A stretch of DNA of 64,000 nucleotides from Paraphysomonas bandaiensis (Eukaryota; Protista; Chrysophyceae): NCBI GenBank assembly GCA_965644295.1, contig CBFFRP010000119.1, positions 124,001 to 188,000 of the forward strand, given 5' to 3'. Both the position numbers and the translations under genes were made by a program. The notes beneath the pieces were generated by a model. The model was not told the DNA's origin and did not search any database. It saw nothing but the letters and a program-made list of their open reading frames with translations. Of this stretch, positions 1 through 64,000 are shown piece by piece; the stretch's first letter is position 1; each line of letters opens with the position of its first letter.

Positions 1-1693
1 GATTAGTGCACCGGCCAAAGATTCCATCAATACTGTTTCTGTTAAAGTAGCTCACAATACTATTGCAATCAATATTATGATTGCCACATACGAAAAGATT
101 CTCAAGTATAGGATGCAAAATATACGCATGTACATAAATATCCCTAAAAATAAGAAAAAACCCTATTTTTATATTATTTATTGGTTTTTACGTATCGCTT
201 GCTCTGCACTCTCTATACATGTACACTACCTATCTTAATATAATGTACTCCTGTATTATGTATCATATATCTATCCCATATATCATACTGAATACTGACA
301 AGAAGTGACGCCTGAACGATGAGTACTTAAAAAAGTAGAGATATTCACAGCTGTTTTCGGAGTCCGACTTAAGACTTAATCTCACTGTCAATGAGCTCAT
401 ATGTAGCAAAGAGATGTGACAAAACTTGATGAAGCAGAAGATCCCTCATTCGACAAGCAGACCTAATGAGTTTAAGAGTGCTTCCTTGCTACGTGGCTCT
501 CTATCTTCAGGTTGTGCTCAAGTGGTTGTATAGAAGAGACCCTGTATTAGGAATTAGAGGCCACCGGATGTAGTGACTGATATGATTTTTACTGCTCGAC
601 AAAATTCCGATATCACTGCCCTACTGCTCGACGACTTGAGAAATGTACCTCCAATACATATGAACGCCTGTTCAGCGCAGCTTGACTTATTAACTCAGTA
701 GTGCTACAAGAAAATATGCACCCTACTACACTTGATATTATGATGTTGTTTGTGAAACACTTGTTGTGGCCGGATGCATATTTCAATTATTTTTGAATGA
801 ATGTGGTGATAATAATACATCACCAATGATGGTTCAGAGAATGAGTAGGAGGAGAGTTGTGACTAGCTAAGCAGTATAGGTAGTCTTTGTCTACTAGCAG
901 ATAGAGTAGTGTGTTTGGTTATCATGTTATCTTAATGACTAGTATTGAATATGGAATCTACGCAGGTGTGTATAACTGCTAACTAACGATACTACTACTA
1001 TGTTGCAATACCCTAAACAAAAGTCGGACTCGCACCTTTTCGTGGTGTTCTGGGGGATAATAATAAGTACCGGGAAAACTAACGTGAGCCGCAAACATAG
1101 GCAGCATATATTTTTCTGCCCACTCATAGCGAATGCTTGTGTGGTACATGGGACACCAATAAAAGGGTCACTTGTGTATACGTCTTTGGGCCTTGACGAA
1201 TAAACATGCATCCGGGAATGGGCCCACCTCAAGGGCATCCGGGACAGGGCCCACCTGAAGGGTAACTAGGGTATCGGGCTGCCTGCTGAATTCAAGCATC
1301 CGAGATGATGTTCACCATAACCTGAAGTTAGCAGATGTCAACATTCTGCTTGCTCACGGCGTTTGCTTTGAGCGATAGAGAGGAGGTGGTTGCATCTTTT
1401 GGTGCTTGCGGCGACGTAGTACAAGCAGCTTTCATAGCGTTAAATATAGTAGGATAATAGCCATAATAGCCATAGCGTTAAATAGTAGGATATAATAGAG
1501 TTTGTACATAGTCTAGTACTTACGCCTAGCTACTAAACTTGTGCTAATCCTTAGCGCCTATTGCTAAAAATAAGACTTTCAATATATATATAGCAATAGT
1601 ATTGTTGGGTTGTGGTTAAAAAAACTCCATCAAAATTATTGGTGAGACGCTCACTAACAATAGTATTGCAATAATATATTGTTCCCTAGCCCT
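1..1693. mobile_element. Non-autonomous hAT-like element, family A (TIR ~CAGGGMTAGGGAACAATAT); left end lies outside the window
   Basis: 1-140 matches the sub-terminal region of the complete copy at 48487-49051 and the copy starting at 38822. It ends ...CAATAGTATTGCAATAATATATTGTTCCCTAGCCCTA, like 43686 and 49051. Confidence 0.65.
1170..1583. repeat. Dispersed repeat family (core GGTGCTTGCGGCGACG..CAAGCAGCTTTC.TAGCGTTAAATAGTAGGATA), copy 1
   Basis: An inverted copy lies at ~2742-3047. Partial copies lie at ~33085-33257, ~35329-35420, ~38745-38778 and ~57960-58125. Confidence 0.7.
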
Positions 1694-1811
1694 AGGTGAA
1701 TTGGTGTAATGGATGGATGAATATATTATAGTTACGAAGAAAGTAAATTCAGTTACTGATGTGTGTGACTGTATATATATATAATACTCTATATTATAAA
1801 AGGTATATAGC

Positions 1812-2628
1812 TGAGCCTGCTGGTAACCATCATTACCGTAATGGTAATACCATTATAATTGCCTGGACCTATTTCATTAATTGCCAGGAACTGGGCACCC
1901 AGCCATTCATGGCATTTACTGGTACTTGGTACTTTTGATATATTATGCGATATAGAATTAAGATGTTTTCAGAAATTTTATCTCCTCTATTTTCCGAATT
2001 ATCTCTCTAATAAGCAATAATGTTCATGCAGCTCTAAGCTCACTTTGCGGCAACTTTGAGCATTATCAGCGGCAAACTTACAAATTTAATGCTATTATAT
2101 AAGTTAGAAATTAGTTTCGTCAAAGTAACAACATGCTCGACAAATGAAGTGCCTGCTTCGTTAATGAGGTGTTAGAAATTAACACTGTCATTGGTTTATG
2201 TACGACACATTCACATATATATTATTATGGTGCAATATATATATAATATACAGTATATATATATTATATTGTGGTCAATTGAAGTGAGGCTCACAGCACA
2301 ACAATATAACGGCGTAAGTGACTGCCATATTCTCATATTAGTCATCCTTCTTCAACCCACAATGTCGTACATAATGGTAATATATATTATATATACGACT
2401 TGCAAATTTCATATTTTTACATACTTCTTAATCATAGGAAATATAAAATATCAATGCCTATTAATCACACGCCTTCAATGCTCTCATTTTATGAGATAAT
2501 TTGCTTCTTTTTATGCTGGTAGGAAGGCCAATCCAATGACCCCAACCAAAAACATTTTTCATTGATGCCATTATAATTGCCGGGAGTTGGGCACCCAATA
2601 ATGGGTCATTTATGGTTTCCAGAACCTG
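1812..2628. mobile_element. Degenerate hAT-like MITE, family B (TIR ~CAGGGCCTGGTAACCATTAATGG)
   Basis: Ends CTGGTAACCAT... and ...TATGGTTTCCAGAACCTG. Internal similarity to 40015-40242 (GCATTTACTGGTACTTG, TGTTCATGCA.CTCTA). Confidence 0.55.
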
Positions 2629-2741
2629 AGATATAGGATATATATATTATAATATATAAAGGTGATTGATTGTGAACATAATATTATTATGATAAACGAT
2701 ACACAGGTGTTTCTGAGAACAGCAGTTAGCCCGATGAAATA

Positions 2742-3047
2742 GTATTAGTAAACTTTTCATTATTAGCAATAGGCATGTAAGAGTCAGAACTAATTTAGCA
2801 TTACAATTTAACTAACTAGAGTTAGTTCTAACTACTATTTAGAGCTACGAAACCTGCTTGTGCGTCACCGCAAGCACTAAGGTGCGACCACTTTTGCTCT
2901 ATCTCTTACTTTTGACTCCTTAAGGTGTTAAGGTGAACATCCCGGATGCTTGACTTCAGCAGGCAGCCCGATACCCCGGATGCTGTTGAGGTGGGCCCAA
3001 TCCCGGATGCATGCTTATTCGTCAAGGCCCAAAGACGTCTACACAAG
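2742..3047. repeat. Inverted copy of the 1170-1583 dispersed repeat
   Basis: GCTTGACTTCAGCAGGCAGCCCGATAC...TTATTCGTCAAGGCCCAAAGACGT is the reverse complement of ~1178-1300. GCTTGTGCGTCACCGCAAGCAC matches ~1400-1430. Confidence 0.75.
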
Positions 3048-3467
3048 GCCCAATATTGATTGGTAGTTGAGATGATCTCTATCATCTAGCGAATGGCAAT
3101 GAATGATAAGTGATACTGATTTACTAGTTGATTATTGATGAGTTCAACGTTCCATTAATTCAGTTTAAAAAATTCTGGCAATCTTGATAAACTCTGATGT
3201 ATATTATTATAATTTAGATTCAACAGTTTTCGATTTTAATCTTGATACTACAAACCATTAAAGTACTAGTCCGAGATGTTACACAAACTAGAACGAAACG
3301 GTCTTACTATGGTGAGGAACATATTTAGTTTCTGAAATTTGTATAACGAGTGACAGAATAAACAGCTGCTAAAGCTAAAATAAAAAACATGCGTATTTTA
3401 GAAAAAATGGTCTATCCATGTGCAGCAAAACTTAGACAATCACCCACTATTTCAACCTTTGGTCTAC

Positions 3468-5164
3468 CTAAAAGGAGATACTTGACTGGTCAACATTGTA
3501 GGGGTCCTCAAAATGGCCTTTTTTTACTTTAGTTGGTGTGGCATTAGGAGTTGAAGGCTGAGAATTTCGCTTCCCTTGGCGAACCAAATCTACATACTCA
3601 GGTTCTATTGGGTGACCGAAAGCTTCTTTTACGGGTGCCTCATCCTCTACCACAATAGTCTTCGCCACATATGCAGTGGTAGGATTGAACAGCCGGCTCT
3701 CAATATTGCTGTAAACCTTAGATCTGATAATCTTCGGCTTGCCCGTATCCGGTAGGGAAGGGGAAGGAGCATTGGGCGAACGGGGCCACACGTTATGCGA
3801 AGAGGAGACTGTTGGACGGCACAGACGTGAGTCATTACGTATCCCCCGTTTCGGAGAAAGCGAAGAGCGTAGCGAGCAATTAGACTACATAATATTTTTA
3901 AATGCATACATCAATTTATAGATATATACAAGCACAACAAGACAGTGCAAAAGAGTACCTGCGGACTTGAAACAGAGGATCTTTCTTTCTTCCATGCAGA
4001 TTCGAGGTACGATGCTGTGGGTGAATGTAACCTTGATCCAATGTTTTTATATTTGTTGTAGTGTTTCTCAGGGATCGGGGGAGGTGGTAGGTCGCTGTCG
4101 AGGACAGACCCACGGCGGACATTAGTATTGTATTTGGGAAGATTAGGGGGAGAAGTAGACGCGTCGGAGGAAACTGATGTGCGGGGAGTGAATTTCGCCT
4201 TCTCAGACGCAACTGTTGTCTCATGAAGGCGCGATGGAATATCACGGTATAGGGTATCTTTCGGCGGAGAAGCAAGGGCACATGCCTCAACGTGTAAGAT
4301 GTTCTCTGCATCCGACTTTTTGAATGTTGTCCGGAATCTTGGAGACCCTGCCCGGCCATTATCGGTCATAGTTTTTTCACTTCCCACCCATTTGCTGTTT
4401 TCTGTTGCTAATGTCATACGATGAAACCGTGACTGTACATGTTCATAAGGACTATTTTCTCGCTTTGAGAAGGCGGGAAGCTCCTTGTGGATAGTCGATA
4501 GTTCTCCAGGTAACATGCTTGTGGAGAATCTGCGGTGTTGACAGGATGCCTTTTCAGGCTTCTCTTCTTCATCAGTGGGTTTCACCCATTTCCCATGAGT
4601 AGCTGCAGCGGTTGGGGCATGCAAACGGGACTGCACAGAGTTTTTGTATGGATCATGCCAGCGAGATCTATCTTCCTGTATATTCGAAAATTCCAGAGTA
4701 TTTACACTATTGCGCCGAACAGATGTAGAAAATTTAGGACCTAGCTTCCCTCTTTCAATAAGGTCATCAGCACTCTTGCATTCTAATCGTCTCGCGTTAG
4801 TATGGACTGAAGGGGTGCGAAAGGGCTCCTCGGGCTGATGACCCTCCACTTCACACTCCTCTTCGTCCTCTTCCTCCGTATCCTCATCAACTGAGTAGTC
4901 ATTGTCTACTTCATCATCCTCATCATCATCACTGTCCTCATCATCTTCATTATCATGTGAGCAGTCACGATGATCCTCATCTCCAACACGTACACCCTCT
5001 GCATTATCCCCATCAGAAGCGACACATCCATCCGCCTCGACGTCCACTGCACTGTGCTCTGTATCTACTCTAATCCCGCCACTTGCACACATATCCGCCT
5101 CTATGGGACCCAGTTCGCCACTATCCAACCCCTCTACACTTAGATTACCTGCTACAGGGTCCAT
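3468..5164 (-). CDS. Hypothetical protein: acidic N-terminus plus six SRL-x-x-(P)T repeats; two exons (intron ~3885-3958)
   Basis: The 417-aa ORF joins in frame through a GT..AG intron to ORF 3468-3791. Repeats: VQSRLHAPTAA, VQSRFHRMTLA, IPSRLHETTVA, IGSRLHSPTAS, DSRLCRPTVSS, IESRLFNPTTA. Confidence 0.75.
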
Positions 5165-5340
5165 GCTATTGGTTCTCTACTCCGACATTGAAATTAATGT
5201 GCACTGTACACTGCCTTGTCACATGTACATACACCTCTATACCATACACCCTCTATACAGGCTTTATACGGTATATACGATCAAACTACCAGGCAACTGA
5301 CACAACTGCGTACATCATACATACCTACGTACCTATATGC

Positions 5341-5927
5341 ATATGTATGTATGTATGTATGTAGGTATGTATGTATGTAGGTATGTAGGTATGTAGGTAT
5401 GTAGGTATGTAGGTATGTAGGTATGTAGGTATGTAGGTATGTAGGTATGTATGTATGTATGTATGTATGTATGTATGTATGTATGTATGTATGTATGTAT
5501 GTATGTATGTATGTATGTATGTATGTATGTATGTATGTATGTAGGTATGTAGGTATGTAGGTATGTAGGTATGTAGGTATGTAGGTATGTAGGTATGTAG
5601 GTATGTAGGTATGTAGGTATGTAGGTATGTATGTATGTAGGTATGTATGTATGTATGTATGTATGTATGTATGTATGTATGTATGTATGTATGTATGTAT
5701 GTATGTATGTATGTATGTATGTATGTATGTATGTATGTATGTATGTATGTATGTATGTATGTATGTATGTATGTATGTATGTAGGTATGTAGGTATGTAT
5801 GTATGTATGTATGTATGTATGTATGTATGTATGTATGTATGTATGTATGTATGTATGTATGTATGTATGTATGTATGTATGTATGTATGTATGTATGTAT
5901 GTATGTATGTATGTATGTATGTATGTA
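5341..5927. repeat. (TATG)n/(TAGGTATG)n microsatellite between divergent genes
   Basis: Directly visible tandem repeat. Confidence 0.98.
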
Positions 5928-6112
5928 TTCTGTGTATGTTGTCGTTAGGGGTGGTGTTTGAAGTGGTGATAACTGCCGGGTGTTAGTTAAGGAGCATGTC
6001 ACTGCCATCCTCATGATCAGATACTGTATATCCCTCTCTGTTTTGCGAGTAACCATTCCATCTCTCTGTATTGCATAACGCTGCTTGTAGTCAGTCTGTT
6101 TACAGTTGTCTC

Positions 6113-8516
6113 ATGTCTGCAGTGAAGTCAGGTGCCTCCTCTGAAGAGCATCATCCAGATGACAAGAAGTTGAGTGGAAGGGATTTTACTCGTTTACGTG
6201 ACCGCAAGAGAGCCACCACTGATAGTTTTTGTTTGGTACGTGTGACTGATAGTGTATGTGTGCTGATGTATTGGTAGCTGCTATTGGGGGGATGCTGGAT
6301 TGCGATGACTATAATTGGCTTCATTGTTCTGGGTTGGATTGATAGCGAACACCTGAACCCTGGCAACCCTGCGAGGTGATGTTATGCAGATATATATGTC
6401 CAGTATTTATTTTGGATATAGATTAACCAATGCGCTGGACTATGACGGTCGAATATGCGGATATTCAGATGGTGTGAGGAATAAACCTAATGCCTATTAC
6501 ATGATTAACGCAGCAGGTATTGCGTATTATTATAAATATGGGTAAGGTTTAACACATGAACCAGTGGTGTGTGTAAAACGCTGTCCTGGAAGTACCGATT
6601 ACACAAATTTTATATGTTTTGATGAGTACCAAGAGGCTGCTGATTCTAGCCCTGATAATGCATGGACTTTTGTGAGCGAGAGGGTGTGTATGTATCAGGC
6701 TAGCACTTATGAATGTAAGACCTGAATGTGATCTGATATTATTAATTATTAACGTTTTTTTATTAGTTTTGAATCGTTGTTGGTACGACAACGCTGATGA
6801 GTCTAATAGGACGGCTTCTGATGTGGCTGCTGAATACATTGATACTTCTGAATTTCCAGTCCCTGATAAATACAAAGATGGCGACTCTGCGGAGTATTCG
6901 ACTGGATTTTTTGCTGACTTATATAGCATGAGGGGATATATATTTGGGTTTGGTTTGGGAATCGGATTGGTCTTTTCTTTTGCTTACCTCTATTTCTTGC
7001 GCATCCCTGGCCTGTTGTTTACCCTCATATGGACAATGCTGATAAGTACGAGTATTTATATCCACAAGATCACATGCATATATGGCTAGCTTTATACCGA
7101 TTCGCGTTACGTCTTGTTTTTATCATGTGTAATGCAGGTGTGTTTGTTGTTCTCCTTATGGGTTCAGTTCTGGTTTACACAAAAGCACAGCGATGGGAGA
7201 ATAATGAGAATAGACAGCGGTCCGAGTGGATGACCCTTCGTGTATTGAGTATTATTGGCTTCATATTGACTGGATTGTATGTTTGTCTTCTTCTCGTATT
7301 GAGAAAGCGAATTATGTTGGCTATTGGGGTGGTCAAGGAAGCATCACGTGCACTGGCAGCAATGCCAATGTTAATTATGATGCCCCTCATACAGTCCTCA
7401 GGAATTTTAATATTTCTCGTACCATGGGTCGCGTACACGATATACCTTGCGTCGTCAGGTGAAATCAAGAGTGAGAAAACAACTGTTAACGACCAAGAAG
7501 TTTCGTATAAGTCTATAGAATATGATGACAACACTCGACTGGCATTTCTATATCTCCTTTTTTGTTGGTTTTGGACATCTGAATTCATCTTAGCCGTGGG
7601 TGAAATGGTAACAGCGCTTTCAATTGCGGGATGGTATTTTTCTCGGAACAAGAAGAATGAAGGGAACTGCACAGTTGTATGGGTAAGTTTTATCCTGATT
7701 ATATTTTCTCCAAATTCTGTAGTAATGTCCTTGCAGGCGTTCAAAACTGCTTTCTCATACCACCTAGGCACAGCAGCCTACGGATCTCTTGTAATTGCAA
7801 TCGTGAAAACTATTCGTGCAGTACTAACCTATTTGCAAAAGAAGGCTAAAAAAACAGAAAACCAAATACTTCTCTATTTGCTTTCCTGTCTGCAGTGCTG
7901 CATGTGGTGTTTGGAGAAGTTCATGAAGTTTGTCAACAAGAACGCTTATATTCAGACTGCCATTCATGGCTATTCGTTTTGTAAGGCTTGTCGGACGGCG
8001 TTCTTTTTGATTGCGAGAAATATTCTGAGAGTTGCTTGCGTCAGCATTGTAGGAGACTTTGTGCTGTTTCTAGGAAAGGTATGTTATCAAGTATTACATA
8101 GTCATAATATATACTCTAACTCTACACAATAGGCCTTGGTACCACTCTCTACAACGTTTCTGTGTTATGTTGTTTTGGCGTATGATAAAGGCGATAATGT
8201 ATACGGCTTATTTGGCCCGTTGTTTATATGTTTCATGCTATCCTTTATGGTTGTCTGCATGTTCTCTGAAATATTCGGGATGACAATCAGCACTGTTCTT
8301 ATTTGTTTTATTGCCGATGAGGAAATGTTTCCACCTGCGGAGAGATATGCGTATAGTGAACTGACTGGAACTATGAAAAAGTCACAGCAGGCGGCAAAGG
8401 TGGCGCAGGTGACTCTGAACATTCTCTATTCAATATGGTTGCTAATTTCAGTGCTATAGATTGCACCGGAGGAGGAAAAACACACTGTAAACAAGAAAGA
8501 AAATTCATTGCTGTAG
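6113..8516 (+). CDS. Choline transporter-like protein (CTL/SLC44 family), multi-exon
   Basis: Family motifs RxxTDxFCL, GNPARL..ALDYDGRICG, LRKRIMLAIGVVKEAS, YHLGTAAYGSL, CCMWCLEKFMKFVNKNAYIQTAIHGYSFCKA, TVLICFIADEE. Short GT-AG introns. ATG at 6113; predicted stop TAG 8514-8516. Confidence 0.9.
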
Positions 8517-8911
8517 TATATAGTAGTTTTGTTATGGTTTGTATACGACTGTACTTGATATTCATACCAAACCAGGTATAGTTCAGTACATTCAAGTACT
8601 TTCATTAGTTTCATGTAGTGTATAGTTGCATTATACTGATAGCATTTGATATATGATAGATAACCTTTAGTTGCTATACATAATCTTTTTGAGTACAGTT
8701 ACAATGAAATTTCATGGACAAACAAAGAAATCTGAAGAAAACATATTTTTATAGTATTAACAGAGAATAACATAAGTGGTACTATTATTTAACTGTCAAC
8801 AACTAGACGTTCTAAAATGGACCATATCATAAATGAATCCCATAAAGGATATGATTGTAAAAAAAATTGGTACCACCGTTACTTACTTAACGCTATTTTT
8901 GTTACGACAAA

Positions 8912-9787
8912 TGTAATAACCAGCTATCAGGTTATTCTATTCTACAAGCTCTCTATTGTATATGCTTAAGTTTGTACATACTATCTGTGCAAACATAGAT
9001 TGAATATTATTATTATTACCATAACTCACACTGAGATATATGATGTATTATGACTATGACAATTCATGCTTATTATTGATATTTACATAATCATTCAAAA
9101 GACAAAGAGAGACATGATTATCAATAATGAGACATAATGATGATACTGATGATGGATGATATATATATATGTTCTTATTATATATATATATTGACTTTAA
9201 GGCTGGAGAAGTTTACTGGAGAATTCCGGGTTTGATATCCACGCTGATAGATGTGTATTGCCAGATTATCCAGTAATACAGTTATACATTACGTATTTCC
9301 TTCAGTGCTTATTGGGGATTGATTGTACTAAGGAGTACGAATACCAGGCTTCAACTACAAAGAGAATACTGAATGTATCTTCCCTTATACAGTTGTGATG
9401 AGTTATTATGATCAACTGTGTTAGACTGATGTGTTTGGTATTGAATATGAATGATGTTCATTCCATTGATCACGGAATCGTAGGTAGACATATTTATATT
9501 ATTGATAATAAGATGCAATTTCCTTACTCTTGAAATTGCTGGTAGATAGCATTGTAGTTGTAGACATATATTTGTTCATTGTGATTTGATTATATTGTTA
9601 TTATTATGGAGGAGGAGACTCTTGATAGCGCACAAGAGTCTACTAAATTCGAGTCAGTGAGAAGGACCCTCAGGCTTATGCTTGGAGGGTTAGACCCTTC
9701 CATTGCCAATGCCAGTGAGGATCAAATCCGGGATATAGGCTTGGCATTTGGGTTGTCTGAGATCGAATCAGAGACGTTGGTGTCTCA
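8912..9787 (+). repeat. 5' LTR (876 bp)
   Basis: TGTAATAACC...GGTGTCTCA; same length as 18313-19188, no differences seen by eye. Confidence 0.97.
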
Positions 9788-12700
9788 ATTTTTTAAGGAA
9801 ATTTCATCTCTCAATAAACAAAGTGACGACTTTAGAGAGACAGAAACTCATGAAGCAGACAGTCAAGCAACGACTGTTCCAGAACTGGTGGATCGTCTTA
9901 GTAGTCCGGAGGAGGTACCCTTGTCAGCCCGAAAACCTCTCGCATTCGGTAAGGACGCTATTCAACCATTGAGGGCTCAGGATGATTTTTGTTCGTTTGA
10001 TGCAGATGCGACAGGAGATAGTCCATTGCATATGGACCCCTTGCCATTCAAGGAACAAAGTAACAAGGAGGCTGAGGCAAAGGAGTGTCATTATACACCC
10101 TTACCTCACGCAGGGGATGAGGCACACAATGTGCTACATTCCACCTCTGGATTGCAAGGTGTATATAACACCAGCAGACCAGACCAACTAGGTAGAGATG
10201 CGGATAGGTGTCAAATCTGTCAGCGACTCACAGATCCCAAGCGTCTCACCGCAGGAGGAATATGTTATTATTGCTCGGAAAATCAATGTATCGATTGTAA
10301 GGACCAGGTAAATTCAATGGAAATTCAGGGTGGTCTATGTTATCGATGCCGAGTAAGAAGGGGGATACTCAGATCAAAGAGACCCACCACAGACACATTA
10401 GAGAAGTGCATAATATTGGGCCATAGAAGATTGCGTCCTCGGCCAGACCTAAACGAGGACACATATATGGAGCATTTGTACCTGGATCGTGGGGCTAGAG
10501 ACCCTATGGACCTAAAGATTTCTCTTAACATCCTGCAACAGTACGCAGATCGACGGAGGGTACATACCACCAGATGGTCAAGACAGCGATACACCGCTCA
10601 TATAGCAGAGCCACTGCAGCATTGGGAGCAGCAGATTTACATGGCTTGTACAGCTACTGAGGTCACTGATCGTTTACAGGACCACTTTTTTGAGCAAATG
10701 AAAATAGCAAGAGAGAGTTCTGCGGAAGATATTTCTCAGCTTGCCCAACTAGTCTTAAATCGAGGAAACGGCTTGCAATTACCATCAAATGTTCGCGAGT
10801 GGTTAAGTAGGCTGACAGTTCTTGACAATGTACATGAGTTAGTGGCTGAAGAGCACATTTACGAAACAGCGGAATTGTGTATGGTGCTGAACCAATACCT
10901 TGATATAAGAGACATGGCTGAAACTATGTGGGAGGAGGCCGATAGCCAACTAATGATGCGCTGCAACCTCCTCAGCAAACAACTCAGTCAGCAAAATAAA
11001 AAATTTGGATCTTGGGAAGAGAGGACCGTTGACTCTGACGATGAGTCATACCACTCCTTCGTCAGCAATGGTAGTCGGGGTTCCTTTGTCAGCAGAGGAA
11101 GTTGGTCAGCGGATACCAGATCAAGTACATCCCGAGTGTTGAGTTCTAGGGGTTCAAGATCGAATTCCCGTATTTATCCAACTGAAGATGGCAGACTGCT
11201 AGACGCACAAGCATTCGGGTGTCACCTTCAACAAATTGGAGAGCAACACTGGTCACTGCTCTGTAACCAAATGCGATCGTCTAGAGCCATGCGGTTAATG
11301 TCTAAAGCATTGCCCAAAGCTACTCCATGGAGAAGAGAAGTCAAGGAGCCTACTCTCTACATGAAGACTGATGACAAGATGCGTCTAGAGAAAGATCATT
11401 CTAATCGATACCCCATTGAAAGAGGACTCCGTTTTGCTGTCCAGAAGGCACGTCAGGCCAAGATGGGGCTGAAAGATTTGGTCATACAGACAAAGAATGG
11501 TTGGTGTTTTAAGGGCGGCTTTAAAGAGGAACTGCAACGGTTGTCTTTGAATCGTGTGCCAGAGATATGGGATGACCAGGAGGATAGCCAATTAGCCACT
11601 GAATATGAATTTTGGATGCGTCGTTGGGTGCATTTCTGCCATTGGGCTATCCGTAATTATTGTCCCGTACAGACCAATGAACAGCGTGCCAAACAGATTG
11701 AGGACTGGGCTGCTCCTGATCTCGCTACGCCTACAGCAGTTATGCAACTATATTATGAACTAAAAGAGGTAGTTGAACATAATACGCCGGATCGCCAGAC
11801 GGCACAGGTGATGGAAGAATCTATGCGCCGAGTGGTAGGAAAAGAGCCTGTTTGGGGTAAATCGTTGGTTGCAGCGTACGACAATAAGATCACAAAAATT
11901 GAAAGGGCGAAGTCGACTGAAAATTGGAGTCTATCATGGGAGGAGGTAGAATCAATCTGGCGAGAGATTCAGGAAGAATTCCAGCAGGGAACGCTGCTAT
12001 ACATTATACGTCCTGATGTCCAATCTAGTAAACAACCAGACACAACTAAGGGTGAGGGAGGCTTACGACGACATCACAAAGTTCATGCCGGCATACGCGA
12101 GGAACCCAAACCATCTCTCACACCGATTGAGATTGCGAAGCTTACATGTTCACGATGTGGCCTTCGACATAGTATTAACAACGCTCAATGCCGACGCATC
12201 ACGAATGGGAAATTTGACCCACTTGGATTTGTGTCTGAGACACCACGTAACATTGAAAGGAATCGAATATACAATTTTTGGTTGTCCAGATTGAATAAGT
12301 ATAGCCAACCTTGGTCTCAGTTGCCTACGGCTCAGAAGGAGGAATTTCAGGCAGCATTTCGGGATTTGACTAGCCGGTGGGATGGAGGGAGTGCTTTGCA
12401 TACGACATTCATTGGTGGCGAACGGAAGAAATCCAATTCCATAGCATCAAGTGTTTCTAGTACACCACAAGTACATTGGGCGGATAGTGATGATGACTCT
12501 TCTTTCTCTACACTGGATGACTCTATACCTGCTCACAGTACAGACTCACTTTCCGGTTCACGATCTACTAAGTCAAAATCAAAACCCAAACGAAAGGTTC
12601 ATGCTGCACAAAAAGTTCGATACTTAGTGCACACTGTGACACCTAGGGATGAATCTCAAGATACATTATCCATGTTTCGTGTTCTATATGATACAGTTGA

Positions 12701-13676
12701 TGAAACTGGTAAACCAGTACAGAGAGTCGGTTGGCACCAGGTGGATCATGGCTCTATGGAGTCCTTGATCGACGAAGAGTGTGCAGCCCTCTTGAATCTT
12801 AAGCGAGTACGAATCCCAAAGAGAGACCGGTACATTATTCGGGGAATAGGTTCACAGGATATCGCTGTGAGTTGGAGAGCTTGTCTTACCTACACTGTTA
12901 CTGCACAACGGGTCTTACCTGTGGCAGTGTTGCCGGGAGAGGCACCACTTTTGAACAATGCAAAAGAACAAGTTCAGTTGAAAGCATGGATACCAATTAT
13001 CCCGAATTGTTCCATGAATGTAATCTTTGGAGGGCATGCATTACGACGTATCAAAATGATTGACTTGTTTGATCATAAACTGCTGTTGTTCCAAACTAAT
13101 GGTATTCAGTATGCAATGCCTCAATTCAACTGGAATGAGACTGTTACGCAAATGGCATCAGCTCAGGACCCTGTGGTACAGAAATGTGTTGCACGCCATC
13201 TCCGTGAAAACAAACCTCAACCTCACAAGGCTGCAGTCTGCATATCGAAACATATCCCACCGCATTCTAAGATGCGGATTCCTGTTCAAGTGGGCAAGGG
13301 TGCTCCGTTAGGTGGATGGATACAGACTCAGCCAGAGGTTGCAAGGATTAATTCAGGTGATGATGCTAATGAGCCCGTCTTACAATTTGAAGATGCTATT
13401 TGTACGGCGAACAGACCTTATATATGGGCTTCTAATCATACCGATGATTGGATCCATCTACCGGGTAGACCGCGTTTAGTTGTACGACTTCAACCCATAT
13501 TATTGGGGATGCAGGTTCATAATCAGGAGACGGTGGAATCTGCTATGAAAGGCAGTGTCGAGACGGAGGATACCACTATCATGCCTACTGATGACAAATT
13601 CCAGCATTCAGATATTTCTATGTTATCTGAAGAGAATCACGAAAATGTCACTAGGCTGGTGTCCTCATCGAAATGA
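9606..13676 (+). CDS. gag: ORF1: Gag-protease polyprotein (1356 aa)
   Basis: N-terminal Cys clusters, knuckle-like CSRCGLRHSINNAQC, aspartic-protease-like VDHGS...NVIFGGHAL, and a degenerate dUTPase-like stretch (IPPHSKMRIPV...SNHTDDWIHL). Starts inside the 5' LTR. Confidence 0.85.
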   Translation: MEEETLDSAQESTKFESVRRTLRLMLGGLDPSIANASEDQIRDIGLAFGLSEIESETLVSQFFKEISSLNKQSDDFRETETHEADSQATTVPELVDRLSSPEEVPLSARKPLAFGKDAIQPLRAQDDFCSFDADATGDSPLHMDPLPFKEQSNKEAEAKECHYTPLPHAGDEAHNVLHSTSGLQGVYNTSRPDQLGRDADRCQICQRLTDPKRLTAGGICYYCSENQCIDCKDQVNSMEIQGGLCYRCRVRRGILRSKRPTTDTLEKCIILGHRRLRPRPDLNEDTYMEHLYLDRGARDPMDLKISLNILQQYADRRRVHTTRWSRQRYTAHIAEPLQHWEQQIYMACTATEVTDRLQDHFFEQMKIARESSAEDISQLAQLVLNRGNGLQLPSNVREWLSRLTVLDNVHELVAEEHIYETAELCMVLNQYLDIRDMAETMWEEADSQLMMRCNLLSKQLSQQNKKFGSWEERTVDSDDESYHSFVSNGSRGSFVSRGSWSADTRSSTSRVLSSRGSRSNSRIYPTEDGRLLDAQAFGCHLQQIGEQHWSLLCNQMRSSRAMRLMSKALPKATPWRREVKEPTLYMKTDDKMRLEKDHSNRYPIERGLRFAVQKARQAKMGLKDLVIQTKNGWCFKGGFKEELQRLSLNRVPEIWDDQEDSQLATEYEFWMRRWVHFCHWAIRNYCPVQTNEQRAKQIEDWAAPDLATPTAVMQLYYELKEVVEHNTPDRQTAQVMEESMRRVVGKEPVWGKSLVAAYDNKITKIERAKSTENWSLSWEEVESIWREIQEEFQQGTLLYIIRPDVQSSKQPDTTKGEGGLRRHHKVHAGIREEPKPSLTPIEIAKLTCSRCGLRHSINNAQCRRITNGKFDPLGFVSETPRNIERNRIYNFWLSRLNKYSQPWSQLPTAQKEEFQAAFRDLTSRWDGGSALHTTFIGGERKKSNSIASSVSSTPQVHWADSDDDSSFSTLDDSIPAHSTDSLSGSRSTKSKSKPKRKVHAAQKVRYLVHTVTPRDESQDTLSMFRVLYDTVDETGKPVQRVGWHQVDHGSMESLIDEECAALLNLKRVRIPKRDRYIIRGIGSQDIAVSWRACLTYTVTAQRVLPVAVLPGEAPLLNNAKEQVQLKAWIPIIPNCSMNVIFGGHALRRIKMIDLFDHKLLLFQTNGIQYAMPQFNWNETVTQMASAQDPVVQKCVARHLRENKPQPHKAAVCISKHIPPHSKMRIPVQVGKGAPLGGWIQTQPEVARINSGDDANEPVLQFEDAICTANRPYIWASNHTDDWIHLPGRPRLVVRLQPILLGMQVHNQETVESAMKGSVETEDTTIMPTDDKFQHSDISMLSEENHENVTRLVSSSK

Positions 13677-16600
13677 GTTGACGGCAAAGAGGTGAATCGG
13701 CCACCTCCGGAGCCACCGCCTGTTAACATAGCCGATACGACTTCGGATTGTCCACGACCGGAGTCATTCCCTGTGGAATTATGGAATTTAGTGGATTTGT
13801 GTCAGCGAAATTCAGTTCAACCACGATTTGACAAGTACACTCCTGACCGTCTTCAAGAGTGTATTGAACTGATTTTAACTAAGCTGGATATATATAAGGA
13901 TGATGAAGCAGTCTCGTTGCAAGGGGAGATTTCTATCGACGCGGATACTATAGCTTCACATCATAATGAACGTGATTATTTTTTGGCTCAAGCTTTGGCC
14001 AATATTGATGTTTTCTGTTTTCCTGATCCCGATAACCCTCCACGGATTAAGGATTATAAAGTGAGTATTGAAACTACTGATGAAGTTCCGGTTCGGGCGC
14101 GACCTCGGAAATATTCTTTATTGCAACAAGCATTTTTAGAGGCTAAAACTGGTATGATGCTTCGTCAGAAAAAGCTTCAACCCTCAAACAGTGATTGGAG
14201 CCATGGTTTAGTTCTGGTTCCTTATCATGACCGTATTCAGAAATTTTTAGATAAATGGGGAGACACGGCACATTTAGAAATCTTCAAAAAGGTTAACTGG
14301 CCTGAAGTGGCCACATTTTTTCGGATGTGTTCAGATGTCCGATCGCTCAATCAGAAAACTAAGGTAGATATTTTTCCACTTCCCAGGATTGATGACTTGC
14401 TAGATAGCATTCCTGTGGGAACTGACCGGTTTTCAGCGGGCGATATTGCTGATGCATTTTTCTGTGTGGAGCTTGACGCTGATAGTCGATTTAAAACGGC
14501 ATTCCGCACTCATAACGCTCATTTACAGTATACGGTGATGTTACAAGGCTGGGTCAATGCACCTTCACACTTTAGTAGAGTCATTGCCCAGACTTTTGAA
14601 GACATGGATCGGTTTCAAGTCTCTGCATACCTGGACGATGTGCTTAACCATACTGGGGGTTTTCGTGCACATTTCCTGACACAGCAGTCCATATACGATA
14701 GACTTCGAAATCGTCATCTTACATTTAAAATTGAAAAGACTCATATTAATTATCGGGAGCTGCGGTTCCTTGGACATATTCTGTCCAGAAACGGCCGATG
14801 CCCTGATCCGAAGAAGGTTGAGGCGATTACAAATCTTGCAGACCCAGAGGACGTTACGGCTGTTCGATGTTTTTTAGGAAGTACTTCATTCTATCGTCAG
14901 TATATTCCTCAATACGCAGACGTTGCGTTGCCTCTGTATGACTTGACGAAGAAAAATGTCAACGTGAAGAAACTCTGGCGCCCAGAGATACACGGCCATG
15001 CCATGGAGAGGCTTAAAGAGGCGCTGCGGAAGGCTCCTGTGCTTCGTTACATTGATAATTCTAAACCGTTTGTCATTCACCTGGATGCTTCCAAGACAAA
15101 GCGTGGTATCGGTGGGGTTCTCATGCAGCATGATGACGCAGGGCAGCTCCATCCGGTGGAATATTTCAGTCGTAAGTTAACTCCTGCTGAACGAAATTAC
15201 TCGGCCACGGATTTGGAATGTAAGGCCCTCAGGGATGTTATTCTCCATTGGCATATTTATCTGAGTAGTGGTCGTAAATTTGAAGTCCACTCTGACCACA
15301 ATTGCCTGAAATATATGGTCCATTCAGTGACTGCAACACTTAATCCACGATTGCTGGGATACCTCATGGATCTTCAATCATATCGTTTTGCTTTACATTA
15401 CAAAAAAGGGGTGGAAAATGTAGTTGCTGATATGTTAAGTCGCCTTTGGCAAATAGGGGATGTACCGCCAGCTACTAGGGAGGAGCTCTCCGATCATCTC
15501 GGGCCGGTGGTTGATAATGAGGATCCAGACCTCATCCGATCATGGGGGGCTGCAAAACGACAGTTGAGTAAATTGAAACGCCAAGCGGTTGTGGAGGCGC
15601 AAACTATTAAGAAAACTCATACTTGCTCTAGCAAATTTGAGGTTCAAATCTGTAATTGTGATGCGCTGGATTTGGATTTGTTGTCTTCTTTGCCTGATGT
15701 CAAGGAAGGGGGAGTATTAGGGGAAAGTTCAGAATTAGAAAATTCTGCAGTTAGATTTAAAGTTGCTGGCTCTACATTAAAAAGAAGGAAGCAGCTTTGT
15801 ATCGATGTAGAACAATATAGTTGCCAAGTCGAGAATCTACTTAAAGAATTGAATATCACGGAAGTTCAGGAAACTGGTGAGTCAAGGATGAAATTCAGCA
15901 ATTCGGGACAGAATATACAACATGCAACTGCACACACGAACCGAACTAGCTTTCATCCATCTCGAACAAACTATATGGATAATCCAGATGAGTCAGAAGA
16001 TATGAAGTTAATTCGAGAACGACGAATTTCTGGTTACAATCAATGTACTATTCTTCCATCGACAAAGCTAAGAGCAGGATGGGGACTTTTTGCCACCAAA
16101 CAGATCTGTCCAAATGTTGAGATTTGTGATTATGTGGGTCCGGTTGTATCTGAAGGAGTGGATCAATTAAGCTCCAATTATGGGATGCAGATGATTGCTG
16201 GAGCACATCGTAAGATTGTTATTGATGGATGGGAACCTGGTTCAAGCTTAGGTCGATATGCGAATGATGGGATATCCAAACAATTGATTAATGCGAAATT
16301 GATATGGAAAAAATCTAAAGGAGTTTTGATGGCTCTTAGAGAGATCTTGCCTGGGGATGAAATATTTTTTGACTATGGTAAAGAATTTTGGAGTACTAGA
16401 AGTGATCAACTTAGTCCAGAAGATAATCAAATTCTGAATTTAGATGGATCTCGACGGAAGACTACCGTGTCTTTTAAAGATGAATTTGAGTTAATTGTGT
16501 ACGATCAAAAACGGAAAGTTCAGGAGAAACTATATTCCAAAATCTTTAAGTACAGCGATGAAGAAAATTCCAGAATACAGGAACTTGTTGAGATGGAGGA

Positions 16601-18257
16601 ACGAAATACTAGGAATTTCGAGAGAACTCTCCGATATCTAGAAACCGACGCTTTGGAGAAGTACTCTTATGAGAACCTAGTACAATGCCAATCACTTGCT
16701 GACGAATTGCAATATCTGGTAGGCAGAAAGTATATTGATGACGATAATTTCCAAAAATATGAGATTGCTTCAATACATTATGATGAAATGCATAAGTTAG
16801 TGGTTGGTCATAGGAGGCCTTTGTCAGGGAAATTGGATAGATATGATACTCACCCATTCGCCGTATGTGGAAAATCTGGATTATGGGAGTTATCAGATCA
16901 ATATTTATTAGATCATCCGGAAGAAGATCCGGAGATTAAGTGGCCTTCGAGTAGAGAGAGTATGTTTCAGATCCAAGAAAATGATACTCAACTTGGATTG
17001 ATTATATCACAGTTATCAAATTTTGAAACTGGCCATGAGTTAGAAGTGGATGGTCATGTTTACAAGTTACATGAGAATGCAGATGAACCATCGCACAAGA
17101 CACTATTGAGAAAACATGTTCAGAAAAACAAGGGATCAATAGATTGGCAAATTATGGTCCCTCAGGTGTTACGTTTTCAACTAATGAAGTATTTCCATGA
17201 AGGATATACGCATCCAGGAACACAACGAATGCTTGAAACTTTGAAATTGAGATATTTTTGGCCGTCAATACGCAAGGATGTACAGAAACATGTGGAGGAA
17301 TGTATACCTTGTAAATTACGTAAGACCTATCAAACGCGACCAAAGATTCCAATAATGAAATACCCTGATGCAAAATTTCCTTTGTCACGAATACATATTG
17401 ATTTAACAGGAAGATTGGTGAAAACCAAAAGTGGTTTCAGTTATATTCTAGTGGTAAAGGATTTCCTTACTAAATTTGTTTGGCTTATGCCTCTTAAGAA
17501 CAAGACGCCTTTGGAAGTGGCTAATGCTTTGATTACTCATGTGTTTTGTCCATTTGGGTTACCAGAATTACTGGTGAGTGATAAAGGCACAGAGTTTGTC
17601 AATAAACTGACCAAAGCAATATCCAAGTTATTCAAGTATAGAAGGATTAACACTACTCCTTATACTCCAAGGAGCCAGGGTTTAGTTGAGAATCACAACA
17701 AGACGTTGAAGGATCAGTTGTACCATTTTGTAGGTGTATTACAGGATGACTGGGATACATTTTTGCCTACAGTACAATTGATGTATAATACTACAGTGTC
17801 CTCGAGCACAAGTTTTACTCCATATTATATGATGTTCGGTAGAGAATGCCGTTTACCATCTATAGAGTTTACATTGTCCTCGAAACTTTCCGAGCTTCGA
17901 TTACAACCTGGAACTATTGAAGCTGAATGGATAGATAAATTGTTGATTTCTTTGGAACAAGCTTGGAATTATGCAACGAAGAAGGCTCAAAAGAATCATC
18001 TTCGACATAATATAGTATCTAGGCGACCTCGAGAGTTCAAAGAATATAATGCTGGTGACTTATTCTTCAGAATTCGACGTCCAATTAATGTGTTTAAATC
18101 GGCTGATGATGAGGAATTGTATAAAATCAATGCCAAATTACAAGCTAGATTTGAAGGACCTTATAAAGTTATTCGGCGACTAAGTCCAATACTTTATGAT
18201 GCTGAAATTGAAGGAAAAGAGGTTCGAATAAATGCTACTAATATGAAGCCATTTTAG
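13677..18257 (+). CDS. pol: ORF2: Pol (RT, RNase H, SET domain, integrase), in frame with ORF1 after one TGA
   Basis: RT: FPLPRIDDLL, QGWVNAP, YLDD (14628-14639), FLGH. RNase H: LDAS, YFSRKL, SDH, ADMLSR. SET at 16044-16391. IN: H-H-C-C finger, IHIDL / SDKGTEF / GLVE catalytic triad, GPY motif. Confidence 0.95.
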   Translation, partial: VDGKEVNRPPPEPPPVNIADTTSDCPRPESFPVELWNLVDLCQRNSVQPRFDKYTPDRLQECIELILTKLDIYKDDEAVSLQGEISIDADTIASHHNERDYFLAQALANIDVFCFPDPDNPPRIKDYKVSIETTDEVPVRARPRKYSLLQQAFLEAKTGMMLRQKKLQPSNSDWSHGLVLVPYHDRIQKFLDKWGDTAHLEIFKKVNWPEVATFFRMCSDVRSLNQKTKVDIFPLPRIDDLLDSIPVGTDRFSAGDIADAFFCVELDADSRFKTAFRTHNAHLQYTVMLQGWVNAPSHFSRVIAQTFEDMDRFQVSAYLDDVLNHTGGFRAHFLTQQSIYDRLRNRHLTFKIEKTHINYRELRFLGHILSRNGRCPDPKKVEAITNLADPEDVTAVRCFLGSTSFYRQYIPQYADVALPLYDLTKKNVNVKKLWRPEIHGHAMERLKEALRKAPVLRYIDNSKPFVIHLDASKTKRGIGGVLMQHDDAGQLHPVEYFSRKLTPAERNYSATDLECKALRDVILHWHIYLSSGRKFEVHSDHNCLKYMVHSVTATLNPRLLGYLMDLQSYRFALHYKKGVENVVADMLSRLWQIGDVPPATREELSDHLGPVVDNEDPDLIRSWGAAKRQLSKLKRQAVVEAQTIKKTHTCSSKFEVQICNCDALDLDLLSSLPDVKEGGVLGESSELENSAVRFKVAGSTLKRRKQLCIDVEQYSCQVENLLKELNITEVQETGESRMKFSNSGQNIQHATAHTNRTSFHPSRTNYMDNPDESEDMKLIRERRISGYNQCTILPSTKLRAGWGLFATKQICPNVEICDYVGPVVSEGVDQLSSNYGMQMIAGAHRKIVIDGWEPGSSLGRYANDGISKQLINAKLIWKKSKGVLMALREILPGDEIFFDYGKEFWSTRSDQLSPEDNQILNLDGSRRKTTVSFKDEFELIVYDQKRKVQEKLYSKIFKYSDEENSRIQELVEMEERNTRNFERTLRYLETDALEKYSYENLVQCQSLADELQYLVGRKYIDDDNFQKYEIASIHYDEMHKLVVGHRRPLSGKLDRYDTHPFAVCGKSGLWELSDQYLLDHPEEDPEIKWPSSRESMFQIQENDTQLGLIISQLSNFETGHELEVDGHVYKLHENADEPSHKTLLRKHVQKNKGSIDWQIMVPQVLRFQLMKYFHEGYTHPGTQRMLETLKLRYFWPSIRKDVQKHVEECIPCKLRKTYQTRPKIPIMKYPDAKFPLSRIHIDLTGRLVKTKSGFSYILVVKDFLTKFVWLMPLKNKTPLEVANALITHVFCPFGLPELLVSDKGTEFVNKLTKAISKLFKYRRINTTPYTPRSQGLVENHNKTLKDQLYHFVGVLQDDWDTFLPTVQLMYNTTVSSSTSFTPYYMMFGRECRLPSIEFTLSSKLSELRLQPGTIEAEWIDKLLISLEQAWNYATKKAQKNHLRHNIVSRRPREFKEYNAGDLFFRIRRPINVFKSADDEELYKINAKLQARFEGPYKVIRRLSPILYDAEIEGKEVRINATNMKPF
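16044..16391 (+). other. SET lysine-methyltransferase domain embedded in Pol
   Basis: GWGLFATKQI, EICDYVG, IDG, LGRYAND..N and ALREILPGDEIFFDYGKEFW correspond to SET motifs I-IV. Confidence 0.9.
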
Positions 18258-18312
18258 GTTCGCAGTGAACTTCGTTCCGCATACTGGCGTATGCGACTGC
18301 TGGAGGGGGTAG

Positions 18313-19188
18313 TGTAATAACCAGCTATCAGGTTATTCTATTCTACAAGCTCTCTATTGTATATGCTTAAGTTTGTACATACTATCTGTGCAAACATAGA
18401 TTGAATATTATTATTATTACCATAACTCACACTGAGATATATGATGTATTATGACTATGACAATTCATGCTTATTATTGATATTTACATAATCATTCAAA
18501 AGACAAAGAGAGACATGATTATCAATAATGAGACATAATGATGATACTGATGATGGATGATATATATATATGTTCTTATTATATATATATATTGACTTTA
18601 AGGCTGGAGAAGTTTACTGGAGAATTCCGGGTTTGATATCCACGCTGATAGATGTGTATTGCCAGATTATCCAGTAATACAGTTATACATTACGTATTTC
18701 CTTCAGTGCTTATTGGGGATTGATTGTACTAAGGAGTACGAATACCAGGCTTCAACTACAAAGAGAATACTGAATGTATCTTCCCTTATACAGTTGTGAT
18801 GAGTTATTATGATCAACTGTGTTAGACTGATGTGTTTGGTATTGAATATGAATGATGTTCATTCCATTGATCACGGAATCGTAGGTAGACATATTTATAT
18901 TATTGATAATAAGATGCAATTTCCTTACTCTTGAAATTGCTGGTAGATAGCATTGTAGTTGTAGACATATATTTGTTCATTGTGATTTGATTATATTGTT
19001 ATTATTATGGAGGAGGAGACTCTTGATAGCGCACAAGAGTCTACTAAATTCGAGTCAGTGAGAAGGACCCTCAGGCTTATGCTTGGAGGGTTAGACCCTT
19101 CCATTGCCAATGCCAGTGAGGATCAAATCCGGGATATAGGCTTGGCATTTGGGTTGTCTGAGATCGAATCAGAGACGTTGGTGTCTCA
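18313..19188 (+). repeat. 3' LTR (876 bp), carrying a copy of the first ~60 gag codons
   Basis: Matches the 5' LTR. ORF 19007-19231 is the gag start reading into flanking DNA. Confidence 0.97.
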
Positions 19189-19642
19189 CAAACAGTTTTT
19201 AGACAATGTCATATATATTGCTTCTACTTAAGTAAATAATATAATATACTTCATACATGTGCTGTACTACTCGTCTGTTTATCAATATTATGTCGTATGT
19301 CGTAAATATCTTGAATAACCCTTTATCTGAATTCACAAAATCAACCACTATTAATCTTTTTCATAGCATCATATAAATCAACATAGCCTAGTAAACATCG
19401 CCATCAACAGGGTAATGTATAGGTCTATAAGTCGTATGTTCAATCCTTCTACCTTCTATTAGTCTGACACTATCTGCGGTACTATAGGTGTTTAGAAGTT
19501 GGAAGAGTGTTTCACATGTTAATAATTTCACTCCACACTGAAGTAGCCGTTAATATGCAAATGTTAATAAACGATGTTGGTAAATTACTATAATCGGTTA
19601 CTGCAGTAGTTGTTAGTAAAATAATCAGTTTGTAATTTGTAA

Positions 19643-20400
19643 CAGGTTTGCGTAACAATTAATTGGAAATTAATTGGTACCAGGTGTGCAACAATAATAA
19701 TTGAAATTATTAATCAAGCATCCAATTATTGGCAATGATGTAATTATTTGGATAAATGGCCAATTAATTGCCTTTATTTTTATTGATAGATTTTAGAATA
19801 ACTTTCTGAACAATAATCTCATCCCAAAGTGTCTAGGTTTTTATTCGCTTGCAAATGTCTAGTCATAACAATCTTCTGCTAAACAACCTCTCATAAACAT
19901 TGGTAGTGCTATACGAATATCGTATATCGTGTTGGCAGTTTGATTCGTGCTTTTTGGCGCTTTCGGTTGTCATGAAGTAAACGAATGGCGTCGTCTTCCT
20001 CCTACTCACCTTTTTCTTCAAGTTCACCTTCGTGTGCAGGTACATCATTAATCAAAAAGCGTCGCACCTGTGCTTTTTCAGCGCGATTAAGTTCTTCTTC
20101 CCAACCGCACTGAATTTTGACTACTGCTCTCTCAAAATCTGCATTTTGAACAATTTCCGCATCAGCACCCAGGTGAAATTTCATCCTAGAGTACTGACGA
20201 ATTAAATCATCAAATCTTGCACACACACATACTTCTCTTCCTCTGATAGTGGTATCTAACGGATACACTTATATAACGTCATTTACACTACAATAATTGA
20301 ATATTTCGAAGTAGTTGAATATGCTGTCACATTTTATGATATGTATCTAGACGATCGTTATAGAAGTGCTCAGTTTGTTCTTTCCCAACGACCTTTGACA
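19643..20400 (-). pseudogene. Decayed hAT transposase relic
   Basis: Fragments FERAVVKIQ...EKAQVRRFL and TTNVYERLFS (hAT C-terminal motif). End CAGGTTTGCGTAAC at 19643 resembles the TIR at 50083. Confidence 0.6.
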
Positions 20401-20698
20401 TGATCTCTTGAATGCTGAGGTTAAATGTATACTAACCCTAATTACGATTAATAAAATGATAACGTAACTGTGATGTGCAATGTTTCTACTATAAAAACGA
20501 AACTGTTACTTTTTTTCGTAGGACTTGGTATTTTATTACGACGCATCTCAATAAATTCAGTAAATTTGGCGAAGTACAAACTACGTTTTCTCGTACAAAA
20601 TTGCCAGTGCGCACCATTATCACATTATCATGCTCGAAATACAAAAAGTACTACATATACAGCCGAGCTTACTACACAGCCACTAATCTAACAACTGC

Positions 20699-21667
20699 CT
20701 ACGCGGAACCAACGAAATCAAGGTACGCTTTCGCCTTTTCCATCTGCGCCATGAACTGATAGAACTGTTCTAGCGAGAGCTCCATATACACATCCTGGGG
20801 ACCTTTACTGCCTTTATCCACGGTTAATTTCATCTGAAGGAAAGTACGACCGACCTGCACCAGTAAATTTCAAATTCGATAACACATATCACACGCAAGC
20901 CATACTTTATCAGATTCGTCTGTAGAAGCTGTAACACCAAATGACCAGTCCACGTCTATAAGTTCATTGGCTGTCACGATTCGTGAAAGAAGAGAGGATG
21001 TAAGGTCACTTGAACTATCATCCCAACAAGCGCGGATAACTTCAGCAGCGGTGGCATCAATCCCAATTCCAGTGCACGTTGCTTCAAGATGACTTGCACT
21101 CCAGCCCTCCCGCATACCTTGATAATATCAAATACAACACTGGTATAAGAGACACACGCAAAAAAGATATGTAGTAAGGGAAAGGTCTACCGACACCTTT
21201 ACATAACAAAACACTGTGCCTAAAAAATATTAAAAACAACACCTCGTTGAAGAAACAAAATCAGAGCGCGCACAGTTGCTTTCAGAACGCCGGGGTTTAT
21301 TCTAAACAAATAACATTACCCAACTCCACAATCCATAGCACAACTTAAGAATATATATAGTAGCTATACATGCATATGTACACATACATATAAACGCTGC
21401 ATACACATATAACTCCGTATATAATAAATAAAAACACCATTACCGCACAGCCAGACAACTACCTGTTGCTCTCAGTGAACTCAGAGAGCTTCTCCTGCAA
21501 CTCGGTTCCCTACAAAGGTAAGTATATGAGTCCCAGATCACCTCACACCGCAATCACCACACCTTTGAATCAACCAGAAACCTGATAATAACCTCACACA
21601 GAGACCGCACCTGAGCCTCAGTGAGAGAGTTTAGATTGGATAAATCCTGAGAAAGTATGTCGTCCAT
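20699..21667 (-). CDS. COMMD7: COMM domain-containing protein 7-like, multi-exon
   Basis: LIDVDWSFGVTASTDESDKVGRTFLQMKLTVDKG...VYMELSLEQFYQFMAQMEKAK matches the COMMD7-type COMM domain. Predicted first exon MDDILSQDLSNLNSLTEAQ. Confidence 0.8.
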
Positions 21668-21754
21668 GTTTCCTGGGTCCGCGATGGTAATATAGATATA
21701 TGATAACAACACCATCATACAACATACACACCATCATATACACTGCAGTAGTTA

Positions 21755-22342
21755 TGTATATGTATGTATGTATGTATGCATGTATGTATGTATGTATGTA
21801 TGTATGTATGTATGTATGTATGTATGTATGTATGTATGTATGTATGTATGTATGTATGTATGTATGTATGTATGTATGTATGTATGTATGTATGTATGTA
21901 TGTATGTATGTATGTATGTATGTATGTATGTATGTATGTATGTATGTATGTATGTATGTATGTATGTATGTATGTATGTATGTATGTATGTATGTATGTA
22001 TGTATGTATGTATGTATGTATGTATGTATGTATGTATGTATGTATGTATGTATGTATGTATGTATGTATGTATGTATGTATGTATGTATGAATGTATGTA
22101 TGTATGTAAGTAAGTATATATGTATGTATGTATGTACGTATGTATGTATGTATGTATGTATGTATGTATGTATGTATGTATGCATGTATGTATGTATGTA
22201 TGTATGTATGTATGTATGTATGTATGTATGTATGTATGTATGTATGTATGTATGTATGTATGTATGTATGTATGTATGTATGTATGTATGTATGTATGTA
22301 TGTATGTATGTATGTATGTATGTATGTATGTATGTATGTATG

Positions 22343-22373
<31 letters not shown>

Positions 22374-23275
22374 GTAAGTATATATGTATGTGTGTATGTA
22401 TGTATGTATGTATGTATGTATGTATGTATGTATGTATGTATGTATGTATGTATGTATGTATGTATGTATGTATGTATGTATGTATGTATGTATGTATGTA
22501 TGTATGTATGTATGTATGTATGTATGTATGTATGTATGTATGTATGTATGTATGTATGTATGTATGTATGTATGTATGTATGTATGTATGTATGTATGTA
22601 TGTATGTATGTATGTATGTATGTATGTATGTATGTATGTATGTATGTATGTATGAATGTATGTATGTATGTATGTAAGTAAGTATATATGTATGTATCCA
22701 TAGCACAACTTAAGAATATATATAGTAGCTATACATGCATATGTACACATACATATAAACGCTGCATACACATATAACTCCGTATATAATAAATAAAAAC
22801 ACCATTACCGCACAGCCAGACAACTACCTGTTGCTCTCAGTGAACTCAGAGAGCTTCTCCTGCAACTCGGTTCCCTACAAAGGTAAGTATATGAGTCCCA
22901 GATCACCTCACACCGCAATCACCACACCTTTGAATCAACCAGAAACCTGATAATAACCTCACACAGAGACCGCACCTGAGCCTCAGTGAGAGAGTTTAGA
23001 TTGGATAAATCCTGAGAAAGTATGTCGTCCATGTTTCCTGGGTCCGCGATGGTAATATAGATATATGATAACAACACCATCATACAACATACACACCATC
23101 ATATACACTGCAGTAGTTATGTATATGTATGTATGTATGTATGCATGTATGTATGTATGTATGTATGTATGTATGTATGTATGTATGTATGTATGTATGT
23201 ATGTATGTATGTATGTATGTATGTATGTATGTATGTATGTATGTATGTATGTATGTATGTATGTATGTATGTATG

Positions 23276-23306
<31 letters not shown>

Positions 23307-23695
23307 GTATGTATGTATGTATGTATGTATGTATGTATGTATGTATGTATGTATGTATGTATGTATGTATGTATGTATGTATGTATGTATGTATGTATGT
23401 ATGTATGTATGTATGTATGTATGTATGTATGTATGTATGTATGTATGTATGTATGTATGTATGTATGTATGAATGAATGTATGTATGTATGTAAGTAAGT
23501 ATATATGTATGTATGTATGTACGTATGTATGTATGTATGTATGTATGTATGTATGTATGTATGTATGTATGTATGTATGTATGTATGTATGTATGTATGT
23601 ATGTATGTATGTATGTATGTATGTATGTATGTATGTATGTATGTATGTATGTATGTATGTATGTATGTATGTATGTATGTATGTATGTATGTATG

Positions 23696-23726
<31 letters not shown>

Positions 23727-23983
23727 GTAAGTATATATGTATGTGTGTATGTATGTATGTATGTATGTATGTATGTATGTATGTATGTATGTATGTATGT
23801 ATGTATGTATGTATGTATGTATGTATGTATGTATGTATGTATGTAGGTAGGTAGGTAGGTAGGTAGGTAGGTAGGTAGGTAGGTAGGTAGGTAGGTATGT
23901 ATGTATGTATGTATGTAGGTAGGTATGTATGTATGTATGTATGTATGTATGTATGTATGTATGTATGTATGTATGTATGTATG

Positions 23984-24014
<31 letters not shown>

Positions 24015-24267
24015 GTAAGTATATATGTATGTATGTATGTACGTATGTATGTATGTATGTATGTATGTATGTATGTATGTATGTATGTATGTATGTATGT
24101 ATGTATGTATGTATGTATGTATGTATGTATGTATGTATGTATGTATGTATGTATGTATGTATGTATGTATGTATGTATGTATGTATGTATGTATGTATGT
24201 ATGTATGTATGTATGTATGTATGTATGTATGTATGTATGTATGTATGTATGTATGTATGTATGTATG

Positions 24268-24298
<31 letters not shown>

Positions 24299-24629
24299 GT
24301 AAGTATATATGTATGTGTGTATGTATGTATGTATGTATGTATGTATGTATGTATGTATGTATGTATGTATGTATGTATGTATGTATGTATGTATGTATGT
24401 ATGTATGTATGTATGTATGTATGTATGTATGTATGTATGTATGTATGTATGTATGTATGTATGTATGTATGTATGTATGTGTATGTATGTATGTATGTAT
24501 GTATGTATGTATGTATGTATGTATGTATGTATGTATGTATGTATGTATGTATGTATGTATGTATGTATGTATGTATGTATGTATGTATGTATGTATGTAT
24601 GTATGTATGTATGTATGTATGTATGTATG

Positions 24630-24660
<31 letters not shown>

Positions 24661-24869
24661 GTAAGTATATATGTATGTATGTATGTTCGTATGTATGTAT
24701 GTATGTATGTATGTATGTATGTATGTATGTATGTATGTATGTATGTATGTATGTATGTATGTATGTATGTATGTATGTATGTATGTATGTATGTATGTAT
24801 GTATGTATGTATGTATGTATGTATGTATGTATGTATGTATGTATGTATGTATGTATGTATGTATGTATG

Positions 24870-24900
<31 letters not shown>

Positions 24901-25101
24901 GTAAGTATATATGTATGTATGTATGTACGTATGTATGTACGTATGTCTGTATGTATGTATGTATGTATGTATGTATGTATGTATGTATGTATGTATGTAT
25001 GTATGTATGTATGTATGTATGTATGTATGTATGTATGTATGTATGTATGTATGTATGTATGTATGTATGCATGTATGTATGTATGTATGTATGTATGTAT
25101 G

Positions 25102-25132
<31 letters not shown>

Positions 25133-25429
25133 GTAAGTATATATGTATGTGTGTATGTACGTATGTATGTATGTATGTATGTATGTATGTATGTATGTAT
25201 GTATGTATGTATGTATGTATGTATGTATGTATGTATGTATGTATGTATGTATGTATGTATGTATGTATGTATGTATGTATGTATGTATGTATGTATGTAT
25301 GTATGTATGTATGTATGTATGTATGTATGTATGTATGTATGTATGTATGTATGTATGTATGTATGTATGTATGTATGTATGTATGTATGTATGTATGTAT
25401 GTATGTATGTATGTATGTATGTATGTATG

Positions 25430-25460
<31 letters not shown>

Positions 25461-25609
25461 GTATGTATGTATGTATGTATGTATGTATGTATGTATGTAT
25501 GTATGTATGTATGTATGTATGTATGTATGTATGTATGTATGTATGTATGTATGTATGTATGTATGTATGTATGTATGTATGTATGTATGTATGTATGTAT
25601 GTATGTATG

Positions 25610-25640
<31 letters not shown>

Positions 25641-25791
25641 GTAAGTATATATGTATGTGTGTATGTATGTATGTATGTATGTATGTATGTATGTATGTAT
25701 GTATGTATGTATGTATGTATGTATGTATGTATGTATGTATGTATGTATGTATGTATGTATGTATGTATGTATGTATGTATGTATGTATGTA
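21755..25791. repeat. Very long (TATG)n array with recurring GTAAGTAAGTATATATG interruptions, split by a duplicated unique segment
   Basis: Directly visible. Confidence 0.97.
22696..23120 (-). repeat. Tandem duplicate of 21331-21755 (5' exons of COMMD7), period 1365 bp
   Basis: Same sequence ATCCATAGCACAACTTAAG...CTGCAGTAGTTATG at both positions. Confidence 0.92.
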
Positions 25792-25884
25792 TCTAGATGA
25801 TGTTGGGTTATGTTTGGTATAGTTGTGTTCTGCTGTCAGTTTCTTTATCGTACTCTGTTTATTCAGATATTATCTAATACTTAA

Positions 25885-26319
25885 ATGTCAAAGGCCGGTT
25901 TTTCCATTGAAGATATCCAGAAGGGAGCCAAGTCTCTTAATTCTACTCCTGTGCAGGCTAAGGCGTCGTCGAAGTCTGATGATGACGAGGAGGCCAGTAT
26001 CGCTCGTTTAGGTTAGTATTTGCCTCTCCCTCTGACACATGTGTGTATGTACATTCTAACTGCATGTGTTTGCTGCAGAGAAACTGTACCAGCGTATGAA
26101 TGGCGATTTGGATCTGATGTGAGTGCATCCTCTACTATGTAGTCATCTTGTGTGATATGTGCATACTGTAGATTTGAAGAACTCGGAGCCAACCCTGAGA
26201 AAGCAAAGAAACCCCACAACCGCCCGAAAAATGCCACCGAATTTGCAGAGAAGTTTTACAAGGGATTTTACTCTCTGGTGGACGATGAAGAAATGGCAGA
26301 TTCGAAATCGCATAAGTAG
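25885..26319 (+). CDS. Small hypothetical protein (~104 aa, 3 exons)
   Basis: Spliced by eye with two phase-compatible GT-AG introns: MSKAGFSIEDIQKGAKSLNSTPVQAKASSKSDDDEEASIARLEKLYQRMNGDLDLIFEELGANPEKAKKPHNRPKNATEFAEKFYKGFYSLVDDEEMADSKSHK*. Confidence 0.65.
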
Positions 26320-27699
26320 AATATCGAGATTGCAATTCATGTGAAGGAATTGACATGCTCTAAATAAATTTCGAATACCTGATAATAAAATATGCATTAA
26401 ATGCTATTTTAGAGACTTATTATTCTTTTTATATGATGTTTTTGCCGTGTTACTGGACTTCAGAATGTCAATCGGATACATTTGAATCAAATGCTTACTT
26501 ACAATTCTCTCTCACCTTACTTAAAATAGAGAAATATCTGAACAACTGAAACTATTTCATTTTCTTCTGTATGTAAGAACCCCATAAAGACGTCGGAGAC
26601 ACGAATGCACATAGGTTCTTAGTAGGATATCCCTGTTGTCCCCGTTTGTCGCAGAAGGATTTTTACCTGAATGCCCATACTATCACCGGGAAAGTATAGT
26701 CAGTCAACTTCAATATTCGGTTCAAACAGATTATATCTTCTCTATATATATTCGTATCTATGTATGTTGACAGTAATTACATTAAATATTTTATTAAATG
26801 CCACATCCAGTCCTTTCAGGGTTAGGGTCAAGTCGTGCTAATATCAGGATTGTGTGCTTCATATCATACCTTGGTTGAGTCATTTATTGCTTTGAGTAGG
26901 TTTTTACACCGAAAATAGTATGACTACGAAATTCAATCAAATTGACTAGGTTGAACAATATATCTCGTAGAATATGGTTAATATTCTAGTATATTCAGTG
27001 TAGACTTGAAGACAATGTAGGAGAATACAGTGAAATGTATGGTGATATACAAATGCTGTGATGATTGCGAGACACTAAAATAGTTTGGTCTTTTAAGATA
27101 TGTTTAGTAACGAGAGGTTTACATAATCACATAATATGCAGGAGATTATGCGTGAAGCAAAATGAGATTGTGTTGTTTGTCACAATTCATGTAAACGATA
27201 TTAATTAATCTATCTAGTCTAACGACAAGTTCTCTCTGAGAATAAGCATTTTCCAACAGTACAATCAAGTCACTCAACGTTTTATTTGTCGCCACTCAAC
27301 AGCATGTCGTAGTTACCAGAGTGGTTTTATGGTTAGTTTTGCAGTGTTTTTGACTTCTCCAGAAATTATATGATATATGGCTATCACTGCCTGCTGCCAA
27401 CGTATTGAAAAGTATGAGCCCGCACTTTCCATTACAATATAATATATGTTAATCACCCCCACAGTAAACTGAAGTAATTATATTATATGAATATACTGTG
27501 CGACTGTGTGTGCATCAATAAAGCATTTAATTTATTTAATATATTACATTCAGTACAAAAAATTCTCGAACTATTGAGTGACACTATCCTAAAATAGTGT
27601 TCTCGTCTGCATAAACATATACCAGTCAACGAAGCATACATATTCATACTATAGTTCACATCTTATGTCAATACCATAAAACTCTACACAGACTGTCGG

Positions 27700-30600
27700 T
27701 TATTTCTTCATCTGTCGCCGGGGAACAGACTTGGTTTCACTAGCACCGCTATTGACAGCGGACTTCTTTTGCTTTCTGATTTCCGCCTGCGAAATAACCA
27801 TCAAAGAGATAATGTGAAGCACATTACAATATCAGTACGATAAATCAGTACAACAGCATGATGCAGTGGTAGGAGTTTTTTGAAACTTACTCTTTTCGCA
27901 GAGTTTGCGACGAAACAATTGTCTAAGTCTTGACCATCTTTGTAGAAAAACTATTCGAAGGTGTTAGTGCGAATCGGAATACTAGCATTCATCACAACTT
28001 ATAGCTGATGCCAAAGTCAACATCAGAAAATAGCAATGCACAGTAATTCTATTGTCTCTAGTATGTTTACCTGTTGCATGTTACCACCACTGCCTCTCCT
28101 TTTGGGAGTGTCTGACATCTCCTTCTGGCTCTCCACAAAAGGTTCGTGCACTAGCTGCGGTTCCGGCTCCGTCCTCGGGGCTGTATCGTCAGCAAGAGGT
28201 ACCGCATCAACGCAAGTTTTCAAAGGAGAGATATCTGCCTCTGGGGCCAATGGTGTATAGCTCTCCATAACTGAGGTAAGATCTCTGTTTCCACACTCCC
28301 TGCGATATCATCGTTAAAGTAAACAATCATAAACGTAACAACAGGCCATAAATAATGTGATACTATCCGGTGTTTTGCATAGCTGATCACACTATGATCT
28401 CTCATAGTGTACAGCACATCTATCATATCTATAATGTCTATCAGGAAAGTACCTGCGCTCTTCTCTTGTGCTAAGAATATCCTTAAGGCTTCGTATCGCC
28501 ACTGGGGTTGGGACAGGCGGGGCTTCCACCTCCTCCACCATCACTATATATTTCATGAGTATGTTCACTCAATATATTAGCACAGCACAGTTCGTATTTC
28601 GAGCACCATGGACAGTAGCCCAATGACACCCCAAACATGTAGATGCATCACAACTTTATACGCCATTACGATTTTATTACACACCTGCTTCCTTCTTTAG
28701 TGGCTCATCACAATGCACGAGGGTTCTCTCGATCGATTGAGGCTCTGGGATAATGGGGGGAGCAGGGTCGATAACAATAGGCTCCGGTGATTCAACAAGG
28801 TCTATAGGAGCTGTCTTTACCTCTTCCTCAATCACAGCCTCCACTTCAGAGACTTGAGTGACCTCTTTCGCTGGAGAAGGGGGTCTGAAATGAGGATTTT
28901 TGACAAGCACCATGGTATGACACATTCCCAGCGATATGTCTATGGGAAGAGCGTCTGATCCATAAACTGAAGGAATATGCACAGGACGTGGCAACGTGCT
29001 ATTCTTTTCGCTTCCATTTCCTAAATATACCAAATCACATGACTTATATTAACATTCGATTTTCAGTAAGTTTTATAAAACGAGTATACCTAACTGTCCT
29101 TCCTCTCCCCATCCCCACAAAAGCACCTGTCCACATGCTGATAACGCTGCACTGTGCCGACCTCCAGCTGCCACTTTTACCACTCTCATACCCTCTGGAA
29201 TAGGTACCTTATTAGGTGACAAACAATGCTCGGTAGTTACAGAGCTTCCCACTCCACATTGTCCAAATGAATTCGACCCCCATGCAAAACATCCACCAAC
29301 CCGTCCTGAAGTGGCCAGAGAGTGCTGCTCGCCAGCACTTATATCTATGGCATGACAAGGCTCGGGGAACTCCACCGCTGTTGGAACCATAACTCCATCT
29401 TCTGACCCCAGACCAAGGCGTCCGTGTTCCCCCCAGCCGAAGGATAAAACGGAAGTGATAAACATGCGAGTGGCATGTACAGGTACTGCAATCACGAGCG
29501 TATGGTGCATTCCACAGCTAACTTTGGCAACCCTGAAGCCATTTTCACCAAACCATGACACTTCCTTCGGGGTACGAATCATAGGAACACTCTGACCATG
29601 ACCAAGCTGCCCAGCTTTACCCAGTCCACACGTGTACAACGAGGCGCAGGACAAGCATGAAGGTTCAGAGAACTCACTTGACGTACCCGCAGACGGAGGA
29701 ATGCGAATATACCCTATCTCCGACTCACGATCGGCAATAAAGGCAGTATGAAAAGGTCCACAAGAAATGCTACAACATATCAGCGAAGAGAGTGCGGACA
29801 CCTGCTTTGGAGCGTGTTGGTTTTGTTTGTTTCCATGTCCTAAAGCACCATGTTCTCCTCCACCCCACGTAAACACCATGCCTTTGTCAGTCACAAAACC
29901 AGCATGCAGCTCTCCACAAGATACCTGTGTCACTGTGTGTTTTTCTGTTACCTACACATAATAACCAACAAATAATAAATACTCCCACGAATTCATACGC
30001 AGGACATAGTATCTTACTTTGATTGGAGTAGGTACTCTAAAATTAGTTCCTAATCCAGCTCCCCACATAGCTATACCTCTACCCGAAAGAAAAGTTGCAC
30101 TAATAGTGGACCCAGCAGCAATCTGATTTGCTTTGACAGGCTCTCCTTTCTCATTCATTGGCATTGGTGTCAATTTGAGGATAGGGCCCATTATTCCTGC
30201 ACGGTTCTCAAATTCAAAACTATAGTCTTATCATTCAGATATACAAACACACTTTCGAGAACAGGTGACGAATACACGTCAAAAATACGTAAACTGTCAT
30301 AAACTGAAAAATGTATATATAACATCATAGAATTATACACAATACTACACCATAGGAGGTTACGTATCATCGTCCACAAGCACTATCTAAAACCGCACTG
30401 GACACACCGTATACACAAACAACATCATCACAAGGGTTAATAACTATACAAACTCTTAATAATAATACAGTAAGTTGAATATCACCCTCGTAAGTCATAC
30501 CTTCTTGAAACAGCTGTCCGAAAGCATTGGAGCCACATGAGACAATAGCAGTCTGCCACTTATCCGTACTGACACTTTCGTGTGAGCTAAATACATCGCC

Positions 30601-30722
30601 AGAACTGGCCCCTCTTCCATACTTGGGCTGTGGTCTGAATGCAATTGTATAGAACACTTACATCAGATATGAATTAATAATATACAGCGCATGCTTACAC
30701 ACCTCTGCCGCCGACTTGACAT
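27700..30722 (-). CDS. RCC1/UVR8-like repeat protein with Pro/Glu-rich C-terminus, multi-exon
   Basis: Repeated RCC1 motifs: VSCGELHA..VFTWGGGEHGALGHG, ISAGEQHS..AWGSNSFGQCG, VAAGGRHS..WGWGEEGQLG. Exon ends are approximate. Confidence 0.85.
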
Positions 30723-30856
30723 ATTGATCACAGGTACTGTAGCCGTATCGTAGATATGATCTGCTTATCCGGAACCCTCAACGTATCCAGAAGTCCACGA
30801 CAAGCAGCTGCATATACTACATGTCGAAACTCACTTCCACTTCAAAAACGTATATA

Positions 30857-31168
30857 TACACATACATACACACATACATACATACATACATACATACATA
30901 CATACATACATACATACATACATACATACATACATACATACATACATACATACATACATACATACATACATACATACATACATACATACATACATACATA
31001 CATACATACATACATACATACATACATACATACATACATACATACATACATACATACATACATACATACATACATACATACATACATACATACATACATG
31101 CATACATACATACATACATACATACATACATACATGCATACATACATACATACATACATACACACACA
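30857..31168. repeat. (CATA)n microsatellite between divergent genes
   Basis: Directly visible. Confidence 0.98.
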
Positions 31169-31341
31169 CCATATCGCGGTATATCCATACATACTGCTGT
31201 ATATCTAGGAAGTGTACGTGTAGCTGCATATACTGCAGCAGCACATATATGCGTATATAGCAATAGCTACAAGTAGATTATATCGCCACACAAGTCCCCC
31301 CTTCTACTATGAATAGGTAACCTACCTCCTCCCTCAGTCAC

Positions 31342-32733
31342 ATGAACTCTCTCGACGATATCTCTGCGACTCCCAAGTCATGTCGAGATATTAATGTTGA
31401 TGATTTGGATTTTTCAGCAACGACTCCCTCTGAGGTGGTGCTGATAGTGGAGGAGTGCAAGTCCTCTCTGTCTATCGCTGAGTGGGCGTGTAAGAGCATA
31501 TCGAGTTTCACATCATTAGCTGTTAAGAAGCGTAACGCGGAGGCGATGGCACAGCTGCTGGATGAGGGCATATGCGAGTGCCTCGTTAACACAATGAACA
31601 TGCACTGTGCCTCCAGCTCTGTTGTAGCGTCGTGCGGCTGTGGGGCATTATCTGATCTGGCATGGACGTCGCGGGAACTGAGAGAATTCTTGGGTGAAGT
31701 TGGTGCGTGTGAGTGTGTGGTATTTGCTCTCACAATGAATGTTGGCGATGCTGAAGTGGCTGAGTACGGAACATCCACCATCATCAATCTCTGCAAGGAC
31801 AATATCAGTAATAGTTTTCGCCTGGCGGAGGCAGGAGCATGTGATGTGGTTGTTCAGACAGGTAATTTTGGATTTAATTTTAACCATCCCAAATGTGAAA
31901 CGATTGCGGCCAATGTGTGCACTTCTATCTACCATCTATGCGAAGCAGCGAACCAGCCGAAACTTCATGACTCCGGAGCTTGTGAGCTTGTTGCTGCGTT
32001 GCTCAAATTTCACGTGGACAAAGTTGAGGTAGCTCTGGCTGCAACGAAAGCTATATGCGGATTATCGAGTTTAACTGCGGATAATCGAGAAGGGTTGGGA
32101 AGAGCGAGCTCATGTGCCCTCATTATTCAAGCCATGACTCAACATGAAAAGTGCCTCCCAATTGTAGAGAACTGCTGTGAGAGTATCATGCATCTTGCCC
32201 TCTCTCCTGCAAATACAGAGCGATTGGCGAGTGCGGGAGCATGTGAAGCAGTGGTGAAAGCCCTCGACAAGTATCTAATTGACAGAGAGTTTGGGTCGGA
32301 AATTTGCTGCGGAGCTATGGTGAATCTGATATCTAACGGGGCATCTGCTCCTGGAAATATTATTCGACTGCGGATGGCTGGGGCGGCGGAGCTTATGCAG
32401 CGTGTCCACAGCAGTACCCGGGCATCTCACCGTGCGAGAGAAAACGCGACGCATATCGTGCAAAATATTACTGCCTCCATTTCTATTGGGGTAAACAAGG
32501 CTCCTGCTGGGGTATTAGATACTGGTAGATCCAGTGGAGCCACGCTGCAAGCGTCAGATATCAGGGAATATTCAAGACAAATTGGGGGAACTGGGAGTCC
32601 ATCCAAAACTTCAGTTTCAGCAGACACGGCTACTAGCAGCATTAGAATTAATCAAAGTGATGACGATGACGATAACCTGCTCTTGGCCAGAACATCTAGT
32701 TCCGGAATCGACCGAGATGTATATGAAATTTAG
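31342..32733 (+). CDS. Armadillo-repeat protein (463 aa, single exon)
   Basis: Repeated helical units with N..RLAEAGACDVVV, KLHDSGACELVA, RLASAGACEAVV. Confidence 0.85.
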   Translation: MNSLDDISATPKSCRDINVDDLDFSATTPSEVVLIVEECKSSLSIAEWACKSISSFTSLAVKKRNAEAMAQLLDEGICECLVNTMNMHCASSSVVASCGCGALSDLAWTSRELREFLGEVGACECVVFALTMNVGDAEVAEYGTSTIINLCKDNISNSFRLAEAGACDVVVQTGNFGFNFNHPKCETIAANVCTSIYHLCEAANQPKLHDSGACELVAALLKFHVDKVEVALAATKAICGLSSLTADNREGLGRASSCALIIQAMTQHEKCLPIVENCCESIMHLALSPANTERLASAGACEAVVKALDKYLIDREFGSEICCGAMVNLISNGASAPGNIIRLRMAGAAELMQRVHSSTRASHRARENATHIVQNITASISIGVNKAPAGVLDTGRSSGATLQASDIREYSRQIGGTGSPSKTSVSADTATSSIRINQSDDDDDNLLLARTSSSGIDRDVYEI

Positions 32734-35700
32734 CTAATTTGGATTCAATATTTACGATTCTGATAAGTGTTTTGAGCTGCATGTTCATCTAATTTCCATG
32801 CTGATGTTCATATGCTAACTAACTTTTTCTTCCTATCTATCTGGAATCTTGTGTGGTAAAGGACGTATTCGAGCCAATTATGGTAGGGCCGTAGAAACTG
32901 TGTGTTACTTTTGCTCCGTCTTGCTAGGTAGCGGTTGGATCTTGGTGAAGTTAAAGTTTAGTGAGCAAGGTAGGGATATATATCTATGATAGAGTATGTT
33001 GGGTTGCGTATGTTCCTCTAACGTAGAACAGAATTGTTCGTTAAAGACGATGTAAGAAATTGTAACTAGTAGTGAATGTCTGATTATTTAGCAATAGGCG
33101 TTGAGACCTTGCATCAATTAGTGGCTAGAAGAATGCTAGTCATACTAGTTAGACCACTACCCGTAACTAATCAATACAAACTCTTTTATCCTACTATTTA
33201 ACGCTACGAAAGCTGCTTGTGCGTCGCCGCAAGCACCAAGGTGCAACCACTTCCGTTCTAAGAAATTGTAACACGTAATCTAAATACTACATACAACTGT
33301 GAAATTGAAGTATCATGACAATTCATGATACAGAAGTTAGTACAGTGGTTGATATCCGTATGCTAACAATATGCAAAATCACACGAATGTGTATACGTAT
33401 ACAATAATAATTTATCTAGTCTGACGACATACCTTTAACTTATTCAACGCTTTAAGAGTAATACAATAAGCAAAACTCAATGAGTAAAAAGCAATATAGA
33501 ATATAGACTATAATATAGACTAGCAAGAAAGGCTCAGTACTCATAGTTCGTGTTGTTGCGTTTCATTTTTACTATAATATTATGTGGTGACGTTATACTT
33601 CCCTTAATTTTTTTCTTTCAGTTATTATGTAACTACCTATATTATCTATATATAATATTAATTAATATGCTTAGACTGTAGACTATTGGATTTTGTCAAA
33701 TTTCATATTTTTGGTGTTTTGCGCACGTTTGAAATTTTGTTCTGACTATATTATGTTAATGATGCACACATATAACTCCCAGTTGATTTAGACGACAATT
33801 CCTTGCATTGTTTTTAACTTGATTAATAACTAGCCGTCATATCATCATTTCCAATATTTTCAACATTTTTTCAGCATTAATATATTTATTTACTTATAAT
33901 GCACAGAATATACAACATGTATAATATATACAACATCATCATTATGTAATGTCTATGCTTGTACTATTATAGACATAAAAGTAAACAAGAGGTAGTATAT
34001 AGAGCAATCTCAGCATCACCACAAGATGGGGGATTACCTATGGTCACCATGAATGACATCAGTAATATTTATCAGGAACACTACCCATCATGGCTTCAGA
34101 TAATATATATCATAATATTATGTTATTATTGTCAAAAATTGTTCATGATAATAAATTAAATATTCCAGTACAGTATTTATGAGAGAAAGTATGATAATAT
34201 GGTTAAAAAGCGGAGTTAATACAGCGGAGTTAATTTATGTAAGCAACAGATATTCTAATATATACAAAGACATTATTGTGTGTTATATATAAATATAATA
34301 ATGTAGAAGTGTTAAGTTTTGCTGTATGATATATATATTCTATTCTATTCTATTATAATATTATGACAAGATAATAATATATATATTACGCTCTAATATA
34401 ACAGCCAATATTCGGCATTACCTCGACTTTGGTATTACACACAGCCAATCTAACCGTCGCCCCAAGGGCGTATTCTTCACCGCGACACAATATTTACGAT
34501 CAGTTGCAGCAATAATATCAATAAAAGAGTACTAACCAAATTACTAATCCATACTATTCACAAAATGAAATCGTAACCACAATTTGAGCAGAAAAAAACA
34601 GCTACTAATAAATAAATAATCCTATATATAATGTATGTATATATAATATTATATAACCACGAGTAATAAAAAGGGGGATCTATATCGTCCAAATCTCAAA
34701 CTTTAGAAACGAGGGCGAAAATCTCTGTACAAGAGGTTAGATTGTAGCTTATTATCCTAATGGTGTAGTTTAATACAGACCTAATTACTAGAATGTATAG
34801 TTATTTGTATCTTCCTTCCTGGAAGATGTACGCCCCTACCACATAATAAGGGTACCGAGAGGGAACAGCACTTGCAATGTATTGAAATTTGAACATAAAT
34901 GTGGTAATGGTTAAGAACAAGTGGTTATCACATTTATTTACATCCCGACTCGATCGTTTTGTGCGACTGACTCGAACGCTGTGTGTATGATAATTTACGC
35001 ACACAATAAGCATGACGATAGATAGATAGAAATCTCATTTATTAATTATCCAGTAACATTGTTGAAGTACTGTTTATGGAGATTGCTACCACTGATCTCC
35101 TACAGTATTATTAGTAGACGAAATATAACTACGAGTGTTTAATGATCTGCTGTCGAAATTTGAGTCACTTTTAAATGACAGTCAACATATATTATATATA
35201 TATATAGATATATATATTATATATAGTTAAGATAGAATATAGTTTTTGTTCGAACCGAATATTGAAGTTGAATGACTATACTTGCCCGGTAATTATAATA
35301 TAATATATTATACTTGAACGGAAGAAGAAGTTGCACCGTGGTGTTTGCGGCGACGCACAAGCAGCTTCTCTAGCATTACATAGTAGGATATGAGAATTTG
35401 TGTCAGTTAATTACAGGAAGTACTAATATGATATGAGCGTCTTGCCTGTTGAGCCGTATTCACGTAAATAAACATTTTTTATACAAAAGGGGGAAATATT
35501 AGTCAATCTAGTCGAATTGGCTGAACTATCTAGCCATAAAAGTTTAGGTGCAATAATATAGTCAAAGTAATAAATATTTCAATGTTTACATTCATTAGTA
35601 AATGGCTAGTGACTAGGTGCTAGGGGAAAACCATAAACACCTCTAGGCATATATAAGAATTACTTAATGACTAGACTTTCAACCCCTCGACAAGTTTTTC

Positions 35701-36203
35701 ACTAGGAAATTATATCGTATTATTGACTAGGTCCAATAATAGATCCTCAAAAGTCAAAAGAGGATAATAATACATATTAACCTCTCCTACATTAAACATT
35801 AAACCGCTACGTATTTTCGTACATTGTACTCGCAGCGATGCACAAGCAGTCCCGAGACGGTTGCCCGCCACTAGTAGTATATAGCAAATCCAGTTATTAG
35901 TTATTCTATAGATATAAACTAGTTTCTGTACACAACCGTTCTCATGTAATAATCAGACTTTCCTATACATTGTACCTCCTAATGAAAACGACAGTAGTTA
36001 ATAGTTGAACACTATATTTGAAAGGCTTCATGATGTCAGTGTAAATCGTTATAAGCTCAAATAAATAGCATACAAACTATTATTATTACCGCACTATCTA
36101 AACTAAGTAAAGTTATACTACCCTTCAAGTGATGTAACACCACCACATAGTATAGATTCCCCGTCTAATGCTGTGATGTAAAAGTTTCCACCAGCAACAG
36201 TAT

Positions 36204-37922
36204 CTAGTTCTTACATAGTACAACTGAAGCGTTAACGTGGCAGATAATATATTCGGATTTGGGCGATAAATAGGGTCGCGTTCTTGGAGATATAACAAAA
36301 AAATCTGCCCCTACTTCATTGGAGTATTCAACCAAGGATCTAGCCACACTGTTGCCCGCTGAACAAATTACAGTCTTGAATCGACTATTTGCAGGGCCTA
36401 TGTGTTCTAATTCTTTCTCATAGAACTCCTCTATCTCTTCAGGTGGGGGTTCGCACCCAGAACCCGTCTTTCGGGGATTGTACACATTTACCACATGCAA
36501 AATGTCCCTAGGGTTGATGATCGTCATCGCTAAGTCAAAACCTCTTTTCGAAAGAGGGGATCCATCGACAGCAACAACGAATACTCTTGAAGAAGGGGGA
36601 CAGAGAGACTTACATATTACAATCGGCATATGACAATTCCGTAATGCAAGATCCGTAAAACTTCCTACACTTGTTTCGTCCACCTTGCGTCCTTTGCGAC
36701 CGACGTACCCGCAAAATAAGAGATGTGGCTCTTGTCTTGTCACAGTTGCAGTTTTAGCCCCCCTGTATTCTAACAACATATCCATTAACACCTCCCTCGA
36801 AGCTCTCCCGCGTCTGTCTTCCCAATAAAGAGCAAATCGACTGACAGGGACGCGATACGTAGCAATGAGTTCTGCCTCATAATGTTCCTGGATAAAATCT
36901 GGCTCGTAATGGGTTGGAAGAGATGAACTGTGTGATTTAGTATATGCATGCATCAAACACACATGATCTAGGCGTTTACGGAGACGCATCATAGTTCGAA
37001 AAGCAGTATCTGCTCCTTCACTCCCATCAACACAACAAAGAAGAGTCATGGCATTCTTGGTGCGTATTTTATCAACTGTGTCTACACACAGCTTTCGAAA
37101 CTCAGCTTCTTCATCCACATAAGAATTAACCACTCGAAAAGACCCCTTCTTAGAGTTCGAATAATCTGTTTCCAATCCAATCTTCCGCAGTATAGCGGGC
37201 TCCTTCTCCTGCAGAACATCAACGAACTCATTCTCTAAATCTTCTGGAGGAGCTTTCGTGTTCTTCAGTCGAATGAACTCCTAAACACATTCATACATTA
37301 ACGCATACTCACACTGTGACTGAAATAGGCGCACCTCAGCGAACAGGGCGGCTATCTCTCGTCTATACTTGGCCTGAACGACAGCGTCAAGATGATATTC
37401 GTTTAAAGAGGCCGCACTCCCCATTCTATTAAATCCGTATCTGATGGAATTATCCGGCACTCCCACGGGATACTTTACATTACGATATAAGATACGCAGC
37501 TGTCGCTACTCTCCAATATAGCAACATACAATAAAGAAGCTAAAGACAGCAATATACATACATGTACTACGACCTCCCTACACATACATACATACATACA
37601 TACATACATACATACATACATACATACATACATACATACATACATACATACATACATACATACATACATACATACATACATACATACATACATACATACA
37701 TACATACATACATACATACATACATACATACATACATACATACATACATACATACATACATACATACATACATACATACATTGCGCTTGAATTGCACTTA
37801 CAAGTCTTCCAATAAGTGTCCATTGGTGCGGGAGGGAATCTGAGAGGGCTCTTTGCTGGAACGAATGGAATTATTTTATCCCCATATGCCTCTAAAAATT
37901 TTTTGACCTGATTTAGTCTCAT
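36204..37922 (-). CDS. Tandem universal stress protein (USP) domain protein, ~3 exons
   Basis: Two USP signatures: LLCCVDGSEGAD...GSFTDLALRNCHMPIVICK and VVAVDGSPLSKRGFD...SEYIICHVNASVVLCK. 5' exons are tentative. Confidence 0.8.
37578..37781. repeat. (CATA)n microsatellite in the predicted first intron of the USP gene
   Basis: Directly visible. Confidence 0.97.
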
Positions 37923-38034
37923 CAGGTTGCTCGTATGAGCACCGGGCTAGTATATGCTTCCACTTCAATATTCGGTTCAACAGAAGTCACTTCTTTCTTT
38001 ATTATGATATTGACAGTCATTTGAAGTGTCTGTC

Positions 38035-38430
38035 AATGCCACCGAATTTGCAGAGAAGTTTTACAAGGGGTTTTACTCTCTGGTGGACGATGAAGAAATG
38101 GCAGATGCGAAATCGCTTAAGTAGAATATCGAGATTGCAATTCATGTGGAGGAATTGGCCTACTCTAAAGAACTTTCGAATACCTGATAATAAAGTATGC
38201 ATTAAATGCTATTTTAGAGACTTATTATTCTTTTTATATGATGTTTTTGCCGTGTTACTGGACTTCAGAATGTCAATCGGATACATTTGAATTTTGAATC
38301 AAGTGCTTACTTACAATTCCCTCTCACCTTACTTTAAATAGAGAAATATCTGAACAACTGAAACTATTTCATTTTCTTCTGTATGTAAGAACCCCATATG
38401 TGATAAAAATGACGACGTCGGAGACACCCA
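38035..38430 (+). pseudogene. Slightly diverged duplicate of the 3' exon end and 3' UTR of the gene at 25885-26319
   Basis: ATGCCACCGAATTTGCAGAGAAG...GACGTCGGAGACAC aligns to ~26230-26601 with scattered substitutions and indels. Confidence 0.85.
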
Positions 38431-40014
38431 TGTACATAGAATTCAAATGCCGTATCTAGTGTCGTACTAACACCCAGCACTTTCAGGGTTTGGGTCAGCG
38501 TTCAAGTCAGTTGTACTTGCAGGGGTTAAGCGTGTAGTACATAAATCTGATGATCGCAACGACAATACGAAGCCTCGTAAGATAACAATTTTACACATTC
38601 ATTATCACATTTATCTACAAATTTGAGTATAAATAGAACGAATGTCTTATTATTAGCAGTAGACGAGTATGCAAGGAGCCACTAAATTGAACTAATCTAA
38701 TCTATAACAATGTTAATATTCTACTACTTGGCGCTGGGAGAACTATTTGTGTGTCGCCGCAAGCACCAAGATGCTATCATTCTCGGTTTCACCAGGTTTC
38801 ATAATATATATATATACATAACAGGGCTAGGAAACAATATATTGAATTGCAATACATTGTACAATATAATGCAATATATTGTAAAATATATTGATTGTTC
38901 GACCGGCCAAAATTTCCATCAATATTGTTTCTGTTAAAGTAGCTCAAAATATATTGCAATATATTGCAATCAATATTATGATAGTCATATAAGAGAAGAT
39001 CCTTAACTGTAGGGTAAAAAATACAAGTCCATGTATATAAATATCCGGAAAATGAACTACAACTACAACCAACTCCTACGTGCGTACTTGAAGTTTGGTG
39101 AAGCCAATCGCTAGTAGTTATTCAGTATCTATGTAACAATGATATACAGAATATACATGACTACACTATAGGAGTAGCTATTACAAGTATACAAAGAAAC
39201 TGAAAATATAATAGCTGTTAAAGATACGATTTGTAGAACAGAATGTTGATGTTGGTGAATGACGTAGTTCCTAACTCACAGTGCTACAAACATCATAAGT
39301 TCATTATATCTCCTATAATATCAATCAGTCAATATTGCACTAACTATAAGCTTAAATTAGTACTACTACGCCGAACTTTTCCTGTCAAAATAAAACATTA
39401 TCGGGTGATAGTTCATAAAATATATCAACTTCTTTTATCATTCATTATTATTCACTGATTTCATATCGTCACTGCTACCAAAAGCTATATGTAAGTGTTC
39501 CCGTGAATATCTTGTACCGGAAAGTATCATGTTGAGTGATAAAGTATAATGCTTCGTTCATGCTCTATATCTCATTCGTGTATTGGCTTCATTATAGTTA
39601 TATTATATTTTACCACGGGTTATAAAAGGTGGCTATAAGATATAGTCCCTATTTCAAATTTTGAAAACAATGGCGAAAAGCCCAAGTGCTAATACCTGTA
39701 CAAATTAAATTGTACCTTATCCTCATTATTATGTTGTTAGACACCTAATATCTATAATGTATATAGATATTATATTGCTATTGTATTTTCCTCACGCAGG
39801 AATTATTACTCATCAGTTGTAAGTATCAAAATTTCTTCTTCAAGACCTTTTTTTAATTTCATCATATTTTAAACCAGAGCTGTGTAACAATGAATTGATA
39901 TTCAATAAATAGCTATATGAAGACTGTCATTATTGAAATTGAGTTAACGAAAAATAATTGCAACTATAATGGACTAAAACCTGCGTCAACCAAATTGTTA
40001 CGCCTAGATTATCT

Positions 40015-40242
40015 CAGGGCCTGGTAACCGTTAATGGTAATGGAATCAAAATTTCCGGGACATAATAATGGACCATTAGTTGCATTTACTGGTACTTGAT
40101 ATATGCATATATGCTATGTATAGCATTAAGTGTTTTAAAGATATAGTATCTCCTATATACTCCGAAGAAAATCTAAACATTGTTAATTAATGTTCATGCA
40201 ACTCTACAATTACTTTGGGCCATTAATGGTTACCAGGCCCTG
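40015..40242. mobile_element. 228-bp hAT-like MITE, family B
   Basis: TIRs CAGGGCCTGGTAACCGTTAATGG / CCATTAATGGTTACCAGGCCCTG. Flanks GATTATCT / GATAATCC look like a decayed 8-bp TSD. Confidence 0.8.
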
Positions 40243-40539
40243 GATAATCCGGTATAACTATACTCTAGCTTTTCTAGTTTCATCATTATTTGTATCTAAT
40301 ATTTTACACCAATTACATTCTCTGGAGTGGATAGAAGTTGTACACCATAGCACTTATTCCAGTCTTTCAAAAGTACGAAATTCATTTGAAACAACGATTA
40401 TTATTGCAACTTCTATATTCCACTAAACGTTTCGCTACGAAAATAAATTCCATTTACTCGCACTGCGAATTCTTCTGGTACGACACTATTACTACCAACG
40501 TATCAGCCAGGATGCTTCAAGGTTAAAAATCAAACGTAT

Positions 40540-42492
40540 CTAGAGCTCATCCATGTCATCTTCCATCTCCTTAATCAACTCCTCAATAGTTTTCTCATCC
40601 TCTCCTTTGGATTTTCCCTTACTGGCAATCTCTTTCTTGTAGGCGTCCGGGGGATAGCGCATCGACTTCACAGCTTCATTGTGAACATCAAGACAAAAGA
40701 CAATTCTGCGATGAAATGCCTTCTGTGGTTCTTCGGTGGCATACACGTCCACAATTTCATTACTGACCAGCACACCTGCCTCGTGATCAAGAGTAGCCTC
40801 AATAACGCCGTCCCTATAGGGATTAAAGAAGTAAGAAAATGTACAAAGCACATAGATAAACAGTCACAGTAGAGTGTAACAACCATATATATGAACTCAC
40901 TTAATTGCTCGAGCACAAATAAATTCCGCTGCTTTAGCGGAAGACAACTGAAGTTTCTCCGCGATGTCGGCTAGTGATATTCGCGAGTAGGAGACAGAAA
41001 TCTTACGCAGACCGGTCTTGAGCACATTATGTCCAAGACGGCGGATCAGAGAGTAATTCTTATCGGCCTTAAATACCGTACCGTGGGTTTGCATCACCTG
41101 AATACAGATATAGTTACTCTTTAATGACAGAAAAGCCATACACAAGTGTATAGAACATCACATAATTGAGTATACAATATAAAAATTCGCACTAAAATGA
41201 GTTGGTAACACAGCAAACCTGCGCAAACTCATGCAGGTCACCAGCTCTGACAGCTTGAGTAAGTGCTAAATATGGCAACAAAGCAACTCTGAACTCAGGC
41301 ACATTAAACCCTCCTCTCTCAGGAATGTCTCCCATCAATAATTGCACGATAACAGACAGTTTATGTACAGTTAAGGCAAACCCTCGGGCAGTATCTTGGG
41401 GAGCTTTGCGAGCGGCCATAGTGAGGCGAAGGTAGGCATCGGAGTACTCCAGTTGTACCGCTTGAATGCGGCCCATAGCATAAAGATATCGACAGAACTG
41501 GTTGTTGGAGGCAGACTCAGGGAAGGAGGTCTTGGAGGCCAATGTCTGGGCTTGCACTACCAAATCGTAATGCAGGTAGTTACGTAGAATAAGGTTCAAT
41601 AGTACTGCCTGCCCCATTTCATCATGGTGTAAACAGCATGTACGGTAGAGACCTAAGAGTGTGGCGCGGATGCTCTCCAATTGACTACAGATACACCCCA
41701 ATCAGTAGGACTATTGAGGGTTGTGGTGAACAGTAATGTCAGAAATGGACATATACACAACCAATGTAATAACGTATACACAGGAAAGAAGTAACGTACT
41801 CGATTCTCTCGAAGGCCAAAGAGAAGTAGAAGAAAGCTTTGGAAGCAAACAAATCAAGAGTCCTCCTACTAAAGGTCTTGATACGGCCTATCAACACCGC
41901 AGCACTCTGTGCCGCCGCCTCATTCAAGCCATGACGTAACATAGTTGTCAACACCAATGTGAAGAGAAAGACCTGTAAAACATATAAAATCGTATAATAT
42001 AACAGGCACTAGGGAACCTCCACTTCAGGAATTATGGTATCAGGTGTATCAACTATTTCGGTATCAGTATTGGAATCATCGGGTGCAGATGGAATGAGGG
42101 CAACAGACGACTGCATCTGAGCATACGATGGGCAGGAAGGAGGCACAAATCGAGATAGAGTGGCATTGAGTAGCGACTTTGTCGCCCCGCGCCGTAGATG
42201 GGCATTCTGTCGTATCGCCCGCTGAAGCAGTCTCGGCTGACTGAGCTCAACACCTCGATTGATGTACGATATCGTCTTCGACACATCTGAATGCAACACA
42301 ATTATAAAAATCAAAAATATAAAATAGAATGAAGCGACTCCGCTCATATGATTCGACTGACAGTCACATGCAACACATGCGACGACACTAACCTGCTATA
42401 GAAGGAACTCTAGATGCTGATGCAGTTACTTCAGGCGCCTCCGCCATATCCACTGACATCGGAGCGTCGATGTCCATATCGGTAGCTGTCAT
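40540..42492 (-). CDS. RPN3: 26S proteasome regulatory subunit RPN3/PSMD3, multi-exon
   Basis: [96 protein letters not shown]. Confidence 0.95.
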
Positions 42493-42554
42493 TATTAATG
42501 AACGTCACTGTAGTGGGTTCTTAATGGTAATAATATTTAACTAATAGCCTCTAT

Positions 42555-42735
42555 ACACATACATACATACATACATACATACATACATACATACATACAT
42601 ACATACATACATACATACATACATACATACATACATACATACATACATACATACATACATACATACATACATACATACATACATACATACATACATACAT
42701 ACATACATACATACATACATACATACATACATACA

Positions 42736-42769
<34 letters not shown>

Positions 42770-43305
42770 CATACGTACATACATACATACATACATACAT
42801 ACATACATACATACATACATACATACATACATACATACATACATACATACATACGTACATACATACATACATACATACATACATACATACATACATACAT
42901 ACATACATACATACATACATACATACATACATACATACATACATACGTACATACATACATACATACATACATACATACATACATACATACATACATACAT
43001 ACATACATACATACATACATACATACATACATACATACATACATACATACACACATGCATACATACATACATACATACATGCATACATACATACATACAT
43101 ACATACATACATACATACATACATACATACATACATACATACATACATACATACATACATACATACATGCATACATACATACATACATGCATACATACAT
43201 ACATACATACATACATACATACATACATACATACATACATACATACATGCATACATACATACATACATGCATACATACATACATACATACATGCATACAT
43301 ACATA
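42555..43305. repeat. (CATA)n microsatellite just upstream of RPN3
   Basis: Directly visible; begins ~60 bp upstream of the ATG. Confidence 0.98.
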
Positions 43306-43369
43306 AAGTATATGTGCTCTGGCAGCTATATTTGTGAAATTAATCGACGCTTATGCATATTAATCAATT

Positions 43370-43686
43370 TTAAATGAATGTGGTGATACTAACATACATA
43401 CATCACCAATGATGGTTCAGAGAATGAGTTGGAGCTAAGCAGTAGGTAGTCCTTGACTAGCAACGCCGTTGGTTTAGTTATTATGCGATCTTAATGAATT
43501 GTACTAAATAAGGTATCTACACAACTGTTTAATTGCTGAATAACGATCACTAATAGTATATTGCAATATATAGTATTGTCAATATATTTGTAATAGTATT
43601 TATGTTGGATCGGCTTAAAAACTTCATCAACACTATTGGTGGGGGGCTATCTAACAATAGTATTGCAATATTGTTCCCTATCCCTG
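43370..43686. mobile_element. Right-end fragment of hAT-like family A
   Basis: Matches ~790-990 and ~1590-1693; ends TATTGTTCCCTATCCCTG. Confidence 0.65.
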
Positions 43687-44229
43687 CTGTGAACCCTCAG
43701 CGGTTCCCAGCTCTGACTCGTGTATTTGGGTTAGGGAGTAAATATGAATGGTGACAGGAAGGGACTGAGAAAGGAGTTGATTGTCCATTCATACATTCAT
43801 ACAGTTTATTCATGAAGAGTCGTTTATGATTAATCAAGTATATTTTCTAAGACACACTAGCATGAGGCCAAATTTTGCTAAAATAATAATCAATAATATA
43901 TTGTAGCAAGCAAAATAAATAGTTGTAATATTTATATTTCAATATAAAATAATTGCAATCCAATATATTTTGACTGGCCCTGTATACTGTATATTAGCAA
44001 GCAAAATTAAATAATTGTAATATATTACAATCCAATATATATTTACGTGCCCTGTCTTCCACAATATAGTATAGCAGTAAACTGTTCCCAATGAACCCCC
44101 AATATATATTGCTAGATGAGAACCATGCCATATTAACATTGCTTAAGAGCGTTCTATATTTTCATAGTGTGGAGAGACAAATGCCCAAGTTAAACTGTCA
44201 AATCCACAGCAAGTGCCTACAGGCATACT

Positions 44230-45084
44230 TTACCATAATTTTATTGAATTAAGTCCAATTGTATTAAGTATATGTGCTCTGGCAGCTGTATCAAAATTTA
44301 GATTGGTTTTAATAAACTCTTCCAAGAAGCATCTACTTCTTTCTGCTTCAGAAATAGTACTAACGCCGTTCACTGCAAATGCACAACTAAGATATATATC
44401 ACATGTCGCACCACTACAAAAATAACCTCCACAAAGTGTTAAATGTTGATATTCACTACATGGAAGTTGAACCATGGACACCATTGGTATGAGCTGATCC
44501 ATTTCGCGGCGGCTACTAGATGCGTCCGTGAAGAATAAGTACCCACGACCAGAACTACAAAACATCAATAAAATCGGAACTTCGTTAGAAATGCTTTCTC
44601 TTTTAAAATGTACGTCTAATTGTCGTGCGAATATCTCAAACGTTTCCTGCTTTATGGCAGCAGAAACAATTGCCATACTAATTTCTGGAATGGCTGAAGG
44701 AGAAAATAATCTATCAGGGCTGGTATCCAGATCGTAACTTGCAACACCAACTGCACGCCCTAATTCCCGTAGAGACGACCACAGCCATATGTCCAGTGCA
44801 CAGTCCGGTGGGACCTCAAAACCAATACCAAGAGGACTCAGCGTTCCAACATCTGATACAGGAAGATCCAACATATCAGGCTCAATCATATGTATCCAAT
44901 TGGTGGTCGACCCATCCGCTTTGCAGTTATCAGCACCCTTCAGATTATGTGAATCTTCATAGCACCTTCGCAGAAGGTCTATCGTATTCACTAAAGTTAT
45001 GTGCCTCGCATTATACTCGGTCGATACCCGACTGACTTTACGACCACTAGATGAAAATGCGGTGGGTAGAACTTGGTCATACAT
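44230..45084 (-). CDS. Unknown 284-aa ORF, possibly the second exon of the upstream methyltransferase gene
   Basis: Long clean ORF. A phase-1 GT..AG intron (~45090-45185) would join it in frame to the MTase ORF. Confidence 0.55.
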   Translation of the reverse strand: MYDQVLPTAFSSSGRKVSRVSTEYNARHITLVNTIDLLRRCYEDSHNLKGADNCKADGSTTNWIHMIEPDMLDLPVSDVGTLSPLGIGFEVPPDCALDIWLWSSLRELGRAVGVASYDLDTSPDRLFSPSAIPEISMAIVSAAIKQETFEIFARQLDVHFKRESISNEVPILLMFCSSGRGYLFFTDASSSRREMDQLIPMVSMVQLPCSEYQHLTLCGGYFCSGATCDIYLSCAFAVNGVSTISEAERSRCFLEEFIKTNLNFDTAARAHILNTIGLNSIKLW

Positions 45085-45139
45085 AGTATCTGGACAACAT
45101 TGAATACGTTACAATTTTCGATGCGCGTGTAATTCAAAT

Positions 45140-46249
45140 CTATATGCTACATATATGCAAACACTTCCATATTAAGAAAAACCTACCACAGTCATCATTT
45201 GACGGACTGAGCCGTGTCTTGTACTGATAAGCGCATAATGTCGTTGTGCACGCCGCGGTACTTTTTTGAATCATTTTATGTACCTCAGCCGACACATCTA
45301 CGACACTCCCAGAAATACGCCTACTACAGATATACTCCTTCAGTACTTTTCCTTCCACTGCACAGTCGTAACAGCAGTCTAACCAATCAACACCCGCATA
45401 TTCATGATGGTAAGCAGATGGACGTGCCACTGTGTTGAAGTAAAACATCTGTTCCCAGTGCTGTCGATGGTCATAATCTCTCTGTTCATGATGTGTCGTG
45501 ACAACTAATCGACACTCTGTCGTAGTTGGAGGCCCCCAAACAGGTAAGAACAGTTTTCCATCAAGATACCTCGTCACCCCTTCTGTCCACGGCAAGCGAA
45601 ACTTTAACATACTAGCAGCAGGCTTCATTATTAAATGCCATCGCATCTGCATATTCATGTCTTGGGCAATTTCGGATTCTAACACAGAATTCCCAACACA
45701 GGACCACTCTGCTGATCTAATATCACTAATAAATAGTACCTCTTTCTCTCTAAATGTTTCAGCAATAGAGTCCGTCATCAACTCTTGCCTAATTTCGATA
45801 CTTCCACGAATGTTCTCACATCGAAAATTTCGAGGGTCAATAAGAATGAAAGTTAGATTAGGAAAAAGCTCACTCAAATATGTGATATGATAGCCTGGTG
45901 CTGCACCGGCATAAACGCATATCTGTTTCTGACTATCGTTACGAGCATACTCTGTGAGAAACTCCACCTCGCTGATAAGAAGCTTACGTTGTCCCCAGTG
46001 CACAAGTGACTTCACCTCTCCTCTGCGTCTGCGGTAAATGAGTCTCGGGCTGTCCGGTGACAGTGTCCGCTGTAGTGATGATTCGTCCAGTAGAGGGACA
46101 GAATCGGCGCATATCTGACGCAGATGAGGGTTGTGCACAGGGACGGCTCGTGGTTCTCCAGCGTCACTCTGAACCCATAGAGGGGACACAGACGATGACG
46201 AACACGTGAAACACACGCGCTTTTTCTTAACTGACCTGCTATCTGACAT
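45140..46249 (-). CDS. Cap-specific mRNA (nucleoside-2'-O)-methyltransferase, poxvirus VP39-like family
   Basis: HWGQRKLLISEVEFL, VYAGAAPGYH, LIDP, FISDIRS, SMLKFRLPW, PVWGPPTTTECRL (K-D-K-E tetrad). Confidence 0.88.
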   Translation of the reverse strand: MSDSRSVKKKRVCFTCSSSSVSPLWVQSDAGEPRAVPVHNPHLRQICADSVPLLDESSLQRTLSPDSPRLIYRRRRGEVKSLVHWGQRKLLISEVEFLTEYARNDSQKQICVYAGAAPGYHITYLSELFPNLTFILIDPRNFRCENIRGSIEIRQELMTDSIAETFREKEVLFISDIRSAEWSCVGNSVLESEIAQDMNMQMRWHLIMKPAASMLKFRLPWTEGVTRYLDGKLFLPVWGPPTTTECRLVVTTHHEQRDYDHRQHWEQMFYFNTVARPSAYHHEYAGVDWLDCCYDCAVEGKVLKEYICSRRISGSVVDVSAEVHKMIQKSTAACTTTLCAYQYKTRLSPSNDDCGRFFLIWKCLHICSI

Positions 46250-46404
46250 GATAAGCAAACTACTGTATGAAACACTCAACGAAAAAGGATGACCACTCTG
46301 AGAGAGTCTGATGCTTTATAACACTCTGATGTTCACATATAATTGCATGATAGTCTATTGGCAAATCACATGAAGCCATGAGGAATAAGGACATTACTAT
46401 TGGA

Positions 46405-46622
46405 CATACATACATACATACATACATACCTACCTACCTACCTACCTACCTACCTACCTACATACATACATACATACATACATACATACATACATACATA
46501 CATACATACATACATACATACATACATACATACATACCTACCTACCTACCTACCTACATACATACATACATACATACATACATACATACATACATACATA
46601 CATACATACATACATACATACA

Positions 46623-46652
<30 letters not shown>
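46405..46652. repeat. (CATA)n/(CCTA)n microsatellite between divergent genes
   Basis: Directly visible. Confidence 0.98.
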
Positions 46653-46653
<1 letters not shown>

Positions 46654-46900
46654 GCGTCTTATTTCTCGGGAATATATTGAAGCAAAAACCCTCTATATTC
46701 CTGATATCCAACTACGGATGGAATACAGAGAATTACTGTCTCAATATTTGAGGCAATTTTTAACAAAAATATACAACGGATGCCGATATGACATACATAC
46801 GTATGTATCTAGATGTATATGTAGGTATAACAGGAGCAGAGGGTTTGAATTTGAATATGGTTTATATGCACTAGTTGTATAGCATTGTCTCTACTGCACT

Positions 46901-48061
46901 ATGCCCTCCACGAGTGCAGAAAAAAGGAAACTCGACCGTGATATCAGTGTGTCCTCTCCGAGTAAGCGCATCGTCTCTTACGATGCTGTGTACAGGTTCC
47001 CCTTATCAGCATCAGACCACACGTACAGTGTCTTGTGCCTCTCCGCAGCAGACACTCGCAGTGAGTCATATATGAAGTGGTTCACTGTATTCAACCGTCA
47101 CATACAGTCTCTGGCGTCTGCAGTCTCTGAGTGTGACAGTAGGGGCAGGGCTGTGGCAGCTGTGGGGATGGACTGCGAGTGGTGTCCACCATGGTTCAGA
47201 GATAATCAAGCGGAGAGAGTGTGTACTATTCAGCTCTATTGTCCCCACTCTGAGGGGTTGATATTATCAACAGTTGGAGTGGATAAACTTCCTGTTGAAG
47301 TTGAAAATATACTCTCTGATAGTCGTATACTTAAAGTCGGTGTCAATGTTGGGGGCGATGGTGCACGAATTGCCAGAGACTTTCAATGCCCCGTTAATGG
47401 CCTTGTAGATGTATCTAAAGGTATGAAAGGGTCTTTGGAAGACTTGGTGAGAAAATATTGCCCATCCAGTTTTCGTGTTAGCAAGGACACTATTGAGAAT
47501 AGTGTGCGGAAAGGAAACTGGTCTGTATGGCCTCTCAGCCAACATCAGGTTCAGTACGCTTCAATGGATGCAGTTTTGAGTTATGCCATATTTCTTTACC
47601 AACACAAAGGTATGTGGGAAAAACGTCAAGAGATGGATATTTCGTCGTGTGAAGTAGTAGCGGAGTCCGCTGAGGCAGCACACCGAACAGAAGCCCTTCA
47701 GACAGCTTCTTCCACCTCAGGTGCACACTCAAATTTTTTCCTCATGCATCGCAATCGTTCTATTATTCCACCTAATTTGAATGCTAAAGAGCATCCTGAA
47801 GGAACGTCTACGTGCTTGTCGAATGTTATTGTTGTAATTAGCGGAGTACTTGATAGCATGTCCAGGGACGACATGACTACGTATATACGGAAGCATGGTG
47901 GGAAAGTCGGTACTTCAATTACGAAATCTACGACACACTTATTGAATGATCACGGCGTTATTGGACCAGCTAAACTAAAGAAATGCAAAGCACAAGGAAT
48001 TCCTATTATCAGAGAAGATGATTTATTTGAAATTGTCAAATTTAACTCGCGGCAGCAGTAA
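46901..48061 (+). CDS. DEDDy 3'-5' exonuclease (WRN/EXD2-like) fused to a C-terminal BRCT domain
   Basis: ExoI VGMDCEW, ExoII KVGVNVGGD, ExoIII QYASMDA. BRCT segment CLSNVIVVISGVLDSMSRDDMTTYIRKHGGKVGTSITKSTTHLL...KLKKCKAQGIPIIREDDLFEI. Confidence 0.88.
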   Translation: MPSTSAEKRKLDRDISVSSPSKRIVSYDAVYRFPLSASDHTYSVLCLSAADTRSESYMKWFTVFNRHIQSLASAVSECDSRGRAVAAVGMDCEWCPPWFRDNQAERVCTIQLYCPHSEGLILSTVGVDKLPVEVENILSDSRILKVGVNVGGDGARIARDFQCPVNGLVDVSKGMKGSLEDLVRKYCPSSFRVSKDTIENSVRKGNWSVWPLSQHQVQYASMDAVLSYAIFLYQHKGMWEKRQEMDISSCEVVAESAEAAHRTEALQTASSTSGAHSNFFLMHRNRSIIPPNLNAKEHPEGTSTCLSNVIVVISGVLDSMSRDDMTTYIRKHGGKVGTSITKSTTHLLNDHGVIGPAKLKKCKAQGIPIIREDDLFEIVKFNSRQQ

Positions 48062-48486
48062 TTTAGTAGTTGTTGGTTATACCTACAACACATACGTAGG
48101 GTTTCCTGTATTTCATTTTTTTGCGTTGTATTAATATTTTACTGTTTAAATTTTTCGATAAACATGTTTTATGTTTTTGCAGATTATTTTTCGTACGATA
48201 TACCTTATCTGTTTAATTTTCCAATTTTAATTTACAACGAAGCAGTGGACACATCCACAATGGACTCTAGTAGATGTTCGAAAGTGTAGTCTCGTAGACT
48301 TTCTGCTCCAATTCTCCAATTCTGGCTGTGCAATTTGTAGAGCATCAATCACCGTTACCAATACTTTATTTACGCTGTTGAGAATTTAGATTTTGAGCAA
48401 TTAAGAGCGGCATATTGTATTTCAAAGGCTTTGAATTTTGAATTATGACCGTTACTTGAAGAATATACTATTTACAGACTGTTAAT

Positions 48487-49051
48487 CAGGAATAGGGAAC
48501 AATATAATACAATATATTGCAATGTATTGTAAAATATATTGATTGGTGGACTGGTCAAATAATCCATCAATTTTGTTTGTGTTAAAAGAGCTCACAATAC
48601 TATTGCAATATATCGCAGTCAATATTATGATAGGCATATAAGTGAAGATTCTCAACTGTATGGTGCAAAATATACGCCTATGTATACAAATATCCGGAAA
48701 ATACAGAGGATGATGAAGCTGAAGTTGGCTATGCGGAAAAAATTCTTCAATATCAGCTCATAATCTTTAGAAACGGAAAGTGGAAATATCCAATCAATAT
48801 TAAATGAATATGGTGATGATGATATCAGAGTAGTGGGTTTGATTATCAAGTAGTGACCTTAGACCTTATAGTAGCAAGTAGTTTACTTACTGATTACTCA
48901 TATACTAATATATTGCAATAATATATTATTGTGCAATGTATTGCAATATATTGAAATAGTATTGTACGGCCGGTTTAAAAAATCCATCAATACTATTGAT
49001 GGAACGCTATCTAACAATAGTATTGCAATGTTATATTATTCCCTATCCCTG
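48487..49051. mobile_element. Complete 565-bp hAT-like MITE, family A
   Basis: TIRs CAGGAATAGGGAACAATATA / TATATTATTCCCTATCCCTG. Perfect 8-bp TSD CTGTTAAT at 48479-48486 and 49052-49059. Confidence 0.9.
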
Positions 49052-51202
49052 CTGTTAATAGAGCTTAGAGTCTTATAGTTGTTATCAGGGCCTAGTAGCT
49101 GTTAATGGTAATGAAATTAATGGAATTTTAATGGCTATTACAATTGACGGCACATTTTTCATTATTGCCATTATAATTGCCGGGAACTTCCTAGACTACC
49201 ATTAATGGACCAGTAATGACATCCCATTACTGTGTTTTCTGAGCGAGCAAACTGGCATTCCTTGATGAAAAATCTAAAGACGTTTAAGAATGCCAGTTTA
49301 ATTTCATTCGACAGCAATTACGACAAGAATTGATTTAGCACAGTGTGTTCTGGACAGCATCGAGGTTACCAAGAGAGCTCGACACTGTACCTACGAGCCC
49401 AGCTGCCGCTGCTTGCTTTATATCAAAGCACAATCTAGTGCTGTTTTAGAGAGGCTCTTTAGTCGTTCAGAGTTGATTAGACACCTGAATCCATATTGCT
49501 ATTCCTGCGAGACAATTACATGTTGTGGGATGCTTATATATGCCCTCCATGAAGCCCTGCAAGTAGATCCTGATACCCTGATGTGCCAGTGGAGAGCGAG
49601 AAGTTGTTACAATTCGTAGTCTCTCTTGCATACACTCTCTTGTATATGTGTTATTATCTGCCGCTGGATATAAGACGGCAAAAGCTTCATTCACTGCTAG
49701 AAATAATTCCTACACTTGTTGTAAGCATTATTCGTCTCCACAAGGAATCACCATATATAGGTCCAGGAGAGTTCAAAGGACACAACAGCGACAATCCTGC
49801 AACCACCCCTCATAAACTCACCAAGGGAAGGGATATTACTCCGACTATATAGTGGTGACGGACCGCAAAAATGTACGGAGACTAGACAAACCAAATCTCC
49901 AAAAATAACCGCTCCACCACTTGTTTTGCTCACTGATTACTTTTCCCATCACAGCGCCACACTCCGCCTCTCCACCCATCTCTCAGATCCTTACTACTAC
50001 ACAGAACCCTGTACCTCCACACAGAGCCCGGTGGAATCTCATCCCAAGAAGGGGAGACCCCCTGATCACATCCGCCAGTGAGCAGGCTTGCGTAACCATT
50101 AGTGGCCATTAATTTTTAAAATCCCCCATTTTTATGGCCATTAATGATGGCTTCAGAAAAAGAATTAAACGGAAAGTGTTAATAATTAGACTAAGTCTTA
50201 GCTATTTAACAGCAATGATGAGCAGTTCGTTCCCATGTTACAGGTCAGATATTATATCACATCAACTTATATATTATAGCTAATGCGAACAATATTCTTA
50301 AACATATAATCAGCAACTATAATTAACATCATCAATGGTAACTTTTTGTTCCATAAGAATTTGTTGCAACATGCAAAAAGAGTAGCAGCTCCAAATGCTG
50401 GGGTTCCATTATTTTAGCTTGCGCTGGTCTCTCATAATAAGCTTTGCTCTGCTAAATAATCGCTCAACGATATTGGAAGTCGTCACCAAATGATTCATGT
50501 GGAGCGATATTTAGTGGCTCTCCTGCTGTTATTTGCCTTTTTTGCCACAGCTTCTCTCACTATATCTACAGCAAATCCTCTTGTTTCCCCCGTTTCATCA
50601 TCGCCACTGCTATCGTCATCCTTTTATGAGCCGCAAGGAGATATAGCCCTTAACGGTTTTAGCTTCTGCAACAGTCAGAGTATTCTCCAGTTAGTTGGCT
50701 TTTTGGATCTTCACAACAGCTCTCTCGAATATTGGGTCAGTTGTAATGGTAGCATTAGCACCAAGATACTGTTCCATATCTGGAAAGTTTTCAATAAATT
50801 TGTCAAAAACATGCTACGCACAACATAATGATCTACAGACGATTTCTGCAGCATCAATGCGACTTCGTTGCACTTTTTTAGCAAGGTCTCTGCTGATGTC
50901 ACTTGCGCGATCCGTCGGTGCTGTGGTACAGAAGGTAGTAAGTCCATAACATCGTCATTGAAATTATCACAAGTCAACACAGGAGTAAAAGTAACAAATA
51001 CCGCTTCCATGAATGATGGACAGAGTTCCAGCGTGTGTCATTCCAAAGACAAACAGCATTGTAGGACTATCCACTTACATATAGAATATATACGTGTACA
51101 TGTCCTGTATTATATGATTAGTAGTACAGTACTGTATTGTATACGTGTACCATGTAGTTAGGAATACAAACTGTAGGGAATGTGATTGTTGGGATTAGCA
51201 AT

Positions 51203-51286
51203 AGCCGTTGATATTGTAGACAGTATTATTAGCCGTTGATATTGTAGACAGTATTATTAGCCGTTGATATTGTAGACAGTATTATT
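51203..51286 (+). repeat. 3 x 28-bp tandem repeat inside the LTR (also at 56468-56551)
   Basis: AGCCGTTGATATTGTAGACAGTATTATT x3. Confidence 0.95.
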
Positions 51287-51425
51287 CATGATTCATTATA
51301 CGATAATAATCATTATTTTGTACTTCTGTACTTGGGTATTGCTTTGCACACATACACATATGTATGCAAGCCCACAGTAATATTACTTAATAAGTAGTAC
51401 TCAATCTCTGTGATATAACAATATT

Positions 51426-54400
51426 ATGGGGGAAAGTAAGAGAAGCAAAATAAAAGCAGCTCCTCAAATAGAGGAATTGTTAGCTGCTTCGGGTTCTTCG
51501 TCTAAAAAGACGAAAAGAGAGAGAGAATCCTCTCGAAAACGAGCAAGAGATGCAACAACATCATCTCAAATGCAATCTTCTCCTCAAACTGAGACATCAG
51601 TAGAGGCTGAAGGAGAATTGAGTGGAGTATCATTTCGTGAGCTCTCTTCTTCTCAACCAAAGAGAAAGAAGCAAAGGAGTGGAGATCCGCACCCCAACAG
51701 GAGTGAGCGCATTGACTTGAATGAAGTCATTGCGACGGAATCCACTCCACATGAAGTAATCAATACCGACTCTATTCCCTACTTAGGTAGTGTGCAAGAT
51801 GAGGATATCATCGAATTTTGTGAAAATCTCTCGAAAAGAGATCCTAAAGGGACAAAATTCATAAGGTCAGAAATCATGGCACCAACAGTGCGTGATATGC
51901 TTCAGTTTCAGCGACAGCAGGATTTTGGAGATGAGTCTGACGAGGACTGGCTAGATCCAAACATTGTAACTACTGAGGAATTGATTCAGTGGTTAAAGCA
52001 AGCCTTTCTAGAGGAAGAGGAGCGATACTCTGATACATTGGAGCCTCTTCCTAGGTTCATAGATAATATCATTGGACCAAAGGTTAAGGTGGATATTCAT
52101 GTTCCTAAAGTATTCTTAAAAGAATATGGACGTCTGAATGAGCTTTATAAGCTCATTCCGGAGGCAAGTCTCACAGAGGTAGCCTCGGATACCATAGTCA
52201 AAACCCTCAAGAAAAACATTAAACTTGTGGGCGGACATTCCTTCAGAAAGGATGCCAAAGAGAAATTTATAGCGGATATAGGCCAAGGTCAATCTGCACC
52301 AAAAGATTTCGGAGCATTCTGTAGAAAGGTGCGAGAGCTTAACAATGACTATAGTCAAGCTGTGAGAAAAGTAAAGAGGATGGAAACTAAATTGGATTCC
52401 AAAGAAACATCTAAGTCTAACAAGACTAAGAATACAAAAACTTCATCCTCCAGCTCATCCTCAAGTACTAAAGCAACAACTGATACTAAGGAAGCATGTT
52501 GGATATGCGGTAATCTTCATAAAGGTGACTGCACCCGCAAAACCTGTGCATGGGCTAACCATGAAAAGAAGCCATGGAAAGATTCCACACAGGGCAAAAA
52601 ATATGCGGTTATGGGTTGGAGTACCTGCCCTTATGTGGAGAATCCTGATGGTCCTCCAAGATCGAAAACAAGTAAGTTATCATGCCCTAAGTGTTTATAT
52701 ATAAATGCTATTGACATGAATAATGATATGCTCGATGTCTTTGTATATCCTAAAGCTGATGTCAATGTACAACAGGTAAAGGAAAATCTAAGAGCTAAAG
52801 CCTTATTGGACACGGGGGCTACTGGGAATAATTTCATTAACCAAGAACTTGCTGATATGTTAGTTGCTAGGTATAGAATTCCATTGCACGAGTGTAACAT
52901 TAAAATTTGTAGTGCGCTTGATAATGCTTGTTGTAGTAGCAAGCAATATATGATAATAACTATAAGATTAACTGATGAGTATAACAATACTCTTGATATT
53001 GAGTTGCAATGTTTGATAATAGATAGCACCTTTGATATCATAATTGGTAGAGAAACTATCAAGAAATATAGATTAGTTGATCATTTTCCATCTCACTTTA
53101 TGGAAAGAGAGTTAGCAGGGAAAATGCTAGCTACGGCCGCGGGCCATGCTGAGAAGACTCAGCTTCTCTCGGAACATATTAGTGAGAGAGCCACATGTTA
53201 TAATAACATGGAAACATTAAGGCGCCAAGCTAAGGAACACCTTAGTTATAATAATAATTTACTTACAAGTAATAGCTTGGTTAGTACTATGTATTCACCT
53301 CCAATATCATCCATGCGTATAAGTGCATATGAAAAGGAAGATATAGGCGAGATTAGAGATAACTATCTGGAGTCAATCCCAGAAGAAATAGTTACAAATA
53401 CTCAGGAAAAAGTAGAAGGTACTACGTTACCAACTAAAATCTCTGGTCCCGAATCTTTACAAAGGAGGGTGAGAGAAATCCATGAAATCTATAAGGATAG
53501 ATTTAGAACCACAGTGTCGGATATGCCAATGGATGTTCCACCTTTTGAATTAGAGGTAGATAGGGATGCTTGGGAACAACCAAAACATTGTGGTCCGCCA
53601 CGAAAGATGGATCGAGTACGACAGTATGCTTGTAAAAAGCAAATCGATACATTTGTGGAGCATGGAATAATACAACCAAGTACGGCTCCTTATTATAGCC
53701 AGGTATTATTAGTTCCCAAACCAAATGATAAATGGCGATTCTGTGTAGACTATAAAGGTCTAAACAAGCACACACAGAGGGAACGTTGGCCAATACCTAA
53801 CATCAAAGAAATGTTAGAACGTATTGGGTCTAAGAAACCCAAATACTTCATAATTCTGGATTTAGTATCTGGTTATTACCAGGCTAAAATTTCAGAGTAC
53901 TCGAGAAAGTGGACGGCATTTATAACCTTCTGGGGAGTATTCGAATGGCTCCGACTACCCATGGGTTTGAGTGGTGCTCCATCATACTTTCAACGAGTAT
54001 TAACAACAATTGTGCTTGCCGGGTTGATTATGTTCATATGTGAATTATATCTAGATGACCTGATTATATATGCTTCTACAGAAGATGAACTAATTGAAAA
54101 TTACGTTAAAGTTCTAGAACGCTTCAGGAAATACAATGTTTACATTAATCCTGAGAAAGTGAAAATAGGAGAGTCCGAAGTACAATATGTAGGACATACT
54201 CTAAATGAGGAAGGGTTACACTTTACTAGAGAACGTCTGGATAGTGTATTAAATTTCCCAAAGCCTGAAACTATGAAGGGTCTAAAATCTTTCCTCGGAT
54301 TGGCAAATTATTTTCGGGATCACGTGCACAACCACTCCTTAGTGGTGAGACCGTTAAATAAAATGCTTCTCAACTATCATAGACGTAAACGTCTACAATG

Positions 54401-56259
54401 GACAGAGGATGCCAATGAAGCATTTGAAAAGATCAAATTGATGATCCATGAATGTCCAACATTATTTTTCATTGATGACGAGTCACCAATATATTTATTG
54501 ACCGATGCATCTGATTATGGAATAGGAGCATACCTCTACCAAGTAGTAGATGGTGTAGAACGTCCAATAGGATTTCTCAGTAAAACATTCGATGAAAGAA
54601 TGATGAATTGGGATACACCTCAGAAAGAAGGATATGCTATATACTATGCCTTAGATAAATGGGACTACCTATTAAGGTATAGATACTTTACGATCAAAAC
54701 AGATCATAAAAATATTACTCAGTTGAGAACTGATTACGCTAAGGATAAGAAAGTTCAGCGATGGTTGAAATGTTTCCAAGCATATGATTATGATCTATGT
54801 GATATTAAAGGATCTGATAATGTTGTTGCTGATGCATTTAGTAGACTATGTGCATTAGAATCTAAAATGGAAACAAAATGTGCTTCCCTAATTCCCGATA
54901 TTAAAGTTCCAAACAAGGAATGGGAAATTATTAAAAGATTTCATAACAATGTTACAGGTCATCATGGTATTGATCGTACAATACAAAAATTACGAGACAA
55001 TGGTCATAAATGGTCAAAGCAAGGGGCACATGTGACAAAATTTATTAAAACTTGTCCTTGTTGTCAAAAGATGAGTAGAATTAAACCAATAATTAATGCT
55101 CATCCCTTTACTGTCTCAACATATGGCCCGATGCAAAGAATAGCAGTGGATTTTATTCAGAGTCTGCATCCAGATGAGGATGGATACACTAATATATTAG
55201 TGATTATCGATTCTTTTTCTAGGTGGGTAGAATTAATCCCTACTAAGAATCTCACTGCCATGGCGGCGGCAAAGGGGATTGCTTCAACACCTGGGTAGAT
55301 ATGGAGCACCTATTGAGATTCATTCGGATCTTGGACCAGCATTTGTGGATGATTTAACAAAATCATTGATAGAAATGGTTGGAAGTAATCAATCATTTTC
55401 GATGGCGTATTCTAAAGAAGAAAATGCTATAGTGGAACGTGCTAATAAAGAAATTTTAAGGCACTTAAGAAATATTATATTTGATAAAAATGTACTAAAT
55501 AATTGGTCAATGTATCTACCTTTAGTACAAAGAATTATGAATTCTTCTAAACATAGAAGCACCGGCGTTACTCCCGCTAGTATTCTATTTGGGAATGCAG
55601 TAGATTTAGATAAGAGTTTATTCATTGAACACAATGAGAACTTGGACGGGAACGAACAAAAGCTATCACATTGGATAGATAGAATACAAAAGGTTCAGTC
55701 CACTATTATGGATGTTGCAAGACGAAATCTTCGCAAACATGATGAAATCCACATGGCAACTGCACCAAATATACAAACAAAAGAATTTCCAATAAATTCT
55801 TATGTGTTAGTTGAGCATAGACAAAATGCTTTACGTCCTGGACCGGCAAGTAAGTTATTACCATATCTTAAAGGTCCAATGCGAGTAGTCAATGTTATTG
55901 GAGACAAATATACTCTTCAAGATATTGTTACTAAACGTAATAAAGACTATCATATAAAGAAATTAAGGGAATTTAATTACGATCCCTCTACTATTGACCC
56001 CTTACAAGTGGCATGTAAAGATGGTGGAAACTTTTATGCTATTGACCATATTTCAAAAATAAAAGGTCGAGCTAAAGGTCCGAAAAGTCAAATAAAATTT
56101 CTAGTACATTGGATAGGGTATGAAAAACCTACATGGGAACCATGGGCTAACGTTAGAAAAACGTATGCTCTACAAAATTTCCTAACTCAACATCCTGATG
56201 AAAATGTAAGAAATTTACTACCTCGAAATGTGGTTTATTCTTCTGATGAAGAAGATTAA
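51426..56259 (+). CDS. gag-pol: Gag-Pol polyprotein (Zn knuckle, PR, RT, RH, IN, chromodomain), split by a 1-nt frameshift at ~55274-55277
   Basis: CWICGNLHKGDC, LLDTGA, YLDD, TDAS, H-H-C-C finger and IAVDF, then in the second frame HSDLG...AIVERAN, GPM and chromo-like YAIDHI...KFLVHWIGYEKPTWEPWANV. Confidence 0.92.
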
Positions 56260-58463
56260 TAACAAAGTTTACAGAATTGAGTGTCAATATAACACATTAA
56301 CACATCAATTATAAGGGGAGGTAGTGTAGGACTATCCACTTACATATAGAATATATACGTGTACATGTCCTGTATTATATGATTAGTAGTACAGTACTGT
56401 ATTGTATACGTGTACCATGTAGTTAGGAATACAAACTGTAGGGAATGTGATTGTTGGGATTAGCAATAGCCGTTGATATTGTAGACAGTATTATTAGCCG
56501 TTGATATTGTAGACAGTATTATTAGCCGTTGATATTGTAGACAGTATTATTCATGATTCATTATACGATAATAATCATTATTTTGTACTTCTGTACTTGG
56601 GTATTGCTTTGCACACATACACATATGTATGCAAGCCCACAGCATAACCAGATACTTTTTGTAACCTTGATGAAATCTTCATAAGATTTTGCACTACGTC
56701 TAGCAAATCATCTTCACCTTCATAAAGTTTGGAAACTGCAAGAAGGTTTAATTTGTGAGATGTGCCAATTTTCTGTTGACGCTACGGTTATCACCAGCCA
56801 CGAATTCAATGTTATCAAAATTGCGACCAACAAGATTTAATTCGTCGAAAATGTAATCTCCGATAGACTCAGCTGTAAAAAGTCAATATATATCTTCATC
56901 ATTATCGTCATAATCGTCCTCCTCATCCTGTGGACCACAGCACAACAATACAGTTGTTACATTGCCTTTACCATCTGACCATGTTGCAAAAATTGCTATG
57001 TAGTGCTCGGTTCCGCAAGTCCAACCATGCAAAATAAGACCGGAAGAATTGCTGCATATCGCATTTCTTAAATCTATATAGATGGTTGGTTTTGCTATAT
57101 TACTGCTGTCCAACAAGTGAAAGTTTAAAAAATGGACTATTTTTGTTTTAATCAGAGGGGAAAAAATGGGAACATAAACAAGAGATGGATGAAGTTGCAG
57201 ATCAACATCACTGAGAACTCTGAGCAAATGGCGATTTAATAAGTATTAAAAATGCAATATTTGTATGCGTTGTCACGTACACATTGCAAATATGATCGAG
57301 CCACTCGTGTTGTAATTTCTTCTCGTTGAAATTAAAGTCTCCGTTATTGCTTATTCACTATACTCACAATCTTTACATCATATTTTTATCTTTTTGTATT
57401 ATAATATATTACATAAAAAGTTCTTATTGCTTATGCTGACAAGTGGCTGAGCTGTAAATTTAAAACTAGAAAAGGTGGTACAATCAATTCATGTTAACAT
57501 TCACAACATGATTGATTGTGATGTTATCACACCGATAATAGAATTTATATGAATTCTTAAAACTTAAAACAAATTGCTTAAATGACTTAAATACGTATAT
57601 AATAATGGACCGGAAGGTCGTGGCTTGTCACGTATTCTTACATGGTGCTGACAACTAGATACTAACTAATGGATATTGCCATTAATGGCCATTAATGCGC
57701 ACTACATCTCTCCCCCATTCTTATGGCCATTAATAAATTGCTTTTTTTCCATTTTATAGGGGAAGGCCGTAAATGGCCTTTACCATTAATGGTTACGCAA
57801 GCCTGCCAGTGAGTCCACACTAGGTACACAACCAGTGAGTCCACACTAGATACACTCAGAAGCCCGGTGGAATCTCATCCCAAGAAGGGGAGACCCCCTG
57901 ATCACATCCGCCTAGTAGGACACACGATCACGGCGAACCTCACAATCAACATTGTGAACGGAAGTGGTCGCACCTTGGTGCTTCCGTAGCGTTAAATAGT
58001 AGGATAAGAAAAGTGTGTACTGATTAGTAATGGGTAGAGGTCTAAATAGTCTGTCTAGTATTCAACTAGCCACTACATTGGTGTAGATTTTTAACGCCTA
58101 TTACTAAATAATAAGACTTTCAATAATCAATTAATTCATAGTCTGTTAATACCACACTATCTATTATGAGCGGTAGTATCTTCTTAGATATTAATGGCAA
58201 TTAATGGGCCATTATATTTTCCGGGAACTGGACTACCATTAAAGGGCCATTAATGGTTACCAGGCCCTGGTTGTAATTGCAATGTTGCATGATTAATGAC
58301 GGGATAATTTCAATGGTTGCCCCATATATGGAATTCCTGTTAAGTTCATACAATTCGCAGTTTCTTCAACATTACAGACTAGCTACTAACGACGAATTCC
58401 AATGCGCTACTAGCCTTAGGCTGAGGTATTAGTTACTTGCGTCATATTTCAAGCTATAATATT

Positions 58464-60303
58464 TTAAAGACGACTTCGTAACTCCATTGCAGTTCGAACC
58501 ATACTCGGCTTTATGTCCTATAGAGACAAGATATAGAACGTCAGAAAAAACAGACCGTAAATTATACACTTACAGCTATTTTAGTACACCCGCTCAAAGC
58601 CATCGCCAAGTGAAGTTCCTCTTTTAGCAAATTTAACACGTTAAACACACCATCCTCCCCGGAATGTGCAAGTCCCCATAAAATAGGACGGCCAACAAAT
58701 ACCGCTCTAGCTCCTAAGGCCAGCGCCTTGCACAAAGAATTGTGATATTACGAGACCTATTAATTCAGATTTCCATATATACCTTGAGTGCATCTGTCCC
58801 TCTGGTAACTCCCCCATCGACATATACCTCTGCTCTACCCGCTACGACTTCACAAATTCCTTTTAAGACTTCTACTCCCGCCGGAACCGTGTCCAGCTGT
58901 CTCGCACCGTGATTTGATACCCAGATACCATCTACTCCATGCTTCACGCCTAAGAGCGCATCTTCTTTGGACATTACCCCTTTGACTACTATTTTCATAC
59001 TAGTAACCGTTTTTAGCCAGTCAATGTCGTCCCAAGTGAGTGTGCGGTCGATTAGTCCAGCAACGTAAGATGCCAGTCCAGAGCCTTTGGAGCCAGATTC
59101 CTTGGTACCCGCGGCGTGTTCTCCCCCTTGAGAAGTGAAATTTCCCATTGTCAAGTGAGAAGGAAGGGCAAAACGGTTTCGAATATCGGCCTGAATCAAT
59201 AGCACAAAATAAACTTCAAAATCAAAATCTGATCATGTACAGGACTTCAGGAGGTTGACACCACGCTTCCAAACATTTATAATTGCCTGTATCACGCACC
59301 TCTCTTCGACCTAGAATTGGTGCATCGACTGTGACAGCTAAGGCCTTGTACCCTGCCCTTTCCGCTCTCTTTATTAGATCAAGGGTTACCTCTCGGTCCT
59401 TGTACACATACAGTTGGAACCATCGGAGACTTGAGGGACATGCCTGAGCAACGTCCTCAATTGAAAGAGTAGACCATGACGAGAGAGTCATTAAAGTTCC
59501 ATGCCTAAATTAAAGATTATCATAAGCTTTACAAGTAAGTAATTAAAATTACATCACATTAAATGAAATCAAAATATAAGCAAATTAGCTATTTTAAGCA
59601 CTACTGCAGCTAATAAAGGTATGCAGAACCTAGTACTATACTCTTCATACATAACTACACGTACCTATCTGCTGCCTTAGCTGTAGCCACCTCCCCACCC
59701 TCATTAGCCATCTGTTGCATTGCTGTGGGAGCCACGCAAATAGGAAACGCTATCTGTGGAATCGAAAATACGTTAACCATACAGAATTGACTTTGATAAC
59801 ATCTTACCTTTTCGCCTAGAATCGTCGTCTGCATGTCAATATTGGATACATCGACAAGCATTTTAGGAATGAGTCGCAGTCGACCGAAAGCCGCCCTGTT
59901 CTCTTGCAGAGAGATCATATCATTGGCTCCACTTGCATAGTAATCGTACGCGTTCCTGCGTGTAGTTTAGTTGATTAGTGTAATAAAACAATAAGCCATG
60001 CAAGCAGATGCAAAGGGATGGCGTATGTATGCAGTGTGGTATGTATGCTATAGATGTACGTGTAAAGCACCTGGGCAGACTATCGTGAGCATATCGCTCA
60101 TACTCTGATACATTTACGGGGGCAGGACCGGCCTTGGCTACACGGTGAACCCATTGCTCCTGCACAGGACCCAGAGGCTTACTCATTCCAGCAATAAGTT
60201 GAATTGGGTGCAAGACACGAGCGATACTCAGCCCTGCTGTTGATGTATATGCCGACACCGCACCTGCAGCATGTACTGCTGCACTGCCTGTACGTCGAGA
60301 CAT
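58464..60303 (-). CDS. Peroxisomal glycolate oxidase / (S)-2-hydroxy-acid oxidase, multi-exon (start 60303 or 60186)
   Basis: [57 protein letters not shown]. Last exon ends ...ELRSRL* (PTS1). Confidence 0.93.
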
Positions 60304-60389
60304 GTACAGCAGAACAGCAGGCCCTACTGCTGTATATGCATCATTGTTCTAGATTATATTATTAGAATACAGCTGCTCATCCGTATAGT

Positions 60390-61830
60390 ATACCATGCAT
60401 GATATGCAGGATATACCATGCATGATATGCAGGATATAACGCACATGCATGATATGCAGGATATAGCATGCATGATATGCAGGATATACCATGCATGATA
60501 TGCAGGATATAGCATGCATGATATGCAGGATATACCATGCATGATATGCAGGATATAACGCACATGCATGATATGCAGGATATAGCATGCATGATATGCA
60601 GGATATACCATGCATGATATGCAGGATATAGCATGCATGATATGCAGGATATACCATGCATGATATGCAGGATATACCATGCATGATATGCAGGATATAA
60701 CGCACATGCATGATATGCAGGATATACCATGCATGATATGCAGGATATAGCATGCATGATATGCAGGATACAGCATGCATGATGTGCAGGATATAACGCA
60801 CATGCATGATATGCAGGATATAACGCACATGCATGATATGCAGGATATAGCATGCATGATATGCAGGATATACCATGCATGATATGCAGGATATAGCATG
60901 CATGATATGCAGGATATACCATGCATGATATGCAGGATATAGCATGCATGATATGCAGGATATAACGCACATGCATGATATGCAGGATATACCATGCATG
61001 ATATGCAGGATATAGCATGCATGATATGCAGGATATAACGCACATGCATGATATGCAGGATATACCATGCATGATATGCAGGATATACCATGCATGATAT
61101 GCAGGATACAGCATGCATGATATGCAGGATATAACGCACATGCATGATATGCAGGATATAACGCACATGCATGATATGCAGGATATAACGCACATGCATG
61201 ATATGCAGGATATAACGCACATGCATGATATGCAGGATATACCATGCATGATATGCAGGATATAACGCACATGCATGATATGCAGGATATAACGCACATG
61301 CATGATATGCAGGATACAGCATGTATGCTATGCAGGATATAACGCACAGGCATGATATGCAGGATATAGCATGCATGATATGCAGGATATAGCATGCATG
61401 ATATGCAGGATATAACGCACAGGCATGATATGCAGGATATAGCATGCATGATATGCAGGATATAACGCACATGCATGATATGCAGGATATAGCATGCATG
61501 ATATGCAGGATATAACGCACATGCATGATATGCAGGATATAACGCACATGCATGGTATGCAGGATATAACGCACATGCATAGACGCATGCATGATATGCA
61601 GGATATAGCATGCATGATATGCCGGATATAGCATGCATGATATGCAGGATATAACGCACATGCATGATATGTAGGATATAGCATGCATGATATGCAGGAT
61701 ATAGCATGCACGATATGCCGGATATAGCATGCATTATATGCAGGATATAACATGCATGATATATATGCCGGATATAACATGCATGATGTATATGCTGGAT
61801 ATAACGCACATGCACGATATGCAGGATATA
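60390..61830. repeat. Minisatellite of 23/27-bp variant units with core CATGCATGATATGCAGGATATA
   Basis: Units carry C-, G- or ACGCA- prefixes interspersed along the array, which degrades toward the right end. Confidence 0.97.
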
Positions 61831-62327
61831 CAGTCACAGCATATACTACACAAAAATATATGTTCACTGTATTTGATGCCAAGTTAATGCCAACTCTTAA
61901 AGTAGGGATACTACGCATCTAGTGGATATATATGTGACGGATTATAGCGGAATTGTGTATTGTGTATTTTAATGCCGTTTACACCGTTCGCATACACAAT
62001 CCGGTACTATTTCGATTTACAGAATTGAGGGTATAGTTCATAATCGGAATTTCTTATTAACATTGAGAAAACATAAGTACTGGTTCTGTTTTTACTATTG
62101 GCATTGGCACTATATAATACAAACAGACAAGCAGTACTTAAAAGTAACCGAAAGGCTTTTTTGGAGCAAGGTACTCATTCGAATTCAATTGCATAGTCAA
62201 TGCATTAAGGGCTTATGCAATAAAAAGAGTATCATTCAATGCCTTGCTTTATGCCCTATGGTTGTCCCAGGTTTCTTCAGAAAGAGTTAGAGTTCTAGAA
62301 TTCTCATTGCTATATCGAGAAGAATAT

Positions 62328-62680
62328 CAGGGCCTGGTAACTATTAATGACCCATTAATGGTAGTCTAGTTCCCGGCAATTATAATGGCATTAATGAAAA
62401 ATGTCCCGGAAATTATAATGGCCATTAATGGCTATTTTACCTACTAACTTTTAAAGTAGATAGCACCACTCATATAATAGATAGTGTTGTGCAACCTTAA
62501 TTACTAATTTTTAGTTAAATAGTAGACTACAAATTTTAACTACTTCTCGCTCTCTACTGGCACATCAGGATCTTCTTGCAGGGCTTCATGGAGGGTATAA
62601 ACATCCCACAACATGTAATTGGCTCGTAGGAATAGCAACGATTCTAGACGATATGGATTCATGTTTCTACGCTCAGGTCA
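62328..62680. mobile_element. Truncated copy of hAT-like family B
   Basis: Starts CAGGGCCTGGTAAC. Reverse-complement similarity to ~58150-58269 and ~49480-49580. Confidence 0.7.
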
Positions 62681-62907
62681 TAATAATCAACAATAGTATG
62701 TGTGTCAATATAGGATTAAATTTTAATTATAGGCATGCAAAATCGGTGGTAGCACACTGCGAACTCAGTGGATAGTGTACCTTATTACTTGTTTTTAATT
62801 TACTAGTACGATAAAAAAGTTTTCTAAAGATAAAATTCAAATAGCTTTTGTAATGTCCACTTAATCGATGTTAGAAATAACGAAATAGATGTACTTTATA
62901 TAAAATT

Positions 62908-64000
62908 CTACATATTCACAATGCCTCTACTGGTGACATATCTAGAGCTAGGGTGTTGACTTCGAGTATTCTGAGCAAACGCTGACACCCACTCATCCAG
63001 GAAATCTTTAAACCGTGCGTAAAAAACACCATTGTCCCTGTAATGAAAACATCATTGTTATACTAAGACTACCTTATTGCGTTGAAATTTCTTGTATCGC
63101 AAAGCAAAACCCGTTCCATAATTATTCAGTAAATACAGATGTACACACCTGGTTATTGTCTCTATATTGTTGTGGCCAGCTCCATCTACCCAAAATGGCT
63201 TAGCTCTGCAGTGCACTGGCGAGGCAAGAAATAAGTCCTCCCCATTCCAGAAGGGTACCACTTCATCTCTAGTACCGTGGATGACATATATCGGACAACA
63301 TACACTCGATATTCTACATAATTATACACCATATTTATTACAAACAATTGATAGAGGAAAATGAGGCACCCGCATGCACATCAATAACACGCATCAATAC
63401 CTGTCGACATTAGGGAACATATCTCCTGGCAGGGTGAATCTAAAGTTGAACGCCACACGGTATATCGACAAAACTGGGCTCTGAATATTAAACATTAAAA
63501 CAAAATATTACATAATAGTTATGTCAGAAACACTCTAAATTGCGTGCCAATACCTGCAAAACGAGACCACCCAAGTAAACCCCTTGACACGACAATTTGT
63601 GGGCTAAGTATGTTGACGGACCACTTCCCAGTGATCTTCCGTACCTACGGCGTAGTAGAACAGTGAAATCGAAAGTACATAGTGGATATTGCGTGTGTCT
63701 ACACTCAAGCAAGACGCAAACACAATCTTACAATACAATATTCTCCGGTGGAATAAGAAGCTTTTCGGTCAAATGGGAATATGCAGCCCTAGTGATGAGA
63801 GTCAGCGGTTTATGAAAGAACATGTTCAGTGAAAACAAGCAATACTCAATCAAAGCAAAGATATGCAATCTGTACGTACTCGATGTTTTCGTAGCATGAT
63901 TTTTCACTTGGAACACCCGGTGCTTTCCCATATCCCTCATAATCATATGCTAACACATTCACTTGGATCTCACGGCTGAGTTCACAAAACCACTCATATA
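62908..64000 (-). CDS. ABHD17-like alpha/beta hydrolase, 3' part (continues beyond the window)
   Basis: YGRSLGSGPS nucleophile motif, FTLPGDMFPN, IHGTRDEVVPF, WVDGAGHNNIE. Confidence 0.88.

Follow-up and report, generated by a model that had tools for sequence, protein, structure and literature searches.

A Ty3/Gypsy Retrotransposon with a SET Domain between RNase H and Integrase in Paraphysomonas bandaiensis

The window analysed here, a stretch of 64,000 nucleotides from a contig of the chrysophyte Paraphysomonas bandaiensis, contains an intact Ty3/Gypsy LTR retrotransposon (8912-19188) whose Pol carries a SET domain between RNase H and integrase. The element is currently or very recently active and autonomous, and the SET domain was aboard when it moved. 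The reading that we moderately favour is that of an active Gypsy in which a module made of SET and a small barrel is produced within Pol and would act together with integrase as a putative lysine methyltransferase.

Organization of the Element

The features of the element, in window coordinates, are as follows.

8908-8911, no strand: target-site duplication, left copy (CAAA), with the same 4 bp after the 3' LTR
8912-9787, + strand: 5' LTR, 876 bp, TG..CA, 100% identical to 18313-19188
9606-13676, + strand: ORF1, gag-pro, 1356 aa
13674-13676, + strand: one in-frame TGA that separates gag-pro from pol, a candidate readthrough site (ORF1 and pol in one frame)
13692-18257, + strand: pol ORF, 1521 codons without interruption
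14319-14783, + strand: reverse transcriptase (RT), RVT_1, YLDD (Pfam 67.8 bits; pol residues 210-364)
14991-15383, + strand: RNase H, RT_RNaseH / RT_RNaseH_2 (Pfam ~97 bits; pol residues 434-564)
15444-16031, + strand: variable linker, poorly conserved (17-20% identity among relatives)
16032-16400, + strand: SET domain module (Pfam SET, PDB profile matches, predicted fold)
16638-16958, + strand: post-SET module, a helix and a small SH3-like beta-barrel, kept in 26 sequences
17157-17327, + strand: integrase H2C2 zinc finger, Integrase_H2C2 (Pfam 61.5 bits; pol residues 1156-1212)
17379-17669, + strand: integrase catalytic core, rve (Pfam 36 bits; pol residues 1230-1326)
18302-18312, + strand: polypurine tract GGAGGGGGTAG, directly 5' of the 3' LTR
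18313-19188, + strand: 3' LTR, 876 bp, identical to the 5' LTR
19189-19192, no strand: target-site duplication, right copy (CAAA)

Features typical of Metaviridae include the order PR-RT-RNase H-IN, with an H2C2 zinc finger and an rve core in the integrase and the protease region located upstream in ORF1. At 12744-12752 the protease-like motif is D-H-G instead of the DTG or DSG of relatives, and the region containing it aligns to the protease region of P0007. The 5' LTR holds the ATG of ORF1 (9606) and its first 61 codons, and the bases directly after this LTR (after 9787) fall within ORF1 and do not start with TGG. An initial annotation of this DNA had described an uninterrupted ORF, which is true of pol, open along its entire length, but not of the coding region as a whole, since gag-pro and pol are split by the TGA.

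Along pol, the RT and RNase H are followed by the variable linker, SET, a short linker, the SH3-like barrel, ~50 aa, and finally the integrase. The placement of SET between RNase H and integrase, as first annotated, is confirmed by the order of the Pfam domains, and the distance from RNase H to the integrase zinc finger amounts to ~590 aa in Pfam coordinates on pol, whereas these domains lie ~45 aa apart in the window's other Gypsy (51426-55295). In the Pfam scan of pol, no chromodomain (PF00385) was found, and the integrase C-terminus gave weak matches to SH3_Tf2-1 and Integrase_p58_C only.

Copies and Recent Mobility

The identity of the two LTRs and the intact CAAA duplication, both noted initially, were borne out, and so was the recent movement proposed from them. 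Eight full-length copies of this family (family A) exist in the genome and are 97-100% identical, and all six copies that were checked occupy different loci, each with its private, perfect 4-bp target-site duplication. Moreover, many solo or older LTRs exist. The genome also harbours a further family (family B), ~35% identical to that of the window, which displays the same RT-RH-SET-IN order with a SET domain scoring 51 bits. In addition, dozens of giant LINE-like elements of this genome, organized as SET-endonuclease-RT, carry a related ND-type SET.

Identity of the SET Domain

By homology and fold, the domain is a genuine SET, of methyltransferase type by resemblance. Pfam SET (PF00856) matches pol residues 796-896 with 31.0 bits, and the excised insert with 33.2 bits, over a cut-off of 22.4 bits; PDB profiles and the predicted fold concur. 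The profile comparison against PDB retrieved EZH2 (1e-9) and EHMT2 (3.5e-8), as well as SET8, while a Foldseek search with the predicted structure, in which the SET-I region is of low confidence, returned SET7/9, MLL1, PRDM5, SETD8, and PRDM9 at ~1e-6 to 1e-5, the matches to SET7/9, MLL1, and PRDM having a probability of 1.00.

The module contains the motifs GYN, GWG, C.Y.G, RYAND, NAK, and GDEIFFDYG..FW, and its invariant Tyr is found at position 895 of pol (16374-16376). In an alignment of 18 sequences, the Tyr of FDY and the preceding G.E are invariant in every covering row, and the GxG and YxG motifs, together with the catalytic Tyr, are kept across the SET-carrying clade. The initial annotation had reported a match to SET motifs I-IV, and the strings that it quoted are indeed present, including GWG, C.Y.G, and FFDY; this claim is right only in part, however, because motif III is ND rather than NH. 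This motif reads RYAND in the window copy and ND or QD throughout the clade, and the Asp (or QD) in place of the canonical His of NH speaks against catalysis. The ND variant is not a sign of decay, since it recurs in a broad SET subfamily whose members are small stand-alone proteins.

As first noted, Cys-rich pre-SET and post-SET clusters are missing from the pol translation, and the Pfam scan of pol found no chromatin-targeting domain besides SET. The proposed likeness to minimal bacterial and chlorovirus SETs holds for this lack of Cys clusters, but kinship is just weakly indicated: the profile match to PBCV-1 vSET (1n3j) spans the last 30 residues only, and a protein-atlas lead to a Nucleocytoviricota SET cluster (score 0.89) lies below the trusted level. 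PRDM2_PR scores above its cut-off in families B and C and below it in the window copy. Membership in the PRDM family was rejected, as C2H2 arrays are lacking and the domain sits within a retrotransposon Pol.

The barrel that follows SET was modelled with a pLDDT of 82 and matched no Pfam family. It weakly resembles Tudor, chromo-barrel, and CAP-Gly folds (Z up to 5.6).

A SET-Carrying Clade in Marine Metagenomes

The search for the same architecture elsewhere, suggested in the initial annotation, yielded a metagenomic clade in addition to family B. Among ~66 protein clusters from metagenomes whose RT identity is 49-61%, 62 bear SET and the barrel and 3 more bear SET, so that every relative in this range that is long enough carries the domain; none of the RT relatives at <=41% identity has SET. 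In the RT tree, the SET carriers group as one clade, set off by a branch with an SH-aLRT of 96, which answers the earlier question of a single capture in the affirmative and makes SET a single clade-wide acquisition and not a private capture. Most clade members carry, between their protease and RT, an additional endonuclease/exonuclease/phosphatase domain. In three marine metatranscriptomes, contigs with 99-100% matches inside SET and the barrel were found; this is evidence of presence rather than of full-length transcription, since contigs from RNA libraries may include DNA. Being common in marine metagenomes and present in metatranscriptomes, this clade may matter for genome evolution.

Identity to relatives reaches 36-40% in SET and 38-46% in the barrel, compared with 13-26% in the linkers and 42-59% in the RT. 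In family B, SET shows 15 synonymous versus 3 non-synonymous changes (dN/dS 0.05) and, in a further comparison, 10 versus 1 (dN/dS 0.03), with values of 0.02 in the barrel and 0.06 in the integrase. In family A, changes are too rare for the ratio to be informative. These comparisons indicate that SET is conserved under purifying selection, and that SET plus barrel is an ancient part of the whole Gypsy clade, kept by selection. A SET confined to this copy and evolving neutrally, an outcome that had been envisaged at first, is contradicted by the clade-wide retention and by the ratios of family B.

Possible Roles of the SET-Barrel Module

According to the favoured reading, the module would be made as part of Pol and, given its position next to the integrase zinc finger, would probably be retained with integrase, either as an N-terminal extension or by sharing the same particle; that SET and integrase are physically linked is conjecture. 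The module would serve as a SAM-dependent protein-lysine methyltransferase while integration takes place or after it, and its candidate substrates are the histones of nucleosomes at the target site or at the newly inserted copy, or a protein of the element or host.

A bolder version of this proposal is put forward tentatively. An undescribed marine Gypsy clade would possess an active histone-lysine methyltransferase that, through its reader-like barrel and its N-terminal position on integrase, allows the intasome to mark target nucleosomes, and SET would have passed between retrotransposon classes or been recruited by them repeatedly. If so, the histone mark at the integration site would either shield new copies from silencing or make them self-limiting, and the ND-type SET of the LINE-like elements would reflect such exchange or recruitment. 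With a family that is both young and intact and has multiple copies, self-marking of insertion sites by a transposon becomes testable.

PR/SET-like domains are often inactive. It is conceivable, albeit rather unlikely, that SET lacks activity and binds the tail of a histone or a chromatin protein of the host, steering integrase in the manner of a chromodomain. The change from NH to ND or QD throughout the clade, the PRDM2_PR matches of families B and C, and the position directly upstream of integrase, beside a barrel weakly similar to Tudor and chromo-barrel readers, would all agree with such a tether; however, the clade-wide catalytic Tyr, GxG, and YxG would be needless for a pure binding module, and the ND variant is shared with the stand-alone subfamily without signs of decay.

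SET7/9 and SETD8, which are among the best fold matches, both have non-histone substrates. A methyltransferase directed at the element's own Gag, RT, or IN, or at a host factor for restriction or silencing, and involved in the replication cycle rather than in chromatin, would also suit a pol that has neither pre-/post-SET Zn clusters nor any further Pfam domain for chromatin targeting. Nevertheless, we consider it unlikely, given that histone methyltransferases (EZH2, EHMT2, SET8) top the sequence profiles and that the position beside integrase fits action at the target site; moreover, it represents one form of the main explanation rather than an exclusive alternative to it. Finally, a neutral passenger, i.e., a captured host fragment without function for the element, would agree with the few, mostly non-synonymous substitutions in the SET of family A (1-2 versus 0-1 synonymous) but is highly improbable in view of the retention of SET in at least 62 diverged clusters of one RT clade, its conservation while flanking linkers drifted, the dN/dS of 0.03-0.05 in family B, and the invariant catalytic motifs.

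Relation to Known Systems

Chromatin readers (chromodomains, PHD, MBD) are known as cargo of retrotransposons, and two lineages are known to carry DNA methyltransferases. With a histone-methyltransferase-type domain preserved by purifying selection in the Pol of a mobile LTR element, the potential targets of transposons would extend to the histone code. The initial annotation knew of no characterised LTR clade with this architecture, and the searchable literature likewise provided no description of RT-RH-SET-IN; nor was such a row found in the accessible part of the table of a survey of SET-transposon fusions (10.1101/2021.11.30.470311).

Chromoviruses such as MAGGY and Tf1 share with this element a Ty3/Gypsy Pol with a chromatin-type module on integrase, the order PR-RT-RH-IN, H2C2, rve, and a Tf2-1-like SH3 tail. 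Their module is a C-terminal chromodomain, which in MAGGY targets H3K9me regions (cited in 10.1101/2021.11.30.470311), whereas here a SET (writer) fold and a barrel are N-terminal to integrase. Two further reports describe host epigenetic machinery taken into the coding capacity of retrotransposons, namely DNA cytosine methyltransferases captured in dinoflagellates and charophytes (PMC5890265) and an MBD carried by an arthropod Copia (PMC6673714); those are DNA C5-methyltransferases or a methyl-CpG reader, unlike the protein-lysine methyltransferase-type SET described here from another host group and lineage. SETMAR, listed as a SET-transposon fusion in the survey (10.1101/2021.11.30.470311), also joins SET and a transposon-derived DDE-type enzyme in one protein, but it is a single-copy domesticated host gene composed of Pre-SET, SET, and a DNA (mariner) transposase, in contrast to a multi-copy mobile LTR element with private target-site duplications.

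GyDi, a diatom Ty3/Gypsy lineage forming a diatom-specific RT cluster, was described with a pol of the typical order PR, RT, RH, IN, with no accessory domain mentioned (PMC2806351). A minimal SET core without Cys-rich pre-/post-SET regions is shared with small ND-type SET proteins, PRDM, and the vSET of giant viruses and chloroviruses, which are cellular or viral proteins that either stand alone or are linked to zinc fingers, whereas the present domain lies inside Pol. The motifs GR(Y/F)xND..N(A)K and G(D/E)E(I/V)..YG..YW of the element's SET recur in many proteins of 130-250 aa.

Architecture of the SET-bearing element

The analysis confirmed an active Gypsy family, belonging to a large marine clade, in which SET and a following barrel are kept before the integrase under purifying selection. 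The window element, a Ty3/Gypsy copy at 8912-19188 and a member of family A, can be described as a retrotransposon that has captured an epigenetic module. Its features were taken from the ORF listing and translation, from Pfam and from a blastn self-comparison.

Features of the window element
8912-9787 and 18313-19188: LTRs of 876 bp
9606-13676, + strand: ORF1, 1356 aa
13692-18257, + strand: pol ORF, 1521 aa, in the same frame as ORF1
pol residues 210-364: RVT_1 (Pfam)
pol residues 434-564: RNase H (Pfam)
pol residues 796-896: SET (Pfam, 31.0 bits vs a cut-off of 22.4)
16638-16958: post-SET module (barrel)
pol residues 1156-1212: Integrase_H2C2 (Pfam)
pol residues 1230-1326: rve (Pfam)

The Pfam order RT-RH-SET-IN in pol places SET between RNase H and integrase, as the initial annotation had proposed from the sequence; the peptide strings that it quoted are all found in the pol translation, and pol holds no Cys-rich pre-SET or post-SET regions, as it had also stated. 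The RNase H-to-integrase spacing amounts to ~590 aa, compared with ~45 aa for the window's other Gypsy element (51426-55295). The LTRs, which form one long direct repeat in the blastn self-comparison, are 100% identical and have TG...CA termini, while CAAA stands on either flank of the element, in agreement with the earlier reading of identical LTRs and an intact target site duplication (TSD). This self-comparison was used to delimit them; a whole-window repeat search was swamped by (TATG)n microsatellites. ORF1 opens within the 5' LTR, which contains its ATG (9606) and 61 initial codons (9606-9787); these are therefore repeated in the 3' LTR (19007-19188), immediately 5' of which stands GGAGGGGGTAG. 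The boundary between ORF1 and pol is a lone in-frame TGA at 13674-13676, a candidate programmed readthrough site between gag-pro and pol, and metagenome relatives (loci L019, L020 and L032) are laid out alike. The position for primer binding, after 9787, is coding sequence whose first bases are not TGG. Moreover, the protease active site at 12744-12752 reads D-H-G in family A vs DTG and DSG in the relative proteins P0002 and P0007, respectively; family A has recently transposed nonetheless.

Identity of the SET domain and the post-SET barrel

The interval in which SET had originally been read scores 33.2 bits in a Pfam scan when taken alone, above the cut-off of 22.4. Compared with PDB sequences, the single window SET retrieves EZH2 and EHMT2 at E ~2e-5, and a profile built from 18 clade members retrieves EZH2 (1e-9) and EHMT2 (3.5e-8), followed by SET8/KMT5A, SET1/MLL and NSD. 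An AlphaFold model of SET with its downstream module has a mean pLDDT of 68 (70-90 in the SET core and low in the SET-I insert), and Foldseek matches it to SET7/9, MLL1, PRDM5, SETD8, G9a and PRDM9 with probability 1.00 and E ~1e-6 to 1e-5. The nearest non-element matches to SET are short unnamed protein fragments, and in the protein atlas the closest clusters hold SET proteins with Bacillariophyta as the most frequent phylum, which serves as a lead only.

The window SET displays the motifs GWG, C.Y.G and GDEIFFDYG..FW. The initial claim that SET motifs I-IV are matched stands for GxG, present as GWG, and for the catalytic Tyr, but not for motif III, which reads RYAND instead of NH. This ND, or QD, is universal across the clade. 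Many short SET proteins that stand alone have the ND variant too, along with the same signatures, GR(Y/F)xND..N(A)K and YG..YW; ND is therefore the mark of a SET subfamily and not of decay. In the 18-sequence alignment, every row that spans the Tyr (pol residue 895) and the G.E ahead of it keeps these residues unchanged. With the SET homology taken as settled, the window SET is probably an active lysine methyltransferase, whereas the proposal that a histone is its substrate is more tentative and somewhat doubtful. On the same footing, a putative role as a non-catalytic tether, which has to be set beside both the altered motif III and the invariant Tyr, is unlikely.

Folded alone with 26 sequences (pLDDT 82), the post-SET module is predicted to form a small SH3-like barrel of five strands between two helices, the second of them C-terminal. 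Foldseek found no significant match to it. VIA-align gave the best Z with CAP-Gly (5.6), followed by Tudor (4.7) and chromo-barrel/PHF20L1 Tudor (4.0-4.2), all too low to tell kinship from a shared SH3-like arrangement, and thus the barrel was assigned to no family. As a hypothesis only, the modelled barrel might be a methyl-lysine reader.

Copies and mobility in the genome

In the genome of the window (62.6 Mb, 669 contigs), family A has eight full-length copies at 97-100% nucleotide identity, and it is further represented by fragments, by older LTRs at 79-91% and by two copies that contig ends interrupt. Flanks were compared for six copies, namely the window copy and five more, which occupy six different loci, each with a perfect private 4-bp TSD (CAAA, AATA, CTAG, AGTC, TTTT and ATAT). 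Therefore, the SET-bearing family A has integrated repeatedly and recently, and the suggestion that the element had moved recently with SET on board is upheld by these private duplications and near-identical copies.

Relatives and origin of the SET clade

A search for further RT-RH-SET-IN elements recovered a second Gypsy family of the same order in the same genome (family B; contigs C476, C339, C463, C661, C654 and C656), whose insert is 34-40% identical to that of the window and whose SET scores 44-51 bits and also matches PRDM2_PR. When 1.84 billion representatives were scanned by HMMER with a profile of SET and its downstream region, 32 clusters reached E <=1e-30, including Pol proteins of 1432-2549 aa. 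An RT-RH query yielded ~66 clusters at 49-61% RT identity, all from metagenome or run assemblies, 62 of which have SET and the downstream module according to local HMMs; truncated clusters make up the remainder, and SET is still visible in three of these. The same HMMs found no SET in relatives at <=41% RT identity. The apparent rarity of SET relatives in a word-indexed search with the SET insert (two matches) was a limit of sensitivity, as the HMMER and RT-based searches recovered the clade. Almost every relative is a metagenome protein with no name, and the label Symbiodinium microadriaticum on one partial clade member is distrusted as a host, contamination being possible.

The initial annotation had raised the question of a single capture. 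When 55 RT-RH rows were placed in a tree (IQ-TREE, quick mode), a branch with SH-aLRT 96 set the 32 SET carriers apart from all other rows, so that one change on the tree is sufficient. In the sister group (P0261, P0269 and P0272) the RH-IN spacer measures 410-640 aa; no degenerate SET was detectable in these long spacers, and the barrel alone is weakly recognisable (P0272, E 6e-5; P0261, E 0.03). Because the sister spacers are long, without SET and with the barrel weakly visible, the sequences suggest, with moderate confidence, a single insertion of SET into a lineage whose pre-integrase region was already long. The second Gypsy of the window (51426-56259) is ordinary and without SET, and its RT branch is very long (3.7 changes per column).

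The AP-endonuclease-type domain Exo_endo_phos is a usual component of LINEs and an unusual one in LTR elements. It lies between protease and RT in most members of the SET-Gypsy clade (P0007, P0010, P0187-P0237; L032, L033), several of which bear the erroneous source name exodeoxyribonuclease III. No match was obtained in family A or in the relatives closest to it (P0182-P0186), and neither a Pfam scan nor comparison with a relative found a remnant in the window element.

Selection on SET and the barrel

Identity between the window copy and six diverged relatives
RT: 36-59%
RNase H: 44-54%
Integrase core: 45-56%
SET: 36-40%
Post-SET module: 38-46%
Three linkers: 13-26%

Family A SET shows only 0-2 changes per pair, which is uninformative for dN/dS, and this ratio was therefore taken from family B, where SET is under purifying selection. 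C476 vs C661 differ by 15 synonymous and 3 non-synonymous changes (dS 0.19, dN/dS 0.05), and C476 vs C339 by 10 and 1 (dN/dS 0.03); the post-SET module and the integrase give 0.02 and 0.06, respectively. C476 vs C654 is saturated at synonymous sites, and C463, cut inside SET, was left out.

Presence in public sequence data

The element stretch occurs, whole or in part, in 20 public runs from 17 studies, including metagenomes of marine, seawater, hydrocarbon and hydrothermal-vent origin as well as runs labelled with three organisms. Contigs of three metatranscriptomes match it at 99-100%, at 16189-16378 and 15963-16226 (wholly or partly within the SET module), 16808-17103 (barrel) and 17484-17800 (integrase), which is presence in RNA libraries and not full-length transcripts, DNA carry-over being possible.

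Relation to known elements

SET in the Pol of an LTR retrotransposon was not described in the full-text literature searched, repeat catalogues (Repbase, Dfam, GyDB and REXdb) aside, and SET is unmentioned in the diatom Gypsy literature found. The diatom Gypsy lineage GyDi was reported with the typical pol order PR-RT-RH-IN (PMC2806351). A survey of 172 genomes lists 823 chromatin-transposon fusion gene models and names SET methyltransferases among them (Grau-Bové et al., 10.1101/2021.11.30.470311); its text discusses SETMAR alone, and its fusion table has at least 10 SET rows, including SMYD-like/RVT_2, SETMAR, and SETDB1 with THAP or DDE_Tnp_4. In none of the SET rows listed does SET adjoin RNase H or integrase, and no more than two diatoms were sampled. 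The closest precedents in kind are chromoviruses, DNMT-carrying retrotransposons (PMC5890265) and MBD-carrying Copia elements (PMC6673714).

A LINE-like SET family and other features

A giant LINE-like family (family C) of order SET-Exo_endo_phos-RT, with ORFs of 2200-3700 aa, is also present in this genome in dozens of copies.

Family C loci
C440:3000-12999 (L036)
C426:346500-356499 (L034)
C644:1-10000 (L035)
~60 further loci

Its SET passes PRDM2_PR, shares the NDP..N.K and YG..YW signatures with the Gypsy-clade SET and aligns with the Gypsy-clade SET profile at an hhalign probability of 97% (E 5e-11). The endonuclease domains of the LINE-like and Gypsy classes, when compared, displayed no detectable closeness. 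In C644 and C566, a second, weaker SET match lies ~4 kb upstream, the open frame being unbroken.

Elsewhere in the window, (TATG)n/(ACAT)n microsatellites occupy 21759-25792 (~4 kb, directly downstream of the element), 5342-5928, 30860-31166, 37582-37781, 42557-43305 and 46404-46652, and give spurious long ORFs on both strands. A tandem array of ~1.4 kb at 60389-61831 has nested periods of 23, 50 and 73 bp, with copies matching at 85-87%. The ORF at 45140-46276 (- strand) matches PARP_regulatory at 82.8 bits (poxvirus VP39-type poly(A) polymerase regulatory subunit/cap 2'-O-methyltransferase) and adjoins an ORF with 3'-5' exonuclease and BRCT at 46901-48058. In the wider genome, at least seven silicon-transporter (PF03842) loci, which point to a host among the diatoms or other silicifying stramenopiles, exceed the Pfam cut-off, on contigs C348, C406, C398, C150, C149, C298 and C405.
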